The notes beneath the pieces were generated by a model, which was not told where the DNA came from, did no database searches, and saw nothing but the letters and a program-made list of their open reading frames with translations. A program made the position numbers and the translations under genes. Source: Escherichia coli O157 typing phage 4. Taken from it: a DNA stretch of 64,000 bases. The DNA lies in sequence record KP869102; one strand, 5' to 3'. Within the stretch, counting starts at the first letter, position 1; every line of letters starts with the position of its first letter. Below are positions 1 to 64,000 of the stretch, one piece after another.

Positions 1-893
1 TGAGCATACTCTTTCTTAAGCTCAATGGTGACTACGTGCAGTGTTTTAGCCACGCCCAGTGGGTCGTCTACCTTAAACCCGCGATCCAGGATGATCTGCA
101 ACGCATTGATGCTATGCCCCGTTTCCACACCGATAGGGTCGTAAGAGGATTTACGCTTGCCACCAGAGCCTTGAGTGCCGTTCTCTGCCTTAGGAGGATA
201 GGCCTTGAAACCACTGATAATGTTTCCGGTGTCTTTGTCAACAATGGCTGCAACACGACCACCTACCACCAGGTCTTTAAGCTGCTCATCAGTTACAACC
301 ATAGCACCTTCGCCAATCTTGTGGTCATTAACAGTAACCACGTTGCCAACAATCTGAGTCACATCACCATAGATGCGTAAAACGTCCTGATTGGCATTCT
401 GCTGAGGTTTCTGCTTCTGGCCTTGTGATTGTGCACCTTGTTGCTGTTTTTGCTGCTGAGTCGCTGCTGGAGCCTCTCCTACACCCAGCTTAACCATCTT
501 AGCCAGTGAGCCTTTGTAATAGGTCTTACCGTTATGCTCGTTTGCCTTCAAAGGAATATTTACGATCCATCCTGGCGTTACGGTTTCCCACTTGTCATCA
601 ATCTTAACAGAGACAGAGTCTTGATGCCCCGGTTTAAGCAGCTTATCACCCATGCTGATCCAGACTTCTTCACCGCCTTGAAGCAGGTTATCAGAGGAAT
701 CCAGTTCAGAAATCAGTAAAGAGATAGTGTGGCTGGATTCAATTTTCTTACCTTGCCACACGGTGGTTTTAATACCTGTTGCAGGATCAGCCCCTTTAAT
801 AGGTTTAATGCTAACACGCTTGATCATGCCGTGAGCCAGTAAAACAGTTTCACGCGGATTCATCGGGTTAGCGAATTGTTGAATAACGCTCAT
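1..893 (-). CDS. hypothetical protein with Gln-rich linker, C-terminus outside window; possible replication-associated DNA-binding protein
   Basis: Manual minus-strand translation from ATG at 893-891 (RBS AAGGAGA upstream) stays open to position 1; absent from ORF track because no stop lies in the window; heads the replication block. Confidence 0.5.
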   Translation of the reverse strand, partial: MSVIQQFANPMNPRETVLLAHGMIKRVSIKPIKGADPATGIKTTVWQGKKIESSHTISLLISELDSSDNLLQGGEEVWISMGDKLLKPGHQDSVSVKIDDKWETVTPGWIVNIPLKANEHNGKTYYKGSLAKMVKLGVGEAPAATQQQKQQQGAQSQGQKQKPQQNANQDVLRIYGDVTQIVGNVVTVNDHKIGEGAMVVTDEQLKDLVVGGRVAAIVDKDTGNIISGFKAYPPKAENGTQGSGGKRKSSYDPIGVETGHSINALQIILDRGFKVDDPLGVAKTLHVVTIELKKEYA

Positions 894-1258
894 TATTTGT
901 CTCCTTGTTCTTCGTTAGTGTTTGCCGTGTGTGCAAACCCTGCTTGAATTAATTTGTCCTGAACTTGAGCCAACAGGCCCATTGCAAAACTTGTGGTCCC
1001 AGAGAGGGCCATCAGCATATCTCGTTGTTGAGCTACCCAACCTAAGGCATAGTCCAAACGACGATATTTTTCTTCTTCACGCAGAGCCTGAAATAATTGT
1101 TCAGCCTCCGGTTGTTGTGTGAGCTCCTGAAGTCTTCCCATGAAAGAAGAAAGCACTAGCAAAAGAGACACTTGATCTTTACTTAACCCTAAGAAAAATT
1201 CTTGAGGTTGTTCTTGCTCGTTCATCGCAACCGACTCTTGATCGTTCATTTGTTCCAT
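893..1258 (-). CDS. hypothetical acidic protein
   Basis: ORF track 121 aa; GGAGA RBS upstream; stop overlaps downstream start. Confidence 0.5.
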   Translation of the reverse strand: MEQMNDQESVAMNEQEQPQEFFLGLSKDQVSLLLVLSSFMGRLQELTQQPEAEQLFQALREEEKYRRLDYALGWVAQQRDMLMALSGTTSFAMGLLAQVQDKLIQAGFAHTANTNEEQGDK

Positions 1259-1341
1259 TATGGAATCTCCGATTTTATTTGAACAACATAGAAGGAGACA
1301 CTATTTTAGCATCCCCTTCTGTAAATTACAATAGGTATTTG

Positions 1342-1587
1342 TTAGCCAATCACTTCGAAAGTTCCCCAATTCCCGTCCAGCAGGCAGGTGATCGGATCCC
1401 CATCGTCGTCAAAGATTTCAAAGTTTTCAGCATCCAGGATGTGGCCCTCGAACACAATACTTTCGTCGCCACCACCAGAGATAACAGCGTATTCCTTACC
1501 TTGAGTCAAGTTTTGACACCCTTTGCCACCAAAACCTACTTCAACACAACGTACTTTCTGTCCTGCGCGAGCAACTACTTCAGTCAT
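1342..1587 (-). CDS. hypothetical small protein (DDDGD motif family)
   Basis: ORF track 81 aa; AGGAGA RBS upstream of ATG. Confidence 0.5.
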   Translation of the reverse strand: MTEVVARAGQKVRCVEVGFGGKGCQNLTQGKEYAVISGGGDESIVFEGHILDAENFEIFDDDGDPITCLLDGNWGTFEVIG

Positions 1588-1604
1588 CTTAAGGTCTCCT
1601 GATA

Positions 1605-1925
1605 TTAATCGTCAAGTTCAAAATAGATTTTAACAGCTTCATCGAAGATTGGAATCCCGATGTTGTTGATAAGCTGCCAAACTACCATATCTTTACCTGG
1701 ATCTGGGAGAATGTCAACCTTTCTCCATGCGCTGTATACCCAGTTCGGACCGCCTTCTGCACTAACTGGCAGATTTTCACCAGCCTCCTGTAGATACTTA
1801 TACAGCAAAAGATATTCTGGATACTCCAGAACACTGTCCTCTGTAGTATATAGCAGTTCACGGTATACTTTTAAGAACCCTGCTGGGGTGATGTTTTCAG
1901 TCTTCATTTGCTGCTTCTCCTGCAT
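1605..1925 (-). CDS. hypothetical protein
   Basis: ORF track 106 aa; internal ATG at 1907 has a better RBS (AGGAGAA) and may be the true start. Confidence 0.5.
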   Translation of the reverse strand: MQEKQQMKTENITPAGFLKVYRELLYTTEDSVLEYPEYLLLYKYLQEAGENLPVSAEGGPNWVYSAWRKVDILPDPGKDMVVWQLINNIGIPIFDEAVKIYFELDD

Positions 1926-2286
1926 TCATCAGATCTGCCATAGCGTCACCCACGAAGAGAACAACCACATCGTTTACCGCGTCAGCATCATCTTTGTTGA
2001 CGTTGCTGAATTTAGGACACACAGCAATAATCATATAGACACCGTTACCCACCTGAACTGTCCGTGTGGTGCACATCATGGCGGTATTTGTGCCTTCTTT
2101 GAAGGCGAAGCCTTGAAGACGCTCCTCTAGAGTGTTACCGGTAGACTTCAGAAGCGCCAGCTCGTCCAAGGCATAGATGATATCTCCGGAAGTTAGTGTT
2201 GCCTTGCCATCAGACACCATAATCACTTCATCAGCACCGTCAAGCTTAGAGGCTTCAAAGATATCAATATCCCAAATATTTTTCAT
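1897..2286 (-). CDS. hypothetical protein
   Basis: ORF track 129 aa; tightly packed in minus-strand operon. Confidence 0.5.
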   Translation of the reverse strand: MKNIWDIDIFEASKLDGADEVIMVSDGKATLTSGDIIYALDELALLKSTGNTLEERLQGFAFKEGTNTAMMCTTRTVQVGNGVYMIIAVCPKFSNVNKDDADAVNDVVVLFVGDAMADLMNAGEAANED

Positions 2287-2618
2287 TACGCTTCCTCGTC
2301 GTCTAAGTAATCATCAAGAGAGGTGAAGATTTCACCGAAGTATTCTAAGATTTCTAGCTCACGTGTGGTGCAGCAAACATAATCGCCTTGGTCGTCCTTA
2401 ATAGTGGCCTCTTTACCCAGAATATCTACTTCAAGTTCATCGTTCAACAGGACGGCCCCTGTGTAAACTTTGTCAGCTGTGCAGTCCCGAAAAGCAGAGT
2501 CCTTCTCCAGATAGTCTGGCTTAACCTTGGCTTTAATTCGTTGGTATTGTTTGGTCATTGTTGTGGTCCCCTTTCGTTTTGATAGGACCATTGTATTAGG
2601 TCCTATCGCTGTTGTCAA
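2286..2618 (-). CDS. hypothetical small protein, paralog of 2622-2876
   Basis: ORF track 110 aa; shares AFRDCT and KDDxGD motifs with the neighbouring ORF. Confidence 0.5.
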   Translation of the reverse strand: MTTAIGPNTMVLSKRKGTTTMTKQYQRIKAKVKPDYLEKDSAFRDCTADKVYTGAVLLNDELEVDILGKEATIKDDQGDYVCCTTRELEILEYFGEIFTSLDDYLDDEEA

Positions 2619-2621
2619 GTA

Positions 2622-2876
2622 TTAATGTTCAGGTTTTACAAAAACGACTTCATTAACAGTGCACCAGACAGAGTCTCCTTCATCATCTTTAAAGGTAAGG
2701 CACTGTGCTGAGTTTTCCAGCTCATCGATCTCTTCTTGTGATAAAGGGGCCCCTTCTTCCAGAAGGGCTTTTACCAGAGGGTTCTCACAAAACTCTGCTT
2801 CATAAATTGCACCGACTGTGCAATCTTTAAAAGCTCGGTCATTTGCAACGCATTCTGGCTTCAAAGTAATTTTCAT
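2622..2876 (-). CDS. hypothetical small protein, paralog of 2286-2618
   Basis: ORF track 84 aa; AFKDCT and KDDEGD motifs. Confidence 0.55.
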   Translation of the reverse strand: MKITLKPECVANDRAFKDCTVGAIYEAEFCENPLVKALLEEGAPLSQEEIDELENSAQCLTFKDDEGDSVWCTVNEVVFVKPEH

Positions 2877-2952
2877 CTTGGCAGTCTCCTTAGTTATTTA
2901 AAAATCACCGATCTGTTTGTGTGAAGCATCTTATATCTAATCTTACTTCTTG

Positions 2953-3351
2953 TCAATGGCTATTTTCAATCAGCCACACAGGGTCGAGGTAAATTTGTTG
3001 GCGTGTTGCCCAATGACAAACTTCATTGTACATCTGAATCTCTTTGTCCGTCAGTTCACGAATAGGCTCATCTATACCCTCATTTTTGTGGTAATCCCAG
3101 TCGGCATCGATTTCCCACAGCCATGACTTGTTGTCACCACGCTTACGCACACAGAAGTCACCGGGACGGCCTGCCAATGCATTTAAGAACTCGTTCTCCG
3201 CTCGCTCTTGGAGAATACTAAGGAGCAAAACGTTAGAACATGACCGTAGAATATGCTTCAGCTCACAATCATCAATCTCAACTTCAATACGTTGTTTGAC
3301 TGTGTGGGTACCTTTTACTAACATCCTACCTCCTCTAAACGAACTCTGCAA
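2953..3351 (-). CDS. hypothetical protein
   Basis: ORF track 132 aa. Confidence 0.5.
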   Translation of the reverse strand: MQSSFRGGRMLVKGTHTVKQRIEVEIDDCELKHILRSCSNVLLLSILQERAENEFLNALAGRPGDFCVRKRGDNKSWLWEIDADWDYHKNEGIDEPIRELTDKEIQMYNEVCHWATRQQIYLDPVWLIENSH

Positions 3352-3529
3352 GGGTTGTGTTGTTCACTGCACCGCAGTAAATGGAGTATCCCAGCCCATT
3401 AGAGTGCAGAAACCACGGCGTGCCGAAATTATCTTTCACGTAGACATCACCGTTGCTTGTAAAGGGCCAATATTCTTCACCAAGGGTGAAATACCTACTC
3501 ATACCCTCAGCCAGATACTTTACTTTCAT
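3335..3529 (-). CDS. hypothetical small protein (paralog family with 3526-3753 and 3750-4124)
   Basis: ORF track 64 aa; shared G..W[FY][IL] and LA[EK]FV motifs. Confidence 0.45.
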   Translation of the reverse strand: MKVKYLAEGMSRYFTLGEEYWPFTSNGDVYVKDNFGTPWFLHSNGLGYSIYCGAVNNTTLAEFV

Positions 3530-3753
3530 AGGCCCTCTTCAACAGCTACAAACTTGGCAAGCAGGGTGGTTCCGTAGATATGATACTCACCGTTTGCCAG
3601 ATGGGAGATAAACCAGGCAATCCCTTCCTCGTCTTTAATCATCTTGTTTGCACGATTTTTATCGTAATAAACCTCGTAGGTCTTTCCTTCTTTAAAGAAT
3701 GACAGGTCTGTCATCTTTTCTTCTACAAAAGTAGCTTTAACCAAAGTTGTCAT
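3526..3753 (-). CDS. hypothetical small protein (paralog family)
   Basis: ORF track 75 aa; KDEEGIAWFI motif. Confidence 0.5.
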   Translation of the reverse strand: MTTLVKATFVEEKMTDLSFFKEGKTYEVYYDKNRANKMIKDEEGIAWFISHLANGEYHIYGTTLLAKFVAVEEGL

Positions 3754-4124
3754 TGATCGGTCTCCTTCTTGTTAAGTCTGAATACTGCAATAATAGCATT
3801 CCCAAGGTGCAGTGTCAAATCATTTCCAAGATACCACAACATTCCACGGTCATCTTTAATGAAAGGGTAACAATCTGGTGCCTTCCAGACATTGTACACT
3901 TTCCCAACCTGAAAGAAATCAGGCCCTGTTGGGATTTTGGTGCCAGGCCACACTTGGGATACCTGAACACACTCCACCTGCATAATAACAGGAATAGTCA
4001 TGGATGTAAATGTTTTTGTTGGTTCTACTACCATAAAAGTCTCCTCTTTGCTTAACAGCACCTCCCTGTGCTGATAGTTTACATTAGTGACAATCACCCC
4101 AGTTACGACCACACAAGTATTCAC
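3750..4124 (-). CDS. hypothetical protein (paralog family)
   Basis: ORF track 124 aa; KDDRGMLWYL motif. Confidence 0.5.
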   Translation of the reverse strand: MNTCVVVTGVIVTNVNYQHREVLLSKEETFMVVEPTKTFTSMTIPVIMQVECVQVSQVWPGTKIPTGPDFFQVGKVYNVWKAPDCYPFIKDDRGMLWYLGNDLTLHLGNAIIAVFRLNKKETDQ

Positions 4125-6861
4125 CTGTGATCTGGAACGGGACTCCCATCATTTTAGAAGCTTGCCAGAAGCAATGTACCACCATCTCGCCCACAGGGCT
4201 CCAGATAAGTTCAAGCTTTCCGTCATCGTTCAGGATAGGATCGTACACCGTGTTTCCGTCTCTGTCAACCACTTCGTTTCCGTTTTCATCCTTGCGTGCC
4301 TTTTTGTACTTATGACCGTCGAACACATGAAGTTTGGCCTCCTGCTCTGCCTTAAATGCTTCCAATTCTTCAATTGTGTCGAAGGTGTACACAGTCTTAT
4401 ACTTCGGTGTGTCAGGTACTTGAAGCTGATATTCGTCATGGTAATAGATAATACGACGAACACCTTCATCGTACCACCCACGCTTCACCATTTGGTGGTG
4501 CATAAGTATCCCAACTAAGTCACACAGCGATGCACCACCATTCTGTTGGTATGCATTAAGTAAAGAGTGTTTAGATCGGGTCCAGATGGCATGACCATCA
4601 AAAGAGTAGATAAACTTCTTACCCGTTGCTTCCCAGAATTTCTCCAGATCCTCTTTACGCCCCTTAAGACCAGGGTTGGCATCCCAAAGTGCATCGATCA
4701 CCCTTTGTCCCAACTCTGGAGAGATGTCCAGCATATCTGCAACTTTATCTTTTTGTGCCCCGTACATAACCCCATACGTGATAGGTTTACCGTCGTTACG
4801 AGACACCTCTCTGCCTGCTACTTTTGTATATGCCTCAGCATTGTTTTGGTGTGCGTCCCCGTTACTTACAACATCATAATACAAGCCGTTGTCGAACTCA
4901 AAGGCACCCCAAGCCCCGATAAGCTGCTCTAAGTTGGACCCGTCAATACCGATCTCAAAGTATCCTGGAGGAACACCCCACAAGCTACGCATCTCTTTAC
5001 CCATAACCACTTTAGGAGAGGGTTTAGGCATGTTTGCACAAATACTGTGTTTCTGTCTGGAAGTGTTTGTTAATCCAGAGCTTTTAGCAGGAAGCTTATG
5101 GTCAATCTTCAAACGTGGGTGATTAAGAAGACCAGTGTCAACCTTATCCTCCTTGATTGGATCAAGTACCGATCTGCGGTTTCGCAATGATAACCATAAG
5201 ACGATATCTTTAGCCATCTCTCCGTTCAATTTTTCAAGATTCGGACACAGGTGTCCAAACGTATCTTTCAGTTGCGGAGAAGTAATAAGTGCCCTAGCTT
5301 TTCTACGTATTTTCCCGAATACTTCCTTTTTAATCCTTTCGGAGTTAGGAAAGCTTCGGAACTTGTGCACGGTTGTCTGGAACTTAGCATCAGTTTTGTT
5401 CCAGAAGTTGATAATTAGGTCACAATACTCTGACTCTAAAAGCTCGTCCATATATGCATATACTCGTGCATCAACATCTGCATCAGGTAGAGCTTTCTTC
5501 TTGCTGTCTTTAGTTACATCCTTAGTTCTCCACATTGTCGGAAGCCAACCAGCACTGATCAGGTATCGCTTAATGTCGTCCTGATTGCTGATTTTCATAG
5601 GTATCTTGCAGTCCGGCATTCGCTTCTGCTGTAGATCACTTATTGCCTGATCCATTAGCTCTTTAGGTAAAGGTTGTGGTGTGGAGGTGCCCTTAATATA
5701 ACCTCTCAAGAAATCAGCCATCTTGTCGGGGTCTTTGCAGCCCATCTCTTCGCACCATTTTATCCCCATCTTGCTGACATCTCCTGTGGAGGTAAATGCT
5801 CGCTTAGGCGGGGCTTTGAACTCTAAAGCGCTCATGTCTACAGGATAGCCAAGCTTATCTTTTAACCATTTCCAACCATTATTGGAGATTGTCCCATCTT
5901 GGTTAAACGGCTTTTCAGGGAACTTGGGCCGCTGAGACATTGACAGCTCTTTTAAAGGTAGTTGTGGTTCAACACGATCAGCTATTTCTTTCATCCACGC
6001 ATCACAACGGTCACGTAAAGCAATAGCTCCATCTATGTCAAAATACACACCCTGACGGGCCTGCAGCTCCATCAGGAAGTGCTGCAGCATGCCTCGGCGT
6101 AGTGCGTTCTTCCAGGTGATCTTCTTGAACCCTTTCGGCTTCTCTTTGGCAGGATCGTACATAAAGTTCTGCATGTCAGATTTGCCGTAGAATACACCTT
6201 TTGATTCCGCTACCAGCTCTTTCCAGAGCAGCTCCTGGATGATAACGTCCTCGAATACACGATCCACATACTTCCACAATGGAAGATCGCGCCAGTCATC
6301 AATTTGAACTTTCTGGTTACCAAGGGCGTAGCCCCATGCCATAAGGCCGTGAGGACCAACAGGCTGCATTTTCTTAGTAACCGGGTTGAATACAGAGTCC
6401 GGACAACCTTTTGGTAAAGGGCGATCAGGCCACAAGATTCGGCTCATCGCCAACGTATCAAACAGATTAACCTGGTGGTCGTTGATAGTCCCCATGCATT
6501 TAGGATCACGGAACATATCAAAATGAATACCGGATAATCTTTCCATCAGCATAAAGTCATAACTGTAGCAGTTATGGCAGTTCAAAGCTGTTGGTGACCA
6601 GTCGGAATTTCCTGTAAGCCAACCTTCCAACTCCGAAAAATCTGCTATGCGAACTTCAAAATCTTTATAAAGAGTTTTCTTTGCCAGAATAAAGTTCTTA
6701 GCCTTCTCTATATCCTCCTCGGAGTAGTGTGTGCGGTCATTTAGAGGAAGGAACAGCATAAAACGGTTCTTATTCAGCTCTTTAAACAGGCCGCAATGAT
6801 AATAAAGATCTGGGTCTTCCAAGAGCCCGGAGGCCTCCAGATCGAAGCACCAATTACTCAT
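4084..6861 (-). CDS. DNA polymerase, family A (Pol I/T7-like) with 3'-5' exonuclease domain
   Basis: 925 aa; exo motif FDLEASG; polymerase motif A-like DGSNLEQL, motif B KPITYGVMYG, motif C YYHDEYQ. Confidence 0.9.
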   Translation of the reverse strand: MSNWCFDLEASGLLEDPDLYYHCGLFKELNKNRFMLFLPLNDRTHYSEEDIEKAKNFILAKKTLYKDFEVRIADFSELEGWLTGNSDWSPTALNCHNCYSYDFMLMERLSGIHFDMFRDPKCMGTINDHQVNLFDTLAMSRILWPDRPLPKGCPDSVFNPVTKKMQPVGPHGLMAWGYALGNQKVQIDDWRDLPLWKYVDRVFEDVIIQELLWKELVAESKGVFYGKSDMQNFMYDPAKEKPKGFKKITWKNALRRGMLQHFLMELQARQGVYFDIDGAIALRDRCDAWMKEIADRVEPQLPLKELSMSQRPKFPEKPFNQDGTISNNGWKWLKDKLGYPVDMSALEFKAPPKRAFTSTGDVSKMGIKWCEEMGCKDPDKMADFLRGYIKGTSTPQPLPKELMDQAISDLQQKRMPDCKIPMKISNQDDIKRYLISAGWLPTMWRTKDVTKDSKKKALPDADVDARVYAYMDELLESEYCDLIINFWNKTDAKFQTTVHKFRSFPNSERIKKEVFGKIRRKARALITSPQLKDTFGHLCPNLEKLNGEMAKDIVLWLSLRNRRSVLDPIKEDKVDTGLLNHPRLKIDHKLPAKSSGLTNTSRQKHSICANMPKPSPKVVMGKEMRSLWGVPPGYFEIGIDGSNLEQLIGAWGAFEFDNGLYYDVVSNGDAHQNNAEAYTKVAGREVSRNDGKPITYGVMYGAQKDKVADMLDISPELGQRVIDALWDANPGLKGRKEDLEKFWEATGKKFIYSFDGHAIWTRSKHSLLNAYQQNGGASLCDLVGILMHHQMVKRGWYDEGVRRIIYYHDEYQLQVPDTPKYKTVYTFDTIEELEAFKAEQEAKLHVFDGHKYKKARKDENGNEVVDRDGNTVYDPILNDDGKLELIWSPVGEMVVHCFWQASKMMGVPFQITGEYLCGRNWGDCH

Positions 6862-7592
6862 ACTGTCTCCTCCTGTGTCTTCTCAGCATTCTTTCTTGCA
6901 GCTATTGCATCGTCCCTGTTCTTGAAATACCCAAGGCATTTCCTTTTACCATCTACATAAATTCTGGCTACCCATCTTTCATGGGTTTTATCCCAATTCA
7001 CCCCTGAGCAACCGCTGGTGTTATTATACTGCACGGCTCTTCCACTCTTGTGCGAAAAACCATTATCTTCGAAGAACTTTCTTGCCCACTCTGCCTCTTC
7101 AAAAGTTCTGTACTGGCCTAGCCAGACCCTTTCACCTACAGAGTCTGTGCCTTGAGCTACCCACGCCTCTCTTTCTTCAGAATAGTGCACCCCGACCCTG
7201 CCAGATTTGTTGTTGCTACGAGGTATCTTGCAACTTTTCTTTTTGTTATCTGTAGGTTCGAGTAGTTGCAAATTTTGAATACTGTTGTCAGCCACACCAC
7301 CTGTTTCCCTTATCTCCTTGATGTGGTCAACCTCATACCCTTCTGGTACAGGACCGTTAAACATTTCCCAGATTATAACGTGGGCACCTTTAGTGCAATG
7401 CTTTCCTAGACTAACCACAGGCCTGCCATCAGCATCTTGCCCCTTGTCAGCTCTGGAGCCTGCTGAAGTTTTAACATATCCTACACCGCTGCCTGCCAGA
7501 ATGTCTATCTTCCAAAAAAGATTTTGACCGTCATACTCCAATATTTCTGACCACAAGTGATTGGCTACACAGTGATCTCTGAACTCGTTCAT
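6858..7592 (-). CDS. HNH homing endonuclease with two AP2 DNA-binding domains
   Basis: 244 aa; HNH_3-like VIIWEMFNGPVPEGYEVDHI...NLQLL; two AP2-like repeats (GVHYSEEREAWVAQ, GVNWDKTHERWVARI); free-standing between pol and primase-helicase. Confidence 0.85.
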   Translation of the reverse strand: MNEFRDHCVANHLWSEILEYDGQNLFWKIDILAGSGVGYVKTSAGSRADKGQDADGRPVVSLGKHCTKGAHVIIWEMFNGPVPEGYEVDHIKEIRETGGVADNSIQNLQLLEPTDNKKKSCKIPRSNNKSGRVGVHYSEEREAWVAQGTDSVGERVWLGQYRTFEEAEWARKFFEDNGFSHKSGRAVQYNNTSGCSGVNWDKTHERWVARIYVDGKRKCLGYFKNRDDAIAARKNAEKTQEETV

Positions 7593-7650
7593 AAAGTGTT
7601 CTCCTTAAAGGGGAGGCGGTTGTACTACCCCTCCCACTCTTTGTTAAACA

Positions 7651-9729
7651 TTAAAAAGGTGTTTCATCATCCTCAAAACCAGGAACATGGTCAGAGGACG
7701 GATCATCGTACTGGAGGTCTTCCTGCGTGTCAACAGGCTTAACAGTAGGAGTTACAACCTTATCAGCCACAACCTTACCCATAGGTGTTTCTACAACTGC
7801 ATGCTCCTGATCCTCAAACATAGCCTGAGGTCTCCAAACAACCTCCCCACCTTCTCCATCTGTAAACATTTGCATTTCTTTGTCCCAGTACCAATTACTG
7901 GCATCATGGAACTTACCTGTATGTGGGTCCATAACCAAAGTGTCTGCAATACCTAAAGTTTTTGCTGGACGGTTTTTAAGACCTACCAGTCGGACACGCC
8001 CACGAGAACGATCCACCATTTCTTCGGCCTCGACACCTATGACTACCCAACTCAACTGTTCAAGCCCAGCCGATCCTCGCAAATTCTCTTTTCGCACAGG
8101 ATACCAGAAAGGTAACGGGTTACCATCCTTGTCCTTAGGAGGCACAATCTCTGTACGTTTGAGGTGAGCGATCACCAAGATAAACACATTGAACTGCTTA
8201 CAAAACGCAGCCAGCTGGGTCATAGCCATGTCCAGTTCTTTTCGCTCATCCTTAACATTAAGCCCCGAAATTACCATGGACAGGTGATCCAGCACAATAT
8301 AACGGCAATGGTACAGGCAAACCATTTGCTTAAGCTTGGTAATCAACTCGTCCACCGGAATAGACCCGAAATGTTTGAACACTTTGATTTTTCCAGCTTT
8401 TGCCCATGATTGGTGAATCTCTGCGTGTTCTTGATCAGTTAAAAACTGGCTAGGATCTTCAACAAACTCTTTAACATCAAACCCTAGCTGGTTTGCATAC
8501 AAGGAGTTAATTGCTTCCTCTGGGTCCTCCTCAAGATGGATCATGCATAGACGATCATCCTCTTCATAGTCATCGGCCTTCGGGCATGTCGGGTCCATCA
8601 AGTATCTTGCAATACAATGTTCCAGTTTTTTAGCTACAGTTGTTTTACCGCCCCCTGATGGCCCTGTAAGCATTACGAGTGTCCCTTTGTGCAAGCCTTT
8701 TAGCATTTTTTGCAGTTTTGGAAACTCTGCGCTGATATCTACCCCGTTGGAAGTCTTTTTCCGCAAAGATTCGATAGAGAAGTCTTCTAAATCCGACACA
8801 GCATCAGGCACATACTTAACAGGATGCCGGAACATGTTTACAATATCTTCCAGCTTTTTAGCCTTTAGCATGTCACGGATATCTTTTACACCGTCAGGAT
8901 CGTTTACCTCACCGGGGTATTCTACGTGGTAAACGTTATCAGCCATCAAAAATGCTGCGATATTGTGCGTGGCCTCAACACCTTTAATGACGTGTTTTTG
9001 CTTCTCTACCTCGTTAGCTGCATCGTTATCCATTGCCAGCACAACTGTTCCATAGCTACGGATAAACTTCTCATTGTTTGCAAAAGTATCTACTGCGTTT
9101 GCACATCCACAGTTAATTCCAACAAAAGGCAGGCATGGTTTTCCTGCCAGATCGCCACCGTTGATAACTGCATCGATCCCGTCCTGGACCTCTTTAGCCC
9201 ACTGTTTCACCTTTGCCGGGGCTTTAGCGTTGGTGAGAATCCCTTTTACTTGTATCTGATATGCAGCCTGCCATGCTGCAATAACATCACCTTCTCCCTC
9301 ACAAACGTTAATCTGCTTACGGTTGTTGGAAGATGCACACAGCTTTTGACCAAACATCTGAGAGTTAGCCTTTACTATGCCAACAACGGAGAAATGGCCT
9401 CTTTGCTCTTTAGGAATCGTCCAGTCACGCTTTTTGAAACCGGACAGATTTCCGTAGCGGTCGTAATATGGGAAATATGTTGCAGTGACTGTCACACCAT
9501 CTTCTTGGGATAATGCTGATCGCACACCAAAATATTGTGCAGCCATCAGACCGATATTTTGTTGTGGGACAGGGACAATTTTAGTATTTTCTAAAACAGT
9601 CTCTACAGTTTCAACTTCTTTTTCATCACGATAGTCTCGTTTCACACTTCCCCCACTTTTATACTTAGTTGCTTTCGGGTTTGGCTCACCGAAACGGTTG
9701 TATGCAGATGCCATAAATTTACTTCCCAT
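7651..9729 (-). CDS. bifunctional primase-helicase (T7 gp4-like: TOPRIM primase + DnaB-family helicase)
   Basis: 692 aa; TOPRIM VCEGEGD and MDNDAANE; Walker A TGPSGGGKT; Walker B IVLDHLSMV; acidic C-terminal tail ending in Phe. Confidence 0.9.
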   Translation of the reverse strand: MGSKFMASAYNRFGEPNPKATKYKSGGSVKRDYRDEKEVETVETVLENTKIVPVPQQNIGLMAAQYFGVRSALSQEDGVTVTATYFPYYDRYGNLSGFKKRDWTIPKEQRGHFSVVGIVKANSQMFGQKLCASSNNRKQINVCEGEGDVIAAWQAAYQIQVKGILTNAKAPAKVKQWAKEVQDGIDAVINGGDLAGKPCLPFVGINCGCANAVDTFANNEKFIRSYGTVVLAMDNDAANEVEKQKHVIKGVEATHNIAAFLMADNVYHVEYPGEVNDPDGVKDIRDMLKAKKLEDIVNMFRHPVKYVPDAVSDLEDFSIESLRKKTSNGVDISAEFPKLQKMLKGLHKGTLVMLTGPSGGGKTTVAKKLEHCIARYLMDPTCPKADDYEEDDRLCMIHLEEDPEEAINSLYANQLGFDVKEFVEDPSQFLTDQEHAEIHQSWAKAGKIKVFKHFGSIPVDELITKLKQMVCLYHCRYIVLDHLSMVISGLNVKDERKELDMAMTQLAAFCKQFNVFILVIAHLKRTEIVPPKDKDGNPLPFWYPVRKENLRGSAGLEQLSWVVIGVEAEEMVDRSRGRVRLVGLKNRPAKTLGIADTLVMDPHTGKFHDASNWYWDKEMQMFTDGEGGEVVWRPQAMFEDQEHAVVETPMGKVVADKVVTPTVKPVDTQEDLQYDDPSSDHVPGFEDDETPF

Positions 9730-10513
9730 TAATTCTGCTCCTTACTACAGGCTCGTTTGCTAAGAATACGGCTTTTGCCCAGCCACGTGGTGTGAGGCTT
9801 CGAATCATCTTCGTTCTTGCACTCTTTCCACCCAGCTTGGCGTGTTGCATGGAATACCCGCTAACCACGTCAACTATTTGCGGGACAGGTTTTGTGGCCG
9901 GGATTATAAATCCATTACCTATCCAGCCGCAAGTTATTTTTGGATAGGCATCACGTGGAGCTATAAATTCAGGAAACCATGGGTTTACATCATCTTCCGG
10001 TAAATACCCGCCATAGTCAGAAGGATGAAAACGGTAATCAGGTTTGCGCCACAGTGTGGACATAACACCTACAGGATTCTCTACATGCCACGGGCAATCG
10101 TAAATCTCTCCCAGCTCTTCCGCAACCCGAGCATCCCTTACAGCATTAATTTGGATCATGGGGTCCTTAGCCAGCTTTTTCTTAAAATGTGCAGCACCTG
10201 ATACCGCTAAATGCGTGCACGGAGGAAATGCAAGAATAAAGTCTGGAGCTGGGTACATGCAAAAAGTTTCCTGAGGGAACCATGGGTCAATCCAATAATC
10301 CACATAGTGAATGTTGGGATGATCGGTTATCACCTCTGCATAACTGCCGTGATCAGCACCTTCTGCATTAAAGCACAGGCACAGATACCCAGCTTTTGCC
10401 CAGTCAATGACTGCACCACCAGATCCGTCAAATAGGCTCCACACAACACCTTTGTGGTAGTGTTCTTTGTAGATAAATTTCAATTTGCTGTCTCCTAATG
10501 CAAAAAGCCCCAC
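9719..10513 (-). CDS. short C5-cytosine methyltransferase-like protein (no obvious target-recognition domain)
   Basis: Motif I-like LFDGSGG, motif IV-like FPPCTHLAVSG, motif VI-like ENPVGV; track start is GTG inside an upstream hairpin, TTG near 10483 with AGGAGA RBS is more likely. Confidence 0.6.
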   Translation of the reverse strand: MGLFALGDSKLKFIYKEHYHKGVVWSLFDGSGGAVIDWAKAGYLCLCFNAEGADHGSYAEVITDHPNIHYVDYWIDPWFPQETFCMYPAPDFILAFPPCTHLAVSGAAHFKKKLAKDPMIQINAVRDARVAEELGEIYDCPWHVENPVGVMSTLWRKPDYRFHPSDYGGYLPEDDVNPWFPEFIAPRDAYPKITCGWIGNGFIIPATKPVPQIVDVVSGYSMQHAKLGGKSARTKMIRSLTPRGWAKAVFLANEPVVRSRINGK

Positions 10514-10534
10514 CCTTTCGGGCAGGGCCTAGTG

Positions 10535-11017
10535 TTAAACCCGGATACCTATTGTATACTCGGTGGATACCAATGTCAAATCTAAATTTAAAATTTCTTG
10601 CATCTCATAATATGCGTCCAGGGTGAGATACATTTCCCCATCCTTTTCTACATACTTGTCCAAGTGCTTGAGGCATTTCGGATAACTATCGAGTGCAGCT
10701 TTCAGACACTCAAACTCTGTGCTGTTGATGAGTCCTTCCATCTTGGCTACCCGTTCTGGGGTAACGATAGCACTGTAGTGAGATTTAGCTTCCTGAATGC
10801 AATGGGTCCAAGCATCAACTTTCTCTTCGAAAAGCCCGAAGAATTTCTTTTTGGTGAGCTTCAGATTCTTTAAGTGCTTAAGCACTCGGTTGCCGATCAC
10901 AGCCACATCACGAAACTTAAGGATCACTTTGTCGATATCCTCGCGGCCTATTTTCACAAAGCAAGCCTCACACATTTCAGGAGCTGCGTAACCTACTTTC
11001 CACATAAAATCTGACAT
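10535..11017 (-). CDS. hypothetical protein
   Basis: ORF track 160 aa. Confidence 0.5.
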   Translation of the reverse strand: MSDFMWKVGYAAPEMCEACFVKIGREDIDKVILKFRDVAVIGNRVLKHLKNLKLTKKKFFGLFEEKVDAWTHCIQEAKSHYSAIVTPERVAKMEGLINSTEFECLKAALDSYPKCLKHLDKYVEKDGEMYLTLDAYYEMQEILNLDLTLVSTEYTIGIRV

Positions 11018-11029
11018 AACACTATCTCC

Positions 11030-11428
11030 TTATTCTTCCTGAAAAGCAACGATATCATATGAACTTGCAGACGATCCTGGTGAAGAATGACTCCAGTCTA
11101 GGTCATCAGAGTAGTCAGCGTACTGTGCACCACTACGTAGTTTATATTTTACCCACTTACCTGGTGCAGGGTTTTCACCACCTTCCCATACTTCCCAGCC
11201 TTCTGGCAGGCCGTCCTGGGAATAGTCATCCACCTCACTAATAATCTTAGGGTTTGGCACCAAGATCCCTGCAGGCTCTTCCTTCCGGATAAGTGTCCAC
11301 ACAACGTAGGTGTCTGAGCAGGCGCATGATAGCAAAGTATATCCACTATTCAGAACTTCTGCAAGCTCTTTTTCAGCATCTTCCAATTTGGTTAAGTGGT
11401 ATTGGAGAATCTTCACACCTGTAATCAT
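11030..11428 (-). CDS. hypothetical protein
   Basis: ORF track 132 aa. Confidence 0.5.
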   Translation of the reverse strand: MITGVKILQYHLTKLEDAEKELAEVLNSGYTLLSCACSDTYVVWTLIRKEEPAGILVPNPKIISEVDDYSQDGLPEGWEVWEGGENPAPGKWVKYKLRSGAQYADYSDDLDWSHSSPGSSASSYDIVAFQEE

Positions 11429-11772
11429 CAGAAACCTCCCACTTCTTCGGCAAATGCAGCTGCTGTCGTCGCTGCATCCAGATAGGACTCTAGTTCACGG
11501 GCTGCACGTTTGTAAATTGAGTGGCGAATATCGTTTGGCAGTTGGTGGAAGTCCACCTCTTCACCGTTGTGGTAAACATGCACATCAGTGATCTGTCTAA
11601 ATCCGTAATAGTCAACATCAGAATCACGGCACTCCGGGTCTGGCAACTGGACAACTGCCTGAGCTTCTACAGTGAACATATCGTCAAGTTCGAAATCGAT
11701 TTCAAAAGTGTATGGTTTATAACGTTTCATCATTTGATTGTACTCTTTATTGATCAGACTTATCTTTCGCAA
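11428..11772 (-). CDS. hypothetical protein
   Basis: ORF track 114 aa. Confidence 0.5.
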   Translation of the reverse strand: MRKISLINKEYNQMMKRYKPYTFEIDFELDDMFTVEAQAVVQLPDPECRDSDVDYYGFRQITDVHVYHNGEEVDFHQLPNDIRHSIYKRAARELESYLDAATTAAAFAEEVGGF

Positions 11773-13072
11773 TTAAGGTCGGGGCAAGTTTGTAATAACG
11801 GAAGCCACCACCACCTTGCCAGTTTACAGACTTAGAAATACCACCTTGATCTTCCCCATCGATCACTTTTTCCAAGCGCGGAATAATATGGGTATGGCAA
11901 TGATCACCAATCTCGATGGAGATCCAACGTCTTTTCATCTTGTGAGCTACAGCGGCAGTAGTTCCCGAACCACCGAATGAATCCAATACCAAATCACCTT
12001 CTCGCGTACACATTTCGAAAATCCGCTTCAAAAGCGCTTCTGGTTTTTTCCCATTTTTGAAACTAACGCCGCCTTCATTTGCTATTCCATTCCAACTAAT
12101 GTCTGTCCAAACATCAGTTATTAGTTCCGCAGGTTGCATATCACCGTCAATTTCCAAAAGCCTGTTGGAGTAAAAGACCATTTGCCTACCATTTGCGATA
12201 TAAAATCCTTCAACATCCTCATTTGGATGTACATAAACCTTATCCCTATCTTTCTTTGACTTCTCTATAGTTTCTTTTCTCTTTATTTTAGCACCACCAC
12301 CAATTGCAACAGATTGAAATACACGTTCTGCATTATCAATTGCAAATTGTGCTAATTCATCATCGAATGTGTCAGGCAGTTTTTTCTTGGCTTCTTTTGC
12401 ATCTTTATAGCCATTGGCCTTTGCAAACGCATCGGCAATACCGCACCACGTCCAATTTTTATAATGATCATCCGGGTTTAATAGGTATTTGTTATATCCG
12501 GTATCATACCCTTTAGGTATATAGATTTTGTTAAGCGGTTTCTGGGTGCGATCTTTTGCATATACAAGCAAAAAGTTTGCTGTGGAGAAAACTGTGGCTC
12601 CTGTTGCCTTAAATCCCGAAGGGGAATTTGTGGTCATCGATATGGTATTTAACTGATTTGCACGACCAAAAATCTCGTCCATCAAAACTTTTAAATACGC
12701 CATTTCGCAATCATCTAAGTGAACGAATATTACCCCGTCATCACTTAGAAGATTACGAATTATTTCTAACCTATCCCTCATTAAGCCCAACCAAATGGAA
12801 TGCTCCAGACTATCATCGTAGTGCTCAAAAGCCCTCCCGGTGTTGAATGGTGGGTCTATGTAAACACACTTCACTTTGCCTGCGTACTCTTGCTCTAGCG
12901 CCTTCAATGCTAATAAGTTATCTCCAAAAATCAGCTTATTATCAAAAATATCGTTTTCGGTAACTCTCTGGCTGTGGTAAGACTTACTCGAATCTTCTAA
13001 CAAAATGTGCGGCTCTAATTTTTTGCGCTCGTTTTTACCTATCCAGGTAAGTTCTAATTTGGTTTTGCTCAT
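11747..13072 (-). CDS. DNA amino-methyltransferase (N6-adenine or N4-cytosine), beta-class motif order
   Basis: 441 aa; motif IV VYIDPPFNTG near N-terminus, motif I DSFGGSGTT near C-terminus. Confidence 0.8.
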   Translation of the reverse strand: MSKTKLELTWIGKNERKKLEPHILLEDSSKSYHSQRVTENDIFDNKLIFGDNLLALKALEQEYAGKVKCVYIDPPFNTGRAFEHYDDSLEHSIWLGLMRDRLEIIRNLLSDDGVIFVHLDDCEMAYLKVLMDEIFGRANQLNTISMTTNSPSGFKATGATVFSTANFLLVYAKDRTQKPLNKIYIPKGYDTGYNKYLLNPDDHYKNWTWCGIADAFAKANGYKDAKEAKKKLPDTFDDELAQFAIDNAERVFQSVAIGGGAKIKRKETIEKSKKDRDKVYVHPNEDVEGFYIANGRQMVFYSNRLLEIDGDMQPAELITDVWTDISWNGIANEGGVSFKNGKKPEALLKRIFEMCTREGDLVLDSFGGSGTTAAVAHKMKRRWISIEIGDHCHTHIIPRLEKVIDGEDQGGISKSVNWQGGGGFRYYKLAPTLIAKDKSDQ

Positions 13073-13133
13073 CGTTTGGTGCTCTCCTTAGTTTTTTGTG
13101 GGGAGGAGGCCTCCCCTTTATACTCACATCTTA

Positions 13134-13475
13134 CTACTCAAGGTCTTCAGAGTCAAGCTCAAAAAGAATCAAACTGTGCATGCCTGCAGAGAGATCAACA
13201 CACCCTGCAACAATAAGGGTCTGATAGTAAGGTTCAGCACCCTCGATGTCTTCGTTAAAATCCACAACAAGGTAGTCACCTTTGTTAAAGGTGTATTTGT
13301 CCGATGTGAATGCAAAACCTGCCCAGTCCCCTACTGCAGGATCTTTATCAGTCACCTTTGTTAGCAGTAGATCTTTTTCACGAGATCTTTTAGTAAAATC
13401 GTGAATCACAACATCCTTCTCTTCAGGAGTTGGATTGCCACACACGTAGTTAACGATATTTCTCCACAAACTCAT
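13134..13475 (-). CDS. hypothetical protein
   Basis: ORF track 113 aa. Confidence 0.5.
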   Translation of the reverse strand: MSLWRNIVNYVCGNPTPEEKDVVIHDFTKRSREKDLLLTKVTDKDPAVGDWAGFAFTSDKYTFNKGDYLVVDFNEDIEGAEPYYQTLIVAGCVDLSAGMHSLILFELDSEDLE

Positions 13476-14842
13476 ACGTCCCCCTCTTCGGCTCTGGTTT
13501 CAAAATCTTTCCTGACAATTTTGTCTAAGTCAGGGAATGTTGTATTGTAAAACTCTACGACTCGCGGGTCAACAATAATGTCAACTTCTCTTAGTGGACG
13601 CAACAAGTTTATTCCTTGTATTGTCTTAACTCTGCTCAAAGCGACATACGTCATCCCAGGAGAGAAAGCTCCGTTCTTTCCAAGGTCTAGGTTGTAACAA
13701 TCTAGCGTAAGTCCTTGACTTTTATGAGATGTTACGGCGTACCCAGATTTCAGAGGAAGTTGCTTGTATGACCCAATCACTACCCTCTCTATAAACTTCT
13801 CCATCTTCCTTTCTGCAATGTTGTATCTCTGAGATGGCTTATACTCGTTATTCTCCCACAACCTCTGCTCTATGTCAACCTGTGTTCCATCTTCAAGCTC
13901 TACCACCACCGCCTTGTTCTTAAATTTAACAATTGTGGCACGTGTTCCGTTAACATAATAAGGTACTTTGTGCGTCGGGTCAACATCGTTGGCGGTTATC
14001 ATAACTTTCATGCCAATTTTCAACTTCATCTCCTGCTCAACTGGCAGGGTGGAGGGAAACTTACCCTTCATTTCCCCAGTGTATACCTTCTCCGGGGCGT
14101 TGATGGCATCATAGAACCTTCTGTTCACTTCCTCTGCTTGTTTGTTGGTGGCGCAAATTGTGAGAGCGTCTGTTGGTACACCGCCTTTGTAACAGCGAGC
14201 ATTAAGTTCTGCTACAACCTCTTTTATGCGACGACCCTCACGAACACAGTTGAGCATTGTGGCAAATCGAATAGACTCCTGTCGGAACTGATCTATTAGG
14301 GCTATGTTGTGGAGGTCAAGCTCTTTCCAAGATTCGGTATAGCAACACAGGTCTGTATGGTAGAAGTTGAAGTAGGCTTCCTTCTCCATAGAAGAGACAA
14401 CAGGAGGTGCCTGGTAAAAATCGCCAAACAATATGACCTGTATGCCTCCGAAAGGTTTGTCATTTTTTCGAAGGAAGCGAAGTTTCCTATCCATCTCTAT
14501 AAACTTATCAGCACGGATCATAGAGATTTCATCGATAATCAGGATGGTAAATGCCTTGCTTTTCAAAGGCTTTGCTGTTTTTGCCCTTATTGCGGTCCAG
14601 TCTGACTCCATGCTCACACCTGCTGCAAGATCGAAGGTTCGGTGTGCTGTTGCTCCATTAACGTTTAAAGCGGCTACCCCTGTCGGGGCAACCGTTATGC
14701 AAGAGTCTCCATACATTGACTGGATCATGTTGATGAGGTACGTCTTCCCACAACCTGCGGGTCCTGAAACGAAGACATTCTCACCGCTCATGATTGCAAC
14801 GAGGGCAGCATCTGTGCCTACATCATACTGCCCTTTTTCCAT
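13472..14842 (-). CDS. SF1 DNA helicase, Dda/Pif1/RecD-like
   Basis: 456 aa; Walker A GPAGCGKT; IIDEISMI; C-terminal YAVTSHKSQGLTLD. Confidence 0.85.
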   Translation of the reverse strand: MEKGQYDVGTDAALVAIMSGENVFVSGPAGCGKTYLINMIQSMYGDSCITVAPTGVAALNVNGATAHRTFDLAAGVSMESDWTAIRAKTAKPLKSKAFTILIIDEISMIRADKFIEMDRKLRFLRKNDKPFGGIQVILFGDFYQAPPVVSSMEKEAYFNFYHTDLCCYTESWKELDLHNIALIDQFRQESIRFATMLNCVREGRRIKEVVAELNARCYKGGVPTDALTICATNKQAEEVNRRFYDAINAPEKVYTGEMKGKFPSTLPVEQEMKLKIGMKVMITANDVDPTHKVPYYVNGTRATIVKFKNKAVVVELEDGTQVDIEQRLWENNEYKPSQRYNIAERKMEKFIERVVIGSYKQLPLKSGYAVTSHKSQGLTLDCYNLDLGKNGAFSPGMTYVALSRVKTIQGINLLRPLREVDIIVDPRVVEFYNTTFPDLDKIVRKDFETRAEEGDV

Positions 14843-16047
14843 TACGCCTCCTCGTAAAGAATGTCGATAGTGTTACCGTCTCGGTCAACCACGTATTCAA
14901 TCGGGTCTCCGTCCTTGCGTGCTTCCGGAGCTACCACAATCTCATAGCGGCATGCACGGCACTTAGCGCTATTGTGTTGGTATGGCACACTAACCACATC
15001 TGCAGGGTCAACCATGACAGTCATTACAGTGCCGTAGCTCTTCGCATACTCTTTGCTGGCGCAGTGTAAGCCATAGGAGCACGCAGCTTCAGGATCATCC
15101 TCTACAAAGTTACGAGGCATGGATACAAAAGCACCTTGGTATTGTGGGACTTTACCACTGTGCCAATCCACCCACTTGCTACCGTTAAACTGAACCCCTT
15201 TGTAGCAAATGATTCGACCATCTTCTGCAATCTGAATATCATTGGCCTGCATAAAATCGTAGAGCATGTTTACAGATTTTGCAGAAGGATTGCGTAGCAG
15301 GCGAACGAGGAATTTCACATAGCGGTCATCCAGCGTTCCGTCTGCATAATCTTTCTCAATTTTCTTTGCAATGGTGGATCGCATCTCTACACCGTAGTAG
15401 TAGAGCTTACCATCTTTCATGATCAGGTTGTCTGCAAGTGTGGTGAACTCATTCTTGCGTTCCAGCCAGACAAGGATTTCACCAATTGCCTCGTCATATT
15501 CCTGAACAGAGATATGGTCGAAGACTTTCTGGTAAACTTCCTCACTTTCGCTGCGGCGAATTTCAAAAATGCCTTCGTTGCAGGTGATCTGGAGGAGTTC
15601 CCCACAAATAACTACCAAAGGCTCGATGCTTCGAGTTTGTTGCTGAGACACACTGCTCACCACCTCCAGCACCGGATCTTTGACTTCTACTAAAGGTTCT
15701 TCTGACTTGATTGCCACCCCAGTGAACCCCACACCGTGAACAACACACAGTGGGTATACCACGCCCCAACGTTTAACGGAACCTTCGCCTAAGTCTAAGA
15801 TCATGGCGTACTTACCATTATCTTCCAATCCATAGCGGAATAAACGGGCCTCTTCGCGGGTTTCAAAATCCTCACGGGTGTAGCAGACGCTGTCACGGTC
15901 AGGATCGAACAACTCTGGGGCACCCACTGCCAGTGTCCAGGTTGTGTCGCCTTTCTCAATGGCACATGTGAAACCCTTCTTCTCAAGTTCTGCACGGCGG
16001 TCTCGTGCTTCTTTACGGGTTTTGAAATGTTCGTAGATGAAAATCAT
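14842..16047 (-). CDS. hypothetical protein, putative rIIB-like (by position next to rIIA-like gene)
   Basis: 401 aa; ATG with AAGGAGA RBS; the contig overlap places it directly downstream of the rIIA-like gene; no diagnostic motif. Confidence 0.5.
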   Translation of the reverse strand: MIFIYEHFKTRKEARDRRAELEKKGFTCAIEKGDTTWTLAVGAPELFDPDRDSVCYTREDFETREEARLFRYGLEDNGKYAMILDLGEGSVKRWGVVYPLCVVHGVGFTGVAIKSEEPLVEVKDPVLEVVSSVSQQQTRSIEPLVVICGELLQITCNEGIFEIRRSESEEVYQKVFDHISVQEYDEAIGEILVWLERKNEFTTLADNLIMKDGKLYYYGVEMRSTIAKKIEKDYADGTLDDRYVKFLVRLLRNPSAKSVNMLYDFMQANDIQIAEDGRIICYKGVQFNGSKWVDWHSGKVPQYQGAFVSMPRNFVEDDPEAACSYGLHCASKEYAKSYGTVMTVMVDPADVVSVPYQHNSAKCRACRYEIVVAPEARKDGDPIEYVVDRDGNTIDILYEEA

Positions 16048-16120
16048 CTTGGTCTCCTTATTTGATGTTATTCTTTGTATCGATCAGTTCACGGTATTCA
16101 ATCATAGCAGGAGTGTCCCA

Positions 16121-16130
16121 NNNNNNNNNN
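16121..16130. other. assembly gap (N10)
   Basis: Run of 10 N. Confidence 0.95.
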
Positions 16131-16440
16131 CTCAATGGTGACTACGTGCAGTGTTTTAGCCACGCCCAGTGGGTCGTCTACCTTAAACCCGCGATCCAGG
16201 ATGATCTGCAACGCATTGATGCTATGCCCCGTTTCCACACCGATAGGGTCGTAAGAGGATTTACGCTTGCCACCGGAGCCTTGAGTGCCGTTCTCTGCCT
16301 TAGGGGGATAGGCTTTGAAACCACTGATAATGTTTCCGGTGTCTTTGTCAACAATGGCTGCAACACGACCACCTACCACCAGATCTTTAAGCTGCTCATC
16401 GGTGACAACCATAGCACCTTCGCCAATCTTGTGGTCATTG
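16131..16440. repeat. 310-bp near-identical copy of window 21-330 (synonymous variant contig)
   Basis: By-eye alignment: about 6-7 substitutions; track translation of 16098-16454 (-) is identical to my translation of 21-330 (-). Confidence 0.85.
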
Positions 16441-16450
16441 NNNNNNNNNN
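16441..16450. other. assembly gap (N10)
   Basis: Run of 10 N. Confidence 0.95.
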
Positions 16451-16605
16451 GCACGATTGCATACCTTTGACAGATAATCTCATTACAGAGCGTTTAAGAG
16501 CTTCCTACAAACAAATCTCTCTTTCGAGCGTAGCGAGAACGCACGTCCGTTTTGACCCAAATCACCATACGCTCGGATTTTAACCAAACCCTCGCGGCGT
16601 TTCTA

Positions 16606-16634
16606 TTGACACATTACCGCTCCAGTGATAATAT
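16606..16634 (+). promoter_or_regulatory. sigma70-type promoter (TTGACA-17-TAATAT)
   Basis: -35 TTGACA at 16606-16611, 17-nt spacer, -10 TAATAT at 16629-16634; ATG at 16667 follows. Confidence 0.5.
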
Positions 16635-16666
16635 CCACACATAGTTTGTAGAATATGGGGTACACT

Positions 16667-16756
16667 ATGAGAACATTGTCCGAAGTTTTGGTGGTGATCC
16701 TGATGATCATTACGTCCATAGCGGCTGTTGCCGGAATACTCACGGGTGGAACATGA
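16667..16756 (+). CDS. hypothetical 29-aa hydrophobic micropeptide
   Basis: Manual ORF MRTLSEVLVVILMIITSIAAVAGILTGGT just downstream of the promoter; weak RBS. Confidence 0.35.
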   Translation: MRTLSEVLVVILMIITSIAAVAGILTGGT

Positions 16757-16965
16757 TAAACACACATGCATCTGAAGAGACATCCAAAGGAGTGACTATA
16801 TGTCCCTTGGCTGAGCCAGTGAAAGAGGAAAACTTCGATTCTGAAGATTCTCCATCTTCGCTCCAGGTAGATCCTGAGGCTGATGACCTAACGTGGGAAG
16901 ACATCGTAGATATCTGGTTCTCTATTATGCCTGAGCACGAAGAGTTCAGGGGTGGTAGACTATGA
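16753..16965 (+). CDS. hypothetical acidic protein
   Basis: ORF track 70 aa; same strand as promoter; no clear RBS. Confidence 0.3.
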   Translation: MINTHASEETSKGVTICPLAEPVKEENFDSEDSPSSLQVDPEADDLTWEDIVDIWFSIMPEHEEFRGGRL

Positions 16966-17086
16966 AGCACCGAGCCCACACAGGTTCCTCATGCTAAAGC
17001 ATGGCCTGAAGAGGCAAACGTGCATAATTCCTGTACATTGGGACGTATAAAACCCTGTTCACATTCTCATTTCCAGAGGAGATTTC

Positions 17087-17302
17087 ATGAAGATAGAAAT
17101 ATTTGGTGGAGCTGACAATACTCGTGGCCTGATTTACCTTGAATTCGATGAATCATACCTGCCAGAGGTGTTAAATATGGACTCTGTTGCTGATGCTTTG
17201 GGAGTAAGTCCTAAAGATCTCTACTCTGGTGCTGAGATTGATGGTTGGGAGGAGACCATGAACATTGATTTCAGTGAAGTAGGTGATGAACCACTGGACT
17301 GA
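17087..17302 (+). CDS. hypothetical acidic protein
   Basis: ORF track 71 aa; RBS AGGAGA upstream of ATG. Confidence 0.5.
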   Translation: MKIEIFGGADNTRGLIYLEFDESYLPEVLNMDSVADALGVSPKDLYSGAEIDGWEETMNIDFSEVGDEPLD

Positions 17303-18142
17303 CACACAATTAGCTACCCGGCTAAAGTGCTGGGAGCACCTATAACACATCTTTCAACTAAATTTCCTACCACCACAATCACTTACCTCCCACACATGAC
17401 TGTTTGCTTGTTTAGTGAGCAGTCATGCCTTGACATTCTTGCCTATCCTGATAAAATTAAGTTCTTCTCTTTTCTTTTACCGAGTAATTCGGGTTTTCTG
17501 TTCTCTTCGGTTTGAAGGGGTATGGAGATACACCTGAGTGAACAGGGTGAACAACCGAACATTTGGCTATGGCATTAGCATGGCGAAGCGGACGGGTGAC
17601 GAAAGAGGGGCCGGAGGACACCAGTCACTGCCATATGGTATATGGGTGATAACCTGAAGAGTCTGAATAAGTGTTTAAGTACCAGTCAGAGGAAAAGGTG
17701 AATGGTAGCCGAAGGGGGAGGGGGGTTTCTTGTATCTTTAATTTGTATATTATGTATACACTTGTAAACCAATCTCATTTGAATTTGTTTACCACACAAA
17801 GTGGATAGAGACAAATATTACCTATTAAACTTGAATTATTTATAGAAAATACCACAACACTACTTAAGTCTTTGATTTTACACACAAATCCTGCAGATAT
17901 TCACCCTCCATATTTAACATACTTGTAACATATTCCATACTCTACCTGCCCGATCAATTCACCCAACTACATCCCCATATTTTCCCTGTCTGTACTACCC
18001 CTGCCCCGCCGGGAGTCCCGTCATATCTGGCTTTCCAGCAAATATCACACCCACAAATATCATTGCCTGAAGAGGGTTTCGTCCCATAATACATGCCTTA
18101 CCTGAAGAGCGCTTCATATACCCCGTAAATTTTTTAATTGAC

Positions 18143-18172
18143 CCCCTCCCCGCCGCCGGAGGGGTCGGCTTT
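18143..18172 (+). terminator. possible intrinsic terminator hairpin (weak T-run)
   Basis: Stem CCCCTCC/GGAGGGG with loop CCGCCGCC followed by TCGGCTTTTCC. Confidence 0.25.
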
Positions 18173-18719
18173 TCCCACACAGACCTGAAGAGTCAGCCAG
18201 AAATATCTGAATGGACCCAATTCTGCCCTGTTATGAGCCGTAGCGACTGGAGTGCTGCCAGGCGGACGAAATGGGAATACTTCTCATTCTTATAACAATT
18301 CTCAAATATCGAGGCAGTGAGGCAAATTAATAGGTAAGGCCGTTCACATAGTGGCACAACATTTGCAGTCTATCTGATGTGGTTGAATGAGAATACCTAT
18401 CATTGTGAGAATAGTTATCATTACGGGCAATTTAACATAATACCCATTATGCGCACCACTGGCGATACATACAGGGATTGATAACATGAGTTACTGTTTA
18501 CGCATATAACAATTATATTTCTTATCATTTGTGTGGGATATAGTTAGCAGCCGATAGATTAGATATTGACCTGCGGACTTCTGACCGTCTAGACGTCTAA
18601 ACGCCCACACAACAAGGCTTATACATACATCGCTGAATGTAAACATGGCCGCAAAAATGCTACCATACAAGATTGTAAATTTTTCATGCAGCACTTGACA
18701 AAGAGGAGAAAAACTTGTC

Positions 18720-18762
18720 TGACACTTTAGACATACTGGTGACACAATATGACACTTTAGAC
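18720..18762. repeat. direct repeat, 2 x TGACACTTTAGAC
   Basis: Identical 13-mers at 18720-18732 and 18750-18762. Confidence 0.8.
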
Positions 18763-18779
18763 TTAATTGACATGCCTGA

Positions 18780-18956
18780 CTGTTTACGCTGTCACTATTC
18801 GCGCTATTACTATTCACTCCCTTTACTGTTCACGCTCTTACTGTTTACATGCTTAATGGTTTACATGCTTAATAGACTGCATGTCTAATAGTTTACATAG
18901 CTAACTGTTCACATACTTATCATTTACATGATTGACTGTTTACACAGAGATGATAA
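18780..18956. repeat. iteron-like array of TGTTTAC(A) motifs, including a tandem 16-bp unit
   Basis: (C)TGTTTAC at 18782, 18843, 18859, 18891, 18948 plus variants CATTTACAT, CTGTTCACAT, CTTTACTG; GTTTACATGCTTAATG twice in tandem at 18843-18874. Confidence 0.75.
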
Positions 18957-18963
18957 GCCATGA

Positions 18964-19234
18964 CATTCGTTTGCATGACAATAATTAACAAGATAACAAT
19001 TGACAAGCTAACAGCCAACAAGCTGACAATTAACTTGTTTACAATAGATGACATAATATAAAAGCAGGGCAACTATTAGAAGATCTATAGTTGCCTTGCT
19101 TGTTATGTCATGATTAACTAAATACAAGGCAACTATGATCTGATTAATAGTTTGCAAACAAACTATCACGGGGGTGATGGTTACTGCTTTTATATTATGT
19201 CGCGACTCCGTCGCGCCATGCCATTCGTTTGCAT
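18964..19234. repeat. 13-bp direct repeats CATTCGTTTGCAT bracketing the palindromic element
   Basis: Copies at 18964-18976 and 19222-19234. Confidence 0.8.
19050..19201. repeat. 152-bp element bounded by perfect 18-bp inverted repeats with nested palindromes (MITE-like or cruciform-forming)
   Basis: GACATAATATAAAAGCAG at 19050-19067 is the exact reverse complement of 19184-19201; internal inverted copies of AGGCAACTAT/ATAGTTGCCT and palindrome ATAGTTTG..CAAACTAT. Confidence 0.75.
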
Positions 19235-19850
19235 AGTTGCCTTATTGTTACAGATAAAATAATTGTATTGTTAATTATTTCTTATCTTTCTATTAGTCAT
19301 CTAATGATTCCAGTCAATATAGTAATGTACAGTAAACATTAGACGACTAAAGATTTATCTGCTTATAATAACTTACCGTGACAATTTCGGACTGTTTACG
19401 AAAAATGTTGGCACCTAAGCTGATTTATGTTATGCAGTTTACACGAATAATTATTTTATGCAGGTATTGACTATTCCATTATTCTATGGTTGGAATAAAT
19501 ACTTAGCAGACTATAGAATGGTGAGCGTACGTAAATTCTGAGATCTGGCGGCTATAGTTATACTCGATTTTTCACGTAGAGCACGCTTTTGTGGTTATGT
19601 AAGTGTATGACTTATAAAGATTTTTAGTTGTTGACAAGACACTGAAGATATGCATCAGGTTAAATTTTGTGCAATAGCTGCATTACGTGCAATTTTGGAA
19701 GGAAAAACGGGTAAAAATAGCCCTGCTACCACACAATGAAAAGTTATGCAATAGTTATTTTACATGTATATTTGTACAGTGTGTGGGGTTGATGGCTCGT
19801 CAATTATTCCACTTGCCAGGTAGGGCCGTTTATGGTAGGGGGAAGATCAG

Positions 19851-19876
19851 ACAAAAAGAAAGGGGCCTAAGCCCCT
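19851..19876 (-). terminator. intrinsic terminator
   Basis: Hairpin AGGGGC-CTAA-GCCCCT preceded on plus strand by an A-run (U-run on minus transcript), just downstream of the 19896 gene end. Confidence 0.55.
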
Positions 19877-19895
19877 TGATAATTCAGTTAAAAAA

Positions 19896-20315
19896 TTATA
19901 ATGATTCGTATATTTCAAAAATCCGATTTGCCAGGTCGTTACGGTACCGGAATTTTTCATCACGTTTGATCATAAGATCTTTATAGCCGTACTCTTTAAG
20001 CACTTCATTAACTTTATGGCGGCACACCTTCATATTATCCTGAGCGTCACCAATAAACCTGTTGCTATGGTGCATGGCTTTAATTTCTTCTTCCAGGACC
20101 AGGGCAACTATGCGGACCGGATCAAGCTGATAGGCGGTAACATCAATGCGGCATTGTAAACGGCTTTTTACGTCTGCCACCGGATATACTGCAACCTCTT
20201 CCCCGTCAACATTGACAATAATTAGTTTACCATCGATTTCGAATCCTTTCGCCGCCGGACCGTGACAAAAAGCGTTATCAAAGCTATATGCCGGATTATT
20301 AGATTTAATGTTCAT
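19896..20315 (-). CDS. hypothetical protein
   Basis: ORF track 139 aa; RBS GAGGTAAAAACACC before ATG. Confidence 0.5.
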   Translation of the reverse strand: MNIKSNNPAYSFDNAFCHGPAAKGFEIDGKLIIVNVDGEEVAVYPVADVKSRLQCRIDVTAYQLDPVRIVALVLEEEIKAMHHSNRFIGDAQDNMKVCRHKVNEVLKEYGYKDLMIKRDEKFRYRNDLANRIFEIYESL

Positions 20316-20354
20316 GGTGTTTTTACCTCTTAGTTAATTTTCTTACAACTTCCC

Positions 20355-20383
20355 TTTAAAAAAGAATATAGCAAAACTGCCGA
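20355..20383 (-). promoter_or_regulatory. sigma70-type promoter (TTGACA-17-TATATT on minus strand)
   Basis: Reverse complement gives TTGACA, 17-nt spacer, TATATT upstream of the 20315 start. Confidence 0.45.
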
Positions 20384-20460
20384 TCCTTGTCAATAAGGAT
20401 AGCATAATTTTTATGTGATCAAGGGGCTTTATTGCCCCCCTGACCATGTAACTTGTTGTA

Positions 20461-20724
20461 TTATTTGTTATTCATCCAGTTTTCCCAAGCTGCCTGATAA
20501 TCTGCTTCACTGCGGCGGATCTCTTCTTGCTCTTCAAGTCGGATCTCTTCTTCCAGGTACCCCAGGATATCGGCTTTTTTGGTCTGGCGTAACATCCAAT
20601 CATCTTTTTTACGGGTAAAGATCTTATATGCTTTCTCGCAAACCTCTTTTTTGCTACCTTTTTGGACTTCAAGAACTTTGTAGGCCATGTACTGAACTAG
20701 TTTGAGCTGATCAAGACGTTTCAT
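20461..20724 (-). CDS. hypothetical protein
   Basis: ORF track 87 aa; RBS AGAGGT; preferred over the overlapping 20472-20672 frame. Confidence 0.5.
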   Translation of the reverse strand: MKRLDQLKLVQYMAYKVLEVQKGSKKEVCEKAYKIFTRKKDDWMLRQTKKADILGYLEEEIRLEEQEEIRRSEADYQAAWENWMNNK

Positions 20725-20784
20725 GATGTTTACCTCTTTATGCGGTTCTGATTAGTGGGCCTTTTGGCCCGTGTCATTATCTTA

Positions 20785-21057
20785 TTACTTATGGCGGCAG
20801 AATTCAAGCGTTTTTAATTGATAATCTTCCTCAGCCTGGAGTACGACCGCCTCGATCATTTCGTTGGCATTGTTAAAGCCATAACCTTTAGCGAAATCAT
20901 CCGCGCCACCTTCGTGATCATGTTCTGCGTTCATCGCTTCCACAAAATGGAATTCCAAATTGTTGAGGTAGGGGCTTGATGTTCCGTCCTCTTTTTCGAT
21001 GAGATCCCAAATAGCATTAAAACGTGATTCTACTTCTTGATTAATCCAGCTTGACAC
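20785..21057 (-). CDS. hypothetical protein
   Basis: ORF track 90 aa. Confidence 0.5.
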   Translation of the reverse strand: MSSWINQEVESRFNAIWDLIEKEDGTSSPYLNNLEFHFVEAMNAEHDHEGGADDFAKGYGFNNANEMIEAVVLQAEEDYQLKTLEFCRHK

Positions 21058-21268
21058 AGTGTTTTCCTCTCTTCTGGTTGTTGTGTGGGCACTTTTGCCC
21101 CTTCAAGATAAATGTTACCCCACCCCATGGCAGATGTCAACGGTTTTTATAGTTCTTATATGACAGGCAGGCCCGGTGATTGTCTCCCCCCGTCGCCAGG
21201 TGCCTGCCGTGAAACAAGTATAACAAAAAACAGGACCATTGCAAGCCCTGTTTTGTAGTTTATAAATA

Positions 21269-21460
21269 TTATATTTTTTCGCCTATGTAGTCCGGTCGGT
21301 TTTTCTCTGTCATGCGCTTTAGCAATTCTTGCATGTTGCTTATGGCTTGTAGTGTATCCCCTTCCAGGCTTGAATCGACATAATCAGGATCGTCTATGAC
21401 CTTTCTATGATTATGATAACGCAGTACCGCCAATACCTTTCTGACTTGTTCGATATTCAT
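21269..21460 (-). CDS. hypothetical protein
   Basis: ORF track 63 aa. Confidence 0.45.
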   Translation of the reverse strand: MNIEQVRKVLAVLRYHNHRKVIDDPDYVDSSLEGDTLQAISNMQELLKRMTEKNRPDYIGEKI

Positions 21461-21472
21461 TTTTACCGCTCT

Positions 21473-21607
21473 TTAAAACAAGGTGCCAACCGTTTCCAAT
21501 AGATCACTGACTGCCAGGACAATACCGATCAGCACATATCTAACCATAAGGGGAAAGAGCGCCAATATTGCCACCACAATCCCCAAGGTGATAATTATCT
21601 TTCTCAT
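21473..21607 (-). CDS. hypothetical 44-aa membrane peptide
   Basis: Manual ORF MRKIIITLGIVVAILALFPLMVRYVLIGIVLAVSDLLETVGTLF; below the track length cutoff; abuts the upstream gene. Confidence 0.35.
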   Translation of the reverse strand: MRKIIITLGIVVAILALFPLMVRYVLIGIVLAVSDLLETVGTLF

Positions 21608-21609
21608 GG

Positions 21610-21903
21610 TTAACGGTTCACGTAAGTTTTCCCGTTCACGGTTATGGGCAGATCCTCCAGGTCTGGATCTTCCTTAAGGTCGCGAGCAAGCTCACCGCAC
21701 CGGATACCCTCGAATCCGTAGTACTCTGTTGTGCCGTCCTTAAAAGTTTTAGCGGCAAGGCATAAGCGATAAGTAACCCCGATTTGATTGACGGCATGAA
21801 TATCCGTTAGATTAACCTCTTTTGCCAGCTCTTTAGCCATTACAGGCGCATTAAGTCCAACAACCAGGGCAACCACTGCGATCATCTTTTTCATTGTGTC
21901 CAT
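21610..21903 (-). CDS. hypothetical secreted protein (N-terminal signal peptide)
   Basis: 97 aa; N-terminus MKKMIAVVALVVGLNAPVMA. Confidence 0.55.
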   Translation of the reverse strand: MDTMKKMIAVVALVVGLNAPVMAKELAKEVNLTDIHAVNQIGVTYRLCLAAKTFKDGTTEYYGFEGIRCGELARDLKEDPDLEDLPITVNGKTYVNR

Positions 21904-21985
21904 CCTCTTTCTGCTACGTTTAAGGCGGCGGTAACCGCCTGTTTATGCTTTGTTGGTTAATTTTCGGGTATAGGTATAAATTAAA

Positions 21986-22201
21986 CTATGCTGTACGCTC
22001 AACTATAACAACGGCTTGAGGGATCTCACCTTCAACCACTATCAAGGCTTTTTTCTGCGTGATAGATATCTTTACCCGCTTCAGCGTGGCGGTAAAATCT
22101 TTCATTTCGTCACGTGGTGTTTTAGTGCAATACCAGATCTCAGGCTTGCCGATCTGTAAGTTGCGTAAAAATTCTGTTTTGCCTGTTTTGTTAGTGATCA
22201 T
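21986..22201 (-). CDS. hypothetical protein
   Basis: ORF track 71 aa. Confidence 0.45.
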   Translation of the reverse strand: MITNKTGKTEFLRNLQIGKPEIWYCTKTPRDEMKDFTATLKRVKISITQKKALIVVEGEIPQAVVIVERTA

Positions 22202-22210
22202 TTGGCAACC

Positions 22211-22315
22211 TCACCCGATACCGTTGGAAGACAAGATCGCATTAGCCATGGTTGCAATCAGGCCAATACCCAGGGCAATAACCAAGATCACTGCATCGAT
22301 TAATTTCTGTTTCAT
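22211..22315 (-). CDS. hypothetical 34-aa membrane peptide
   Basis: Manual ORF MKQKLIDAVILVIALGIGLIATMANAILSSNGIG; weak RBS. Confidence 0.35.
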   Translation of the reverse strand: MKQKLIDAVILVIALGIGLIATMANAILSSNGIG

Positions 22316-22392
22316 GGTGTTTATTCTCTTCTGTTAGTAACCTTATTCATGGGGCCGCTACCACAGCCCCAAGGTAAGGCAGCTATGTGCTT

Positions 22393-22638
22393 TTAGTGTT
22401 TCATTCCAACCATCGCGGCACGGATCGCCGTAGTGCTGTACTTGAAGCCGTCCGGGGTCTTATCTTGTCCGGTTAGCTCCAGAAAAAGCATCATATCCCG
22501 CGCCGCATCATTACGATTAGCATTGGCGTTAATAAAGCCTTGGGCCAACCGGTACAATGACTCATCGTTATTAATCCAAAGGCTTACATTCCAATGAGTT
22601 TTGTTTTTGTAACCGTTATAACCTTTATTGCTTTTCAT
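22393..22638 (-). CDS. hypothetical protein
   Basis: ORF track 81 aa. Confidence 0.5.
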   Translation of the reverse strand: MKSNKGYNGYKNKTHWNVSLWINNDESLYRLAQGFINANANRNDAARDMMLFLELTGQDKTPDGFKYSTTAIRAAMVGMKH

Positions 22639-22729
22639 GGTGTTTACCTCTTCTTTGTTCCAGGTGGCGGATCATTCTACCACCTTATGTATTATGCTTT
22701 GTTAGATGGTTGTTTGTTGTCAAACTATT

Positions 22730-22909
22730 TTACCGATAATCATCATATGCTTTATTTACCTGGCGAATATAACATTCAAAAGCCAAATCAATAGATTTAT
22801 ATTCACGGATATACTCACCATAGGAAACCACATACATTTCTATAGCTTCCTCATATGCGAGGAGAATAGAATCTAAGCCTACGATCTCAGTCTTTGCAAT
22901 AATAGCCAT
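22730..22909 (-). CDS. hypothetical 59-aa protein
   Basis: Manual ORF MAIIAKTEIVGLDSILLAYEEAIEMYVV... with RBS AAGAGGA upstream. Confidence 0.45.
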   Translation of the reverse strand: MAIIAKTEIVGLDSILLAYEEAIEMYVVSYGEYIREYKSIDLAFECYIRQVNKAYDDYR

Positions 22910-22985
22910 GATTTTTTATCCTCTTTGTGGTTGGTGGGGTTCGTTGCCCCCTTTGATTTATATATTACAGTCTTATATGGTCATG

Positions 22986-23219
22986 TCAACTATTTTCAAA
23001 AAATTTTTCTGCTGTGATATTCTTCCCGGTAGGGTTCGCTACTTTCAAAATTTTATCATGCACTGGACGCCCAAAAGAATAAGCGCCGTACACAGTAAAC
23101 CAATAATCGCCGTCAGGTTGTACTATTACTGCCGCATATGGTACGCCTTTTTCGTTTTTGCTGACAAAATAGATCACGTTGCCATTAATAGCCTCGGCGC
23201 GTTTAATTTGTTCCATCAT
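22986..23219 (-). CDS. hypothetical protein
   Basis: ORF track 77 aa. Confidence 0.5.
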   Translation of the reverse strand: MMEQIKRAEAINGNVIYFVSKNEKGVPYAAVIVQPDGDYWFTVYGAYSFGRPVHDKILKVANPTGKNITAEKFFENS

Positions 23220-23275
23220 GATGATTTGCCTCTCTTTATTTTCATAATTGGGGGGCCTTTTCGGCCCCGCCAGGT

Positions 23276-23626
23276 TTATTTATTGATAGCGTGCAGCGGG
23301 AAAGGTACGCCAGGTTGATAGATAACCTTTACAACCTCATCAGGACAAAAGAAGTTGCAGAACTCACCGCAATAGGCCTCATCCTCTTTCAACTCTTCAT
23401 CAACATACTCAAAAAAGTAGTCGATGCTTGGATAATCTTGACCAGGGTTATAATCAACCATAGTGAGGACCAGTTCAAGATCATTGCGGATGATATGCAT
23501 ACCAGCTTTTAAATACTTCGCTTCCATTTTTACTACATCGCCAGCGGTAACAATAGCCATGGTTTTAACTCCTGTTTCTGTTAATGATTGGAGGCATAAC
23601 CCCCCTCGACAACTCTTATTATCCAT
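23276..23626 (-). CDS. hypothetical protein
   Basis: ORF track 116 aa. Confidence 0.5.
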   Translation of the reverse strand: MDNKSCRGGLCLQSLTETGVKTMAIVTAGDVVKMEAKYLKAGMHIIRNDLELVLTMVDYNPGQDYPSIDYFFEYVDEELKEDEAYCGEFCNFFCPDEVVKVIYQPGVPFPLHAINK

Positions 23627-23785
23627 ATTGTAGGGCTTGATGCAAGTACTTCTTTAAAAAATTTTTAAGTGCCTTGGAGGCCGCTGTAACGCCAAAATAA
23701 TAAAGGCCATGCAACCGCATAGCCTTTATGTGATTATATCGCTGCAGGCCCTGCTAGGGGCCTTATTTTGCATCATTTGCCGGAA

Positions 23786-24094
23786 CTATACAGAGAAAAC
23801 ATCGTTCACAATAGCGATCACAATGCCGCCCACCTTGTCACGGTCAACAATGCACAAATCACCATAGATCATGTGGTAGTCTGGATGATCTTTCACGGAA
23901 TAGTCAATGAGCGTTTTCTTGTCGTCCAGCTTTGTAACTTCCATTCTCATAACGATATGAGAATCATCAAAGGCATTATTCCGAAAAGTCATAGCCTGAC
24001 CACCAGGGCACCCAGTGATCTCCACTTCCACACCGTCTACGATCTGACCATCAAAGAAATAAAGATTATTAGCCAGGATAAACATGTTTATCAC
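23786..24094 (-). CDS. hypothetical protein
   Basis: ORF track 102 aa. Confidence 0.5.
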   Translation of the reverse strand: MINMFILANNLYFFDGQIVDGVEVEITGCPGGQAMTFRNNAFDDSHIVMRMEVTKLDDKKTLIDYSVKDHPDYHMIYGDLCIVDRDKVGGIVIAIVNDVFSV

Positions 24095-24177
24095 TCCTTG
24101 TTAACTGCGTGTTATTTTACCACGATTAAAATTTACTTTACTGATGGCCCTGGCGTCAAGGCCATCTAAAAATAAAT

Positions 24178-24378
24178 TTACAGGCCTACAATCTCTTTGA
24201 TTCGTTTAACTGCTGCCTCAGCGCCTTGGGGGTAGAAATTATGGTAACCGATCACGCGAGTGATACTAATCGCAGTTTGATGATCTTCATAATAGCCCTT
24301 GAAGATTTCTTGACCGTCAATCAGCACGGCAATTTTTTCTTCTTTTTTGAAGTTAATAACGCGGATATTGTTGCTCAT
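24178..24378 (-). CDS. hypothetical protein
   Basis: ORF track 66 aa. Confidence 0.45.
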   Translation of the reverse strand: MSNNIRVINFKKEEKIAVLIDGQEIFKGYYEDHQTAISITRVIGYHNFYPQGAEAAVKRIKEIVGL

Positions 24379-24493
24379 TTTGTTTCTCCTTTCTGGTTTT
24401 TGTGTTGGTGGGGATTAGCTCCCCGTTGATTATTATTATCCATATTTCGGACCGGATTGCAACACCCCGGAAGAAAAATTTTTTGAAAAAGTT

Positions 24494-24517
24494 AGGCCCC
24501 CAGGGATCGGGGGCCGT
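24494..24517 (-). terminator. intrinsic terminator
   Basis: Hairpin GGCCCCC-AGGGATC-GGGGGCC preceded on plus strand by an A-rich run. Confidence 0.5.
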
Positions 24518-24519
24518 TA

Positions 24520-24639
24520 TCAGTTACTTACAGCGATAAAATACATCCCTACGCCTAACAATATTTCAAGGGCGATGATCTCAAGCCATACCATAACCCG
24601 GCGCACCTTATCGGTGCGGGGCTTATCCTTGGTTGTCAT
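24520..24639 (-). CDS. hypothetical 39-aa membrane peptide
   Basis: Manual ORF MTTKDKPRTDKVRRVMVWLEIIALEILLGVGMYFIAVSN; strong RBS AGGGGGAGA. Confidence 0.45.
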   Translation of the reverse strand: MTTKDKPRTDKVRRVMVWLEIIALEILLGVGMYFIAVSN

Positions 24640-24881
24640 CGTCTCCCCCTTTCATCCTGGTAGTAGTGACGTGGTTTACAATGGCCCCCAGGAGTACCAT
24701 CACCACGCACATCACAAGAAAAATTATCTCTGTCGTTGTTCGATCCATTGTTATAAAATTCCTTAAGATCAGGCCTGAAAATAAAGCGTTCGTTATTGAA
24801 TCCATCACGCCAGGCGGCTGGCTTCAAATCTTCATCAAAGGGATTAATTAACGTGGTATTATTTAAACGGCTGGCCCACAT
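24636..24881 (-). CDS. hypothetical low-complexity protein
   Basis: ATG at 24881 with GAGAGGAA RBS; preferred over the RBS-less overlapping frame 24623-24808. Confidence 0.4.
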   Translation of the reverse strand: MWASRLNNTTLINPFDEDLKPAAWRDGFNNERFIFRPDLKEFYNNGSNNDRDNFSCDVRGDGTPGGHCKPRHYYQDERGRR

Positions 24882-25263
24882 ATTTTCTATTCCTCTCAAA
24901 TAGGCGATCCGCCTCAGTTAAACAAATCTCATGGGCGTGATCTCTGGTTTTAGCTTCATCGAAAACCTGTTGTGCAAGGCTGCAGCGTAGGGAGACTGGA
25001 AGATCACTATAATAGGCGTTGACAAATGTTTGCGCGTCATACAGGTCGGAAAATACTTTACCCTTTCTATTATCGCCTTTGTCAACAATTGCAAGGATAA
25101 CAAGTACAATAGTTGCAACCACCCCCAGGAAAATAGATATAATAAACCATAAAAAGGCGGATCTACCCATCTTGCCAGCGATCCAGGCGTTAAACAAGGC
25201 AACTAATACGGCCAAAATAATAAATTCCATTCTATGTACCTCTTTTGCAGTTCTGTTTAACAA
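24859..25263 (-). CDS. hypothetical membrane protein
   Basis: 134 aa; two hydrophobic helices (FIILAVLVALFNAWIAG and FLWFIISIFLGVVATIVLVILAIV). Confidence 0.5.
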   Translation of the reverse strand: MLNRTAKEVHRMEFIILAVLVALFNAWIAGKMGRSAFLWFIISIFLGVVATIVLVILAIVDKGDNRKGKVFSDLYDAQTFVNAYYSDLPVSLRCSLAQQVFDEAKTRDHAHEICLTEADRLFERNRKYVGQPFK

Positions 25264-25294
25264 TAAGGCGGCAAATATGCCGCCTGTTACCTGA

Positions 25295-25675
25295 TTAAAA
25301 ATTATCGCCGTAAATCTTTCCGCTTTCTGCCCACACCACCACGCGGGGCATACTATCCCACACGTCTTGTTTTAGATTGAGCGCGTGCAATTCTTCGGTG
25401 GTGCCCATACCAGGCACGGGCTGATTGTATACTGCAAAACGACCACCTGCATAATCATAGGCCAGGGTTAAATCACACTGAATCATCTTTTTGATCATGG
25501 CGTTGAGCATAGCGTTAGCCGCATACTGGTCACGTTTTAAAGGCAACTCTTTGATTAGTTTGCGATAGTTTTCAATGTGATCGCACACTGTTTCACGTGG
25601 AAGATCTTTCATATCCTCGCGAAAGGTAACCAGGTTAAACATAACGGTGTCAATAGCTTTAGTAGTGTTTTTCAT
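25295..25675 (-). CDS. hypothetical protein
   Basis: ORF track 126 aa. Confidence 0.5.
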   Translation of the reverse strand: MKNTTKAIDTVMFNLVTFREDMKDLPRETVCDHIENYRKLIKELPLKRDQYAANAMLNAMIKKMIQCDLTLAYDYAGGRFAVYNQPVPGMGTTEELHALNLKQDVWDSMPRVVVWAESGKIYGDNF

Positions 25676-25766
25676 AATGTTTTCCTCTTTGTTTTGTGTG
25701 GGGCAAACGTCTTGCCCCCCCTTGAGTTTTAATATAGCAAGTTTTTAGATTATTGCAACACTTTAT

Positions 25767-26295
25767 TTATGAAAAACTCATCTCTCCATATTCATCCACA
25801 TCAAACCGCCAATCATTGGCCTCAATAAGGCCGATCAGGTTTTCGGTAGTGAACTGTTCTAGATAGGCCTCCTCCAGGTCTACGTAAACCTTGCGGGATA
25901 GCTCCCGTACCGTCTCGGTGATCAGCTCTTCCAGGTCTTCCACTTTGTTTTCTTGTTTGGCGGTCAGATCTAGCCAGGTGGTATCAATGTATCCGCTTAC
26001 AGTGTTTTCATGGCTGTAATGGCTGTACTTGTCGCGTTCAATACTGGCTGATAACTCGCCATCGTGCATTGTGCCAAACAAGTGACGAATTGATCGGAAC
26101 TTGGTCAGGGCCTTTACTTTACGCAAGAATTTTTCTAAATCCACGTTTTCAGCACTGATTGACGCGCCGTCACCCTGGCACCAAAAGCCGGACCAATGTA
26201 CATCGGTATCTTCAAGGCCGTACTCTGGAAAAACTTGCTCTTTATAATATTCAATTACACTTTCTGCGAAAAAATCCTCTCCGCTGTGTTCTTCT
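25767..26295 (-). CDS. hypothetical protein, N-terminus cut off by the assembly gap
   Basis: Track reports 125 aa from an internal GTG, but the frame stays open upstream to the N-run at 26296. Confidence 0.5.
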
Positions 26296-26305
26296 NNNNN
26301 NNNNN
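26296..26305. other. assembly gap (N10)
   Basis: Run of 10 N. Confidence 0.95.
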
Positions 26306-26448
26306 CTTCTTCTCAAGTTCTGCACGGCGGTCTCGTGCTTCTTTACGGGTTTTGAAATGTTCGTAGATGAAAATCATCTTGGTCTCCTTATTTGATGTTA
26401 TTCTTTGTATCGATCAGTTCACGGTATTCAATCATAGCAGGAGTGTCC
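26306..26448. repeat. exact 143-bp copy of 15977-16119 (contig-end overlap)
   Basis: Identical sequence by eye; contains the start of the 14842-16047 gene and the stop of the rIIA-like gene. Confidence 0.85.
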
Positions 26449-28370
26449 CGATATTTCAAGCCCACATGCTTCAAAAGTGGATATTTCTTTTCCAATCTTG
26501 CAATATAGGCCTTCCCGCACTTAACCCGGTTGGCGATTAAGATTTTGGCACGATGATTTAGCTCACTGTGCTTCCACGCGGTGTTACCTTCCCACTTGTG
26601 GAAATGTGGCCGATAATTTCCAAAATCCTGCATGGGGATAATTTTCCCTAATTGTCTATACAGGCTGTCATATGAAGTTTCATTTGCTGCGCGAGTCAGT
26701 AAGAATTTCCAGGCGTCCTCTTTCAACAAATGTTCCACATTTTTCTCTGTAACATACTGGCAATCAGGATTAGTCCAAAGCAGACGGGATTCTGATACCA
26801 GGTACAGGTCTTCCCCTTCAGGAATCTGGAGTGCCGCACGCACACGGTCATAATTTTGCTGGTAGATGTTACTCAGCTGTCCCAGCCAACAACTTCCACG
26901 TTGGATATCACCCTCATAAGGAATGCAGTGCTTAATCTTCTTGAACTCTGCCTTAGTAATACGTTCACGGCGGAAGTAACCATCCTTCTCAAGCTTTTTA
27001 ACCCAATAACCTGGCTCGTAATGAGTTTTTGTTTCACCTTTCTTCGCAGGTCGGCGAGGGAGCTCTGATAACAATTTGACCGTATCTGCAAAGAACGGGT
27101 GGTGTGCCGCTTCTTTAAACTCTTCCACCAGATCCGTGTTACGGCAATAGAAAACGTTGCGTCCGGTGATCTCGCTTAAGTAGTTACATTTATTTCGGTT
27201 ATATTTGCCGTCTCCGTCGTTAAATACAAGGTATACACCTCGTAAGAACTCCGACTTTCCGTAACGAGCATAGCCTATGCGGCCTTTATTTAAGCCGCCA
27301 GCGAAAATTTCACAATCGCCTAAGTCGCCAAGCCCTGTTTCTTCCCAACGGTTCCACATAAAGTTTTTGCCGAAGATGTGTCCGAACACCCCACTATTCT
27401 TCATCATTTCACGTGCTTCTGCTGAGGTTTTTGCCGTCTCCAGTTCTGCAACAACTTCTGCCCCGCGAAGACGTATACCTTCTTTAACAAAGGCCTCCAG
27501 GCGATCCTGGAATCCACCGTCGTCATGGCCCTCTATGGTCCATTCACGCCCAGGGTTAATATTGCAATCCCCGATAGGAATTTCCACGCAGATTGCAGGG
27601 TAATCGGTCAATGTCTCCAGGAACTTAGAGCGGTAAGGTTGGTGACCCATCACAACACGGCTCTCATCAGAACTGGTATAACCTTTCAGGATGGTCATTT
27701 TCCAGCCATCCTTCTCGTAATGATACTGTGCCTCAACCTTGTCACCTTCTAACATCTTACTGGTCATGGGATCGGTGACGGTGAACGGAAACTTCGCATA
27801 GCGTAAGCACGATGCAATAGCAGTGCGATATTTCAGGACATGCTCTTTCTTAACATGAAACTGAACTTTTACCCCGTTGTGCTCTTCAGTCTTCCGCTCG
27901 CGGATCTTGGTAACGTTTGGGATACCCTGATCCAAGAACAATAGATATGTGCTTTCAACACCATTGTGCACACTGATAACATCGAAAGTGTCCACCATGC
28001 TGAACGGAGCCTTTGAACCAACACCTTTATTACCTACCAGAGCATTACTGTTGCGCTTGGTTGACTCTCCAAGGTTCATGAACGTGTTGCGGACCATCTC
28101 TTCTGACATGCCCAATCCAACGTCCTGCACAAAGAAGTATGGTTCAAGGTCTGTAGGAGAGTGAATGATGATCGGTACATCACCCCGTCCAGACTCAACA
28201 TGGGAGTCTACAGCGTTGAAGATTGGTTCACGGCAGCTTGCCAGCACCTTATCTTCGTAAATCCCTTTAATAATTAGCCCAAAAGTCTCTTTGTTCAGAG
28301 AAATTGAGCCCCTGGTGACCTCCATATTTCCGGTTAGCACTGCTTTAGTTTCATTACTGTTTACAATCAT
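26388..28370 (-). CDS. rIIA: rIIA-like protein with N-terminal GHKL-type ATPase domain
   Basis: 660 aa; GHKL N-box REPIFNAVDSH, G1 box QDVGLGMS, G2 box GNKGVGSKA. Confidence 0.7.
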   Translation of the reverse strand: MIVNSNETKAVLTGNMEVTRGSISLNKETFGLIIKGIYEDKVLASCREPIFNAVDSHVESGRGDVPIIIHSPTDLEPYFFVQDVGLGMSEEMVRNTFMNLGESTKRNSNALVGNKGVGSKAPFSMVDTFDVISVHNGVESTYLLFLDQGIPNVTKIRERKTEEHNGVKVQFHVKKEHVLKYRTAIASCLRYAKFPFTVTDPMTSKMLEGDKVEAQYHYEKDGWKMTILKGYTSSDESRVVMGHQPYRSKFLETLTDYPAICVEIPIGDCNINPGREWTIEGHDDGGFQDRLEAFVKEGIRLRGAEVVAELETAKTSAEAREMMKNSGVFGHIFGKNFMWNRWEETGLGDLGDCEIFAGGLNKGRIGYARYGKSEFLRGVYLVFNDGDGKYNRNKCNYLSEITGRNVFYCRNTDLVEEFKEAAHHPFFADTVKLLSELPRRPAKKGETKTHYEPGYWVKKLEKDGYFRRERITKAEFKKIKHCIPYEGDIQRGSCWLGQLSNIYQQNYDRVRAALQIPEGEDLYLVSESRLLWTNPDCQYVTEKNVEHLLKEDAWKFLLTRAANETSYDSLYRQLGKIIPMQDFGNYRPHFHKWEGNTAWKHSELNHRAKILIANRVKCGKAYIARLEKKYPLLKHVGLKYRDTPAMIEYRELIDTKNNIK

Positions 28371-28867
28371 TTATTGCGCTCCTTGTAGTAGATATGGCTC
28401 CCGAATTGAGCTGTCCTCTGCATCTTTTTTGCCCATTTCGGTCGTACTTTGGTTGTATGGTAGTGTGTTGCTCCACCTGTTATATCCATAGCCATGTATG
28501 CAACATGGTTGTTATTATAGACCTTTAGAAGCATCTTTGCAAGACTTTTAGCGTGATCCCATGAATCTTTTTCTGTCACCTTAAAAGTTTTGCCGTGGTT
28601 TGTCCACGAAAACTGGTTAGGTTGGTAGACAATCTTTCTTATAGTGTCTGGGTATTTAGGGTGAGATTTCCTGTTTAATGTGGCAAACCCAGATGCCAGC
28701 ATACCCATCGTGCCATCCCCTCTAGCTTCCCTGTAGATATTACATGCCAAAATGTTTTCCTTAGTATCTGAGGGCTTGCAAGTATGATATACTTTTTGTT
28801 TTGGTGCTGCAACAACAGGCAGCGATAAAAATGCGCTCAAAATAATAGCAAAGATCTTAATTTTCAC
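28367..28867 (-). CDS. secreted cell-wall hydrolase, SleB/CwlJ (Hydrolase_2) family; endolysin candidate
   Basis: 166 aa; signal peptide MKIKIFAIILSAFLSLPVVAAP; motifs YREARGDG, ATLNRK, QPNQFSW, ATHYHTTKVRPKWA. Confidence 0.75.
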   Translation of the reverse strand: MKIKIFAIILSAFLSLPVVAAPKQKVYHTCKPSDTKENILACNIYREARGDGTMGMLASGFATLNRKSHPKYPDTIRKIVYQPNQFSWTNHGKTFKVTEKDSWDHAKSLAKMLLKVYNNNHVAYMAMDITGGATHYHTTKVRPKWAKKMQRTAQFGSHIYYKERNK

Positions 28868-28878
28868 AATAACTCCAA

Positions 28879-28903
28879 ATAGAAAATCCCCGCCGAAGCG
28901 GGG
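28879..28903 (-). terminator. intrinsic terminator (CCCCGCCGAAGCGGGG hairpin)
   Basis: Perfect stem-loop at 28888-28903 preceded on plus strand by AGAAAAT. Confidence 0.6.
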
Positions 28904-28915
28904 TGGTCTTAGAAA

Positions 28916-29296
28916 TTAATCGTAGTGTGCCAAAATCTCTCCATCGTTGCAAGTTCCCTCTACAAAGTTATGGAGATTCATGCACTCATCTTGATAGAAG
29001 AATTTACCGCTTTTCAGCCGTAAGCCAAACAACTCCGCATCTCCACGATGGCAAGCCTCTACAAGTTCATAGATTTCATACGGCAACTCTCCGTCGTCAT
29101 GGAAGAACCCAGCCTTATCGTTGACATAGATGAAGAAATAATCACTGCTATCGCAAGCGTCCAATATTTTAAACCAGATTTCATCTACATCTTTTTCTCG
29201 GATATCGATCACGCAAGTGGAGCTGCATTCGTACTCCTTCTCCGGCTCCTCGGTCAATACCACCAGGTAGTTTCCCCGCTTACCTACTTTAGCCAT
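28916..29296 (-). CDS. hypothetical protein
   Basis: ORF track 126 aa. Confidence 0.5.
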   Translation of the reverse strand: MAKVGKRGNYLVVLTEEPEKEYECSSTCVIDIREKDVDEIWFKILDACDSSDYFFIYVNDKAGFFHDDGELPYEIYELVEACHRGDAELFGLRLKSGKFFYQDECMNLHNFVEGTCNDGEILAHYD

Positions 29297-29305
29297 ACAA
29301 CCTCC

Positions 29306-30490
29306 TTAAGCTTTAGCCAAAATGGCGCTAAACTCTTCACCAAACTCTTTTACAATCTTCATCAGGTTTGGGTATGCTTTGATCAGCTGAGCAACAATCT
29401 TGTCACGACCTTTACCGATAAGCAAGGCATTTCCTAAGGCATTAGGTTTCATCATCGCCATAAAGACTGAGAATACAAAATCTCGGTTCTCGTCCTTGAA
29501 GTTTTCCCAAAGGAAATCGAGGAAGTTTGCCACACAGCTAACAAGATCTTCGTCGGAGATACTTGCATTTTCCATCATATTACGAATAGCGATACAACCT
29601 TCAGATCCAAGAATCCACAAGATGTCTGGCTGTTTAGGGCCTACGTATTCTTTGCAACCTCCTGCCATAATCCGACCGATTTCCGGTAAGTTGCGTTTCT
29701 TGGTGTGGTAAGTCCAGATCTCTACCGCTGCAGTGTGACCAATAGCACCTTGCAGAAGAACACGGGCCATAGCGTCAGAAATAATACCGCTGTCAAAATC
29801 GTGCAAGATATCAGATGCAGCAACCCAAGATCGCGGTGTGGCAAAAGATGGACAATTAATCTCAGCCATGGCCTCATAATTATCAATAGCTGATGGAACT
29901 CTTTTCAGATATCCAATTACAGAGGAGTGCACCCCATTAAGGAATGCGTAGTCCTCAATAAACACCTCTGCGTTGCTTGTAACTTCTACAATGATAAAGC
30001 GGTTAGCCAGAGGGGCTTCGAGCGCCGAAAGAACAGCACCATCTGTAGAACGGTTACCTGCAGCTACAAAAACAGAGCCCTTAGGGAATGCATAGGTGCC
30101 GCACTTGTGGTCGAGCATAATCTGCATTGCAACCTTTTGCAGGTAGTTATCTGCATGAGTGAGCTCATCCAGAAAGACAATTCCGCTCCAGTCAGGATCC
30201 GCAGGCCAAAATTCTGGGATTGCAAACACTGTACGTGTAGTCCCATCCGCTTCTACAGGGATAGGTAGCCCAGATAAGTCGGCAGGATCTTTATCTGACA
30301 GCCGCACGTCAACCAGGTTGTCATCTCGCTCACCGAACATATTATCAGCGATCTGCTTCATCACCTGACTCTTTCCCACACCCATTGGTCCTAAAATCAG
30401 GACAGATCGGTTATGACGCTGGGCAAACTGAATGATAGCTGGCAACTCACGGACAGTGATTTGACCACTTTCAAATACGTTTCTTGACAT
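29306..30490 (-). CDS. AAA+ ATPase, MoxR/AAA_5-like
   Basis: 394 aa; Walker A GPMGVGKS; Walker B IVFLDELTHA. Confidence 0.85.
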   Translation of the reverse strand: MSRNVFESGQITVRELPAIIQFAQRHNRSVLILGPMGVGKSQVMKQIADNMFGERDDNLVDVRLSDKDPADLSGLPIPVEADGTTRTVFAIPEFWPADPDWSGIVFLDELTHADNYLQKVAMQIMLDHKCGTYAFPKGSVFVAAGNRSTDGAVLSALEAPLANRFIIVEVTSNAEVFIEDYAFLNGVHSSVIGYLKRVPSAIDNYEAMAEINCPSFATPRSWVAASDILHDFDSGIISDAMARVLLQGAIGHTAAVEIWTYHTKKRNLPEIGRIMAGGCKEYVGPKQPDILWILGSEGCIAIRNMMENASISDEDLVSCVANFLDFLWENFKDENRDFVFSVFMAMMKPNALGNALLIGKGRDKIVAQLIKAYPNLMKIVKEFGEEFSAILAKA

Positions 30491-30792
30491 TAGTAAAAGT
30501 CCTCTACTTGTGTGTAAGTGTTTTCAAAGTTTTCCAAAACAGATGTCACATCGGATCTGTCAATATCGTACACAACTTCCCAGTTGTATGCAACCCTTTC
30601 TGCTGTCGCCTCTTCAGGACTTAGCCGCCTGCTGGGGTGAAAGAATGCTGGAGTGCATCTTCTTAGTTGTCTTCCGGTTTTTCCATAACAATATCTGTGG
30701 ATAGCTTTGTCAAAATTTAACTCTTTTTCTGCACAAAGTTCGTGTTTCTGGTATAACATGTTTATTACTCTTTTAAGTGGCATCCTTGCCAC
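30490..30792 (-). CDS. hypothetical protein
   Basis: ORF track 100 aa. Confidence 0.5.
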   Translation of the reverse strand: MARMPLKRVINMLYQKHELCAEKELNFDKAIHRYCYGKTGRQLRRCTPAFFHPSRRLSPEEATAERVAYNWEVVYDIDRSDVTSVLENFENTYTQVEDFY

Positions 30793-30798
30793 TACCTG

Positions 30799-31179
30799 CT
30801 AGAATACAGTCCGAATCCAGACAAGGTTCTTATCTGCCCAATCGTAGAGGCAAGTCATTGCGCTATTAAATTGCTCGCACGGAGGATAATCTTCTTCCAT
30901 CTGGCGCATAGCAGAGCCTTGTGGGTAAAGCTCTCGTGCTGCAAACCACGCATCGTAGTCATCCACGGTATCGAAGTAGTATACAACATCCTCCAACTCA
31001 GGATCGAACTTTGAATTATCAGGATCCAGTTGTTCAGGGAACTTGGAGCGTAACTTGCCAGCCACAATGCTTGCCAACTCGCTAACATGCTTATTGTCCC
31101 ACTCCACTAGTTTCCCGTCTTCAGTGATGCGTCCTAACCACTGATCATGAAGGTCAACTGTTGTCTTCCACCGTGCCAT
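30799..31179 (-). CDS. hypothetical protein
   Basis: ORF track 126 aa. Confidence 0.5.
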   Translation of the reverse strand: MARWKTTVDLHDQWLGRITEDGKLVEWDNKHVSELASIVAGKLRSKFPEQLDPDNSKFDPELEDVVYYFDTVDDYDAWFAARELYPQGSAMRQMEEDYPPCEQFNSAMTCLYDWADKNLVWIRTVF

Positions 31180-31181
31180 TA

Positions 31182-31439
31182 TCAGTCCACCTCTTCTTCT
31201 CGTTGTAGTTCAAGATACCCGTAGGTCTGGACATTTTGAAGGGTGTGGAACTCCCCCTCTGCCGCCAAGGCACGAACAACTTGGCACAAAACCTTATGAG
31301 GAACTTCATCCAGACCCAGATTCAGTGCAGGAAACACCTTATCTAAGTCAACAAAATAAACAAACTGTAGCTCACCAGCTTCAAAAGGTGTATCTTCAAT
31401 AAACATCTTCTCGGCATTAGTCAAGATCTGCACTTTCAT
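31182..31439 (-). CDS. hypothetical protein
   Basis: ORF track 85 aa. Confidence 0.5.
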   Translation of the reverse strand: MKVQILTNAEKMFIEDTPFEAGELQFVYFVDLDKVFPALNLGLDEVPHKVLCQVVRALAAEGEFHTLQNVQTYGYLELQREEEVD

Positions 31440-31816
31440 TATTCTACCTCCTCTTCTTTTTCTTCGACATTAGTTTCAGGGCTGCCCCACTCTGGAGTTT
31501 CAACCTCGATAGTAAACTCACGCACTACACGGTAATTACCCATGAAGCGCTCCACTTCGTCAAGGCTTACGGAGAAGCCATTGGCAACCAGGTCTGCAGC
31601 ACCCTCTTCTACCAGGTAGTCCAGATTGGCTTCCAGAGCTTCAGGCTCAAACCCTGTCAATGCAATCAGATAACCTTCCCCTTCATCAGGTAGGACAATA
31701 CAGCCCAACTGATTTTCTTTAAAAAGGCAGTGACCATCATTATTGATCGGGTGTTCATTGCAGTAAATAGCTGCACGATAAGTAACTTTAGACATAGGTA
31801 AGGCCTCCTTAGGCAA
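31439..31816 (-). CDS. hypothetical protein
   Basis: ORF track 125 aa. Confidence 0.5.
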   Translation of the reverse strand: MPKEALPMSKVTYRAAIYCNEHPINNDGHCLFKENQLGCIVLPDEGEGYLIALTGFEPEALEANLDYLVEEGAADLVANGFSVSLDEVERFMGNYRVVREFTIEVETPEWGSPETNVEEKEEEVE

Positions 31817-32087
31817 TTGTCATTTTACATTCTTGAAATTTTAACACAAGACGGTGATTGTGCCTAGTGTCTAAAAAGATTTTCTCAACCATCAGGCACA
31901 CGGTATAACCGTCCATCTTGTTGATAACAAAATCTCCAGGGTGAGGGAGGATGTCTCCCGGATTGGGGAAACATAGTCCACTCAGAAAGGCATCGTCAGT
32001 GGTGGACTTAATAGATTTCCACACACTGTCTGCCTGAACATGCTCACCGACGTAATATACATTACCACATGCCTTCATCATAGTCAA
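31809..32087 (-). CDS. hypothetical protein
   Basis: ORF track 92 aa. Confidence 0.5.
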   Translation of the reverse strand: MTMMKACGNVYYVGEHVQADSVWKSIKSTTDDAFLSGLCFPNPGDILPHPGDFVINKMDGYTVCLMVEKIFLDTRHNHRLVLKFQECKMTIA

Positions 32088-32983
32088 ATCCCCGCATAAA
32101 TTAAACTTGTATCAGTATACTTCTTTAACGGGTAAATATCCTGTCCGTAGATGTAGTCATTAAACACCTCATCTACCCAAAGACTGCATTTATACCCCAT
32201 CATTTCTAAAACACCCATCTCTTCATCAGTAAATTTATCACCACTTTTGCAGGATGTCAATACCTCATTTTGTACTCTTGCCAGTTCAAAAATGTTGTTA
32301 GCAATGTCACTATTAACGATCAGGTATTCACCTAAAGGGTGTGCGGCATTAAAGATGCACAGTGGGCGGTTGACGTAATAGTCCCCAGGTGTATAGAAAT
32401 TGTTGAGGTCCTTCACTAGAACATTCTTATCAGTCACTTCATTTATAACATCATGCATATCGCACATCTTTATGTGCTTGAGGATTCCATCCCCCATCAC
32501 AAAATAAAAACTTGCTGAGATACTCTCGGCATAGATCTTACTGGACCCGTTGTAGTTGTATTTTACGCGAATGCTCACGGGGGTTTTTCCTGTCGCGTTA
32601 GCCATCATCCAAAGGAACGGAAGTTCAAACTTCTCTTCTGAGGAAACAAAAGGTGAAGTTGCCAGAGATCGGAAACCTCCAGAAAAGTTGAAAGTCACAG
32701 AACCGCTCCGGCGGTATGATACCGCGTATTCTACTTTTATATCGACATACCCGTTGGAATAGGTGTGTCCTTCATTATCTAAATATGTCCACTTATCAGA
32801 CCCCGATACCAATCTACGCTCAATCACCTTCATCACTATAGGAATTAGCGGGTTGGTACAAACCGCTTTTGAAGTAGCTTTAGCATCTAAATCCTCGTAA
32901 ATTGCAGAAAGGATGTCTCCAGCTGAAAGATTGGTTGTTATATCCTGTTGCCACCGCGTACTAAAACTGTTAAGATTTGCCAT
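32084..32983 (-). CDS. hypothetical protein
   Basis: ORF track 299 aa. Confidence 0.55.
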   Translation of the reverse strand: MANLNSFSTRWQQDITTNLSAGDILSAIYEDLDAKATSKAVCTNPLIPIVMKVIERRLVSGSDKWTYLDNEGHTYSNGYVDIKVEYAVSYRRSGSVTFNFSGGFRSLATSPFVSSEEKFELPFLWMMANATGKTPVSIRVKYNYNGSSKIYAESISASFYFVMGDGILKHIKMCDMHDVINEVTDKNVLVKDLNNFYTPGDYYVNRPLCIFNAAHPLGEYLIVNSDIANNIFELARVQNEVLTSCKSGDKFTDEEMGVLEMMGYKCSLWVDEVFNDYIYGQDIYPLKKYTDTSLIYAGI

Positions 32984-33065
32984 GAGTGAGTGCTCCTATG
33001 TTAGTTTTCTTTCGAATGGGTGCACTATATCGGAGATTTAGAGTAAAGTCAACACGTTTTTGATG

Positions 33066-33094
33066 TTGACATCTGTTGAGACAATTGATAAGAT
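33066..33094 (+). promoter_or_regulatory. sigma70-type promoter (TTGACA-17-TAAGAT)
   Basis: -35 at 33066-33071, 17-nt spacer, -10 at 33089-33094; sits inside the track-predicted N-terminus of the next ORF. Confidence 0.45.
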
Positions 33095-33125
33095 TTCTTC
33101 ACTTACAGAGCACGAGAGACAACTC

Positions 33126-34103
33126 ATGAATCTTGAAAAATATTATACACCAGAAGAGTTAGAGCGCCTGCTCAAAAAATATAGACGCAAACAGAATAAT
33201 GCACGGAAACGAGATATAGAGTTCGACCTGTCGTGGGAAGAATACCTACTATTTGGTAAAAAACTTTTAGGGGAAGGGGTATGCGACTACACCCTTATAC
33301 CTTTCGACATGCACACAGATGAAAACGGACTGGGAAATCCTTTCTATCCATCTCTGGAGCGGATAGATGATGAAGGTCCTTACGCAATTGATAATTGTTG
33401 TGTGGTAGGGTTGAGGTGCAACGCTCTGAAGGACTGTCTGGTAGATAAAAAGACTGCAATCTTGATAAAAGACAAAACTGATCGAAAAATTGTCCAGCAG
33501 ATGATGCTCCACCTGAGCGAAGAGCGTATGGAGAAATTGAAAGGTGATTATACTTTTGAAGATTTCATCTTGCAATACGGGACAGAAGAAGATAAACTAG
33601 CACTTTTTGACGAAGAGGAAGAAGATATGTCACCAATGCAGGACTTTAAAAATTTCATGGCTGATCGTGCAGCCAACAAACACATTTCAGATATCGTAAA
33701 CGAAACTGTGACAGAAGAAATTGAAGAACAGAACTCTGAAGAGGAAAAAGAGCCTCAGGAGGTCGAAGAGGAGATTGCAGAAGAGGTTCCTGCACTGCCT
33801 GATGATGTTGAGGTTGCTAAGGCTTACACTTTCTATTGTCAAACGTTCTACGATGCAGGTATGAAAGTTGATCTGTCGTTCAGCCAATTTAAGAGTTCAT
33901 ATATTCGCAAATGCTGTGCTTTAACTGGTGAACGTCTCGGAGCTGGACTTAAACCGCTGTTGGTGACCGACTGGAATAAAGGTTTCACTAAAGGAAACTT
34001 TATGGTAGTATCTCCAATTATGGAAAAAGCCATGACAGATCTTATGAAGACCACTCGCATGACAATGACTGAGTTGGCAGGTATTTTCAAACACGTTAAA
34101 TAA
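33126..34103 (+). CDS. hypothetical protein with internal duplication, degenerate HNH-like motif and acidic linker
   Basis: Track ORF 33060-34103 (347 aa, TTG start); ATG at 33126 lies downstream of the promoter; the two halves resemble each other; HNH-like RIDDEGPYAIDNCCVVGLRCNALK; Glu-rich linker. Confidence 0.5.
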   Translation: MNLEKYYTPEELERLLKKYRRKQNNARKRDIEFDLSWEEYLLFGKKLLGEGVCDYTLIPFDMHTDENGLGNPFYPSLERIDDEGPYAIDNCCVVGLRCNALKDCLVDKKTAILIKDKTDRKIVQQMMLHLSEERMEKLKGDYTFEDFILQYGTEEDKLALFDEEEEDMSPMQDFKNFMADRAANKHISDIVNETVTEEIEEQNSEEEKEPQEVEEEIAEEVPALPDDVEVAKAYTFYCQTFYDAGMKVDLSFSQFKSSYIRKCCALTGERLGAGLKPLLVTDWNKGFTKGNFMVVSPIMEKAMTDLMKTTRMTMTELAGIFKHVK

Positions 34104-34107
34104 TGAC

Positions 34108-34124
34108 AGGGGCCAATGGCCCCT
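34108..34124 (+). other. GC-rich hairpin (AGGGGCC-AAT-GGCCCCT), no T-run
   Basis: Perfect 7-bp stem between the two plus-strand genes; overlaps the track start of the vWA ORF. Confidence 0.4.
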
Positions 34125-34136
34125 TCTGGAGTTTTA

Positions 34137-35597
34137 ATGGATAGCAGAAGTTCAGAAATCGTTGCCTCACAGAAAGATGATGCCCTGAGAATGTTGCAGG
34201 CTGCACGTATGTATCTCCTTGAAAAGCTGCCGTTTTATGGCACACTGCTGTCAGGGTTGCAGTTCGTAGAAAACCACACATGGTGCTCCACCATGGCAAC
34301 CGACCATAAACGCATCTATTACAGCCCTGAGTTCATTATGGGATTGGCTGATGAACGCAAGGCTATTCTTAAGGCTTCTCTAACTGACAAGCAGTTTGAG
34401 ATGGCTGAGGTTTTCTATTCCCCCAAATCTGTGAAAGAGGTGGCCTTTCTTCTGTCGCATGAGGTGGGGCATATTATCTGTGATCACCTGGTCCGTGGTA
34501 AAAGCTTTGAGCCGGAACTGTTCAATATTGCTTGTGATCACGTTATCAACACAGGCCTTGTGGTTGACTTTAGCAAACCTCCTTGTGTTTTCTTCTCGAA
34601 GGGGAAAAGCACTACGTTCGTGAAAGGTAAGCCTTTTGGCTTCTTAGCCAGCTGCTACTGCGACATGAAGTTTCATGGATGGATTGCTGAGAACGTCTAT
34701 GCAGTTCTTGATAAGCAAAGAGATCAGAATAACGGTAAAAGTAAGAGCGGTAAAGGTGAGAACTCTCAAGGAGATAAGCGACAAACCGATGATCACATGA
34801 GCGGGAACGGTGGCACCAGTGATGATCTTGGAAAGGCTATGGGGTATGATCAGCCACAACCTGTAATCAGCCAATCTGATAAAGATCAGGCCATGCAGGA
34901 CTCTGGTGACATGCTGGAGGCAGCAATGCAAGCTTCTGGAGGTCGTTGCCCTGAGGCGGTGCGTGAGTTTGTCAAGAATAGAGGTAAGCCTGTAATCAAT
35001 TATATAGACATCATCAAGCAACGCATGTTGTCTAAAAGAAAGGCCGAACTGACCTACAGAAAACCTGGTCGCCGATCTGGGTCTTTGACCAGCACAATGC
35101 GAAAAGTCGGAGCTATAAACAAGAACCAACACGTTATTGTTCCTGGTCGTAATCCGGAAAACACTATAGATATTGTGGTGGCTTTGGACGTTTCTGGTTC
35201 GATCTCTCAAAGAACTTTAAAGAAAATGTTCAATGAGATCACAGGATTGTGCAATCTGTATAAAGAGTTTAAGGTTACAATGTTCTGTTGGTCAACTGAG
35301 GTTGGAGAGGTTAAAGTATACACTCGCGGCAACATAGACGAGATGATCAACTATGAGGTACACTCAACATGGGGCACAACGGCTGCTTGCGTGTTCGAGT
35401 ATCTGGATGCCAACATACCGAATGCAAAAGATGTCATCGTCCTGACCGACCTATACTTTGAGCATAACTTTGAACAAAAGGCTGTTGACAACAAGTGGAA
35501 AAAGTACGATACTTTATGGGTTCTAACCGAAGGGTATAATAAAAATTATATCCCTAGCTTTGGTAAAACTGTGGAATTAATCGAGTACGCTAAGTAA
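34137..35597 (+). CDS. vWA-domain protein with N-terminal HExxH metallopeptidase-like domain
   Basis: Track ORF 34116-35597 (493 aa); HEVGHIICDH zinc-binding motif; vWA MIDAS motif VVALDVSGSI; second ATG at 34137 avoids the hairpin. Confidence 0.75.
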   Translation: MDSRSSEIVASQKDDALRMLQAARMYLLEKLPFYGTLLSGLQFVENHTWCSTMATDHKRIYYSPEFIMGLADERKAILKASLTDKQFEMAEVFYSPKSVKEVAFLLSHEVGHIICDHLVRGKSFEPELFNIACDHVINTGLVVDFSKPPCVFFSKGKSTTFVKGKPFGFLASCYCDMKFHGWIAENVYAVLDKQRDQNNGKSKSGKGENSQGDKRQTDDHMSGNGGTSDDLGKAMGYDQPQPVISQSDKDQAMQDSGDMLEAAMQASGGRCPEAVREFVKNRGKPVINYIDIIKQRMLSKRKAELTYRKPGRRSGSLTSTMRKVGAINKNQHVIVPGRNPENTIDIVVALDVSGSISQRTLKKMFNEITGLCNLYKEFKVTMFCWSTEVGEVKVYTRGNIDEMINYEVHSTWGTTAACVFEYLDANIPNAKDVIVLTDLYFEHNFEQKAVDNKWKKYDTLWVLTEGYNKNYIPSFGKTVELIEYAK

Positions 35598-35603
35598 GAG
35601 AGG

Positions 35604-35870
35604 ATGTTATTTATGGCAACAGAGGTAGTAATTAAAGCTGAACGCCCAGTTAAAAAAGCTATCAACACGTTCCCTGTGGGAACCATTGTGAGCATGATCA
35701 CAGAGTCAGGTCGTGTATCTACGCTACTGATTGTGAAATCTGCATGTTCTTCTTGTGTGTGGGCTTACGATCTGGACGAGAAAGAACTAAAAGATTTTGT
35801 TGGGGAGCTGAAAGCAACCGAGCTCGATGCTCGTATCGAAGTATTTGGTGAAACTATGGAGGAAGAGTAA
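35604..35870 (+). CDS. hypothetical protein
   Basis: 88 aa; RBS AGAGGA. Confidence 0.5.
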   Translation: MLFMATEVVIKAERPVKKAINTFPVGTIVSMITESGRVSTLLIVKSACSSCVWAYDLDEKELKDFVGELKATELDARIEVFGETMEEE

Positions 35871-36133
35871 TGACCACGAAAATCACTATTGCAGAACCGA
35901 AAGCTAACACACAACCTATCGAAAAGTTTAAATGCGGCGAGGTGGTAACATTCACACCAGATAATGAAGATGCTAAGATTTTCGCTATGGTCACAGCTGA
36001 GTGGATGTGTGACAATACCACACAAGTACTACGTTTCGATACCTACCTCACAGATGAGATCCGAAACGATAAGATCGTGACAGGTGTGGACACTGAAATT
36101 ATTTTCTACAAGAGCTTTTTAGAGGGTTTCTGA
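35870..36133 (+). CDS. hypothetical protein
   Basis: 87 aa; RBS GGAGGAAGAG; ATGA overlap. Confidence 0.5.
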   Translation: MTTKITIAEPKANTQPIEKFKCGEVVTFTPDNEDAKIFAMVTAEWMCDNTTQVLRFDTYLTDEIRNDKIVTGVDTEIIFYKSFLEGF

Positions 36134-36134
36134 T

Positions 36135-36368
36135 ATGGCAAAAATTCGTAAATTATCCAGCAATCAGGTTGTGAAAGACTTTGAATCTGGAGAGATTCTG
36201 TATGTTCGTGATGCAGATGACGAAGGTGAAGATCTTGTTATGTTGGTGGGGCACGCTGAGGACGGATGCATCCAAGCTGTTTTTCTTGAAACAGCCATGG
36301 TGCACTGGATAGAGCTGGACTTGAAAGCACGAAAACCTAAAGCAGAAATCCTGATTTACGAAGATTAA
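36135..36368 (+). CDS. hypothetical protein
   Basis: 77 aa; RBS AGAGGG. Confidence 0.5.
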   Translation: MAKIRKLSSNQVVKDFESGEILYVRDADDEGEDLVMLVGHAEDGCIQAVFLETAMVHWIELDLKARKPKAEILIYED

Positions 36369-36384
36369 CAAAAAGGAGATAGCC

Positions 36385-36834
36385 GTGTTGAGCAAGCGTG
36401 AATGCGACAGCATTAGCCTGAATTCTTATAAGAAACAATGGTTTGGGGTAGAAGTTTGCCGACTGCGGCTAGGCTCCTACCTGAACTTCGTTTATTATGA
36501 GAGCGATAGTCGTATCGTTTCTTATGAAGTGTTCTACACTAAGAACACCTTCGAACTGCGCCGTAAAGTGGATGGTGGGAGAACTACCCCCCAGAATAAT
36601 TGGGAAACTATCCTCCCTACAGATGTTATAGGAAGTCCCCTGAATGTATCTGAAGATGAAAATCTTATGGTTCATGCTATGATGGGACTTGACAGCTTAG
36701 AGCTGGCGATCTATGATATGTCCATCGAAGCAGTTAAGCTGGACTACATCGAAAACACTTTAGAGGAAGGTATCAAGAAGTTTCTCAGTGAGAAATTAAA
36801 AGACCACTTTCATAAGGAGCTATACCTGTTATGA
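36385..36834 (+). CDS. hypothetical protein
   Basis: 149 aa; GTG start with AAGGAGA RBS. Confidence 0.5.
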   Translation: MLSKRECDSISLNSYKKQWFGVEVCRLRLGSYLNFVYYESDSRIVSYEVFYTKNTFELRRKVDGGRTTPQNNWETILPTDVIGSPLNVSEDENLMVHAMMGLDSLELAIYDMSIEAVKLDYIENTLEEGIKKFLSEKLKDHFHKELYLL

Positions 36835-37076
36835 AGACCCGTAAAGAACGTAACAAAATTTTACCAGGAGCTCTCGAACACCTGATGAAGTGCAGGTCTA
36901 TTTGGCACTCTGCCAAGGAAGGGCAGAAGGTGGTTGTGGTTAGTGACAATACCAACCCGTTTGGAGATTATACCACCATGATGGCCCCATATGTCCGTGA
37001 TGGCGTTGTAGAAGTGGTCCCTTACAACGGTCTGCATGAACGGCACTTTGAAAGCACTTTGTTAGTGGAGCTATAG
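36831..37076 (+). CDS. hypothetical protein
   Basis: 81 aa; overlaps the previous stop. Confidence 0.5.
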   Translation: MKTRKERNKILPGALEHLMKCRSIWHSAKEGQKVVVVSDNTNPFGDYTTMMAPYVRDGVVEVVPYNGLHERHFESTLLVEL

Positions 37077-37078
37077 TC

Positions 37079-37645
37079 ATGGCGGTCAATGTGGCTTACA
37101 ACACAGGAAAGCTTGACAGAGACATTGGGTGTCTTGTCCTTTCAGATACAGAAGAATATTGGGGTTATGGGTTGCTGTCAGACCCACACCCGAGCAACCT
37201 TGTATCAACAGTGCTATACCGCTACGACCCTGTGCCAACGGTACACGACAAAGACATTCACGACCTTCGTATCAAGTGCCTGGAAGATCTGCTGAACAAT
37301 GGTTGCAACGATCTGCGGGTAGCCAGGGAGAAGCTTACAAACATTCACAAAGAGGAAGTGATGAGCACCCTCAGTAAGAGATCAGTGCACAAAAAGATGA
37401 TGCTGAACTTTGCAATGGGTATCTACATGGACGGGTATAAGGGAGGTGATCCGATTCTCAAGCTTCGCTGCCCAACACTGTGGGAAAGAGTGGTTGACAG
37501 TAAGGACGGTACTGCCCTGCTCGAACTCCACACTGCAGGTTGGATTTGGCGGTATGTAGACGGATACCCTCTGTGGGCATGTGGACCTGGGGAATTTGTT
37601 GACAGACCTAGTGCGGTGGTGGACTTACTATTGCAGTTTGAATAA
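37079..37645 (+). CDS. hypothetical protein
   Basis: ORF track 188 aa. Confidence 0.5.
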   Translation: MAVNVAYNTGKLDRDIGCLVLSDTEEYWGYGLLSDPHPSNLVSTVLYRYDPVPTVHDKDIHDLRIKCLEDLLNNGCNDLRVAREKLTNIHKEEVMSTLSKRSVHKKMMLNFAMGIYMDGYKGGDPILKLRCPTLWERVVDSKDGTALLELHTAGWIWRYVDGYPLWACGPGEFVDRPSAVVDLLLQFE

Positions 37646-37703
37646 AAAAGGTGAGTTATAAGGTATTCATACACCTACCAACAATACAACAGGAGAGACT
37701 GAG

Positions 37704-37979
37704 ATGACGAAAGAAGAGGCCGACGTATTAGATTTTGCACTAGAGGCTACGCAGGAGGCTTTGGTGTTAGCTTGGAAAATGAACCAGCGTGCTGCAGAAT
37801 GCAACCGTCGCATCAATGAGATTCTGGGCATGTCTATGTATGATTTCACTATGCATGCCGGAGAGATTCCTGAATTAACTGCAGAGATGAATGATCTTGA
37901 CAATAAGATTAATATCATTCTGAAGACAGCAGAAACAACTCACCAAACCGCCCGTAAATTTATCAACGAGAAGGTGTGA
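37704..37979 (+). CDS. hypothetical protein
   Basis: 91 aa; RBS CAGGAGAGA. Confidence 0.5.
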   Translation: MTKEEADVLDFALEATQEALVLAWKMNQRAAECNRRINEILGMSMYDFTMHAGEIPELTAEMNDLDNKINIILKTAETTHQTARKFINEKV

Positions 37980-38455
37980 ATATGGACTACAGCTACTGCG
38001 GGGAAGAAGTTCCTTTTAACTACGGTAATCTTACCACAAGCAATCCATACGAGACTCGCCACGGCACACACATCATTGCCATTGACTTTGATGAAACGTT
38101 TAATGCGAGCCCTTTCATCTTCTCCCGCCTGATCAGGGACCTGAAGAAGGAGAGGTGGACAGTATACCTTGTGACTTCCCGATTCATTACTCAAGACAAT
38201 GTGGACATTGAGTATTGGCGCAAGGAGCTTGATGTTGGTGTGTTTTATACTGGAGGTATTCAGAAGGCAGCCTATCTGGCGCAGTTTGATATCTATCCAG
38301 ATATTTGGATTGATGATTCTCCGGCATGTATTCCGGCTAAAAATCAGTTAGAGTTTGCAATGAAGGAGATCGAGTATAAGTCTGAGGCTAAGCGGAACGG
38401 ATGGCCCTTTATTATTGAAGATTACCCAGATCCTGAACCGGAGAAAGAGCCATGA
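37976..38455 (+). CDS. hypothetical protein, possible HAD-superfamily phosphatase
   Basis: 159 aa; HIIAIDFDETF resembles HAD motif I (DxDxT); weak. Confidence 0.45.
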   Translation: MNMDYSYCGEEVPFNYGNLTTSNPYETRHGTHIIAIDFDETFNASPFIFSRLIRDLKKERWTVYLVTSRFITQDNVDIEYWRKELDVGVFYTGGIQKAAYLAQFDIYPDIWIDDSPACIPAKNQLEFAMKEIEYKSEAKRNGWPFIIEDYPDPEPEKEP

Positions 38456-38622
38456 GGCGAAGATATCATTACCTGATGTGGAAGTTATATCATGGTGCTG
38501 CTAAAGCCTACCGCACCGTGTTTGGTAATGACAATCACTGCATTATGTTACACCTTACCGCCATTGAACATCACAATGAGTGGATTCGTGCAATCGTAAT
38601 AGGTGACAAAGATTTTAAGTAA
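38452..38622 (+). CDS. hypothetical 56-aa protein
   Basis: Manual ORF MRRRYHYLMWKLYHGAAKAYRTVFGNDNHC...; ATGA overlap with the previous stop. Confidence 0.35.
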   Translation: MRRRYHYLMWKLYHGAAKAYRTVFGNDNHCIMLHLTAIEHHNEWIRAIVIGDKDFK

Positions 38623-38652
38623 AGTATTGCTTTCTAGATGGAGACTGATTAA

Positions 38653-39033
38653 ATGTGCAAGTGTAAATCCTATAATTGGAAAGTGAAAGGTGCCAAGCAT
38701 CAAAATGTTATCGTTGATGTGCCTAAAAAGCTCCGTGACGGCAAAAAACGTGTGTGCCTTGATAAGTGCATGGCTAAGCCTATCATGAGTCTATGGGCGG
38801 CAGGATTGAAAACTCTAAACTGCTGCTGTGGTCATAACAAAGATGTTCCAAGTATCATTATCCCAGAGGATGCAGACCCTAAAGCTTATGCCAAAATACT
38901 GACTCGCTACCCCAGCACCTTTCTGATCGGAAAATGGTGTCACGATGAACTTCAATGGTGGGTAGCATACGGTAGTATAGGTACTGCTTTTGGCTTCCCA
39001 GCTTTGTCAGAGCGCTACGTCAAAGTGTCATAA
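38653..39033 (+). CDS. hypothetical Cys-rich protein
   Basis: 126 aa; several Cys pairs (CKCKS, CLDKC, NCCCGH). Confidence 0.5.
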   Translation: MCKCKSYNWKVKGAKHQNVIVDVPKKLRDGKKRVCLDKCMAKPIMSLWAAGLKTLNCCCGHNKDVPSIIIPEDADPKAYAKILTRYPSTFLIGKWCHDELQWWVAYGSIGTAFGFPALSERYVKVS

Positions 39034-39138
39034 CCTATTTTAAGGCCTCAAACGAGGCCTGTGCCTTCATAAATTGCCCTACCCTGTGAGATTACCCTCC
39101 TGAACAAAATACCTCCCCAGAATCGCTTAAAATTAAAC

Positions 39139-39167
39139 TTGACACCAACACCAGATCTATGTATGAT
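39139..39167 (+). promoter_or_regulatory. sigma70-type promoter (TTGACA-17-TATGAT)
   Basis: -35 at 39139-39144, -10 at 39162-39167; overlaps the track start of the next ORF. Confidence 0.45.
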
Positions 39168-39197
39168 TATCTCACCAACCGAACAGAGGAGATCGTC

Positions 39198-39605
39198 ATG
39201 GATAATCTTGCGGATGTAAATGTCGAGATTGTTAAACTAAAGTTCTTGGGCTTTCGAGACCCTTATTCTTTAACAGCTATACTAATGGACACTCACTTCA
39301 CACCAGGTAAAGAGTACCCAGCCTTCCGTTATATTTGTGGAGATCACGAATCAGCTTATAGTGTGAATACAAACCTCGGCGAGGGATATTTCATCAGAGA
39401 TATCACAGATCACTTATGGGGAATGTGGGAGTTGGTGGAAGAAGAGAATAAATCCCTTCCTAAAGAGATTTGGGTGCACACCTTCCACACAGGCAAGTTT
39501 GGAGGTACGGAACATAAGTCTATCCACTATGATGAAGAAAGTGCCATCAAACAACAAGCTGTGCTTGGTGGATCTGTAGAAAAATTTGTTAAATGCGAGG
39601 ACTGA
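39198..39605 (+). CDS. hypothetical protein
   Basis: Track ORF 39159-39605; ATG at 39198 with AGAGGAGA RBS lies downstream of the promoter. Confidence 0.5.
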   Translation: MDNLADVNVEIVKLKFLGFRDPYSLTAILMDTHFTPGKEYPAFRYICGDHESAYSVNTNLGEGYFIRDITDHLWGMWELVEEENKSLPKEIWVHTFHTGKFGGTEHKSIHYDEESAIKQQAVLGGSVEKFVKCED

Positions 39606-39608
39606 GAA

Positions 39609-39809
39609 ATGGCTGATTTTTGTAAAGATTGCTCTGAAGAGTTATTTGGCTTTGACTGCAAAGATTTGGAAGGTCTGATCACTGAGGATCAGTGGAAGGA
39701 AGGCTATGCAGCACCTGTTATTTGTGAAGGCTGTGGTTACACCTATGTCGATCATGAAGGTAAGCGTGTCCAGCCGTCTGAAGATGGGTCGTGTTGGGAA
39801 TACTACTAA
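39609..39809 (+). CDS. hypothetical small Cys-rich protein, possible zinc ribbon
   Basis: 66 aa; CKDCS...CEGCG; RBS GAGGA. Confidence 0.5.
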   Translation: MADFCKDCSEELFGFDCKDLEGLITEDQWKEGYAAPVICEGCGYTYVDHEGKRVQPSEDGSCWEYY

Positions 39810-39813
39810 TTAT

Positions 39814-39850
39814 AAAAAGAAAGGGGCCAAACGGCCCCTTTTTATTTACC
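39814..39850. terminator. bidirectional intrinsic terminator
   Basis: Hairpin GGGGCC-AAAC-GGCCCC at 39824-39839 with an A-run upstream and a T-run downstream, between convergent transcription units. Confidence 0.7.
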
Positions 39851-39855
39851 CCTTG

Positions 39856-42800
39856 TTAACGAGAAAAGGTTGCGTAGGCTTCTAGACGATACTGCTGGTC
39901 ACCAGGGAACATAACACCTATAGAGGCTGTCCCTAGAATCCTGCCTTCCTTTCCAGACTCCATTCTGAACCCTACCCATCCTGAACTTCTTGCAGCCTCG
40001 ATGTTGTCGCTATACCCGAAAGTGGCAAGATCGTCAACACCAGCCCCAAACAGCAACTGAAGCTGACTTCTCGGAAGCCCTATAATTTCAGGAATATACG
40101 CACCAAAGTACACCATCTGCCCTACCTTAGGACCGCTGCCGTACTCCATCGGTTTGCTTGTAGAGAAAGTCTTCATACCAGAAGTACCTGCCGGATTAGG
40201 GTATGCCCCGTTTGTTGCTGTACCTATCCACATTCTCCACTGTGGTGCCATCTGTTTGACAGTAAAAGATGTTGAAGACGTTTTGCGCCCTGCATCATCA
40301 GTAACTACAAACTTTATGGTGACATTCCCAGTAGCTTTAAATGTTACCAGTCCTGTGGTAGCATCTACTGTTGCAATGTTGGTATTACTACTTTCCCAAG
40401 TCTTTCTAATCCCGGCTACGTTGGAAGGGGTAATAGAAGGTTCCTGCATCTGCAGTTTACCACCAACAATCCCTATGCCGTTGCCCGGATTATACAGCAC
40501 ACCAACCTCATCTATAATGTTCCCTGCTTTGAGAATATACTTCCTTGAGAAGTTGTAAGTTCCGTTATAAGTGTGTGTCCCTGAGAAGGTGACATCTGCT
40601 TTTCCGTAAGAGATGCAAACCAAAGCATACTTCCTGTCAGGCAACGTTGCTCCCGTCTCCGGGTGAGTTTTACCAACCTGGAACACGCTGGGGTCAGTAG
40701 AATCGTGGCTATCGCTGACAGAGCTTGGACCACCCATCAACTGAGGTAAGCAATTCCTTACCCACGTCCAGTTATTGTCACTAGAGAAGTCAACAGCCAG
40801 ATCAAATACAACCCACTCATTTGGCTTCCATACAGGTGTTGCAATGGATTTACCTACACCACCTCCTTGAAGTGTTGCCGACTGTTCAGTGATCAGGGCC
40901 GCATAGGCCAGAGTTCCTAAACTCAGAGTCTGGCTTGCTGTCCTCACTACCTTAGAATCAGCATCTGTGAAGTTGTTGATGATCTGGAATGTGCCATAAG
41001 TGTTTTTACAGGTAATTCTGGCGTTCAGCGTGTCAATCTTCCTCACATCTGCCATAGCAGTGTTAGACACAGAGAAGTCAGAAGCTTTAGCTGAGTTTGC
41101 CGCAACAGCAGGATCAACGTTAAGAGTTGCGTTGAACTGACAGGCAGGGGTAACCAGCAGCTTGTTATCACCTATTTGTTTCCATGAAACACTTTGAACA
41201 GGAAGATTCCATTTAATACCTGAGAAAACTTTAGCAACCCTTGGCCCCAAAGCTCCAGTCCTGTTGTCTTTACAGCACATGGACATGGTGATCGTTGACG
41301 GAGTGGCCTGACCAAATAATTGCTGTGCTTTTGCAGAGGACATAATATAGAAATTGTCCTTAACAAACTCATCAGCAGCTAAAGATCCATCAGCTCCCCA
41401 CCACTGAACCTGATACCCTGTTTTGTCCCAACCACCGACCTGCTTCAAGTCCTCCCAGGAGATTTCCAGATCCCCAGTGGTAGGGTTGATTGCAGCAGTT
41501 CCCGGTGTTCCAGAGGACCATAATGGGATATCGAACCACGCTGGTTTAACAGATTGTACTGCGTTCGGTCCTATTGCAGCAGCAAGTTGCTGACCCATCA
41601 ACACACGAGCATCTTTTACCAAGCCCCATTCAATCATGGACCCGGAGTAGCCTTCTTTCTTATAGGCCGAAGATCCGTTCAAATGGATAAGCCTGCTGCA
41701 GTCGAAACCATACGCCCCGCCACCGTTAGGATCTGCAAAGTTAGTTATGATTCTATCCCTTATATTTTTCCATGCCCTGCCTCCAATCTCATAGTCATGG
41801 TCATAACATCTCTGCAGCGTTGTCCAGCAAATGATTGCCATTCTTCTGCCACCAGTAAACCCGAAAGCGCCGTCATTCAACTCTTTCCACAGATAGCAGT
41901 TAGTTGCCCACATAGCTCTGTGGATATTGAACCAGTTTATAGACTTAGCAGAATTGTCCCACTGAGTTCCCGGTAATTCAGGCCACACCGCATTCACCAG
42001 CATATCCTCTGTGCCAGCATCGACCAAGAAGCCTCTTACCTTCCTACCCATCCCTTCTCTGTCTTTAGCAATCCAATTGCCAAACAGCCTCAGTTTTGGA
42101 CCATAAACAACATCTTCAGGGTGCTCAAAAGAGACATACTTCAAGTATACCGTAGGATCACCGTAGGTGCCATCACAAACACTTTTATGCATGTTCTCAC
42201 CCAGGTCTAGACGAAGTCCTGTCACCACTTTAGATGTGTCGGTGAATTTGTCTGTTAAATCAAATTCATACCACCACCATCCGCCACCAAGCATAAATTT
42301 CTTGCACCGCGCAGTGTCTGTATCTGATATTCTCTTATCCCCTGCAAAAGGTGAATCAGCAAACTGATAGTGCAGAGCAGTCTCAAATAGATGTGTTGAG
42401 GTTCCGTTTTCTGCAAGAACTTGCTTACCTATTAAGTCGCACTTAATGATCATCACAACACGCTTGTAGCCGTTTGTTATCGGAACCTGCATAGATATGG
42501 ATGTTCCGTCCATGTTCGATCTTAGTGCGGTCATGATGATGTAAGGATCAACAGCATTACCCAAAGTTTCAGGTCCTGGAATTATCTTGTACTTCTTGAC
42601 CTGCCCCATGAATCTGTCACTGGCGTAAGTTGCAGCCTCGAAGCAAGACCCACCACCAGGTAGTTCCCCCGGACCCCAGAAAAATGCGCCATAACAGTTA
42701 TAAAACCACTTGTTAGGGTCATATTTATTCTTGAAGGTCTGAACCTCGTTGGCCTGTTTTGTCAAGAAAACCTGCGTATCTGTGAAGATTGCAGGGTTTA

Positions 42801-45492
42801 CTCTCGCCTGTCTTGGAGGGTAACCTGTTGATTGGTTAAACCACTGATTGCAAGAGATATCCCTCATATAGTCATAATCAGAGTATTTGTTTACATCTTC
42901 GTTCCAACACATGTTCAGGTTGGTACCGCCCATGCATACAATATACTCTGCGACATACTTATCACTTCTGGTAGGAATACCTATGAACCATCTGTTAACA
43001 GGCTCATCCCAAGCTGTGCGCTCATCTTTAACGCAGATAGCAATCCAGTCATGTGTTCCTGTTTTCTTGCACACATCTCGCTTCATACCATAGTAGAACT
43101 CTTTAGTATTCGGCTCGGGTGCATTTATCAGGTAACTCCATGCCTGATTTGCATAAGTTCCATTGGTGCGCGGATCATGATCAAAGGCATACATGATGAT
43201 CCTTTCCCCACCAAGATGTTCGCCAAGAGTAACTTTGACATTCACATCGCCGTAACCATTGCGAACAACATCCATATTGTCAATAGAGATACCTCTGGGC
43301 GTGTAGGCAATTTTCAGTGAGTTATCTTCACTAGTGCCGCCAAGTGTAATCCCTATGTTGTTTGTTGTCCCGTCGGCATATCTTACTGTAGCTTCCCAGC
43401 GTATTCCGAAATATCCTGCATCATGGCTGACAATTTTCAGTGTACGAGCGCCAGGGTGAGGTTTTCCAGGATCAGGCCAAGGGTCTGGGTGTTCGTGGAC
43501 AGTTAACGACGTTCCGTTTTGCTCGTTAACCTGCAACATTTTACCACCTCTGCCGTTAGGGTTGAACTCCCATACGGCCTGTGTCTGCACCAAGTTGTTG
43601 TAGGTATTTCTTCTCTGATCATAAATCTCTTGGGTAACATCATAAGTGACTGATCCAGCATCCATTCTGTGGAGTCGGACCATATACGATGTATCCCCTT
43701 CTACTGCAGGCTGAGTACCATTCAGCCCAAAGTATACAGTATCGTTAACATGGAACTGCTTGCTTCTACCAACGGTATGCCACTTGCCGTTAGACGGATA
43801 CGCAGGAACTATAGTGTTCCAGTTCAAAGTCCTTGTTGTGTGAGTTCTGCCTGTGCCATGCTTGTCATGATAGGTTATTTTTACAGAGTACAGGCCACGT
43901 CTGTTAACATTTCTGTTATACTGGGTAACAACAACTTCGTTGGCCCCACCGTGGTTCCAGTTGGTGGAGAATTGATAATTTGCATCTGTAACAACCGTAC
44001 CTGCAGCATTTACCAGTTCAATCTTGTCAATAATGAACGTAGCCCCCTCTGGCTGAGGCTTCAATTTCATCTTGACCGTGTCGCCAATGTAAATATTGCT
44101 AACGCTGCTAACACCGTTGACGTCGAAAATATCATCAACACCCCAACTGTCTACCGGGACATTTTTATACCAATTCTCAGGAACCTCTGTGAACCCCTGA
44201 CTATTAAGTCTGCCGCCAAACAGGTTGTTAGAGCCTGCAAAACTTCCCCTTGGGATGCCTGACCACCAAAGTTTGCCATTAACAACAGTAAAGGTTCCTA
44301 AGAAACCTTCCCTGTGGATGCCTTGGAAATAAACACTCTCTGTCCAGCTAACTGGCAGGCGTTGCTCAACATATTTAGCTGTAGCAAGAGCCTGATAGTG
44401 GATAAAATTGGCCCTAGGGCTATTGTTTGCAGATTGTGCACCAATATCATTACACAAGTTGCGAGAGAATCCACGATACTGTTTAGTGCCATTATTGAAG
44501 AAAATGCCACTTGTGCCGTATCCACGAGCCATTATCACCTCATGGGTGTAGGTGATATTTAAGGAACGCCATGTGTCATCTCCCCAAACGTCTTGCCCGT
44601 AGAATACGTTAACAAGCTGCTGGTCATTGGGTTTGTGCATCCTCTGCGTGGCAATTATTGCCCCGTTAGGACCACACATAAACCCTTTCCACTCCTCATC
44701 TGCAGGAATGCCCCTCAAATCGTTACGAGTAATCTGCACAGGAGGCCAAACAAGGTCGTTTCTACTGTTATTTCTCAGAAAGTCGTATCCAGCAATCCAG
44801 AAACCTCTAGGACCACCGAAAATAACAGAGTTGTCATGCACCTCACAGTTAATGCTTGGGTTTTTCCAAGGGCCTGTTTCAGGATTTTCCGATGTCTCAC
44901 CAATCTTTACAGGGGTTGCATGCTGATTTTTATCTACATGCAAAGATCCGTAGGTGTTGTTACCAGATCCATACAGGTTAAGTATGCCAGTGCCTTCTGC
45001 TTCTGCAATAACCCAGACCGTGTTGTTAATACCACCCATCACCTCAATAAGGCGCTCTGGGTGGGTGTCAAGGTGCAACCCTTTAACGATCTGTTCAGGA
45101 AGAGGTGTCCACTCTCTTACACAAACATCATTACCGCCTGCAGCATCAGACCCGATAAGCCCTGCAGTGCAGCCGATGTAGAAAAACTGGTTATCAAAAG
45201 TTCGGATCACAAACGCGCGGTCTGCTCTCCACACATGATCAACGTTCCAGGCAGCCTCGTTGGGGTAGTTTATCGTGTCAAGATCCCCAGTGCGGCACTC
45301 TCCGAACCTGTTATAGCCCGTGATATTAAGTTGACCATCATCAAAAAGTATAGCTAAGCTATTTACATAGGATACTGTAGTACTTGTGCCATCACTGTTG
45401 TCTATTGGGTATGACAGAACAGCAAGTTCCTTAATTCCACCCCTCTTATCGAGGAAATGACGACCAAGTTTTAGCAAAGGGATTGGAAGCAT
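39856..45492 (-). CDS. very large beta-rich structural protein with C-terminal Big_2-like Ig domain
   Basis: 1878 aa; last gene of the minus-strand late operon; Big_2-like segment NIATVDATTGLVTFKATGNVTIKFVVTDDAG; Gly/Thr/Asn/Trp-rich. Confidence 0.7.
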   Translation of the reverse strand: MLPIPLLKLGRHFLDKRGGIKELAVLSYPIDNSDGTSTTVSYVNSLAILFDDGQLNITGYNRFGECRTGDLDTINYPNEAAWNVDHVWRADRAFVIRTFDNQFFYIGCTAGLIGSDAAGGNDVCVREWTPLPEQIVKGLHLDTHPERLIEVMGGINNTVWVIAEAEGTGILNLYGSGNNTYGSLHVDKNQHATPVKIGETSENPETGPWKNPSINCEVHDNSVIFGGPRGFWIAGYDFLRNNSRNDLVWPPVQITRNDLRGIPADEEWKGFMCGPNGAIIATQRMHKPNDQQLVNVFYGQDVWGDDTWRSLNITYTHEVIMARGYGTSGIFFNNGTKQYRGFSRNLCNDIGAQSANNSPRANFIHYQALATAKYVEQRLPVSWTESVYFQGIHREGFLGTFTVVNGKLWWSGIPRGSFAGSNNLFGGRLNSQGFTEVPENWYKNVPVDSWGVDDIFDVNGVSSVSNIYIGDTVKMKLKPQPEGATFIIDKIELVNAAGTVVTDANYQFSTNWNHGGANEVVVTQYNRNVNRRGLYSVKITYHDKHGTGRTHTTRTLNWNTIVPAYPSNGKWHTVGRSKQFHVNDTVYFGLNGTQPAVEGDTSYMVRLHRMDAGSVTYDVTQEIYDQRRNTYNNLVQTQAVWEFNPNGRGGKMLQVNEQNGTSLTVHEHPDPWPDPGKPHPGARTLKIVSHDAGYFGIRWEATVRYADGTTNNIGITLGGTSEDNSLKIAYTPRGISIDNMDVVRNGYGDVNVKVTLGEHLGGERIIMYAFDHDPRTNGTYANQAWSYLINAPEPNTKEFYYGMKRDVCKKTGTHDWIAICVKDERTAWDEPVNRWFIGIPTRSDKYVAEYIVCMGGTNLNMCWNEDVNKYSDYDYMRDISCNQWFNQSTGYPPRQARVNPAIFTDTQVFLTKQANEVQTFKNKYDPNKWFYNCYGAFFWGPGELPGGGSCFEAATYASDRFMGQVKKYKIIPGPETLGNAVDPYIIMTALRSNMDGTSISMQVPITNGYKRVVMIIKCDLIGKQVLAENGTSTHLFETALHYQFADSPFAGDKRISDTDTARCKKFMLGGGWWWYEFDLTDKFTDTSKVVTGLRLDLGENMHKSVCDGTYGDPTVYLKYVSFEHPEDVVYGPKLRLFGNWIAKDREGMGRKVRGFLVDAGTEDMLVNAVWPELPGTQWDNSAKSINWFNIHRAMWATNCYLWKELNDGAFGFTGGRRMAIICWTTLQRCYDHDYEIGGRAWKNIRDRIITNFADPNGGGAYGFDCSRLIHLNGSSAYKKEGYSGSMIEWGLVKDARVLMGQQLAAAIGPNAVQSVKPAWFDIPLWSSGTPGTAAINPTTGDLEISWEDLKQVGGWDKTGYQVQWWGADGSLAADEFVKDNFYIMSSAKAQQLFGQATPSTITMSMCCKDNRTGALGPRVAKVFSGIKWNLPVQSVSWKQIGDNKLLVTPACQFNATLNVDPAVAANSAKASDFSVSNTAMADVRKIDTLNARITCKNTYGTFQIINNFTDADSKVVRTASQTLSLGTLAYAALITEQSATLQGGGVGKSIATPVWKPNEWVVFDLAVDFSSDNNWTWVRNCLPQLMGGPSSVSDSHDSTDPSVFQVGKTHPETGATLPDRKYALVCISYGKADVTFSGTHTYNGTYNFSRKYILKAGNIIDEVGVLYNPGNGIGIVGGKLQMQEPSITPSNVAGIRKTWESSNTNIATVDATTGLVTFKATGNVTIKFVVTDDAGRKTSSTSFTVKQMAPQWRMWIGTATNGAYPNPAGTSGMKTFSTSKPMEYGSGPKVGQMVYFGAYIPEIIGLPRSQLQLLFGAGVDDLATFGYSDNIEAARSSGWVGFRMESGKEGRILGTASIGVMFPGDQQYRLEAYATFSR

Positions 45493-45540
45493 TGTGTTCT
45501 CCAGATAAGAAAACCGCCCCGTCAGGAGCGGTTAGATATA

Positions 45541-47286
45541 TTAACGTTGTGCAATTACTACGTCTACGATATCACCAACACCACAATACGTTAATTGCAG
45601 CAAGGTAACACTGTTAGCCTTGTTGTTAATAACAGGTGTTGCCGACAGGATAGCATACTTATCGTGCAAAGTCACGTTGTGACCTACAGCATCCTGAATG
45701 ACATAGATAACTGCAGTGAATGGATAAGGTTTATCTTCAGCTGATGTCCCAGGCCACTGACCTATTGTAAAATCCCCCTTAGCGTGGACAACATACATAC
45801 TGGCCTGCCCGTTAGGTGTCCATGTCCCACTAGACGCGTCAACCTCCTCTAAATCAAAATCTACCTTTCCTGCGTGGAAAGTAGGGGCAGTAATGGTTTT
45901 ACCTGCCTCAATTTCTTGAGAGGTGGTTATCTTACCGCTGGAGTTAATGCCATTACAAACAAAGTTGACATTAGAGAAGTCTGGCAGCCACCCAGTCACT
46001 GTGCCGGATATTTCAAGGTTGTGAAGGTAGGTGGTGCCCGTACCTGCTGCGTTTAAACTAACATCCCCATTTACCTGCAAGTTTCTGGTAACGTTGCAGT
46101 TTTCAGAGTTTGCAGTTGTTGCAGTTAAAGTAGTTGTTGTCAGCTCGGTAATTATGCCTTTGTTGGCTGTAAGCCCTTCCCCTTCAAAAGTTGCACGCTC
46201 ATTGACTCTCAGGGTATTCAGAGCTATGTTTTGGATAGAGGCTGTGCCTCGAATAACTACAGACCCACCAACCTCTAAATCGCCATTTATCAATGCATCA
46301 CCCGTGCTTTCAATATAGCTAGGGTAGATCATGGTGCCATCGACAGAGTAGGTTATCCCTGTAACGGTGCCTGTCACCTCAAGGTTCTTAACCCTGGTGG
46401 TCCCATCGACCTGCAATGTCGGTTCGGTTGCTGCCTTCATGGCATTACCACGAATGTACACGTAGTCAAAAAAGTTATTACCCAGACCATCAAAATGTAC
46501 ATCGTTATTATTAGCCACTGGTTTCCCAGAAGTTATAGTGTCAGCTATAACCCTGTGGGTGGACACTTCATGAGGTTGCAGCTCTGTGCTTCTCCAGTCT
46601 GCATGCTTAGGATCGCTCCACGCAAAAGTAAGTGTAGAAGTATTTGCCGTGAGGATTAGGTTCCTGAAGCGTGCAGTAGAATCTGCTCCATTAACAGGTC
46701 CATGTAAGGTAAGGGTGCCCCCAACTATGGTGTTGGCGAGTTCTGTAAGACCTTTTACCACCAAAGACCCTACAGTAACTTTCATCCCCTCCATGGCTTC
46801 AAATATGCTATCAACATAGTCAACAACAAACTCTGTGTTTGCTATGGACTCTGACTTATCGTCCATTGGAGGTGTAGGTACTCGCGGGTCACCTTCGAAC
46901 CTTGGGCTGTTAAGTTTTGCGTAGTATTTTGCCATTACTGCAGAGTCGGTGTATAATCTCCAGTTTGGAGATTGTGAAGGATCTGCTGGCATTCTAACCG
47001 GGTTAGATTTTGATGCTGCGGGAGCGTACCACCACTGAGGGCCTGTATCCCCTTTAAACTCATACAGCTGGTTAAAAACTGTTGTGGATGCACCATACGC
47101 CCAAGGGATCGGTGGCGTTTTAAAATAAAGGGTGTCAAGCATGGCTTTTCGTACCGTAGGGATGGTGGTCCCATCCTCTACGACAACTTCATCCACAGCG
47201 TTACCGTTGACAATCAGGTGCAAACGTTCAGAATCAACAATTACTTGATCTACCGCCTGCTCAAAGCTTGTCATGTCTTGCGCCAT
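45541..47286 (-). CDS. tail fibre or tail-associated beta-helix-like protein
   Basis: 581 aa; Thr/Gly/Asn-rich repeats typical of fibre or beta-helix proteins; late-operon position. Confidence 0.6.
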   Translation of the reverse strand: MAQDMTSFEQAVDQVIVDSERLHLIVNGNAVDEVVVEDGTTIPTVRKAMLDTLYFKTPPIPWAYGASTTVFNQLYEFKGDTGPQWWYAPAASKSNPVRMPADPSQSPNWRLYTDSAVMAKYYAKLNSPRFEGDPRVPTPPMDDKSESIANTEFVVDYVDSIFEAMEGMKVTVGSLVVKGLTELANTIVGGTLTLHGPVNGADSTARFRNLILTANTSTLTFAWSDPKHADWRSTELQPHEVSTHRVIADTITSGKPVANNNDVHFDGLGNNFFDYVYIRGNAMKAATEPTLQVDGTTRVKNLEVTGTVTGITYSVDGTMIYPSYIESTGDALINGDLEVGGSVVIRGTASIQNIALNTLRVNERATFEGEGLTANKGIITELTTTTLTATTANSENCNVTRNLQVNGDVSLNAAGTGTTYLHNLEISGTVTGWLPDFSNVNFVCNGINSSGKITTSQEIEAGKTITAPTFHAGKVDFDLEEVDASSGTWTPNGQASMYVVHAKGDFTIGQWPGTSAEDKPYPFTAVIYVIQDAVGHNVTLHDKYAILSATPVINNKANSVTLLQLTYCGVGDIVDVVIAQR

Positions 47287-47295
47287 GATTTCTCC

Positions 47296-47562
47296 TTAAG
47301 CTTTTTGCTCTTCGTTTTTAACGTGGTCAGGGTGCTGGCAACCCCACCGGAGCGAGATGAATTTGCTAATAAGCTGGGGGCAAGCTACCGAAGGCGCGTA
47401 TATCCACGCATACCATTCAGGAAGCGTATCATTATACCCCATATGAATAAACACCCCAGTCATTACCGCCATGCCTATGTTCGACCATAGCTTAGATTGG
47501 GACACTTTCGTAGGGTCATCAGATGCCGCAACCAATCCCCATAAAAACTGAGTTAGTTTCAT
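47296..47562 (-). CDS. small membrane protein, holin candidate
   Basis: 88 aa; hydrophobic helix WSNIGMAVMTGVFIHM; lies between fibre genes. Confidence 0.4.
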   Translation of the reverse strand: MKLTQFLWGLVAASDDPTKVSQSKLWSNIGMAVMTGVFIHMGYNDTLPEWYAWIYAPSVACPQLISKFISLRWGCQHPDHVKNEEQKA

Positions 47563-47573
47563 TTACCCTCTTT

Positions 47574-48617
47574 TTAAGCATAAGATATAGTGATCCATTG
47601 ACCGTTTACAAGTTTTTGGATAGCACCTGTCCAGTAATCACCTTGATAAGGGTGTTTATAAGCGTAGTTACCAGAGCACATCACATGTCCAGGGTAGACT
47701 CTTGACTCTCTGTAGGTGGTTTTGAAACGGTTTGCTATCCTTACATCGTCAACCCCTCTACTAGGCATAGGGATAGTAAGGTTACCACTACCGTCTGCGC
47801 TGTTACCATTTACCCTGCGGACCACGTTTCTTCCACCAACTGTTGCATATTGGCCTCTAACGGTTTCATCGTTACAATCAACTCTTCCACCTATTTGAGC
47901 GCTTCCGCAGGATTGTTGTCCGTTAACAGTGGCTCTTGGTATCGTGACCGCATTGGCATTTGCAGAGGAACTTTTTGCATCGTTGCATTCAAGATTTCCT
48001 TGGATAGCCAGTCTTGCACGGTTGGCAGTTATAGCATTGAGCTTCATAGCCGAAAACACAGGCTGCCCACCAGAAGGCTGAAATCTCCAACGGAACCCGT
48101 CTATTTGGTGAGAAGGATCATCAAGATCTGTGCCGTCAGCACCACCAATGTTGTCCATAATCCAGAAATCCATCATCGTCTTGTCTGAGGTTATGGTGGT
48201 ATATATTGCCGCATTGTCTGTTGACGCAGATGCAAACTCGATTCTTTGAAGGCCCAAAGTTTGAGTCTGAGTCATTATGTCTCCAGACTTGTCAACATAC
48301 AGATCGTCCATTTCTTCAGGCGAGTATACATTGAGAACTTGACGTGCAGCAGCTTTGTCTGGAACGTCTGCTAGATTATTAGTAACCCTTAAGAATCTAT
48401 TATCCCATCCTGGGACAACATCTTCTGTTAGATGCTTTAACCACGCAGAAAGCATGTGAAGTTCAAAGTTAACAACTTCACATGCCACTCTTTGTGTCAT
48501 ATCCCAACCTTTCAATCTCTCTTCTTTTTTTGGTTGAGACTTATTCAACTCTCCCGTATTTTCAAGCACAACATCCTGATTGGCCCAAATATCAAGAGGG
48601 ATAACTGGTTTAGTCAT
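47574..48617 (-). CDS. tail fibre protein (paralog of 49632-50672)
   Basis: 347 aa; N-terminus MTKPVIPLDIWANQD and C-terminus QKLVNGQWITISYA shared with the paralog; C-terminus resembles P2 gpH. Confidence 0.7.
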   Translation of the reverse strand: MTKPVIPLDIWANQDVVLENTGELNKSQPKKEERLKGWDMTQRVACEVVNFELHMLSAWLKHLTEDVVPGWDNRFLRVTNNLADVPDKAAARQVLNVYSPEEMDDLYVDKSGDIMTQTQTLGLQRIEFASASTDNAAIYTTITSDKTMMDFWIMDNIGGADGTDLDDPSHQIDGFRWRFQPSGGQPVFSAMKLNAITANRARLAIQGNLECNDAKSSSANANAVTIPRATVNGQQSCGSAQIGGRVDCNDETVRGQYATVGGRNVVRRVNGNSADGSGNLTIPMPSRGVDDVRIANRFKTTYRESRVYPGHVMCSGNYAYKHPYQGDYWTGAIQKLVNGQWITISYA

Positions 48618-48706
48618 CGCGTTCTCCTGAGAAAATTCCTTAGGACTATTTTAACACTTTAGAGAACAAAATGCAAGAACGGAGTCCTTTCCGTTCTGAC
48701 CTTTGT

Positions 48707-49021
48707 TTACCTTTTACTATGCTCTACGAGCATGTGCAAAATCTTTTGTACATCAGCTCGGATACCGGAGACATCTGTCCTGACATCCTGCTTAAGGTCG
48801 TTAATATCGGCCTCTAGCTTGCTTAACCGGGTCTCGATAACGGAATCAAGTTTATCTTTTGTAACCATACTGTTTTTCACTAAGATGAGGTCTTTCTCCA
48901 GTTCATCCAACCTCTTGGAAATGCCTTTCCATTTGGTGTGCCACTGGTTGAAAGCCCATACACAGATCGGGACAACGGTACCCATGCAGATACCGTACAA
49001 TGCCGCCAAATCCAACTCCAC
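48707..49021 (-). CDS. small membrane and coiled-coil protein (holin or spanin-like candidate)
   Basis: 104 aa; N-terminal hydrophobic segment then charged coiled-coil. Confidence 0.4.
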   Translation of the reverse strand: MELDLAALYGICMGTVVPICVWAFNQWHTKWKGISKRLDELEKDLILVKNSMVTKDKLDSVIETRLSKLEADINDLKQDVRTDVSGIRADVQKILHMLVEHSKR

Positions 49022-49032
49022 AACACCTCCTC

Positions 49033-49617
49033 TTAGAGGGTAGGTCGCTCCGGGAAGAAAATGTCAGGGGCTTTAGATGTATCTATTTCAAGAAGTTTTA
49101 CCCTGTACATTTTCAAATCTCTGATGTTACGTTTCTGGTCATCAGTAAGATCATATTCAAGGTCAATCATGTCTTGATAGGCACCAATTCTAGCAGTAGC
49201 CCAAGCAAGTTCTGTCTCTATGACACCCTCTGCCTGTTGAACAAAGAATTCATTATCTGTGACAAATTCATCACCAACTAAACGCAAAGCGTCGTGGTGA
49301 AGCATAATGTTTTCTGGTACCTCTTCTTTTTTGGCGATAACCACACGAAGACCTGGAGCAGGCCATAAGGCATCAGGTTCTTCTGTAGATGTCTTAAGAA
49401 TTCCCTTCTCGTCAACAAGTAGGAAGATACAACCCGGATTTTCTTGTCGTAATGTTCGTGACTGCACATACCAATCGCCATCATCATTACGTAAAAAATA
49501 CCCAGTGTATGCGGTGTAATCCTCAACCTCTTGGGGGGTCAGCTCCTTGGTTTCCTTGTTGGCGTGGTATTCGCCAGATCCCGGTTGGTAAAGTTTAAAC
49601 TCTTGAAGTATTTTCAT
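49033..49617 (-). CDS. tail fibre assembly chaperone (Tfa/gpG-like)
   Basis: 194 aa; C-terminus YRVKLLEIDTSKAPDIFFPERP matches the conserved Tfa C-terminal motif; directly downstream of a fibre gene. Confidence 0.7.
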   Translation of the reverse strand: MKILQEFKLYQPGSGEYHANKETKELTPQEVEDYTAYTGYFLRNDDGDWYVQSRTLRQENPGCIFLLVDEKGILKTSTEEPDALWPAPGLRVVIAKKEEVPENIMLHHDALRLVGDEFVTDNEFFVQQAEGVIETELAWATARIGAYQDMIDLEYDLTDDQKRNIRDLKMYRVKLLEIDTSKAPDIFFPERPTL

Positions 49618-49631
49618 GCTAGTCCTCCGAT

Positions 49632-50672
49632 CTATGCATAATTAACAGTGATCCATTGACCATTTACAAGTTTTTGTAAAGGTCCTGCCCAGTAGGTTGA
49701 ACCACGCATCTCTTTTTTGTCACCGAAATGCCAGCCTGTGACAACGTAGCCGTTGCGAATTGGAGATTCAGAAACGCCGTCAACAAGTCTTGCACCGATT
49801 CTGATGTCTTGCACACCTGTCTGCGGGATAGTGATTGTTACATCACCGTTACCGTTAGCCGTCACTCCATTCACAGAGCGCACCACATTTCTGTTACCGA
49901 CAACACAGTGCTGACTTCTTACAACCATACTGTCACAACTTGCACCACTATTAACATACACTGACCCAGTCGTCAACTGACTAGCCACATTACAGTTGGT
50001 GAATGTTGCTGTATTGCTGATAGTAAGGTTATTACACCTCATGTTATCGACAACTTCAACATTGCCGACCACTTTCAACAGCGCACGGTTAGCCGTGATC
50101 GCGTTAAGGTACATCAAAGTGAACTCTGGATTAATATCCGGCTGAGTTGGCTGGAATCTCCAACGAAACGCATCTACTGTAGATGTACCACCATCATCAA
50201 ACGACCCGGTATTATCACTTAACCCAAAGTCGAGAGTTGTCTTATCTGGGCCAATAGTTGTCTCTATCCAAGCCTTATCTGTCTCGGCAGCTTTAAAGTT
50301 GATACGTTGCAAACCCAATGGGCCTGTCATTGTATCACCTGTAACTTTTACATACCTGGCGTCTGCCTCTTCCTTAGTAATAATCCCAAGGTTTCTACGG
50401 GCAACAGGAATGTTCAAAAGATCACTCAAGTTATTATCACGTACCAGATAACGGCCTTCTTGAGCGGGGATCTGCTCGTCAGCAATGTATTTTGCCCAAG
50501 TTCCGAGCATATTGAAAATATAGTTAAGTTCTTCACATGAGGGCTTTTGACCAAGATCCCAACCTTTTCTCCACAAATCATCAATCGGGCGTAGCCTGTT
50601 CTGTCTGTGGGTGTTAGGCAGAACCTGATCCTCCTCTGCCCAAATCTCTAATGGAAAACTAGGTTTTGACAT
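49632..50672 (-). CDS. tail fibre protein (paralog of 47574-48617)
   Basis: 346 aa; N-terminus MSKPSFPLEIWAEED and C-terminus QKLVNGQWITVNYA. Confidence 0.7.
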   Translation of the reverse strand: MSKPSFPLEIWAEEDQVLPNTHRQNRLRPIDDLWRKGWDLGQKPSCEELNYIFNMLGTWAKYIADEQIPAQEGRYLVRDNNLSDLLNIPVARRNLGIITKEEADARYVKVTGDTMTGPLGLQRINFKAAETDKAWIETTIGPDKTTLDFGLSDNTGSFDDGGTSTVDAFRWRFQPTQPDINPEFTLMYLNAITANRALLKVVGNVEVVDNMRCNNLTISNTATFTNCNVASQLTTGSVYVNSGASCDSMVVRSQHCVVGNRNVVRSVNGVTANGNGDVTITIPQTGVQDIRIGARLVDGVSESPIRNGYVVTGWHFGDKKEMRGSTYWAGPLQKLVNGQWITVNYA

Positions 50673-50684
50673 TTTATCTCCTGA

Positions 50685-52757
50685 TTATGAGAAGTCTGGC
50701 GGGACAACATCCTCTACATACCCTTTCAGAGCAACCTGCCCCATATGAAGCACGGTAGAATCTCTAGCGGTAACAGTGATGCTGTCAGACATTACTTGCG
50801 GGTATGCCCACACATACTGTTTTACCTCAGGGTATCTATACTCTATAGTTGCCATGTTTCCGCAAATACATCTCCATAAAAATTCTTGGTAATTCCTAGT
50901 TGGGTCGTAGCCATATACCGGAGCAAGCTCTTTACTAGGAACGAACCCTGCAAGGTATTGTATTTCAGACGGTTGCCAACCTAACTTAACGATAGGTATG
51001 TTTACAGACTCTTTTGCCTTTTCAATACCCCCCTGCATTACCCAATCGTAGCACTCGGTGCAGAAGAAATCAAGAGCACCTGCTTCTTTTTTATATTGGT
51101 CAGCAAGGTTCAGCTTTTGCGTAAGCTCGGTTTCCATAATGGTTGGGAAAAACAGCAGAGCTGTCATCTGAGCTGATGCAGCGTGTGCCTTTATTGCCTT
51201 TGAAATAGCCGCAATACGAGCGCCAAGCTTACCACGACAAAATGCTACATACTTGTCGTAAACACCGCCAGTTTTAGGATCGTCAATAGTCCCAATATCT
51301 AATGCATACTCACCTGTCTCATCATAAAACGCCTGCTTTGTAGGGTAATCATAAATACAAGGTCTACGAGTATCGGTATTGTACCACCACCATGGTTCAC
51401 CAACCTGCATAATCACTGGCAGGTTGTTTCTCATGGCGGCTGATGCAAAATTCTTAAATACTGCAGTAAGGAAATTCATACCCTCTTCAATGGTTGGAGA
51501 CAGGAGGTAGCTACAAGGTGTATACCCTGTTTTAGCGTAGTTATCGTTCCAGTCTCTTTGGGTCCATTCCAACGGACAGGCATCGCTGTAAAGCTCAAAA
51601 CTTACAGACTGCATAACGTCGAAGTTATGTCGTTTGGCATTGTACATAAAATCATCATGCCATTTATAAGCTGCAGCGTTTAGCGCTCCTGTTCTGTTTA
51701 TAGACCATTGGGTTCCTGACCATGTGTAGTCATAATAATGACTCATACCAACATAATGGTTTATGGTTCCGGTATAGCCCAGACGCTTGATATTGTTCAA
51801 CACCCTTAAAGGAGATACGTTCCACATATCGTCATATGCGGTGCAGATCCCAACGTCGTGCTCTTTAACCTGAATATTGTTAAGTTGCATCATTTTCCAG
51901 CCCGTGTCTGGCTGAAGCAGATCTAGGCGCAACTCACACTCTACATTTTCCGTTCTCGGGTCTGTGCTATTACTTACCCAATCTTTAGGCATAAGCGGTA
52001 TTAAAATCCTTCTCACCTGGCGAGGATCAACACCCATCATGTTGTTGTTCTGATCCATCCCGACGCAGTCCTCGAAATCAATATGAATCTCTGCAACATT
52101 CTTATCCTCTGAGATGCTGGCAGCATATTGAGCTAAAGGAACATAGATGATTGTGCCATCAACAAGGTCTACAGTCATAATCATCTTTTCAGGGGTGGAG
52201 AAGTTGCTGGCATTGGTTATTGACATTCTGAACCAAAGCTTGGTGTTTCTCATCTCATAGTGATCATCAAACCCAATACCGAAATGGTCATACTTATCAA
52301 CTGTTTCCCAAATGCACCCGGCCATACCTCCATATGTTCTTGACACTAAACGGTTAATACAACAGTTGTTATCTGCAACAATACAGGTACTTTCAGTCTG
52401 CTGAGTGGTTGTAACCCAATATCTTGGGTGAAACATTCTCTCCTCAACAGTATCCCAAGATATCCTGTCAAGATTCTCATCTGAAACTATTGTACATTTC
52501 GCCCTTTGTGTTCCAATCATTACCCCTTGGGATTTTGATGAAAACTCCATGAAGAAGCTTCGTGGCAACCTGTTGGGTAATTTGTCAACAATTTCCACGG
52601 GGATCTCAATACTGGTTGCCCCAACTGGGATAGTTATATCGCCCTCAACATGATCATAATCCCTACCAGGAACGGCAGTATCCTGAACTGTGCGGTAATG
52701 AAACCGTGCAGCCATTGTAGAGTAATCACGGTAAGGTTTAAAAACAGCTGTTGCCAT
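50685..52757 (-). CDS. tail-associated structural protein, function unknown
   Basis: 690 aa; late operon between J-like and fibre genes; Trp/Tyr-rich. Confidence 0.55.
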   Translation of the reverse strand: MATAVFKPYRDYSTMAARFHYRTVQDTAVPGRDYDHVEGDITIPVGATSIEIPVEIVDKLPNRLPRSFFMEFSSKSQGVMIGTQRAKCTIVSDENLDRISWDTVEERMFHPRYWVTTTQQTESTCIVADNNCCINRLVSRTYGGMAGCIWETVDKYDHFGIGFDDHYEMRNTKLWFRMSITNASNFSTPEKMIMTVDLVDGTIIYVPLAQYAASISEDKNVAEIHIDFEDCVGMDQNNNMMGVDPRQVRRILIPLMPKDWVSNSTDPRTENVECELRLDLLQPDTGWKMMQLNNIQVKEHDVGICTAYDDMWNVSPLRVLNNIKRLGYTGTINHYVGMSHYYDYTWSGTQWSINRTGALNAAAYKWHDDFMYNAKRHNFDVMQSVSFELYSDACPLEWTQRDWNDNYAKTGYTPCSYLLSPTIEEGMNFLTAVFKNFASAAMRNNLPVIMQVGEPWWWYNTDTRRPCIYDYPTKQAFYDETGEYALDIGTIDDPKTGGVYDKYVAFCRGKLGARIAAISKAIKAHAASAQMTALLFFPTIMETELTQKLNLADQYKKEAGALDFFCTECYDWVMQGGIEKAKESVNIPIVKLGWQPSEIQYLAGFVPSKELAPVYGYDPTRNYQEFLWRCICGNMATIEYRYPEVKQYVWAYPQVMSDSITVTARDSTVLHMGQVALKGYVEDVVPPDFS

Positions 52758-53443
52758 TAACCCTCCTGTCTAGTTGCGTTTACTGTAATACTTTCACAAT
52801 AAATGGTTGTGGTGTCCCAATCAGGTCTTACGTCAGGAACATATAGCAAAGTAGCCAGCCCACCAACTCCGAATTGGTTTTCTTCCCACACTGATCCGAA
52901 GCCAAGAGCTGTAGAGTCCCCTTCAAAACCAAAAGCTTGCCCTTGCGATTCTGTAAGACGCAAATGACAAGGCAATGGTAGCATATCTAAGATCTGATCG
53001 ATAGACTGCAATATGTCAAAGCAAGTTTTTCTAATATTTATGTCAAACCTGAAGTTGTCTCCTTTCCACGTATCGAAATTGTCTCTTCCGAACAATTGTC
53101 GCAAGGTGGAGATGACATCTTCGCGAGTCCCGCCCCTTGATGCTGCGGCCTGCTGAATAATTAGTGTGGCACGAAAATCAGCATCTGAAAGTCCATTCCT
53201 AAGAATACCAAGTTGATTACCAACTTCGTCGAGGTATCTTCCGCTGGCATTGTTAAGCAATCTTCCTTCAGCCAAACCTACCAGCATCTTATCAACATCC
53301 TCCAACCTTTTAAGGTATACGGTTAAGAATGTGACTAAATTAACCTTCTCAGCCAGAAAATCTCCAGGTAGGTAGTCAAGACCTCCCTGAACAAAATCTG
53401 GCAGAGTGTGGATGTGGTTAACATCCGACTTAATCTCTGCCAT
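52757..53443 (-). CDS. tail-associated protein, function unknown
   Basis: ORF track 228 aa; late operon. Confidence 0.5.
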   Translation of the reverse strand: MAEIKSDVNHIHTLPDFVQGGLDYLPGDFLAEKVNLVTFLTVYLKRLEDVDKMLVGLAEGRLLNNASGRYLDEVGNQLGILRNGLSDADFRATLIIQQAAASRGGTREDVISTLRQLFGRDNFDTWKGDNFRFDINIRKTCFDILQSIDQILDMLPLPCHLRLTESQGQAFGFEGDSTALGFGSVWEENQFGVGGLATLLYVPDVRPDWDTTTIYCESITVNATRQEG

Positions 53444-53454
53444 ATCTCACCGCC

Positions 53455-54945
53455 TTAAATAGTTTGTTGGAAAGTTATATTACTTTCGTCGAGGTCAAAC
53501 ACCTCGGTCATGTTCGCAACAATGTCGTTTGTGGTGTAAGCTTCATCAGAAGCTCCTACTGGTTTAACTTGAATTACCAGTCTATTAAATCTACCTATTG
53601 ACACAGCAGCAGATGCAGCACCGACCAATTGGATATTATACAACGTATCTGCAACATCCAGTCCGTTAACAACCTGCAAAAGAGCCTCTACAATGGCATC
53701 TTTTTCGGTTGTGGAAAGCGCAGCACCAGAGTAGGTAATTCTTACATCCAAGCGGTAGGTATTTGCCTTGGAGTAATAAATTCTTTCAGTTTGACCGTCA
53801 GATGTAGTGACATCGTAGAAAATATTACCATAAGTCCTGTTCGTACAGGCTATAGTTTGGTAAAGTGCTTGGCAAATGTCCTCCGTTGCACCACCAAACA
53901 CAACCACTTGGAACTTGTAAGGAGGTATACCTTTAGCATCAGTTTTATCAGTGTTGTTGGAGAACACTCTCACTTTCTCAACACCTTTCACCTCGCTTAC
54001 AGCGCTAAGGATTGCAGGACGGGTAGCCTTCGATGTTAACTGTTTTGTGCTGGAAGCTCTTAAGCGATACTCGGAATCTTTCTCAACATCCCTGCCCTCG
54101 TTGAATCTTTCTCGGTTGGTAAGCTTGATAAATCCGCTGGGAGTAGGTGACATTGTTGTCACGGTCTCTGCCTCTCTTGACAGCTCACCAGCCTCGTTAG
54201 CTATAACATCTAGGGTGATAGTTCTTTCCCCTACAATCGGGGATACTCTGAAATCTACCCTGCTATTAAGTCCAACTTGATCAAGATTAGAATTGTACCC
54301 TATCCACAACGTTCCTGTCAACATATCGATCTGAATCAGATCGTCGTTCAATAGAGTTGTATTATCGACAATGAATTGCTTAATCTCTCCGTAAAAGCTT
54401 GGCAGATCAGAAGAGTCCAGAGCCTTATCTGTTAAAACCAGACTTTTTGTTTTGATACTTCCATCTGTCTGGTTGGTAATTTGAAAGTTGTATTTCCCAA
54501 TTCTTAGATCTGGAGCGTTTATCCTGTGAGCAATAAGATTCCCTGCTACCTGCACGTCATTGCTAAGAACAAAGTTCCCACTGTCTAATGTGTAAGTTTT
54601 GGAATCGTAAATCATGTTGTACGGCACAGTTGTGTTGATCGTCAACTGGCAGGTACCTGATGATTTAGAACGGCCTCTTCGGTAAATACCCTGTCTTCCA
54701 AGAAGTTCATCTAGGTAAATACCTTCTGCCCCATACAGCGTCTGCGATGCGTATACAGATGCTGCCATAAGAATAAGTTGATACTCTCGCTCGTTGAAGA
54801 TAGTGGTCAGCTTATCTGCAACGGAGTTACTCTGTACGTTGAAGTTTTCGCCAAAAGCACGGATCAGGCTTTGCTTAGTTTCAACGATTAGGTCATTTAG
54901 GGTTGGTATAACGAAACCAGCCTCTGTCAATCCATACTTAGCCAC
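53455..54945 (-). CDS. tail-associated structural protein (weak resemblance to baseplate-J-type N-termini)
   Basis: 496 aa; N-terminal pattern GLTEAGFVIPTLNDLIVE...AFG only loosely resembles baseplate J/gp47 starts. Confidence 0.45.
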   Translation of the reverse strand: MAKYGLTEAGFVIPTLNDLIVETKQSLIRAFGENFNVQSNSVADKLTTIFNEREYQLILMAASVYASQTLYGAEGIYLDELLGRQGIYRRGRSKSSGTCQLTINTTVPYNMIYDSKTYTLDSGNFVLSNDVQVAGNLIAHRINAPDLRIGKYNFQITNQTDGSIKTKSLVLTDKALDSSDLPSFYGEIKQFIVDNTTLLNDDLIQIDMLTGTLWIGYNSNLDQVGLNSRVDFRVSPIVGERTITLDVIANEAGELSREAETVTTMSPTPSGFIKLTNRERFNEGRDVEKDSEYRLRASSTKQLTSKATRPAILSAVSEVKGVEKVRVFSNNTDKTDAKGIPPYKFQVVVFGGATEDICQALYQTIACTNRTYGNIFYDVTTSDGQTERIYYSKANTYRLDVRITYSGAALSTTEKDAIVEALLQVVNGLDVADTLYNIQLVGAASAAVSIGRFNRLVIQVKPVGASDEAYTTNDIVANMTEVFDLDESNITFQQTI

Positions 54946-55012
54946 GTCACTCCTCCGGTATGAAAATCTCTACAAGGTATTTTACCAAATTTTGTAACAA
55001 TAGTCAATCTGA

Positions 55013-55041
55013 GCATAAAAATAAACCCCGCCGAAGCGGGG
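55013..55041 (-). terminator. intrinsic terminator (CCCCGCCGAAGCGGGG hairpin)
   Basis: Same hairpin as at 28888; preceded on plus strand by an A-rich run; immediately after the 1279-aa gene stop. Confidence 0.6.
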
Positions 55042-55050
55042 CTTTAAAGG

Positions 55051-58000
55051 TTAGTCGTGAGACTCGTTCCAAGGTCCTTGGAAGCTTGAGTTAGAACGGC
55101 TTACCACAACAGTAGGACAGGATATTGCGACCCCTGTTACAGAAGACGTTGACCATGGTGTGTAGATTTCAACAACAATATCTATGGTTTGTTCACCAAG
55201 ACCTGTTATCCCTACCGCACACATGCCGTTGTTGTCGTTTCCGTACTTCTTCCCTGCAAGGATTTGATGTCCGGCTATCCAAACGTTGAGCTGGGAGCCA
55301 GACAAGGTTCCGTTTAGTTTAAAGAAGAATGTTACGTTCTTACCTTGTCCTGAAACGTTGTCCACATATCTCCACCTCCAACGGCAAACCCTCTGCTGCG
55401 AGTTATATACTGGAGGACAGTCACCGTAGGTTCTGTGTGCAACTATTGCACCTTCGAACTGGTTAGCACGGATAACAGAAGCTTCTACACGCCCACGGAA
55501 GGTACCTCCGGTTGCATCTATGGTGCCCCTAAAGCTACCATTATTGGCATAAACATCCCCACGGAAGGTACCACTAGTGGCGTTAACTGCCCCTGTGAAG
55601 TTACCAGAACTAGCGTTGATGTTGCCTTTCACCCACACATCCATAAATTGGGCGTGCCCGTTCTTGTTAATATACCAACCGTATTTATGGTACCCGTTGC
55701 CATCGTAGTTGTTTGACGAGATTTCTTGTGCGATCTTGGCAGAGGAGATCGTGCCATTCTCTATAAAAGCGTCTTTCAAGAACGCTTGGTTGTTCTTGAT
55801 TGCGAAAGCAAGGGTTGCTGTTCCATTTCCTGGGTTGTATACCGCAAAATTGTTTGCACTAACCATGAAGTAGGATTGAACTTGGCCTCCAGACCCTTCC
55901 ATCCCCAACTGAATACCTGCAACATATTTATTCCCTGCGGAGTCTACCTGTATTTTTGTGCCCCATTGAGCATTTACTTTACCCTCTAAGTCGGTTACAG
56001 CCTTAGATGTTGTAGCTACTGCAGCCCTGATCTCAGACACATCCCCAACATCATCCATGATCTCCTGCTTAGCAACAGCAAGTTCTTGACGAATAGCTGA
56101 CGCTGTGCCGTTGATAAGGTCCACAGTGGCTTTGTTGGTATCGGAAATTGTAGCATCCAGCGCTGTTTTTGTGGAGGTCAGTTTTCCATCCAAAGCATCA
56201 ATCGCTTGCTTGTTGGTAGAAATCTCCCCACGTGCAGAAGTTATCTGCTCTGACAGTGCAGATGTTTTCTGATTCAGCAGGTCAGTGGTGGCCTTGTTGG
56301 TATTGGCAATCAAGGTGTTGAGGTCAGTTTTTGCGGTAGTTATCTTTCCGTCAAGGGTGGTATAGTTTTTAGATACCGTCGCGTTTGTCTGACTAATCTT
56401 TTGATCCAGAGTTTCAGATGTCCTGTTCAAAAGATCCACAGTGGCTTGGTTAGTGCTCAAGATGCTTGCGTCAAGTTCTGTTCTCTGAGTATTGATCTTA
56501 CCATCTAGAGTTTTATCTCCGGCTAAATACCCGCTCTCAACTCCCTCTAGCTGCTCTACCAGTTCACCTTTGGCGGCAACCAATTTCTCATCTAAAGCCT
56601 CTGTCTTTTTGTTCAGAAGATCAGTAGTTGCTTTATTGGTTGTCTCAATCAGAGATGCCAATCTTCCACTTTCAGTGTTCAGATCGTTGGTGAACTTGTT
56701 CTGTGCAGCAACAAGTTTCCTATCCAGCGCTGTGATATTGCCATTGACATCCTCAAACTTCTGAGTTGTCTCTGTAACTACCGCACCTATTCTGTCCCCA
56801 AGTTGCTGGAATGCCTCATCTACCCTACCATCCATGTATTTATTAAGCTCTGTGACACGATTTTCAACCTCTTCAATAGAGGAATCCAAAGTGCTCATCA
56901 ACTCTTTATAAGTTTCTGTCTTTTTGAATTCAGCATCTATCTGAGGCATCAAATCCTCGATAGAGGTGTAGCAGTGTGCAGCGCATTCTACAAACTGAGA
57001 GCTACCAAAAGCGTTTGTGGTTCGAATATACCAATAATAAACCTTATCGTTCTGCAGGCCTTCAGATGTCCAAGTTGAACCAACACCCATACGGGTGGCG
57101 TTTGAAGTAACGGTTGCATCACTGGTGTCTGGCAACCTTGTCATACCAGATGTCCAAAAGTCATACTGGGTGCTAACACTTGCTAAATCCCTACTATGCG
57201 GAATCAAGGTGATAGCAAAGTATCCTTGCTTAACCTCTACAGAAACCGGAGCTTCAGGTGCCTGAATGTTAAACTCACAGTACGCTTCTGGAGATACACC
57301 ACCTTTATAGGATGTTGCAACCACGGTTGCTGTGTATGACCCTTTGGTCAAGCCTTCTACTCGGACAAACTGCTCAACTGTCTGTGCTGTCCAAACAATC
57401 TCTCCGTTCTTTCTTACCTGCACAATATTTTGAGCGTAAGTCCCAACGTTGTCCCAAGCCAAAACACCGTGAGTTACTTCCCCAGCTTGGAGAACGGAAT
57501 ATCTGAAGTTTTGCGGTTGAGCTACACCAGATGGAGATATTGGAATATCTACATCGCCAGAATCCGGAAGTTGTCCTGTGGCATCATTCCACTCTTTAGC
57601 ATCTTGACGAAGTTTTACCTTGACACCACCCTTTTTGGTAAACTCCCATTCAAGAACTCTCATTTCTTGGCCCACTATACCAATACTTGGGAGGTCCATT
57701 GTAACGTAACGACCAGGTTTAAATTTGAAACCTCGCATATTGCAGGTGACTTCAATAATCCTGCCAGCTCTGGCACGTCTTAGGAAGATTGCAGAAACAC
57801 GCTGAGCTTGATAAGGACTGGTAACAAAGCGATAGTCTATATCGATTATCTTTCTTTCTCCATCCTTCTCTATCCACTCTGGGACAAACACTGATGGAAA
57901 ATCTGTTTCAGAATACCCTTTGGTAGGACTGGTGAATCTGCCAGTTATTGTGTTGGATCTTTTGTCAAATGAGGCTTCCGGATAGATCTTGACCTCACCA

Positions 58001-58890
58001 CAGACACAATCCTCACTCAGTGTCATTGTTGCCGGGCCATAGTATGCACCAACCAGCAAACCATACTTACCAGCTACATAGCTGAGATCTGCGCCACAAG
58101 CTTTCAGCATTTCTGCCATAATACTTGCTGGGGCCTCATCCATATCGAACTCGCCATTAATTGTGTAACGGCGCTCACTGGTTCCGTCTGCGTTTTTTAC
58201 CGCCTCGTCGCATATGTTGGCAGCCTCCTTGAAGGACTCCCAGTTGATGGTTTCGTCAGGACATTTAAGGTACGTTCTTAAATAGTCTAGAATCACCAAG
58301 GCTGCGTTATTGGTGTACACCTCTTTACTGATACGAGGATCATAGCATTTTTTACCAACCTTAACGAGTGTAACGTTTGGCAACCCAAAAGGAAACTTGT
58401 TAGGGTCAAACTTGAAGCTGGCACGTAGCCAACTGATCCCTCTACCTATCATGTCTGGTGACCACGATGGGCAGTGTGTCCCCATGAAAGGATCAGCTGT
58501 TTTTCTGTCGTTATGTAGCTCCCACGATACCAAATCCCCATATGAGGAAATAGGATTACCGTCGATAAGTATATCCTCTATACCTTCCAAAGGGTGATTG
58601 GCAAGAACAATAGCACAATGGAGAGTTCTGTCTCTATCCTGCTCCAAAAACGCAAGCAATCCGGATGTGCGTGTCTTCCCATACACTACAGAGCAAGGTG
58701 CAGCAGAAGATCTGAGAAGCTTTTGTCTATCTTGCTGACTTCTGTAAGATTTGTTGCCCTCAAAAATCTTATCCAGAGTTCTGGTGGTAACAGTGTTCAG
58801 GCTGTCAGCCAGAGCTGCCTTGGATGCGTTCCAGTCATAACTTGAAGATCTTGCAGAAGCAACGATGTTATCAATCATTGCAATTGGCAT
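55051..58890 (-). CDS. lambda J-like tail tip / host-specificity protein with expanded coiled-coil repeat array
   Basis: 1279 aa; segments QGYFAITLIPH...YDFW...YYWYIRTTNAFGSSQFVE and NKYVAGIQLGMEG...FMVSANNFAVYNPGNG recalled as matching lambda J; central heptad repeats of about 300 aa. Confidence 0.75.
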   Translation of the reverse strand: MPIAMIDNIVASARSSSYDWNASKAALADSLNTVTTRTLDKIFEGNKSYRSQQDRQKLLRSSAAPCSVVYGKTRTSGLLAFLEQDRDRTLHCAIVLANHPLEGIEDILIDGNPISSYGDLVSWELHNDRKTADPFMGTHCPSWSPDMIGRGISWLRASFKFDPNKFPFGLPNVTLVKVGKKCYDPRISKEVYTNNAALVILDYLRTYLKCPDETINWESFKEAANICDEAVKNADGTSERRYTINGEFDMDEAPASIMAEMLKACGADLSYVAGKYGLLVGAYYGPATMTLSEDCVCGEVKIYPEASFDKRSNTITGRFTSPTKGYSETDFPSVFVPEWIEKDGERKIIDIDYRFVTSPYQAQRVSAIFLRRARAGRIIEVTCNMRGFKFKPGRYVTMDLPSIGIVGQEMRVLEWEFTKKGGVKVKLRQDAKEWNDATGQLPDSGDVDIPISPSGVAQPQNFRYSVLQAGEVTHGVLAWDNVGTYAQNIVQVRKNGEIVWTAQTVEQFVRVEGLTKGSYTATVVATSYKGGVSPEAYCEFNIQAPEAPVSVEVKQGYFAITLIPHSRDLASVSTQYDFWTSGMTRLPDTSDATVTSNATRMGVGSTWTSEGLQNDKVYYWYIRTTNAFGSSQFVECAAHCYTSIEDLMPQIDAEFKKTETYKELMSTLDSSIEEVENRVTELNKYMDGRVDEAFQQLGDRIGAVVTETTQKFEDVNGNITALDRKLVAAQNKFTNDLNTESGRLASLIETTNKATTDLLNKKTEALDEKLVAAKGELVEQLEGVESGYLAGDKTLDGKINTQRTELDASILSTNQATVDLLNRTSETLDQKISQTNATVSKNYTTLDGKITTAKTDLNTLIANTNKATTDLLNQKTSALSEQITSARGEISTNKQAIDALDGKLTSTKTALDATISDTNKATVDLINGTASAIRQELAVAKQEIMDDVGDVSEIRAAVATTSKAVTDLEGKVNAQWGTKIQVDSAGNKYVAGIQLGMEGSGGQVQSYFMVSANNFAVYNPGNGTATLAFAIKNNQAFLKDAFIENGTISSAKIAQEISSNNYDGNGYHKYGWYINKNGHAQFMDVWVKGNINASSGNFTGAVNATSGTFRGDVYANNGSFRGTIDATGGTFRGRVEASVIRANQFEGAIVAHRTYGDCPPVYNSQQRVCRWRWRYVDNVSGQGKNVTFFFKLNGTLSGSQLNVWIAGHQILAGKKYGNDNNGMCAVGITGLGEQTIDIVVEIYTPWSTSSVTGVAISCPTVVVSRSNSSFQGPWNESHD

Positions 58891-59327
58891 TAATACCTCC
58901 AGACATCAACAACGATAGAATCTTTCATGTCGAACATAAAGACCCCTTTATCACCTTTCGCCCAAATCTGGTTGTTCCAGAACACACCAGCGGTGAGCCC
59001 GTTCAGACCTTCGAAAATGACAATATCTCCACGCTGAACCTGTTTAGGAGTGTCCAGGCGAGTCATAAAGAAATCAAAAATAGTGGGCAAATGTGTGGTT
59101 TTGAAATGAAGCATGCACCATCTCTTGCTTTCCAACTCTGTTTTATACGTTCCTTCGAAGTTAGAAAGAAAATCTGTTCCGTATTGGGCATCAACACACT
59201 TAGCCGCAAAAGTGCAACAATCGTGGAATCCCCATTCAAAAGGTATGGTGGCCTCTTCGTCAAATACTTTCCACAACCTTTCTTGCCAGTCCACTAGACG
59301 AGGATGTGTGCTCATTAAACCTCCCAA
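58890..59327 (-). CDS. minor tail protein, possible NlpC/P60-like
   Basis: 145 aa; directly upstream of the J-like gene; Cys-containing FHDCCTFAAKC. Confidence 0.5.
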   Translation of the reverse strand: MGGLMSTHPRLVDWQERLWKVFDEEATIPFEWGFHDCCTFAAKCVDAQYGTDFLSNFEGTYKTELESKRWCMLHFKTTHLPTIFDFFMTRLDTPKQVQRGDIVIFEGLNGLTAGVFWNNQIWAKGDKGVFMFDMKDSIVVDVWRY

Positions 59328-59881
59328 ATGATCGGGCGGCTCGCCACCTGATCCACATATTTAAAAAATCTGTCATTATCGTTTCTTGAGCTGTGGCTTT
59401 CCTCCGTGTACCGATAAGGAAAACCTCTTAACCAACTGTTGAAGATGGAAGAGATGGATATGGACAAAGCACTATTCTCACCCGTCTGAATAGCCATATC
59501 TGTTATAAGTCCGTCAAACAAGCCATTAGTTGTAACAGGCAGACCATTCTCCATAGCGGTAATGTACAACGTGGCACGACAACCAGAATACTCCGTCTTC
59601 AGCAGATCACCCACATACTTAGGATCAAACCCGTTTAATGTTGCTACCACAGATCCGAAGTTGGTGGCATCTTTCTCAGACACAGCAGTTAATGTTGCTG
59701 ATCCACCTATCCCTATAAAATGTTGTCCCTCAATTACTACAACACCAGTACCTGAGCACACCCTGACAGTTCCTGTCGGGAGCTCCAGTTTTGCAGCAAT
59801 CAAGATCTCAACACCATCAAGCTCCAGTTTTTCAAGAAATAAATTATCTAATGGCGCTCTAATCATCTTAGAAATCCTCAA
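59315..59881 (-). CDS. minor tail protein
   Basis: 188 aa; position in the tail-tip cassette. Confidence 0.5.
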   Translation of the reverse strand: MRISKMIRAPLDNLFLEKLELDGVEILIAAKLELPTGTVRVCSGTGVVVIEGQHFIGIGGSATLTAVSEKDATNFGSVVATLNGFDPKYVGDLLKTEYSGCRATLYITAMENGLPVTTNGLFDGLITDMAIQTGENSALSISISSIFNSWLRGFPYRYTEESHSSRNDNDRFFKYVDQVASRPIIWEV

Positions 59882-60458
59882 AGAAGTTGATAACTATATT
59901 ATCACCTTTTTGCATAGCATCGACTTTTTGCTTAATTTTATAAATATCTCTGATATGAAACCTGCCCTTCGGAGATTGAGTTATTATCTTCATAGTGTCC
60001 CCTGCGGCAATAGGTTTTCTAAGTCTTGGAGATATGCTTATAACAGCAGACCCAACACCATCGCTACGCACTGGAGCTGTTACCACTTTCAATTCATCAT
60101 TGACAGATATTTTATCTCCGGCTCTGGCTATGTCTCTGTTTGGCTCCCACCCAACCGTCTTCAAAAAATCGTCGTTACCAGTAGGCCCAAGGGCGATTGG
60201 CTCATTAGCTGTTACTGAGTGACCGTAAGTTTTAATAAGAAAGATGTTCCCATCTTTATACACCTGATCAACAAAACTCTTAAGCTCTAGCAACTGTGAC
60301 TCGCTGATATTGGAGACCGTCAAAGTGCCTTTCCAGTTAGGTGTGGCATAGGTTACTTTTTGCGTTTTACCTGTAAACGGACTTTTAAACGTAACAATAT
60401 CTGCCAACAGCTCCAATCTAATATCTGGAAGGTATCTAGGCCTTTCCCATAAAAACAT
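59868..60458 (-). CDS. minor tail protein
   Basis: 196 aa; position in the tail-tip cassette. Confidence 0.5.
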   Translation of the reverse strand: MFLWERPRYLPDIRLELLADIVTFKSPFTGKTQKVTYATPNWKGTLTVSNISESQLLELKSFVDQVYKDGNIFLIKTYGHSVTANEPIALGPTGNDDFLKTVGWEPNRDIARAGDKISVNDELKVVTAPVRSDGVGSAVISISPRLRKPIAAGDTMKIITQSPKGRFHIRDIYKIKQKVDAMQKGDNIVINFFEDF

Positions 60459-60520
60459 TGTGCCTCCAGGTTAAACAATCATGATAGTTATTTTACCAGA
60501 TTTTGAGTTAATACGCAATA

Positions 60521-60550
60521 CAAACAAAAAGCCCCCGCCGAAGCGAGGGC
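60521..60550 (-). terminator. intrinsic terminator (imperfect CCCCGCCGAAGCGAGGG hairpin)
   Basis: 8-bp stem with one mismatch, preceded on plus strand by CAAACAAAAA. Confidence 0.5.
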
Positions 60551-60556
60551 AATACT

Positions 60557-60889
60557 TTAAAGTACTTCCAAGGTGGATACTGATGGGTCGAACATGTTCA
60601 ACCTTATCGGATCTACAACTTTTCCGCTTTTAGAGATGATGTTTTCTGCATCCTCGTCCAGAGCCAGAACGTTAACATAAAACAATTCACTTTTCTCGCA
60701 AACTGGGTAGACAACCATGTTGCCAAACTCATCTTCGGCCTCATAAGTATCTCCAGTCTCTGTGTAAATGAACCCGACAACCTCTACAAGAAGGGTGTTT
60801 TGCAACACCTCATTCTCGTAAAAGCCGATTTCGTCCATGAAACCATTAAAATCCTCCCTGTCAGTAAACCCAAGGGTAAAAGTATTCAT
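60557..60889 (-). CDS. hypothetical acidic protein
   Basis: ORF track 110 aa; followed by a terminator. Confidence 0.5.
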   Translation of the reverse strand: MNTFTLGFTDREDFNGFMDEIGFYENEVLQNTLLVEVVGFIYTETGDTYEAEDEFGNMVVYPVCEKSELFYVNVLALDEDAENIISKSGKVVDPIRLNMFDPSVSTLEVL

Positions 60890-63800
60890 TATTCAACACT
60901 CTCCATCATAAGCTGGGTGTCTGTCAGTGCAGAGTTCCAAACCCTTATGTCCTTAATATGACCAAATAAGTGTCTTTCACCTGTCGCCGTTTGACCACCA
61001 ATGCGGATGAAAGCGCCTCCTGCCAGGAATTCCCAAGAAGACTGCGTTTCCGTGCTCACCAGTCCGTTAGCAAAAGAGCAGGTTTTACCATCATCTTTTA
61101 TCCTGAACCCAATTTTCAATTTACGGGCTTTAGCCATCTCGTAAACACGTCTGTTTGACCCTCCAATATCACAGTATGGGTGACCATCATCCGCAATATT
61201 TGTTGCAGAGCCAAATCCCATGATAAATGCAGCACCGGATTGATGACCTTCTGTATCAATAACCCTAGGAGCTGCGTTAGGAGCTTTGCCCCAGCCTCTC
61301 CAGTTGGCATCAACCGTAGCGGCGATAGTGAACGGTCTGGGCGCTAGGTTATCCGTCATTGGAAATTTACAAAGATCTGCCGCCCTGGTTACAGGTGAAG
61401 ACCCTGTAGGGATAAACGAGGACTCACAAGATCCTAACTCAAACTGAGGTATTGCAACGTCAACCCAATCTCCTACGGCATGTTGAGAACTCTTCGGCGG
61501 GACAATCTGGAATTGGCACCCGATATTCCTGTCAGAGGCCACTGCCTCAAACGTAGCAACAACCCTTGTCCAAGCAGGTCCGGCTGTTTGCCATCTCTCA
61601 GCTTTTACTTTAATTCTCCCCGCTGCACCACCTGTTGTTTCCACTTCAAGTGTTGACAGGTTAACATAAGCATCGCCTTGAAATGTTGTGGTGGATCCGT
61701 CGTACATGTCGAATCTTATACGCAGTCTCTGGTGAGCTTTACCGCCTCTTGCAAGGATAGACCCAGTACAGAATTTCTCAGCACCTGTTACATCGGCACC
61801 TCTGGTGGCTGGAACTACAGCCAAGTTTAACGCCGTTGTTTCTACACCGGACGTGGTGTTTACTGTAAATCTTGCACCTTTTGTGCCGTTGGTGTTTGTT
61901 ACAGTGCTACCGACAGTAATCGCCTGCTGTGCACCCCATTTACTCGGGTCTTCACTGTTAAGCATCAGGTTTGTCCTTTGCCCCTCAATAAGCAACCCAT
62001 CTCTTTCAAAACGTGGTTGGTTTGCTTGTGCAACAGCCATAACACCGCGCTTAGTGAAATAGGTTGCTGTAGAAGGTCTGGAGAAGACCATCTCACCTTC
62101 ACCCAGTGCAGGTTTTAGGTTAGAGGTTAAAGGCAACCACAAGTCAGGCATAACTGGAGCGGTGGTGTTTTCTGGGAAGCTTGTTCTCTTCCAAGGGCTC
62201 CAAGCCATTCCGCTGCCAAGGTTATTGTAATACCTTTCCCATGTTCCGCCAAGATACATTTTATATATCTGGATACAACCTGTTCCTTCGTTAGCGGAGT
62301 TTCTAAGCACGATCAGCGTACCTGCCATCTGCTGACCTGGTGGGTAATTTCTTTCCGCTGTGGCGTTGGCATTCGCCTCTTGATGGTAAATCCCTTCACG
62401 ATCTGCCTTGTAGTCGTTAAGGTCATTAGTTCCCAACCCTTGACCACGGTGCTGAATAACTTTGTTCCACGCTCTGTGGTTTCCTTGCTCTATGGAACGA
62501 GTGTATAGCTGGTCTAAACGACCTGCCATCTGGAAAGCGTAGTTTCCAGAAAATGCCACAGACAACCCGCCAACAACCATGGAACCTTCAGGTCCGTTGA
62601 CGTTACCAGCCATTATTTTAGAAGGGTTGTTATTCCCGAACTGGTTGTTCCAGTCTGCACCTGTGTGGCATACAAAACCACCAGGAGCTGAGAAAGTGCC
62701 ATCTTTGTTGAAGTTGTAGAATCTATGGGCTGAACCAACAACATCTCTAACAATGACCTGACCCGCCTCTGGGGTAGATCTGAACTCGGCCTGTCCTTTG
62801 AGACCAGCACCATTACCGCATTTAGAGGTAAATGTACCGTTAGTTAAATCCTCTGTTCCATCTGATGCACACTGGAATCCTGCATTAGAGAATAACGCCT
62901 TTCTAGGACTGCCGTAACACAAATAGTCAAGACCGTCTGCCCATAGCTCGACTTTTGGCATATTCATTTTGCTCATCACAGCATAGCGTTCAGCAGTGCC
63001 TATATAGTGCCACTGTGTGCCGCCGCCAGTGTAGAACCCAGAGGTACCTTTGAAGTCAACAATAGGTCTGGTATTGGTGTTGTTATCTCCAAGAACAGCG
63101 AGATTCAAATCTGCTGACTGGAGAGGTGCAACGAACTTAACACCGTCCTGATTGTTTGTTACAGAGCCGACCTGGTAATCTTGCTCTCTGGTAAACACTT
63201 CGACAACATTTCTACTTGCGTATATGCTGACAGGGAAAGCACGAGCCTCTACATAGAAAGCAACATACTCTTGTTTACCCCTTGTTGGAGCAACCATCCC
63301 AAGAAGTGCTTTTTCATTCTGGTAGAAATTTACTACCCCGTAGAAAGAGTCTCCTCTGTCTGTCCAACCACCAGTCCTATAGTGACACTGTAAGGTAGCA
63401 CAGTTCATAGGGTCATTTCCAGATGACGATCTGGTAACTATGGTAATATCAGTACCAGTTGCTGGAGCATAGTACGGATCTGTTCTAACGATGATCGGGT
63501 AGTATTTCCCATCTTCCATCCCTGCGGTTCTTGGCAGTGTTAAGAAGTCTTTCACACCTGCTGCTATAGGAACTTTGAACAGATTCTGAGCATCTGCTAA
63601 AGTTGTAGCCCCAGTACCACCTGCGGCTTGAGGTAAAGGTTCCCACTTGGCCTTCCGGTTGTTATAAACACCCCATTCCAGAGTGCCGTTACCGGATTCG
63701 TCCATCCCACCATCCCAGACAACCATCTTGGCGGCTTTCTTGGACCCCCAGAAGCCTCTTTCTGCCCCTGAACTACGGATCCATTCTCCAAGACCCCAGT

Positions 63801-64000
63801 TTGTCAGCTGACCAGTAAGATCCCCAACCTGCATGTATTTAGGGCAGTCTAACACGCCATCTTCGCGGAAACCTAAATATCTATGAGTTTCAGATCCTTT
63901 TGCACCTTTGTGCAGGTGGATTGTCAACCAAGCCTTATTGTCGTTTCTTACCTCAGAGTAGATCCTATATCCATGCTCAAGGACACCGTCAGCGCTGTAT
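60889..64000 (-). CDS. large beta-rich tail fibre/spike-like protein with C-terminal LamG-like lectin domain; N-terminus outside window
   Basis: Track starts at TTG 63927, but the frame stays open to position 64000; C-terminal HLFGHIKDIRVWNSALTDTQL resembles LamG domains; Gly/Thr/Asn-rich. Confidence 0.7.
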   Translation of the reverse strand, partial: YSADGVLEHGYRIYSEVRNDNKAWLTIHLHKGAKGSETHRYLGFREDGVLDCPKYMQVGDLTGQLTNWGLGEWIRSSGAERGFWGSKKAAKMVVWDGGMDESGNGTLEWGVYNNRKAKWEPLPQAAGGTGATTLADAQNLFKVPIAAGVKDFLTLPRTAGMEDGKYYPIIVRTDPYYAPATGTDITIVTRSSSGNDPMNCATLQCHYRTGGWTDRGDSFYGVVNFYQNEKALLGMVAPTRGKQEYVAFYVEARAFPVSIYASRNVVEVFTREQDYQVGSVTNNQDGVKFVAPLQSADLNLAVLGDNNTNTRPIVDFKGTSGFYTGGGTQWHYIGTAERYAVMSKMNMPKVELWADGLDYLCYGSPRKALFSNAGFQCASDGTEDLTNGTFTSKCGNGAGLKGQAEFRSTPEAGQVIVRDVVGSAHRFYNFNKDGTFSAPGGFVCHTGADWNNQFGNNNPSKIMAGNVNGPEGSMVVGGLSVAFSGNYAFQMAGRLDQLYTRSIEQGNHRAWNKVIQHRGQGLGTNDLNDYKADREGIYHQEANANATAERNYPPGQQMAGTLIVLRNSANEGTGCIQIYKMYLGGTWERYYNNLGSGMAWSPWKRTSFPENTTAPVMPDLWLPLTSNLKPALGEGEMVFSRPSTATYFTKRGVMAVAQANQPRFERDGLLIEGQRTNLMLNSEDPSKWGAQQAITVGSTVTNTNGTKGARFTVNTTSGVETTALNLAVVPATRGADVTGAEKFCTGSILARGGKAHQRLRIRFDMYDGSTTTFQGDAYVNLSTLEVETTGGAAGRIKVKAERWQTAGPAWTRVVATFEAVASDRNIGCQFQIVPPKSSQHAVGDWVDVAIPQFELGSCESSFIPTGSSPVTRAADLCKFPMTDNLAPRPFTIAATVDANWRGWGKAPNAAPRVIDTEGHQSGAAFIMGFGSATNIADDGHPYCDIGGSNRRVYEMAKARKLKIGFRIKDDGKTCSFANGLVSTETQSSWEFLAGGAFIRIGGQTATGERHLFGHIKDIRVWNSALTDTQLMMESVE

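Follow-up and report, generated by a model that had tools for sequence, protein, structure and literature searches.

The rIIA-rIIB pair in T4 and in Vequintavirus

In the rII locus of phage T4 (Benzer's rII), rIIA and rIIB lie in this order on one strand, separated by an 11-nt spacer, TAAGGAAAATT, with the Shine-Dalgarno sequence directly 3' of the rIIA stop; rIIA.1, gene 60 and gene 39 (topoisomerase) stand on the rIIA side of the pair, and denB.1 and denB on the rIIB side. RIIA (725 aa) has an N-terminal GHKL domain; RIIB (312 aa) carries an HTH-like segment in addition to the RIIB C-terminal domain. The text of a recent study reports, for T4, MM02, EdH4, SUSP1 and N4 collectively, that plating is unaffected by knock-down of RIIA or RIIB where Rex is absent, whereas in lambda RexAB hosts the knock-down reduces the EOP (Adler 2025; PMC11879866). 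One of the five, EdH4, is a Vequintavirus, and its proteins are nearly those described here: RIIA is identical at 655 of 660 positions (99%) and RIIB at 391 of 401 (98%).

The window (the whole 64,000-nt stretch of DNA that was analysed) comes from an rV5-like Vequintavirus, an E. coli myovirus of about 137 kb. Of its relatives, EdH4, isim, JES2013, DrSchubert/Bas50 and V5 have the same genes, 660/401-aa lengths, gene order, 10-nt spacer and neighbours, at a DNA identity of 95-99.9% and with only a few substitutions; in the window, by contrast, a scaffolding artefact divides the locus. The pair is already annotated in isim, DrSchubert ("membrane integrity protector rIIA/rIIB"), JES2013 and EdH4, and the finding is thus correct but not new; the main text of the rV5 genome paper of 2013 contains no discussion of rII. 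The V5 and JES2013 GenBank records were deliberately opened at the rIIA-rIIB junction.

The locus comprises the following features:

13472..14842, minus strand: Dda/PIF1-like SF1 helicase (PF05970, E 1e-32; phrog_325, E 6e-112)
14842..16047, minus strand: rIIB, 401 aa, SPOR-like N-terminus, disordered linker and RIIB C-terminal domain
16048..16057, minus strand: rIIA-rIIB intercistronic spacer, GGAGACCAAG, 10 nt, contig A copy, read from the sequence
26378..26387, minus strand: the same 10-nt spacer, contig D copy, read from the sequence
26388..28370, minus strand: rIIA, 660 aa, N-terminal GHKL/GHL-type ATPase and lineage-specific C-terminal region
28367..28867, minus strand: SleB/CwlJ-like cell wall hydrolase (PF07486, E 2e-19)
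28888..28903, minus strand: terminator-like GC hairpin with a T-tract, upstream of the hydrolase gene; EdH4 annotates a terminator there

As in T4, rIIA precedes rIIB on the same strand and the Shine-Dalgarno sequence directly follows the rIIA stop; RIIA again has an N-terminal GHKL domain, and the RIIB C-terminal domains are 37% identical. The two loci differ in the spacer (10 versus 11 nt), in the length of RIIA (660 versus 725 aa), in RIIB, which has 401 aa and a SPOR-like N-terminus here versus 312 aa and an HTH-like segment in T4, and in their neighbours, here the hydrolase and the Dda helicase. The locus is orthologous to rIIA-rIIB of T4. The coordinates and lengths of both reading frames agree with a preliminary description of the window, which also rightly placed a Dda-like helicase next downstream of the 401-aa gene.

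A scaffolding artefact splits two neighbouring genes

If rIIA and rIIB form a pair, why do they stand so far apart in the window? The sequence is interrupted by three N10 runs (16121-16130, 16441-16450 and 26296-26305), which delimit four contigs: A (1-16120), B (16131-16440), C (16451-26295) and D (26306-64000). The end of A and the start of D carry the same segment, an exact identity that cannot be due to chance:

15976..16119, no strand: contig-end overlap, copy 1 (end of contig A), 144 nt, 100% identical to 26306-26449
26306..26449, no strand: contig-end overlap, copy 2 (start of contig D), identical to copy 1
16121..26305, no strand: scaffolding insert, foreign to the rIIA/rIIB junction, consisting of N10, contig B, N10, contig C and N10

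Contig B is a 98% variant of window positions 21-330 and indicates two co-assembled strains.

Taken literally, the window separates the copies of the segment by 10,330 nt, as would be the case if the segment were a true genomic direct repeat and rIIA and rIIB really lay ~10 kb apart. This reading, whose probability is negligible, is already refuted by several observations. N10 scaffolding gaps flank the blocks that lie between the copies; contig C matches a different genome region, positions 101851-111695 of the closest genome, JES2013, at 99.5%. A merged sequence, contig A (12000-16119) plus contig D (26450-30500), aligns to phage isim in one piece (8121 columns, 98.2%, 1 gap) and is colinear with complete Vequintavirus genomes. 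Finally, 87 of the 117 phage records with a match have a contiguous junction, defined as at least 80% coverage of a 661-nt merged probe in one place, and the probe is single-copy in every contiguous record listed; the 144-nt segment is therefore an assembly overlap rather than a genomic repeat. Records without a one-piece junction, V5 and JES2013 among them, are cut open at this point or close to it. Terminal redundancy was also considered as a source of the duplicate and was rejected (N10 gaps, single copy in complete genomes, colinearity).

Each flanking contig also tells the same story by itself: A holds all of rIIB, the spacer and the last 21 rIIA codons including the stop, and D holds all of rIIA, the spacer and the first 24 rIIB codons. 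Within either contig, the rIIA TAA is followed by the 10-nt spacer and the rIIB ATG, so that the minus strand reads ...AAA TAA GGAGACCAAG ATG ATT.... With the artefact removed, rIIA and rIIB are confirmed as true neighbours; contigs A and D singly and the complete genomes bear out the adjacency that the preliminary description had deduced by resolving the overlap. Its "9 bp" between the rIIA stop and the RBS and ATG of rIIB captured the short spacing, but the figure is 10 nt (it was off by one or loosely worded). The explanation as a whole, a Vequintavirus draft scaffold with contigs concatenated in the wrong order that carries an rII orthologue with anti-RexAB function, is very probably correct.

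The restored locus is tightly packed. The hydrolase stop overlaps the rIIA ATG (ATGA), the helicase ATG overlaps the rIIB stop (TAATG), and only the 10-nt gap, also annotated in isim and DrSchubert, separates rIIA from rIIB; the Shine-Dalgarno GGAG begins immediately 3' of the rIIA TAA (16058-16060 in the contig A copy). The hairpin at 28888-28903 is probably where the hydrolase-rIIA-rIIB-helicase block begins, a suggestion that must be taken as weak because the total of terminator-like sites is not above the shuffled expectation; the same holds for the counts of the promoter scan. Scans of the rIIA-rIIB span for tRNAs and Rfam families gave no match.

RIIA and RIIB proteins

RIIA matches phrog_612 over its full length (E 6.2e-124; residues 1-658 on profile positions 1-724 of 725) and Pfam HATPase_c_3. 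Its N-terminal ATPase (about residues 1-290) consists of a Bergerat fold and a transducer-like second domain, and the ATP-binding motifs of the GHKL domain are intact. BLASTP aligns the N-terminal part, residues 1-190 or about 198 aa, with T4 rIIA (28% identity, E 3e-21) and gives no significant alignment to T4 rIIA for the C-terminal 470 aa, about two-thirds of the protein. RIIA models as a GHL/MORC-type ATPase, a group whose GHKL members (Hsp90/TRAP1, GyrB/ParE, MutL, MORC, SMCHD1) show marginal sequence similarity to it: a phmmer search of the PDB reached only E about 0.06-0.1, to Topo3-beta and TRAP1. Unlike in these ATPases, no module of the topoisomerase, MutL-endonuclease or chaperone kind is detectable in the C-terminal part of RIIA, and it is a distinct, phage-specific branch relative to them.

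RIIB is built of three parts: an N-terminal SPOR-like module (about residues 3-102) with a duplicated beta-alpha-beta-beta arrangement, which scores 21.6 bits against SPOR at a cut-off of 21; a disordered linker (about 103-142); and a conserved C-terminal domain (about 144-375). The protein matches phrog_609 (E 1.3e-61, residues 132-375) and shows 37% identity with T4 rIIB across 204 aa (E 4e-39). Both comparisons with T4 are thus positive, upholding the rIIA-like and rIIB-like assignments of the preliminary description. A sequence search of RIIB against solved structures gave no match, and neither RIIA nor RIIB matches an NCBIfam model above cut-off.

Does the N-terminus of RIIB bind DNA? PMC7824862 counts rIIB orthologues as specific transcription factors, and T4 rIIB orthologues were proposed to be factors that down-modulate phage transcription (Iyer et al. 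2021); consistent HTH matches to T4 rIIB residues 7-50 (HTH_7, HTH_28, Sigma70_r4), each just sub-threshold, agree with such a role. But the scan that finds these matches finds no HTH in the RIIB described here, in which the N-terminus is the SPOR-like beta-alpha-beta-beta module, and the conserved C-terminal domain has neither a solved or fold-level relative nor a match to a DNA-binding fold. A role of this RIIB as a transcription factor is thus highly improbable, and the HTH-like N-terminal segment of the T4 type is probably a lineage-variable module that does not define the family.

Because the RIIB N-terminus is SPOR-like here and HTH-like in T4, the rII pair could be modular, with a conserved GHL-ATPase/RIIB-C core joined to lineage-specific targeting domains; if so, the Vequintavirus version might have another cellular ligand or act against Abi systems beyond RexAB. 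Another Abi system, the CARD-gasdermin system, is triggered by RIIB in T6. As a whole, this modular reading is unlikely. Since RIIB lacks the HTH-like N-terminus of its T4 counterpart, mechanistic details may nevertheless differ from T4.

Probable anti-defence function

The pair is identified as the known rIIA-rIIB anti-defence pair; the 98-99% identical EdH4 proteins are reported to be conditionally required on RexAB hosts (PMC11879866). In the preferred explanation, the hydrolase, rIIA, rIIB and the Dda-like helicase form, on one strand, a chain of early or middle genes coupled in translation. RIIA, as a GHL/MORC-type ATPase, is expected to dimerise and clamp upon ATP binding; RIIB, co-expressed with it and carrying the conserved C-terminal domain, would be its physical partner. 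Both proteins should be dispensable on naive hosts and would counteract the abortive-infection systems of resident prophages, chiefly lambda RexAB, which, if not counteracted, would depolarise the membrane and abort the infection.

Could the pair primarily be a module for lysis timing or lysis inhibition that works with the neighbouring hydrolase of the cell wall? Its label in the database, "RIIA/RIIB lysis inhibitor", the PHROG category "lysis" of both families and the overlap of rIIA with the stop of the SleB-like hydrolase gene all point this way. However, rapid lysis (the "r" phenotype) in T4 rII mutants counts as an indirect effect. No segment of either protein is clearly transmembrane: KD19 peaks at 0.83 in RIIA and at a borderline 1.69 in RIIB, the latter in a low-confidence beta region. 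In EdH4 and the four other phages, moreover, the published text describes a plating defect upon knock-down only with RexAB (PMC11879866). A primary lysis function is accordingly judged distinctly improbable, and anti-defence is the preferred reading.

The significance of the locus lies mainly in correct annotation: the apparent 10-kb separation is an artefact, and the window is a routine Vequintavirus sequence. The rV5-type RII proteins lend themselves to comparison, since they combine an intact GHL-type ATPase core and a RIIB N-terminus unlike that of T4 with a reported anti-RexAB action; all this is already known from published genomes and the EdH4 experiments.

Genome architecture

Contigs A, C and D are colinear with JES2013 (99.8%, 99.5% and 95.3% identity, respectively), and nearly all of the 117-125 matching phage records are Vequintavirus. 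The following features bear on the overall layout:

4084-6861, strand not given: family A DNA polymerase (phrog_17, E 4e-98; phrog_8888, E 4e-143)
7651-9729, strand not given: gp4-like fused primase-helicase (phrog_239, E 7e-160; DnaB_C, E 2e-13)
52757-53443, strand not given: baseplate protein, beside the wedge protein
53455-54945, strand not given: Baseplate_J/gp6-like wedge protein, adjoining the J-like tip protein
55051-58890, minus strand: J-like tip attachment protein (Phage_Tail_Tip, E 1e-38; Ig_J_second, E 2e-30; phrog_31, E 3e-164)

The preliminary description saw here a mosaic of an rII pair, a T7-like replisome and a lambda J-type tail. The gene combination is real: the T7-like replisome, a family A polymerase (below the Pfam DNA_pol_A cut-off, at 31.8 versus 34.3 bits) with a gp4-like primase-helicase, is present, its likeness to T7 lying at the level of protein families. 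The combination is not unusual: polymerase A, gp4-like primase-helicase and J-like tip are the standard, already annotated architecture of the genus, present in >100 GenBank genomes. Of the "lambda J-type tail", one J-like protein stands and the lambda-type tail is rejected: rather than belonging to a non-contractile tail devoid of a myovirus baseplate wedge, the protein stands beside the wedge and baseplate proteins, and Vequintavirinae are contractile-tailed myoviruses (PMC8594841).

Adjacency of rIIA and rIIB

The window is broken by three gaps of exactly ten N (16121-16130, 16441-16450 and 26296-26305) into four contigs, with rIIB in the first and rIIA in the last:

Contig A: 1-16120
Contig B: 16131-16440
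Contig C: 16451-26295
Contig D: 26306-64000
rIIB, 401 aa: 14842-16047, minus strand
rIIA, 660 aa: 26388-28370, minus strand

Both ORFs lie where the preliminary description placed them, and its proposal that they adjoin once the contig overlap is resolved is borne out. The 144 bases at 15976-16119, after which one base of contig A remains, are identical to the first 144 of contig D (26306-26449); the next base then differs between them (A vs. G), as is typical of contigs that end at a variant branch point. Each contig crosses the junction by itself: A holds the last 21 rIIA codons, including the stop, and D holds the first 24 rIIB codons. On the minus strand, the overlap reads ...ATC AAA TAA GGAGACCAAG ATG ATT TTC..., i.e., the rIIA stop, a spacer that opens with a GGAG Shine-Dalgarno sequence, and the rIIB ATG; the ribosome-binding site and start codon stand as described, but the spacer is read here as 10 nt, not 9. 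Joined as A (12000-16119) plus D (26450-30500), the sequence aligns to the complete genome of Escherichia phage isim in a single block, with 98.2% identity and one gap over 8121 columns. Of the 117 phage records matched by a 661-nt probe spanning the merged join, 87 have it contiguous (one place covering at least 80% of the probe), and each contiguous record listed has just one copy. In the non-contiguous records listed, V5 (DQ832317) and rV5_ev168, the match begins at position 1; thus, these records were opened at or near the junction. Base 1 of the JES2013 record is in turn the rIIA stop, and the record ends 10 nt beyond the rIIB ATG, echoing the T4 record, which ends in the rIIB start codon and opens with the spacer and rIIA.

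What, then, separates the two genes in the window? Contig C corresponds to JES2013 101851-111695 (99.5% identity), ~9 kb upstream of 120854, where contig A begins in that genome; it is misplaced between rIIB and rIIA, and the scaffold order is wrong. Because the merged join is colinear with isim and contiguous in 87 records, and contig C comes from elsewhere, the 10.3-kb gap between the genes is a scaffolding artefact; gene order read across any N10 gap of the window is unsafe. Contig B (310 nt) is a 98% variant of 21-330, and its six internal substitutions (165, 195, 204, 273, 291 and 294) all share one codon phase, a pattern better explained by co-assembly of a second, closely related strain from the sample than by sequencing error.

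The observation is confirmed, its interpretation is supported, and both are already known: rIIA-rIIB is annotated in V5 (DQ832317), JES2013, isim, DrSchubert/Bas50 and many others, and the pair has been noted in the literature (PMC7344957; PMC8594841).

RIIA and RIIB proteins

Both proposed protein identities hold. The match of RIIA to its family profile, phrog_612, is full-length (E = 6e-124), and Pfam HATPase_c_3 scores 34.9 bits (cut-off 25). BLASTP aligns its first 190-198 residues with T4 rIIA (28% identity, E = 3e-21), beyond which T4 rIIA is not alignable by this method. The GHKL ATP-binding motifs are intact and invariant among 22 aligned RIIA homologues (E48/N52/D55, D83-G85-G87 and G113/G116/G118-S119-K120); RIIA therefore contains a Bergerat domain and a second “transducer” domain, as in dimerising GHL/MORC ATPases, in agreement with Iyer et al.

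RIIB matches phrog_609 (E = 1e-61) and four more RIIB PHROGs, and shares 37% identity with T4 rIIB across 204 residues (E = 4e-39). The N-termini differ: residues 7-50 of T4 rIIB give a consistent, just-sub-threshold set of HTH matches (HTH_7, 23.6 vs. 23.8 bits; HTH_28; Sigma70_r4), whereas the Vequintavirus RIIB N-terminus has no HTH match and, when its 171 residues are scanned by themselves, matches SPOR at 21.6 bits (cut-off 21). In the AF2 model (pLDDT 71), residues 3-42 and 54-102 each form a beta-alpha-beta-beta unit, and a disordered linker (~103-142) leads into the conserved C-terminal domain. The orthologue in GenBank record YP-6 is already labelled “SPOR domain-containing protein”. 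This difference from T4 is a minor curiosity and no new system. No convincing transmembrane segment is found in RIIA or RIIB.

A Cys/His cluster in RIIB, CSxGLH ... KCRxCR (C323, H328, C363 and C366; window ~14950-15081, minus strand), shows no variation across 22 RIIB proteins of the rV5-like and related type and may form a metal site; T4 rIIB has Met in place of C363, so the cluster is not universal. ENA protein P0005 (498 aa) combines TPR repeats with a C-terminal RIIB portion of 99% identity; a chimera produced by assembly or gene calling is more probable than a genuine fusion.

A probable counter-defence role

RIIA and RIIB are identical at 655 of 660 and 391 of 401 residues, respectively, to the proteins of Escherichia phage EdH4, a Vequintavirus whose pair has been functionally tested. 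Adler et al. (Nat Microbiol 2025, PMC11879866) describe knock-down of RIIA or RIIB in T4, MM02, EdH4, SUSP1 and N4. For the five phages collectively, E. coli hosts without Rex revealed no defect, and plating efficiency fell when the host expressed lambda RexAB; the authors' conclusion is that divergent rII modules act as suppressors of Rex-mediated immunity. The reading best supported by these results is that rIIA-rIIB would here serve in counter-defence against abortive infection of the Rex type, as a conditionally essential pair. Judging from fold and gene coupling, RIIA would act in an ATP-dependent, clamp-like manner and may physically partner RIIB. T6 RIIB sets off a CARD-gasdermin defence system (Wein et al. 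2023); therefore, carrying rIIB can cost a phage as well as benefit it.

Genomic context

The minus-strand genes around rIIA-rIIB form a tightly coupled chain, in which the Dda-like helicase does follow rIIB:

28888-28903, minus strand: GC-rich hairpin and T-tract just upstream of the hydrolase gene
28367-28867, minus strand: SleB-like cell wall hydrolase; its stop codon and the rIIA start codon overlap in ATGA
13472-14842, minus strand: Dda/PIF1-like helicase; its start codon and the rIIB stop codon overlap in TAATG
After the helicase, minus strand: 113-aa ORF, likewise overlapping in ATGA

The EdH4 annotation has a terminator at the hairpin site, but this reading is only suggestive because terminator scan totals are no higher than the shuffled expectation.

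Elsewhere in the window lie these genes:

4084-6861: family-A DNA polymerase
7651-9729: gp4-like primase-helicase
52757-53443: baseplate protein
53455-54945: Baseplate_J/wedge protein
55051-58890: J-like protein with Phage_Tail_Tip and Ig_J domains

The preliminary description is correct for the single genes, and the replisome resembles that of T7 by protein family only. The J-like gene call stands, but a “lambda J-type tail” is overstated because baseplate and wedge proteins adjoin it and the phage belongs to Vequintavirinae, contractile-tailed myoviruses of 131-140 kb (PMC8594841); the supposed mosaic combination is merely the standard architecture of the genus.

Between the polymerase and primase-helicase genes lies a 244-aa ORF (6858-7592, minus strand), annotated as an HNH endonuclease in JES2013 and absent or different in some relatives, where alignments fragment; it is likely a mobile homing endonuclease insertion. 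In contig C, genes switch from the plus to the minus strand within ~17500-19900, a stretch poor in genes and rich in AT (GC as low as 33%); short imperfect tandem repeats (15-18 nt) lie at 18388-19034, and a tRNA/Rfam scan gives no match. In JES2013 the stretch corresponds to a gap without annotation, and in rV5 to the reported “wastelands”; it could be an origin or regulatory region.

Identity to JES2013 is 99.5-99.8% in contigs A and C and ~95% in contig D. The first 4.2 kb of contig D (26306-30500) are 99.6% identical to “Campylobacter phage C7”; 56036-56901 and 60553-62521, which lie within or close to the genes for the J-like and tail-fibre proteins, have no alignment to JES2013 at all. 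This pattern indicates recombinational mosaicism within the genus and exchange of tail-fibre modules. Among the matches are sixteen unannotated GenBank MG0656xx records named “Campylobacter phage ...” (host C. jejuni); those listed all share 96.9-99.6% identity with the present E. coli Vequintavirus sequence, and mislabelling or contamination is the probable explanation.

Follow-up and report, generated by a model that had tools for sequence, protein, structure and literature searches.

The window, the whole 64,000-nucleotide stretch analysed here, is divided by three runs of exactly 10 N at positions 16121-16130, 16441-16450 and 26296-26305 (spacers 1, 2 and 3), all three located where a sequence-only reading of the same DNA had placed them. 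No N runs are present in the window beyond these spacers, which delimit four pieces of 16120, 310, 9845 and 37695 nt. Piece 1 (1-16120) is a contig cut by the window start and carries the replication module through rIIB together with the last 21 codons of rIIA, while piece 4 (26306-64000) is cut by the window end and runs from rIIA onward into the tail-fibre and baseplate module. Both were placed by alignment to JES2013 and isim. Piece 2 (16131-16440, minus strand) is a 310-nt contig consisting of an internal gene fragment with neither start nor stop codon, and piece 3 (16451-26295), placed by alignment to JES2013, isim and C7, contains small early-type genes on either side of an ORF-poor region. 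The rIIB gene (14842-16047, minus strand) encodes 401 aa, matches PHROG 609 RIIB at E = 1e-61 and is annotated as rIIB in isim and JES2013; the Pfam search returned nothing for it. The rIIA gene (26388-28370, minus strand) encodes 660 aa and was identified by a full-length match to PHROG 612 RIIA at E = 6e-124, the Pfam domain HATPase_c_3 and annotation. Searches of the whole window against Rfam at gathering thresholds and for tRNA genes found nothing.

Relationship to Vequintavirus genomes

Judged by nucleotide identity, the window belongs to a Vequintavirus, an rV5-like E. coli myophage. Its backbone is of the JES2013 type, the sequence being for the most part identical to that phage. The window shares 95-100% nucleotide identity with more than 100 Vequintavirus records and each piece is 91-100% identical to isim, JES2013, HdK5 and other Vequintavirus records, with 64 kb of the ~137-kb genome covered. 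The ICTV genus criterion is about 70% nucleotide identity over the genome. No phage record is identical to the window, the closest being JES2013 (KC690136 / NC_022323; Vequintavirus JES2013) with 99.5-99.8% identity over pieces 1 and 3 and 97.1% over the first 24.7 kb of piece 4. Identity to JES2013 is 100% over window positions 1-480, 1113-15600, 17394-26295 and 26451-27941 and the gene order is the same within every piece. In contrast, patches at 481-1112, 15601-15925 and 16468-17393 are 1-4% divergent, each matching alleles of other phages (BP9, C7 or isim), divergence reaches 1-20% from 27942 on (tail module), and the circular order of JES2013 is pieces 3, 1, 4 instead of the 1-2-3-4 of the window. 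The vequintavirus vB_EcoM_HdK5 (MK373780), whose ends are defined, is collinear with the re-ordered window but only ~91-97% identical to it.

True positions of the four pieces

An exact repeat of 144 nt links the 3' end of piece 1 (15976-16119) to the 5' end of piece 4 (26306-26449). The sequence-only reading had reported a 143-bp duplicate of 15977-16119 at 26306-26448; the duplication is real, but its register was one base off and those two intervals are not identical. That reading had also proposed a self-comparison, and in self-BLAST all 144 nt of the two copies matched (100% identity, E = 1e-69), well outside what chance would produce. The base following the repeat differs, with an A at 16120, the last base of piece 1 and the base found in relatives, versus a G at 26450. 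As seen from the translation, the G replaces a Trp with Arg at a codon 21 positions ahead of the rIIA stop. It occurs in no relative, the best of 102 phage records reaching only 100/101 identity over 26400-26500, and a 40-mer with the G allele is absent from the viral_contigs, genome_contigs and metagenome_contigs collections, in which exact 40-46-mers from piece 4 likewise gave 0 matches. Instead of a second allele, the G could reflect an error.

Both copies of the repeat map to one reference interval in isim and in JES2013. The full isim genome has one exact copy of the 144-mer, and the 87 kb of JES2013 analysed likewise contain one, which speaks against the true genomic duplication that the sequence-only reading had named as the outcome contradicting it. 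Each copy is flanked by its natural neighbour and, on the opposite side, by an N10 run, so that no actual sequence joins either copy to piece 3. We infer that the duplicate is the graph overlap of two adjacent contigs and not a genomic repeat. Complete relatives place these contigs next to each other at the rIIB/rIIA pair, which together with the overlap bears out the earlier proposal that the piece ending at 16120 is contiguous with the piece starting at 26306. On JES2013, with its record joined end to start, piece 1 aligns gap-free at 99.78% identity to 120854..136910 and then 1..63, and piece 4 starts at 136829. On isim, piece 1 maps to 17369-33587 and piece 4 to 33443-70212. On either genome the two overlap by 145 reference positions. 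Of 118 related phage records, 86 cover a merged-junction query made of 1 kb from each side as a single stretch, at up to 99.5% identity. The other matching records include ones linearised at rIIA, for example JES2013, whose record ends at window position 16057. The first 24 codons of rIIB fall within the 144-nt overlap, and only the merging of pieces 1 and 4 brings rIIA immediately upstream of rIIB on the minus strand, yielding the adjacent same-strand rIIA-rIIB pair seen in the genus Vequintavirus.

Piece 3 is a misplaced 9845-nt contig. It maps 8.5-9.2 kb upstream of window position 1 instead of between rIIB and rIIA, as expected from the earlier suggestion that the ~10-kb stretch between the junction ends belongs elsewhere. 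It corresponds to 101851-111695 of JES2013 at 99.52% identity, with no mismatches over window positions 17394-26295, and to 136912..138269 followed by 1..8859 of isim. In C7, 8539 nt separate the end of piece 3 from window position 1. The intervening stretch, missing here, corresponds to JES2013 111696-120853. Window positions 18261-18719 are homologous to the 459-nt direct terminal repeat of HdK5, in which positions 1-459 equal 138870-139328, and the two ends of the HdK5 record map to 18261 and 18719. A terminal redundancy of 458 bp has been published and is cited for the HdK5 terminal repeat (PMC6563267). By this homology, piece 3 holds the virion terminal repeat, with 18261-18719 probably representing the physical genome ends. 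Where HdK5 carries the repeat at both ends, the window has a single assembled copy of the region within piece 3, which fits a repeat that assembly has collapsed. At the right end of the piece, an ORF homologous to Ec2_00174 / isim_19 (25767-26295, minus strand) is cut by the contig end, its frame being open to the gap edge; it covers profile positions 31-200 of 201 of PHROG 5162, lacks ~30 N-terminal residues, and had no match in the Pfam search.

Piece 2 is a second haplotype, or allelic duplicate, of window positions 21-330 (minus strand), a JES2013-type allele located inside the homologue of Ec2_00199 / isim_41 in piece 1. This second duplication, absent from the sequence-only reading, was detected by self-BLAST, which aligned 16131-16439 with 21-329 at 98.1% identity (6 mismatches, E = 4e-151). 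All 6 in-frame differences are synonymous, and the same 103 aa, matching profile positions 178-280 of 393 of PHROG 4477, are encoded by both copies. The final base of piece 2 also differs, with G at 16440 versus A at 330. Phages C7, C9, A112b and BP9 carry the sequence of piece 2 with 100% identity. Self-BLAST revealed no other alternative-allele contig in the window.

The window thus strings together four contigs from the assembly of an rV5-like E. coli phage. The N10 spacers link them in an order other than that of the genome, and the arrangement represents an assembly artefact instead of a biological feature. According to the isim and JES2013 mappings, the real distances between pieces comprise an overlap of 144 nt, ~16 kb backwards, ~9 kb backwards and ~25 kb. 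All four pieces share one orientation, which has a chance of 1/8 for independent contigs. Records of rV5 and JES2013 conventionally start close to where pieces 1 and 4 break, at distances of 63 nt on one side of that origin and 82 nt on the other. The position of this break combined with the uniform orientation hints at a reference-guided step. Sorting by reference coordinate, rotation of the circular map and sorting by length were considered as origins of the piece order and none fits. Compared with the genome, the scaffold runs through the pieces in reverse cyclic order, which for three blocks would happen by chance in 50% of cases.

Contig ends and the origin of the scaffold

In both piece 2 and piece 4, the first 144 nt agree exactly with piece 1 and the next base differs. 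Piece 2 shares 21-164 with piece 1 and the first variant follows at 165, while in piece 4 the variant is the G at 26450, which together with the A at 16120 forms the two branches of a fork. The same overlap length thus recurs at a second contig start, although these are two cases only and k is deduced from them. The last base of piece 1 and that of piece 2 are both differing bases. No variant occurs in the 194 nt that separate the patch at 15601-15925 from the fork at 16120. This signature of the contig ends points to assembly-graph forks with a k of about 145 and to two related genotypes among the reads. Such a read set would contain two close genotypes, either from a mixed lysate or population or from carry-over reads of another phage. 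A k-mer graph assembler with k ~145 would then have split contigs at polymorphic sites after variant-free runs longer than k-1, and the contigs would subsequently have been concatenated with no valid linking evidence. Co-assembly of two haplotypes appears to be the cause.

This scenario is similar to de Bruijn graph forks and strain-mixture 'bubble' contigs in its fixed-length exact overlaps (144 nt, twice), in contig ends on variant sites, in the presence of a short alternative-allele contig and in a long contig whose phasing is lost where more than k-1 nt pass without a variant. In contrast to typical fork contigs, the 5' overlap is kept here and the 3' overlap is absent. A standard unitig would also hold 144 nt past the last variant, and pieces 1 and 2 do not. 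A k of about 145 exceeds the limit of several common assemblers. The 144-nt rule was not observed at the ends of piece 3, where the first JES2013 mismatch lies 17 nt in and the last base equals that of JES2013, C7 and isim, so that the breaks of piece 3 are not attributable to a known variant. The proposed loss of phasing concerns piece 1. Its sequence equals that of JES2013 from 1 to 480 and that of BP9 from 331 to 1637, and the switch of type falls inside the 150-nt variant-free stretch 331-480, longer than 144. BP9 was discarded as a full-length second reference since its record turns to lambdoid prophage genes after a truncated rIIB.

A draft pseudo-scaffold of four de novo contigs, mis-ordered, with overlapping pieces 1 and 4 and caused by two genotypes, is very probably the best explanation of the window. 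Were the scaffold order real, a 10-kb segment with the terminal-repeat and iteron region would have moved between rIIB and rIIA and created a true 144-nt direct duplication. This order is what the scaffold as given shows, its pieces share one orientation, and Vequintaviruses are mosaic with indels such as HNH endonuclease genes. Yet both joins to piece 3 are N10 runs, with no sequence linking the 144-mer to it, and its right end cuts an ORF ~30 codons from the start, leaving the supposed insert without intact ends. Piece 2, an unrelated internal gene fragment of 310 nt, would need to have been inserted too, and the segment would have to be missing at its normal place, which falls outside the window. 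None of 123 records of relatives has the end of piece 3 running directly into piece 4, the adjacency that this order predicts. We consider a real rearrangement extremely improbable.

Departures from the preferred pseudo-scaffold reading that retain the mis-ordering of the pieces concern the reads and the joins. The phage may have been clonal, with a JES2013 backbone and real recombination patches, and the forks may stem from foreign reads in place of a mixed population, so that piece 2 and the A/G branch would derive from another vequintavirus in the same run or from the reference used in assembly. The small size of piece 2 (just 310 nt) as the sole alternative-allele contig in the window, the match of the divergent patches to alleles of BP9, C7 or isim expected for natural mosaics, and the break between pieces 1 and 4 beside the record origin used for rV5 and JES2013 are all compatible with clonality. 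However, the switch in piece 1 sits exactly in the sole variant-free stretch of more than 144 nt following the piece 2 locus, which is predicted by phasing loss in a mixed graph and would be a coincidence for a natural crossover; overall a clonal origin seems unlikely to us. A reading milder than a real scaffold order is that the reads come from a culture in which two vequintaviruses were recombining, in which case the switches of JES2013/BP9 type and JES2013/isim type would be fresh crossover tracts. As for the joins, the N10 spacers could have been introduced when the contigs of a multi-contig record were later strung together as listed in the file, each join receiving a spacer of fixed length, with no scaffolder involved. 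All spacers have the same length of 10, the true distances between the pieces (144-nt overlap, ~16 kb and ~9 kb backwards, ~25 kb) are compatible with no paired-end insert size, and the source scaffold was not found as a single contig in three contig collections. On the other hand, the uniform orientation is unexpected for raw contigs, though its chance is still 1/8, and a minimum gap of 10 Ns is also written by some scaffolders, as in the Velvet manual. Later concatenation is accordingly a serious candidate that falls a little short of being our favoured account of the joins.

Consequences for interpreting the window

The finding is a matter of data hygiene and not of biology. Operon, synteny, repeat or insertion calls across 16121-16130, 16441-16450 and 26296-26305 are invalid, the 144-nt and 310-nt duplicates are not to be scored as genomic repeats, and the gap-cut ORFs at the piece ends are not pseudogenes. 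As two genotypes may be combined in a chimeric consensus, SNP-level or recombination inferences drawn from the window are unsafe. If the scaffold order were true, it would mean that a genome had been extensively rearranged within a genus whose members are otherwise strictly collinear. With pieces 1 and 4 merged, the rIIA-rIIB pair of this phage is intact, and piece 3 carries the probable genome ends.

N runs and duplicated sequence

The window contains exactly three N runs of 10 bases each, located at 16121-16130, 16441-16450 and 26296-26305 as the sequence-only reading had claimed, which divide it into pieces of 16120, 310, 9845 and 37695 nt (pieces 1 to 4). The duplicate reported to flank the gaps exists but was placed one base out of register and is 144 nt long instead of 143 (15976-16119 = 26306-26449; self-BLAST E = 1e-69). 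The intervals 15977-16119 and 26306-26448 are not identical, and the first base past the repeat is A at 16120 and G at 26450. A further duplicate, absent from that reading, was revealed by self-comparison: the entire 310 nt of piece 2 (16131-16440) represent a 98% copy of window 21-330. The only remaining internal similarity found by self-BLAST is a weak 62-nt direct repeat (47575-47636 and 49633-49694, 82% identity). It maps within the homologue of a 5.5-kb ORF annotated as an Ig-like domain protein in relatives and so probably reflects a domain repeated inside one protein.

Placement of the pieces in Vequintavirus genomes

All four pieces are 91-100% identical to genomes of Vequintavirus, the rV5-like myophages of E. 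coli with genomes of ~137 kb. For mapping, we used the complete genome of phage isim and the record of phage JES2013 with its end linked to its start. Piece 1 corresponds to isim 17369-33587 and aligns gap-free to JES2013 120854-136910 followed by 1-63, while piece 4 corresponds to isim 33443-70212 and starts at JES2013 136829. These mappings indicate that pieces 1 and 4 are one locus represented by two contigs. Their overlap comprises the first 24 codons of rIIB (14842-16047, minus strand, PHROG 609), a 10-nt spacer and the last 21 codons of rIIA (26388-28370, minus strand, PHROG 612; both by reference annotation). A synthetic junction merging pieces 1 and 4 at the overlap is present in one stretch in 86 of 118 matching records, the others including records linearised at rIIA, for example JES2013. 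The scaffold-order junction of the piece 3 end with the piece 4 start occurs in 0 of 123 records. Complete isim and the 87 kb of JES2013 examined each hold one copy of the 144-mer, which argues against the true genomic repeat that the earlier reading had named as a refutation.

Piece 3 maps to isim 136912-138269 followed by 1-8859 and to JES2013 101851-111695. Its true site is upstream of window position 1 by 8509 nt (isim), 8539 nt (phage C7) or 9158 nt (JES2013), and the intervening 8.5-9.2 kb are not part of the window. Both the proposed contiguity of the piece ending at 16120 with that starting at 26306 and the assignment of the ~10-kb stretch between them to another site are thus borne out. 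Piece 2 maps to isim 17389-17697 and is an internal fragment of a gene, and the right end of piece 3 interrupts an ORF ~30 codons from its start. The piece 3 right end and the piece 2 boundaries are contig breaks rather than biological joints.

Homing-endonuclease genes differ in presence among these genomes: an HNH gene beside the DNA polymerase (6863-7588) is shared with JES2013 (Ec2_00211) and missing in isim, while the isim HNH gene isim_53 is missing from the window (4437/4438 junction). Many unannotated MG0656xx records bear the label 'Campylobacter phage' and list C. jejuni as host, and their identity to E. coli vequintaviruses is 97-100%; C7, the one such record examined, carries an UNVERIFIED flag and is classified as Vequintavirus, and the host labels look doubtful. 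The record of phage BP9 (PP488543.1), titled 'complete genome', carries at 124134-138295 a truncated rIIB and then IS2 InsA, integrase, exonuclease VIII, ea22 and other lambdoid genes to the record end, and looks like phage sequence fused to host prophage DNA during assembly.

Within piece 3, divergent gene blocks are separated by an ORF-poor stretch of 2.6 kb (about 17303-19895), where GC falls to 35% at 19-20 kb and short tandem arrays occur at 18388-19034. The motif ACTRTTYAC has 9 matches in the window versus 2.5 expected, 8 of them within 18493-19399, these 8 all on the plus strand. With their iteron-like appearance, the repeats make the stretch a candidate replication origin or packaging region. 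Directly adjoining the iteron-like cluster, 18261-18719 is homologous to the 459 nt that phage HdK5 carries as a direct terminal repeat (record positions 1-459 = 138870-139328; PMC6563267), and by analogy the physical genome ends probably map to this region.

A second allele and the probable origin of the contig breaks

Pieces 1 and 2 carry different bases at window positions 165, 195, 204, 273, 291, 294 and 330. Because the in-frame differences are all synonymous, leaving both 103-aa translations identical, and piece 2 is 100% identical to C7, C9, A112b and BP9, we infer that it is a genuine second allele and not noise. Piece 1 shows no mismatch to JES2013 over 1-480 or to BP9 over 331-1637, and thus switches type inside 331-480, a 150-nt variant-free stretch; within 481-1112, 24 sites set it apart from JES2013. 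The backbone of the window is that of JES2013, with zero mismatches over 1-480, 1113-15600, 17394-26295 and 26451-27941. Departures are confined to the tracts 481-1112 (identical to BP9, and to C7 as far as 1087), 15601-15925 (identical to isim), 16468-17393 and 27942-64000, the tail-fibre module, where divergence reaches ~20%. Either these tracts are natural mosaicism, or the consensus is a chimera built from two genotypes.

Pieces 2 and 4 each begin exactly 144 nt ahead of their first variant (26450 for piece 4), the variant base terminates both piece 1 and piece 2, and the fork at 16120 is preceded by a 194-nt variant-free stretch following the isim-like patch. This pattern is what would be expected if reads of two related genotypes had entered one k-mer graph with k near 145. 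Identical stretches longer than k-1 would then break the phase and forks would become contig ends, with a co-infecting phage or carried-over reads as potential sources of the second genotype. The G at 26450 in place of A changes Trp to Arg 21 codons ahead of the rIIA stop. None of 102 related phage records carries this base, nor was it recovered from three contig collections, and it may be a rare variant or an error.

Piece order

We found no rule behind the scaffold order of the pieces. This, combined with their common orientation and the position of the piece 1/4 break, 63 and 82 nt on either side of the origin of the rV5 and JES2013 records, hints at a reference-guided step or at plain end-to-end joining of oriented contigs by a spacer of fixed length. 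Exact matching of 40-46-mers from piece 4 against three contig collections did not recover the source scaffold. If the 10-kb segment had truly transposed and duplicated 144 nt, the Ns could mask the joins, but this event would need a truncated gene at the joint as well as a stray gene fragment, and no relative possesses such an arrangement; we regard it as highly improbable. The earlier interpretation that contig order is not genome order is supported and extended. Overall, the feature is an artefact of assembly, and the phage an ordinary representative of a well-sampled genus; the artefact is of little biological interest in itself and a useful warning for downstream analysis.

Follow-up and report, generated by a model that had tools for sequence, protein, structure and literature searches.

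A 310-nt contig in the draft genome of Escherichia coli O157 typing phage 4 is very probably a leftover second allele of a single-copy gene

A 310-nt contig in the sequence record of Escherichia coli O157 typing phage 4 (KP869102) is an assembly redundancy, and not a feature of the genome or a second copy of a gene. With a probability of roughly 0.88, it represents the alternate allele of a single-copy gene that was left over and orphaned when a mixed phage stock was assembled. The outcome is an ordinary one and involves no new biology. An initial annotation of this DNA, made from the sequence alone, had proposed a co-assembled second strain or haplotype. This proposal was borne out by contig ends that are tied to variant positions with a 144-nt overlap, by a second branch point at 16120/26450, and by the presence of the second allele in the assembly of sequencing run SRR1391165.

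Organization of the window and its relatives

The window, that is, the whole 64,000-nt stretch of DNA that was analyzed, is made up of four contigs free of N, with 10-N runs between them at 16121-16130, 16441-16450, and 26296-26305. Its layout is as follows.

1-16120: contig 1 (c1)
16121-16130, no strand: 10-N spacer between c1 and c2; no genomic adjacency is implied, and the contig order is not the genome order
16131-16440, minus-strand frame: contig 2 (c2), the 310-nt piece
16441-16450, no strand: 10-N spacer between c2 and c3; no genomic adjacency is implied
16451-26295: contig 3 (c3)
26306-64000: contig 4 (c4)

All four contigs belong to an rV5-like E. coli myophage of the genus Vequintavirus, and the window is a draft. 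Matches to window 1-1300 were found in 115 phage records at 90 to 99.5% identity. Two relatives from IMG/VR are 93 to 95% identical, O157 typing phages 5 (KP869103) and 14 (KP869112) are about 95 to 97% identical, and the closest published relatives of c4 are about 96.7% identical. Sixteen unannotated records named "Campylobacter phage" (MG065635-MG065690, host given as Campylobacter jejuni) are 97 to 100% identical to E. coli Vequintavirus, and the host labels on these records are doubtful.

JES2013 was used as the reference in place of BP9, because the BP9 record (PP488543.1) looks chimeric or misassembled. This record is without 11.5 kb equivalent to window 3645-15186 (DNA polymerase, helicase, and others), and at approximately 125000-138295 it carries genes of the lambdoid-prophage type (integrase, exodeoxyribonuclease VIII, ea22, and replication proteins). 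In JES2013 coordinates, the contigs follow the order c3, about 9.2 kb that is absent from the window, c1, and c4. The order in the record is not that of the genome, and the 10-N spacers therefore mark no adjacency. We did not accept the 10-N gaps as genuine scaffold gaps from Velvet, since the order c1, c2, c3, c4 contradicts the genome order.

The 310-nt piece and its counterpart in contig 1

The 310-nt piece corresponds to part of a conserved Vequintavirus gene at the start of the window. The start codon of this gene lies at window 893-891, its product has 408 aa in BP9, and the locus is in the middle of the coding sequence. The gene and the two versions of the locus are listed below.

3-893, minus strand: conserved Vequintavirus gene (phrog_4477), first 297 codons; its 3' end runs off the start of the window
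21-330, minus strand: counterpart in c1 (allele A), aligned to c2 without gaps
165-330, minus strand: 166-nt variant patch with seven synonymous third-position sites
16131-16440, minus strand: orphan piece c2 (allele B), with 144 nt in common with c1 and then 166 nt with seven variants; approximately codons 189-291 of the phrog_4477 gene

The gene falls into the family phrog_4477, in which function is unassigned, and its protein had no match in Pfam, NCBIfam, or the PDB. One depositor has labeled it a putative single-stranded DNA (ssDNA)-binding protein, a label to which our searches give no support. The protein, of about 408 aa, is conserved across the genus and contains a Gln-rich linker.

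The initial annotation had reported a match between c2 and window 21-330 with about six or seven substitutions, every one of them synonymous. Ungapped alignment over all 310 nt fixed the number at exactly seven mismatches with no indels (BLAST E value, 1e-151). The mismatches lie at window positions 165, 195, 204, 273, 291, 294, and 330, which are positions 145, 175, 184, 253, 271, 274, and 310 of c2 and, for the c2 copy in window numbering, 16275, 16305, 16314, 16383, 16401, 16404, and 16440. Six of the differences are transitions and one is a transversion. A codon-position tally placed all seven at codon position 3, with V, V, T, D, K, P, and S left unchanged. Both copies are open in the minus-strand frame, where their 103-aa translations are identical; the remaining five frames contain stop codons or differ from copy to copy. 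Because c2 ends on the seventh change, codon 332-330 is incomplete there, and this change counts as synonymous only on condition that the two absent bases agree. These two bases do match in BP9 and in an independently assembled contig, SRR1391165_9 of the Logan collection, both of which carry the B allele. With the seventh codon read in this way, the claim that every change is synonymous was confirmed.

Synonymous changes make up 24% of the possible single-base changes in 21-330. Against this expected fraction of 0.24, the chance that seven of seven random substitutions would be synonymous is approximately 5e-5 under uniform rates and 3e-4 given six transitions and one transversion. Among 16 related sequences, third positions account for 34 of the 39 variable sites in 21-330 and for 91 of the 104 in 1-893. 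These codon-position counts indicate strong purifying selection on the gene across the genus, which the all-synonymous difference between alleles A and B reflects; any two alleles of this gene would be expected to show such a difference. The initial annotation had placed the second haplotype under purifying selection. This holds for the whole gene and for the whole genus, but it is nothing special to this sample.

With either copy as the query, the locus was found to be single copy in all of the 115 related phage records. Allele A is 100% identical to the sequence of JES2013, Murica, C15, A12a, EdH4, and phiWec191, and allele B is 100% identical to that of BP9, C7, C9, and A112b. JES2013 carries the full A pattern. 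In 15 further loci from isolates and metagenomes, the full B pattern was present in five, and several were intermediates, such as that of ECML-10. Judged by these identities, both alleles are natural variants that already existed in Vequintavirus. Between c1 and BP9, the seven patch sites are the only differences in window 1-1500, and about 100 sites differ in window 1751-2750.

The closest carrier of allele B was found by means of a rare 129-aa protein encoded in c1, which led to the Logan contig SRR1391165_9 (16,206 nt). Over window 1-5286 this contig departs from c1 at the seven patch sites and nowhere else, and it is 100% identical to c2. The identity to the window includes 1751-2750, the stretch in which BP9 diverges. 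Given this identity of the backbone, the B allele is therefore present in a sibling of this very phage rather than in a distant contaminant. From its coordinates, SRR1391165_9 can be calculated to end at window 15924, one base before a site that differs between c1 and JES2013. In a second run, SRR1391163, a 2.8-kb contig is identical to window 1579-4404.

These comparisons bear on two readings in which c2 would not be an allele at all. It is very improbable that the genome truly contains two diverged copies, whether as a dispersed duplication or as a heterogeneous terminal repeat. Such a reading draws on the presence of two similar segments in one record and on nothing more. The relatives have one locus per record (115 of 115), and c2 has no unique flanking sequence; it is an internal, in-frame fragment of a coding sequence, with neither start nor stop, and it ends on variant positions. 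Terminal repeats are expected to be identical, and the copies here differ at seven sites in a segment that lies in mid-CDS. In addition, rV5, the founding member, has been described as circularly permuted (PMC3606486), and so a fixed terminal repeat is not expected. The dismissal of a terminal repeat in the initial annotation was thus sound, as was its dismissal of sequencing error. Apart from the small size of the contig, nothing favors a reading of the seven differences as errors of sequencing or assembly at low coverage; it is less probable still than two true copies and is already refuted. All seven changes are synonymous and at third positions (P, ~5e-5 to 3e-4), and both versions are exact alleles of independently sequenced phages, with c2 being 100% identical to four published phages as well as to the independent assembly.

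Contig boundaries and the assembly of two alleles

The boundaries of c2 coincide with variant sites. The first base of the piece lies exactly 144 nt ahead of the first variant, and its last base is itself the last variant, giving 310 = 144 + 166, and c1 starts one base past a site that differs between JES2013 and SRR1391165_9. Ends set by variants, with a constant 144-nt overlap, recur at other contig junctions. Self-comparison of the window revealed that the last 145 nt of c1 are equal to the first 144 nt of c4 followed by a differing base, as given by the following two features.

15976-16120, minus strand: tail of c1, 144 nt identical to the head of c4 and then the variant base A at 16120
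26306-26450, minus strand: head of c4, the same 144 nt (26306-26449) and then the variant base G at 26450

The polymorphism at 16120/26450 is nonsynonymous, with A specifying Trp and G specifying Arg near the C terminus of rIIA. The A (Trp) allele is carried by 11 of the 11 relatives examined and by JES2013, which matches window 15976-16120 at 100%. None of the public collections searched contained the exact rIIA Arg product, and IMG/VR, JGI metagenomes, and GTDB genomes gave no exact match to a 41-mer across the G allele at 26450. By these searches, the G (Arg) allele of c4 is private. The genes rIIA and rIIB straddle the junction and are adjacent in every relative, and c1 and c4 are colinear with JES2013 across it. 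The two contigs are therefore true neighbors that were left unmerged by the assembler.

The 144-nt signature is what a de Bruijn assembly run with k = 145 would leave on branching at polymorphic sites. For c2, the near-identity over its whole length, the lack of unique flanks, and the single-copy state of the locus in relatives all agree with a contig derived from one branch of an assembly bubble. A fully printed bubble branch would measure 454 nt, and it counts against this reading that c2 is without the 144-nt right flank and measures 310 nt. The missing flank can be explained only on the assumption that pieces were printed without their last k-1 bases, which accounts for all five visible boundaries.

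An independent sign of k = 145 was found in the record of O157 typing phage 14 (KP869112.1), which contains N runs and ends with a 289-nt piece (2k-1) after 100 N. This piece, at 131664-131952, is a reverse-complement near-duplicate of positions 127432-127720 of the same record, with the sole mismatch falling exactly in the middle, at position 145 of 289. It is an orphan contig from a single-nucleotide polymorphism (SNP) bubble. The study that describes KP869112 assembled typing-phage stocks with VelvetOptimiser (Velvet) into 1 to 7 contigs (PMC4429339). The k range stated in that study is 90 to 120 rather than 145, which counts against the attribution (PMC4429339).

Taken as an orphaned allele, c2 very probably arose as follows. 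The sequenced stock of one rV5-like myophage would have held at least two nearly identical haplotypes, differing in the gene at 3-893 by a 166-nt patch with seven synonymous sites. A de Bruijn assembler run with k = 145 would have taken the allele A branch of the resulting bubble into the long contig and would have put out the allele B branch as an orphan contig of 310 nt. The contigs would then have been concatenated with 10-N spacers, out of genome order. The clustering of the differences in a patch with identical flanks points to a patch made by homologous recombination rather than to evenly spread divergence. In this scheme, we infer the type of assembler and its k, the recombination origin, and, from the structure of the assembly, the presence of both alleles in one read set.

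The second allele may have entered the data in more than one way. It is possible, if rather unlikely, that the stock was genuinely polymorphic for a patch of 166 to ~300 nt, moved by homologous recombination or gene conversion from a JES2013/Murica-type phage into a BP9/SRR1391165-type backbone or in the reverse direction. Cross-library or laboratory contamination by a sibling stock sequenced alongside, with the same mechanism of assembly, is less probable and in our view improbable. Contamination would fit the occurrence of window-identical sequence in two runs, SRR1391165 (16.2-kb contig) and SRR1391163, where the small size of the contig (2.8 kb) suggests low coverage. It would also fit the consensus alleles, which are B in SRR1391165 and A in c1, in that A-type and B-type siblings may be separate stocks of one project. 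A low-level contaminant, however, would be expected to leave ragged fragments and not a piece bounded exactly by variant sites, and one of the two alleles at the branch point 16120/26450 is private and sits in a long contig.

The 310-nt piece can be compared with three known kinds of repeated or patchwise sequence. It resembles the unpopped bubble branches, or "haplotigs," of de Bruijn assemblies from polymorphic samples in being a near-duplicate without flanks, with a constant k-1 overlap, of a single-copy locus. The piece in KP869112 is a textbook SNP bubble of length 2k-1, from which c2 differs in that its right-hand k-1 flank is missing; for c2, moreover, the assembler and k are deduced rather than documented. 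The mosaic recombination patches of Vequintavirus likewise consist of a short A/B block with identical flanks, and allele combinations are shuffled among isolates. They differ from the present case, in which both variants of the patch occur in one assembly and the combination in c1 is matched by none of the 115 records. Phage terminal repeats or terminal redundancy also cause sequence from the start of a record to reappear within it, but c2 is not at the end of the record, is internal to a coding sequence, and differs from its counterpart at seven sites.

Mosaic blocks and the path of contig 1

Comparison with JES2013 showed that differences are arranged in blocks. In c1, 36 differing sites fall in two blocks, at 481-1112 (24 sites) and 15601-15925 (12 sites), and in c3 all 47 differing sites lie within 16468-17393. 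The first 1.2 kb of c4 is identical to JES2013 except for the SNP at 26450, and identity over the aligning regions of c4 is about 95%. The blocks in c1 and c3 look like recombination patches, block-wise mosaicism being typical of these phages. JES2013 and SRR1391165_9 differ at 31 sites in a single block at 165-1112. Within this block, c1 carries JES2013 alleles at 165-330 and BP9/SRR1391165-like alleles at 481-1112, and the two parts are separated by one further feature.

331-480, no strand: zone in which c1 switches type, 150 nt without JES2013/SRR1391165-type differences

No other invariant gap in block 165-1112 reaches 144 nt, the next largest being 87 nt. The sequence of c1 across 255-565 was found in none of the 115 phage records, the best match being 99.4%.

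A switch of type at this place raises the question of whether c1 is itself a chimeric path through the assembly, with the JES side followed through the first bubble and the opposite side through the second, so that its A+P combination would occur in no phage. The stock would then have consisted of a JES2013-type haplotype (allele A with JES alleles at 481-1112) and an SRR1391165-type haplotype (allele B with BP9-like alleles). Both pure types exist, the switch falls in the only invariant gap that reaches 144 nt, the sequence across it is without a counterpart among the records, and the alternative allele at 16120 is the JES2013 allele. A chimeric c1 also predicts a complementary JES-type orphan for 481-1112, of about 776 nt, and no such piece is present in the 64-kb window; for this reason, we hold the reading only tentatively, at somewhat less than even odds. 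A full JES2013-type co-resident would furthermore be expected to give parallel contigs for the region of c4 that is about 95% identical, and there are none. Real recombinants within the patch do occur in nature, as intermediates like ECML-10 demonstrate.

The reading of c2 as an orphaned allele matters mainly for data hygiene. The record contains a redundant allele piece, a 144-nt overlap between c1 and c4 that was not collapsed, and possibly a main contig that switches haplotype. For annotation, repeat counts, phylogeny, and recombination analysis, c2 should be removed and c1 merged with c4, and the sites in 165-330 and at 16120/26450 should be treated as polymorphic. As to biology, the stock would be nonclonal (or cross-contaminated) and the gene at 3-893 changes almost entirely synonymously, both of which are expected for rV5-like phages. 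If the patch-exchange reading is true, the stock would have been sampled while mosaic exchange was under way in a conserved early gene.

Two further segments of the window were noted. A 726-nt segment at 6863-7588, between the DNA polymerase and helicase/primase genes, is shared with JES2013 but not with O157 typing phage 14. Its JES2013 counterpart carries the annotation putative HNH endonuclease (ORF211), and the segment was probably inserted as a mobile homing endonuclease. In c4, a 62-nt direct repeat (47575-47636 and 49633-49694, 82% identity) lies in a region that aligns to the structural/tail gene block of JES2013 and is probably an intragenic or paralogous motif.

What the first reader, a model, noticed from the sequence alone, without database searches (positions are those of the whole stretch)
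16606..17302. Near-consensus host-type promoter driving a micropeptide and acidic small proteins
TTGACA-17-TAATAT is followed by a 29-aa hydrophobic peptide ORF and two acidic small ORFs on the plus strand, opposite to almost everything else in the window. The arrangement looks like an immediate-early unit, and such units often carry host-takeover or anti-defence factors.
Basis: partly seen in the sequence, partly recalled or inferred. Interest (0 to 1): 0.4.

Follow-up and report, generated by a model that had tools for sequence, protein, structure and literature searches.

The report
Known rV5-type promoter, three small genes
This is a real, conserved host-type promoter driving a membrane micropeptide and two very acidic small proteins in an rV5-like E. 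coli phage, but the promoter was already predicted in 2013, the genes are already annotated as hypothetical, and the unit only looks isolated because the window is stitched from separate contigs.

Summary
TTGACA-17-TAATAT with an extended -10 TG lies at 16606-16634. It is followed by a 29-aa hydrophobic ORF (16667-16756), a 70-aa acidic ORF (16753-16965) and a 71-aa acidic ORF (17087-17302). The window is a Vequintavirus (rV5-like) scaffold.

In 16 related sequences the promoter elements are almost invariant while the spacer and 5'UTR vary. Three ORFs show coding-type substitution patterns; two further small ORFs in the region and rV5 'ORF161' do not.

The promoter is published as 'P162' of rV5 (2013). 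The ORFs are hypothetical proteins in over 100 GenBank genomes and have PHROG families. The 'opposite to everything else' context comes from N10 contig joins. In natural genomes the unit closes a long same-strand arm of small genes, just after an invariant terminator.

No function could be assigned: there were no family or solved-structure hits and the AlphaFold models were low confidence. Published restriction sensitivity of Vequintavirinae argues against Ocr-like anti-restriction.

The neighbourhood may be more interesting. Directly downstream lie a stronger promoter and a ~270-nt, nearly invariant candidate structured RNA absent from Rfam. Iteron-like repeats and an AT-rich stretch follow, which suggests an origin of replication.

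The parts
16451..16518 (+). Variable intergenic DNA at the start of this contig. In natural genomes an intrinsic terminator after rV5 ORF160 lies just upstream and is cut off by the N10 join at 16441-16450.
   Evidence: The terminator AGGACGC-TCTGT-GGCGTCC plus T-run lies at L003 3967-3986, 15 nt before the position matching window 16451. It is invariant in 15 relatives. The synteny break at the N run is shown.
16519..16605 (.). About 87 nt that are nearly invariant and abut the -35. This is probably a non-coding cis element of unknown role. It is annotated as the C-terminus of rV5 'ORF161' (gp156), but that reading does not behave as coding.
   Evidence: The block is almost invariant in 16 sequences, including L005, which is only 73% identical elsewhere. 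'ORF161' has an in-frame stop in 5 of 16 sequences and pN/pS 1.31. Its RNA fold is unexceptional, z = -1.3. There is no second copy in the window and no counterpart in the L017 clade.
16606..16634 (+). Sigma-70-type promoter, identical to 'P162' of phage rV5: -35 TTGACA (16606-16611), 17-nt spacer, extended -10 TG (16626-16627), -10 TAATAT (16629-16634). The transcription start is inferred at about 16641-16643.
   Evidence: Searches show the site. Variable positions: -35 0 of 6, TGn 0 of 3, -10 1 of 6 (third position A/G), spacer 9 of 14; Fisher p = 2.4e-4. It is listed as P162 in Table S4 of PMC3606486.
16667..16756 (+). pep29, a 29-aa predicted single-pass membrane micropeptide (MRTLSEVLVVILMIITSIAAVAGILTGGT).
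   Evidence: The 29-aa form is kept in 14 of 16 sequences. It is cut to 26 aa in L011 and has a different 28-aa C-terminus in L005. pN/pS is 0.21 in this frame against 1.22 and 0.61 in the others, and 16 third-position columns vary against 8 and 8. It matches PHROG 34195 at E = 4e-21.
16753..16965 (+). Pb, a 70-aa acidic protein (net charge about -14). The N-terminal ~35 residues are variable and indel-rich. The C-terminal module DPEADDLTWEDIVDIWFSIMPEHEEFRGGRL is nearly invariant. The start overlaps the pep29 stop (ATGA), which suggests translational coupling.
   Evidence: The ORF is intact in 13 of 16 sequences and most indels are in frame. The C-part has pN/pS 0.33; the N-part shows no frame-specific signal. 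It matches PHROG 16356. AlphaFold predicts a disordered protein with one helix at residues 48-58, local pLDDT about 83. It is confined to close relatives.
16966..17086 (+). Conserved non-coding spacer between Pb and Pd, with the Pd Shine-Dalgarno sequence GAGGAG at 17076-17081. The 32-aa GTG ORF (16952-17050) and an 11-aa ATG ORF here are not supported as genes.
   Evidence: Neither ORF shows a frame-specific substitution pattern, and 1-2-nt indels shift the frame in relatives. The RNA fold has z = -1.25.
17087..17302 (+). Pd, a 71-aa acidic protein (net charge about -15.5). It is the most widely conserved gene of the unit.
   Evidence: The 71-aa ORF is intact in 15 of 16 sequences; L005 reads 73 aa because a 10-nt deletion near the 3' end changes the C-terminus. 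pN/pS is 0.22 and variable columns by codon position are 12, 6 and 37. It matches PHROG 12108. A profile search of 1.84 billion proteins found only two further relatives, P0065 and P0066, apart from a probably spurious repeat match (P0067). P0066 lies in a syntenic position in a sister clade.
17395..17427 (+). A 14-bp hairpin, likely the 3' end or stabiliser of the P162 transcript. It sits immediately before the next promoter.
   Evidence: Folding 17296-17440 gives z = -3.79, with 0 of 200 shuffles as stable. The hairpin is nearly invariant in relatives. L017 has a different 10-bp hairpin at the same place. It has no U-tract, so termination is inferred.

Best explanation
Identity. The window is a scaffold of an rV5-like E. 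coli myovirus (genus Vequintavirus). The finding is the last transcription unit of the phage's long rightward arm of small genes, which is rV5 genes 82-163.

Proposed mechanism.
1. In the natural genome, transcription of the upstream genes stops at an invariant intrinsic terminator after ORF160.
2. About 170 nt later, host RNA polymerase with sigma-70 initiates at a promoter with a perfect -35 and an extended -10 (rV5 'P162').
3. The resulting ~0.8-kb mRNA encodes three real products:
   - a 29-aa single-pass membrane peptide;
   - a translationally coupled 58-70-aa acidic protein, which is a disordered tail carrying an invariant C-terminal amphipathic helix;
   - a 71-aa acidic protein with its own strong ribosome-binding site.
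4. The transcript probably ends at, or is stabilised by, a 14-bp hairpin at 17395-17427.

Shown: the anatomy, the conservation of the promoter elements, and coding selection on the three ORFs.

Inferred: use by sigma-70 holoenzyme, early timing, translational coupling, and the 3' end.

Function (inferred, low confidence). The two acidic proteins most likely act as small stoichiometric binders of host proteins, as the small early gene products of T4 and T7 do. The peptide most likely acts in the inner membrane. No specific target can be named.
For: Identity:
- 118 phage records match 16450-17800 at 90% identity or more, all but a few in full, and those examined are classified as Vequintavirus.
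- Over 16451-17420 the sequence is 100% identical to O157 typing phage 14.

Natural context:
- The same-strand ORFs 142-163 lie upstream in rV5, JeffSchatz and typing phage 14.
- The rV5 paper defines a transcription unit 82-163.

Promoter:
- Site and score.
- Listed as P162 in the rV5 paper's Table S4.
- Enrichment of the TTGACA promoter class, 22 sites against 5.8 +/- 2.3 in shuffles.
- Promoter elements vary at 1 of 15 positions, flanks at 28 of 46, p = 2.4e-4.
- The upstream terminator is invariant in 15 relatives.

Coding:
- pN/pS is 0.21 for pep29, 0.33 for the Pb C-part and 0.22 for Pd, and is low only in the annotated frames. Indels in Pb are mostly in frame.
- All three ORFs match PHROG families.

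Sister clade (L017 and six other loci):
- A conserved TTGACT-17-TATTGT promoter with TG, whose spacer varies, precedes a small-ORF cassette that ends in the Pd homolog. A hairpin follows it.

Downstream end:
- The hairpin region folds with z = -3.79.
Against: - There is no experimental transcription start, timing or protein evidence. I found no Vequintavirus transcriptome.
- The -10 matches consensus at only 4 of 6 positions.
- The -35 lies at the edge of an invariant block of unknown function, so part of its conservation may have another cause.
- Pb is frameshifted or truncated at its 5' end in 3 of 16 relatives, and its N-terminal third shows no coding signature.
- pep29 and Pb are absent from the sister clade, so only Pd is deeply conserved.
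- The downstream hairpin lacks a U-tract, so read-through into the next unit is possible.
- The functional statement is inference only. There are no Pfam, NCBIfam or PDB hits, the AlphaFold models are poor (pLDDT 47 and 64), and the fold search gave nothing.
Confidence: 0.7

Rival explanations
1. The promoter is real but not immediate-early. It is one of about 33 sigma-70-type promoters spread over rV5-type genomes and fires through the early and middle period, or constitutively. The cassette would then be ordinary accessory cargo rather than a dedicated takeover or anti-defence unit.
For: - The rV5 authors found sigma-70-like promoters across the whole genome and suggested the host polymerase may not be reprogrammed as in T4.
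- The window alone holds about 22 TTGACA-type sites.
- pep29 and Pb are replaced by unrelated small ORFs in the sister clade, as expected for accessory cargo.
Against: - No timing data exist either way.
- The perfect -35, the extended -10 and the position in the small-ORF arm are typical of early phage promoters.
- rV5 encodes a Srd-like anti-sigma candidate, which implies some temporal control.
Confidence: 0.3
2. The acidic proteins Pb and/or Pd are DNA-mimic anti-restriction or anti-defence proteins of the Ocr, ArdA or Arn type.
For: - Their net charges are about -14 and -15.5 over roughly 70 residues.
- They lie in an early-type small-gene arm.
- Pd is conserved across two clades.
Against: - Neither protein has sequence or profile similarity to any Pfam, NCBIfam or PDB entry.
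- Pb is predicted mostly disordered with one helix, and the Pd model is low confidence.
- Vequintavirinae are reported as exceptionally sensitive to restriction-modification systems and to lack effective protection (PMC8594841).
Confidence: 0.07
3. The main role of transcription from this promoter is to read into the adjacent non-coding region (the structured-RNA candidate and putative origin). It would activate or prime replication, and the ORFs would be secondary.
For: - There is no canonical terminator between the Pd stop and 17480 on the + strand.
- Iteron-like repeats and an AT-rich stretch lie 1.2-2 kb downstream.
- The rV5 paper reports a GC-skew change at 104425-105475, which by my coordinate offset is window ~17713-18763.
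Against: - The downstream element has its own stronger promoter, 11 of 12 plus TG, at 17430-17457.
- A very stable hairpin separates the two units.
- The three ORFs are under clear purifying selection as proteins.
Confidence: 0.08
4. The promoter match is a chance motif and the small ORFs are spurious.
For: - Consensus scans give many hits: 33 sites in 10 kb against 21 expected at 9 of 12 or better.
- Two other small ORFs in the same stretch, and rV5 ORF161, are indeed not coding.
Against: - Conservation is specific to the promoter elements.
- The site lies right after a terminator.
- pN/pS is frame-specific, indels are in frame, and a strong Shine-Dalgarno sequence precedes Pd.
- A positionally equivalent promoter is conserved in a second clade.
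Confidence: 0.03

Closest known systems
Phage rV5 promoter P162 with ORF162 (gp157) and ORF163 (gp158) (Kropinski et al. 2013, PMC3606486; NC_011041)
   Same: - It is the same locus, about 96% identical.
- The published P162 sequence (TTGACA, 17-nt spacer, TAGTAT) aligns base for base with the window's site.
- ORF162 and ORF163 are listed as acidic (pI 4.2 and 4.0) proteins without function.
   Different: - The window has TAATAT instead of TAGTAT.
- The rV5 gene models differ from what the comparison supports here. gp157 (101 aa) runs a GTG-started extension of Pb across the micropeptide region in a frame with no coding signal, and the micropeptide is not annotated.
- gp158 (93 aa) carries a 22-aa N-terminal extension that is broken by 1-2-nt indels in relatives.
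- gp156 ('ORF161') is not coding.
- The BASEL records (for example JeffSchatz bas55_0131 to 0134) are closer to the models supported here.
Sigma-70-dependent early promoters and small early ORFs of T4 and T7 (established knowledge, recalled from memory)
   Same: - A strong host-type promoter drives short ORFs of unknown or host-modulating function.
- ORFs overlap at start and stop codons.
- Small acidic and small membrane proteins are frequent products.
   Different: - No homology to any T4 or T7 early protein was detected.
- Neither timing nor toxicity has been tested for this unit.
Ocr, ArdA and Arn DNA-mimic proteins (recalled from memory)
   Same: Small size and a strongly negative net charge.
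   Different: - No sequence similarity was found.
- There is no confident fold.
- The host phages are reported to be restriction-sensitive.
Small hydrophobic bacterial and phage peptides of about 30 aa, such as TisB-type type I toxins or membrane-protein modulators like KdpF and AcrZ (recalled from memory)
   Same: pep29 is 29 aa with one hydrophobic span of about 19 residues, and its peptide sequence is under purifying selection.
   Different: No homology was found, no antisense RNA was looked for, and pep29 is co-transcribed with and translationally coupled to a cytoplasmic acidic protein. This is a resemblance only.

Membership tests
E. coli sigma-70-type promoter (rV5 'P' class) | A -35 close to TTGACA, a 16-18-nt spacer, and a -10 with A at position 2 and T at position 6 | tested here: met
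   TTGACA, 17-nt spacer, TAATAT; 10 of 12 matches.
E. coli sigma-70-type promoter (rV5 'P' class) | Extended -10 TGn, present in 11 of the 33 predicted rV5 promoters | tested here: met
   TG at 16626-16627 is invariant in 16 sequences. The count of 11 comes from the rV5 paper.
E. coli sigma-70-type promoter (rV5 'P' class) | Promoter elements conserved more than the spacer and flanks in relatives | tested here: met
   1 of 15 element positions varies, against 28 of 46 flanking positions, p = 2.4e-4. Caveat: the -35 adjoins an invariant block.
E. coli sigma-70-type promoter (rV5 'P' class) | Mapped transcription start and dependence on sigma-70 holoenzyme; early timing | not testable with these tools
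   I found no Vequintavirus transcriptome or transcription-start data.
Orthologs of rV5 ORF162/ORF163; PHROGs 34195, 16356 and 12108 | Significant full-length match and the same genomic position | tested here: met
   PHROG E-values are 4e-21, 4e-50 and 2e-46. tblastn finds both acidic proteins in 117 Vequintavirus records. Synteny is shown.
Ocr/ArdA-type DNA-mimic anti-restriction proteins | Strongly acidic small protein | tested here: met
   Net charges are about -14 (Pb) and -15.5 (Pd).
Ocr/ArdA-type DNA-mimic anti-restriction proteins | Sequence or profile homology to a known mimic family | tested here: not met
   There are no Pfam, NCBIfam or PDB-sequence hits at E of 1 or better.
Ocr/ArdA-type DNA-mimic anti-restriction proteins | A folded surface that imitates the charge pattern of B-DNA | tested here: inconclusive
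   The AlphaFold models have pLDDT 47 (Pd) and 64 (Pb, mostly disordered). The BFVD fold search gave no hit at E of 0.001 or better.
Ocr/ArdA-type DNA-mimic anti-restriction proteins | The phage is protected from restriction-modification systems | not tested
   This rests on the literature only. Vequintavirinae are reported as exceptionally RM-sensitive (PMC8594841), which argues against this role.
Helix-turn-helix DNA-binding proteins (considered for Pd because of the '...VADALGVSPKDLYS...' stretch) | Match to an HTH family profile | tested here: not met
   There is no Pfam or NCBIfam hit at E of 1 or better. A net charge of about -15 also makes DNA binding unlikely. The resemblance was recalled from memory only.
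Type I toxin-like or regulatory membrane micropeptides | A short single hydrophobic span with selection on the peptide sequence | tested here: met
   29 aa, GRAVY +1.73, pN/pS 0.21.
Type I toxin-like or regulatory membrane micropeptides | Homology to a known family, an antisense RNA partner, or toxicity on expression | not tested
   The only match is to a PHROG of unknown function. Antisense RNA and toxicity were not examined.

The most novel reading that the evidence does not exclude
Pd (71 aa, acidic) is functionally tied to the conserved element next to it. In two phage clades that share little else in this region, the same order is kept: sigma-70 promoter, small-ORF cassette ending in Pd, hairpin, second sigma-70 promoter, then a ~270-nt nearly invariant RNA with compensatory base changes, which in the window is followed by iteron-like repeats.

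The most novel reading not excluded is that this is a new phage module. In it, a structured non-coding RNA absent from Rfam and a small acidic protein would act together, for example in origin activation or control, or as an RNA-protein host-takeover or anti-defence device. The membrane micropeptide and Pb would be exchangeable accessories.
Probability: 0.15. Interest if true: 0.6.

Novelty: already known. Interest (0 to 1): 0.2.

Why it matters
As given, the finding matters little. It re-discovers a promoter predicted in 2013 and hypothetical genes already present in public annotations, and no function can be attached to them.

The work does yield cleaner gene models for a widely used phage group (rV5 and the BASEL phages Bas48-59):
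- a real 29-aa membrane peptide that the rV5 record misses;
- two over-extended ORFs;
- one annotated ORF that is not coding.

If the acidic proteins proved to be host-protein inhibitors, they would add to the catalogue of small phage effectors. They are conserved within the genus and experimentally accessible through the BASEL collection.

The adjacent candidate structured RNA and the putative origin are the parts of this neighbourhood that could open a new question.

Tried and rejected
- **Family and structure searches for pep29, Pb, Pd and the Pd homolog P0066.** Pfam, NCBIfam and PDB-sequence searches gave nothing; PHROGs gave only families of unknown function.
- **Word-based search of 5.8 billion proteins.** It returned only close relatives, 67% identity or more.
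- **Exhaustive HMMER profile search for Pd.** It added two relatives (P0065, P0066) and one probably spurious repeat hit (P0067).
- **AlphaFold2 on both acidic proteins.** Confidence was low. A BFVD fold search with the Pd model gave nothing, so I ran no further fold searches because the models are unreliable.
- **Possible homology between Pb and a 71-aa ORF in L017 ending '...REEF'.** Rejected by hhalign, probability 0.2%.
- **The 32-aa GTG ORF, the 11-aa ORF and rV5 ORF161 as genes.** Rejected because they show no frame-specific selection and carry frame-breaking indels or stops.
- **The invariant block 16519-16605 as a structured RNA or a repeated regulatory element.** The fold is unexceptional and there is no second copy. 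It remains unexplained.
- **Rfam.** No match in the whole window at gathering thresholds, and none at E of 5 or better in 16451-20400 apart from two chance eukaryotic hits. There are no tRNAs.
- **Short-pattern scans of IMG/VR and metagenomes for more copies of the RNA.** These gave mostly chance matches. A local nhmmer filter left only two clades.
- **RNAalifold covariation for the CU-rich/GA-rich helix.** The count is over-stated because the MAFFT alignment is shifted by one column there, so I do not rely on it.
- **Literature searches for Vequintavirus transcriptomes, non-coding RNAs or anti-defence genes.** Nothing relevant was found.
Full report
**What the window is**

The stretch 16450-17800 matches 118 phage records at 90% identity or more. 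Those I examined are classified in genus Vequintavirus, the rV5-like E. coli myoviruses. Some carry 'Campylobacter phage' names, including the UNVERIFIED record A142. Over 16451-17420 the window is 100% identical to E. coli O157 typing phage 14.

The window contains three runs of exactly 10 N, at 16121-16130, 16441-16450 and 26296-26305. The DNA on either side of the first two runs is not adjacent in any reference:
- The left part (to 16120) is the rIIA/rIIB/helicase region. It maps to 114.6-117.7 kb of typing phage 14.
- The finding's segment maps to 83.6 kb of the same record.
- The 310-bp piece between the two N runs maps about 17 kb away from the finding's segment in phages nimi and BP9.

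The window is therefore a scaffold of contigs. The neighbourhood to the left of 16451 is not natural.

**The observation**

- The promoter is TTGACA (16606-16611), a 17-nt spacer, TAATAT (16629-16634), with TG at 16626-16627 giving an extended -10. It scores 10 of 12.
- A 29-aa hydrophobic ORF follows at 16667-16756.
- A 70-aa ORF at 16753-16965 has a net charge of about -14, and its ATG overlaps the peptide's stop codon as ATGA.
- After a 120-nt spacer with the Shine-Dalgarno sequence GAGGAG, a 71-aa ORF at 17087-17302 has a net charge of about -15.5.

**Is it more than chance?**

As a class, yes. TTGACA occurs 77 times in the window against 36.6 +/- 6.0 in block shuffles. TTGACA with a usable -10 occurs 22 times against 5.8 +/- 2.3.

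For this site, I aligned the window with 15 related sequences. Thirteen came from GenBank phages and two from IMG/VR contigs, and they are 73-100% identical to the window. Variable positions were:

| Segment | Variable positions |
|---|---|
| -35 | 0 of 6 |
| TGn | 0 of 3 |
| -10 | 1 of 6 (third position, A/G) |
| Spacer | 9 of 14 |
| Discriminator and start region | 5 of 11 |
| 5'UTR | 14 of 21 |

Comparing promoter elements with flanking positions gives Fisher p = 2.4e-4. One caveat applies: the -35 forms the 3' edge of an ~87-nt block (16519-16605) that is itself almost invariant. Its conservation therefore cannot be credited to promoter function alone.

**Which ORFs are real**

Pairwise Nei-Gojobori counts on the alignment gave the following:

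| ORF | pN/pS in annotated frame | Other frames | Other evidence |
|---|---|---|---|
| pep29 | 0.21 | 1.22, 0.61 | third-position columns 16 vs 8 and 8 |
| Pd (71 aa) | 0.22 | 1.18, 1.97 | variable columns by codon position 12, 6, 37 |
| Pb, C-terminal part | 0.33 | 0.81, 1.54 | C-terminal module nearly invariant |
| Pb, N-terminal third | 0.43 | 0.50, 0.52 | many in-frame indels; frameshift or deletion in 3 of 16 |

Pb's N-terminal third behaves like a disordered linker. The module DPEADDLTWEDIVDIWFSIMPEHEEFRGGRL is nearly invariant in 27 cluster representatives.

Three other ORFs show no coding signal:
- the 32-aa GTG ORF at 16952-17050;
- an 11-aa ORF at 16962;
- rV5 'ORF161' (gp156), which has an in-frame stop in 5 of 16 sequences and pN/pS 1.31.

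The rV5 record's 101-aa gp157 extends Pb across the micropeptide region in a frame with no coding signal. Its 93-aa gp158 extends Pd over a stretch broken by 1-2-nt indels. The BASEL annotations are closer to the supported models. The 33-aa start at 16655 is lost in L005, which favours the 29-aa form.

**Natural context**

In rV5, JeffSchatz, typing phage 14, FV3 and the other relatives fetched with upstream sequence, the unit is preceded by a long run of same-strand small ORFs (rV5 ORFs 142-161). Kropinski et al. place it in transcription unit 82-163.

Fifteen nucleotides before the point where the window's contig begins, all relatives carry an invariant intrinsic terminator, AGGACGC-TCTGT-GGCGTCC plus a T-run. 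The promoter therefore starts a separate transcription unit.

Downstream of Pd there is a 14-bp hairpin at 17395-17427. The region folds with z = -3.79, and 0 of 200 shuffles are as stable. Beyond it begins the 2.6-kb stretch that the rV5 paper calls 'non-coding'. Leftward genes converge on that stretch from the other side. The unit's 'opposite orientation' is thus simply the end of one of the four arms of the genome. Its same-strand arm was lost from the window at the contig break.

**Prior knowledge**

- The promoter is listed as 'P162' (103296..103341, TTGACA-N17-TAGTAT) in Table S4 of the rV5 paper.
- ORF162 and ORF163 are listed there as pI 4.2 and 4.0 proteins without homologs or function.
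- All three ORFs have PHROG families of unknown function.

**Function**

Nothing could be assigned.
- Pfam, NCBIfam and PDB-sequence searches were empty.
- The 5.8-billion-protein search returned only close relatives.
- AlphaFold2 gave pLDDT 47 for Pd. For Pb it gave pLDDT 64, with a disordered chain and one helix at residues 48-58.
- The BFVD fold search was empty.

An exhaustive profile search found two more distant Pd relatives. One of them, P0066 (about 42% identical), lies in a 138-kb metagenomic phage contig (L017) with the same convergent architecture. In seven loci of that clade:
- A TTGACT-17-TATTGT promoter with TG is conserved while its spacer varies.
- It precedes an unrelated 48-aa ORF and then the Pd homolog.
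- In two loci there is also an inserted hydrophobic small ORF.
- A hairpin follows the cassette.

Pd and the promoter position are therefore conserved across two clades, whereas pep29 and Pb are confined to Vequintavirus.

The BASEL study reports that Vequintavirinae are exceptionally sensitive to restriction-modification systems. That weighs against an Ocr-like role for the acidic proteins.

My best, low-confidence inference is that Pb and Pd are small binders of host proteins and that pep29 acts in the inner membrane.

**Neighbouring features, outside the finding**

A second and better promoter lies directly after the hairpin: TTGACA-16-TAAAAT with TG at 17430-17457, scoring 11 of 12. It precedes about 270 nt (17463-17736) that are almost 100% invariant across the Vequintavirus loci. 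That is far more conserved than the flanking genes. The stretch has no credible ORF and no Rfam match.

The L017 clade has a homologous element behind its own promoter. Comparing the two clades shows several compensatory changes:
- The hairpin CCGAGUAAUUCGG is replaced by CCAGAAUACGCUUCUGG at the same place.
- UUCGGUU/AACCGAA becomes UUCGGAU/AUCCGAA inside otherwise invariant blocks.
- UAUGGCA/UGCCAUA becomes UAUCGCA/UGCGAUG.
- A 3' hairpin with the conserved loop GUUUAAGUACC shows G-C to A-U and A-U to G-C swaps within the L017 clade, with G-U intermediates.

Only these two clades were found, so the statistics are thin. One RNAalifold helix is unreliable because of an alignment shift.

Further on lie iteron-like repeats of ACTGTT(T/C)AC-type units at 18480-18945. 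An AT-rich region (32-34% GC) with many inverted repeats follows at about 18850-19450. The rV5 paper reports a GC-skew change at 104425-105475, which by my coordinate offset is window ~17713-18763. This layout suggests the replication origin.

**Verdict**

The finding is a real but ordinary and already described feature, with a context claim that is an assembly artefact. Interest is low. The adjacent RNA candidate and putative origin deserve their own follow-up.

Noticed in passing
window 17430-17736: A stronger sigma-70 promoter (TTGACA-16-TAAAAT with TG, 11 of 12) is followed by about 270 nt that are almost invariant across the Vequintavirus loci. The stretch has no credible ORF and no Rfam match. 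A homologous element with compensatory base changes sits behind its own promoter in a sister clade (L017 5287-5590). This is a candidate new structured phage RNA.
   Followed up: partly
window 18480-19450: Iteron-like direct repeats (ACTGTT(T/C)AC..., at least 8 copies, 18480-18945) are followed by an AT-rich stretch (32-34% GC) with several inverted repeats. They lie inside rV5's published 'non-coding' region and next to the GC-skew change the rV5 paper reports. This is probably the replication origin.
   Followed up: partly
window 16121-16130, 16441-16450, 26296-26305: Runs of exactly 10 N mark joins between contigs. At the first two joins the flanking pieces are 17-31 kb apart in complete Vequintavirus genomes, so gene order and relative orientation across them are not biological. 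The third join was not checked.
   Followed up: partly
window 16519-16605: An ~87-nt block abutting the promoter's -35 is nearly invariant, even in a relative that is only 73% identical elsewhere. The ORF annotated over it (rV5 gp156) is not coding. The RNA fold is unexceptional, there is no second copy, and the block is absent from the sister clade. Its role is unexplained.
   Followed up: partly
window 17395-17427: A very stable 14-bp hairpin (region z = -3.79) lies between the Pd stop and the next promoter. A different hairpin occupies the same position in L017 (5255-5278).
   Followed up: partly
L011 (phage ECP32), inserted after window position 16725: A 70-nt insertion whose first 13 nt (TGTTGCCGGAATA) repeat the sequence that follows it sits inside the micropeptide ORF and truncates it to 26 aa. 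It looks like a small mobile-element footprint or a duplication.
   Followed up: no
L032 and L022, between L017-equivalent positions 4823 and 4824: Two members of the sister clade carry a ~92-nt insertion. It creates a hydrophobic small ORF (MRVSDVTDTAISYCLFSLAIISAILCVAG...) just upstream of the Pd homolog. This loosely echoes the pairing of pep29 with an acidic protein in the window.
   Followed up: no
whole window: TTGACA is about twice as frequent as expected (77 against 36.6 +/- 6.0). About 22 sites also have a usable -10, many of them directly upstream of co-oriented ORFs, for example 20393(-), 21140(-) and 39139(+). This fits the roughly 33 sigma-70-type promoters reported for rV5.
   Followed up: partly
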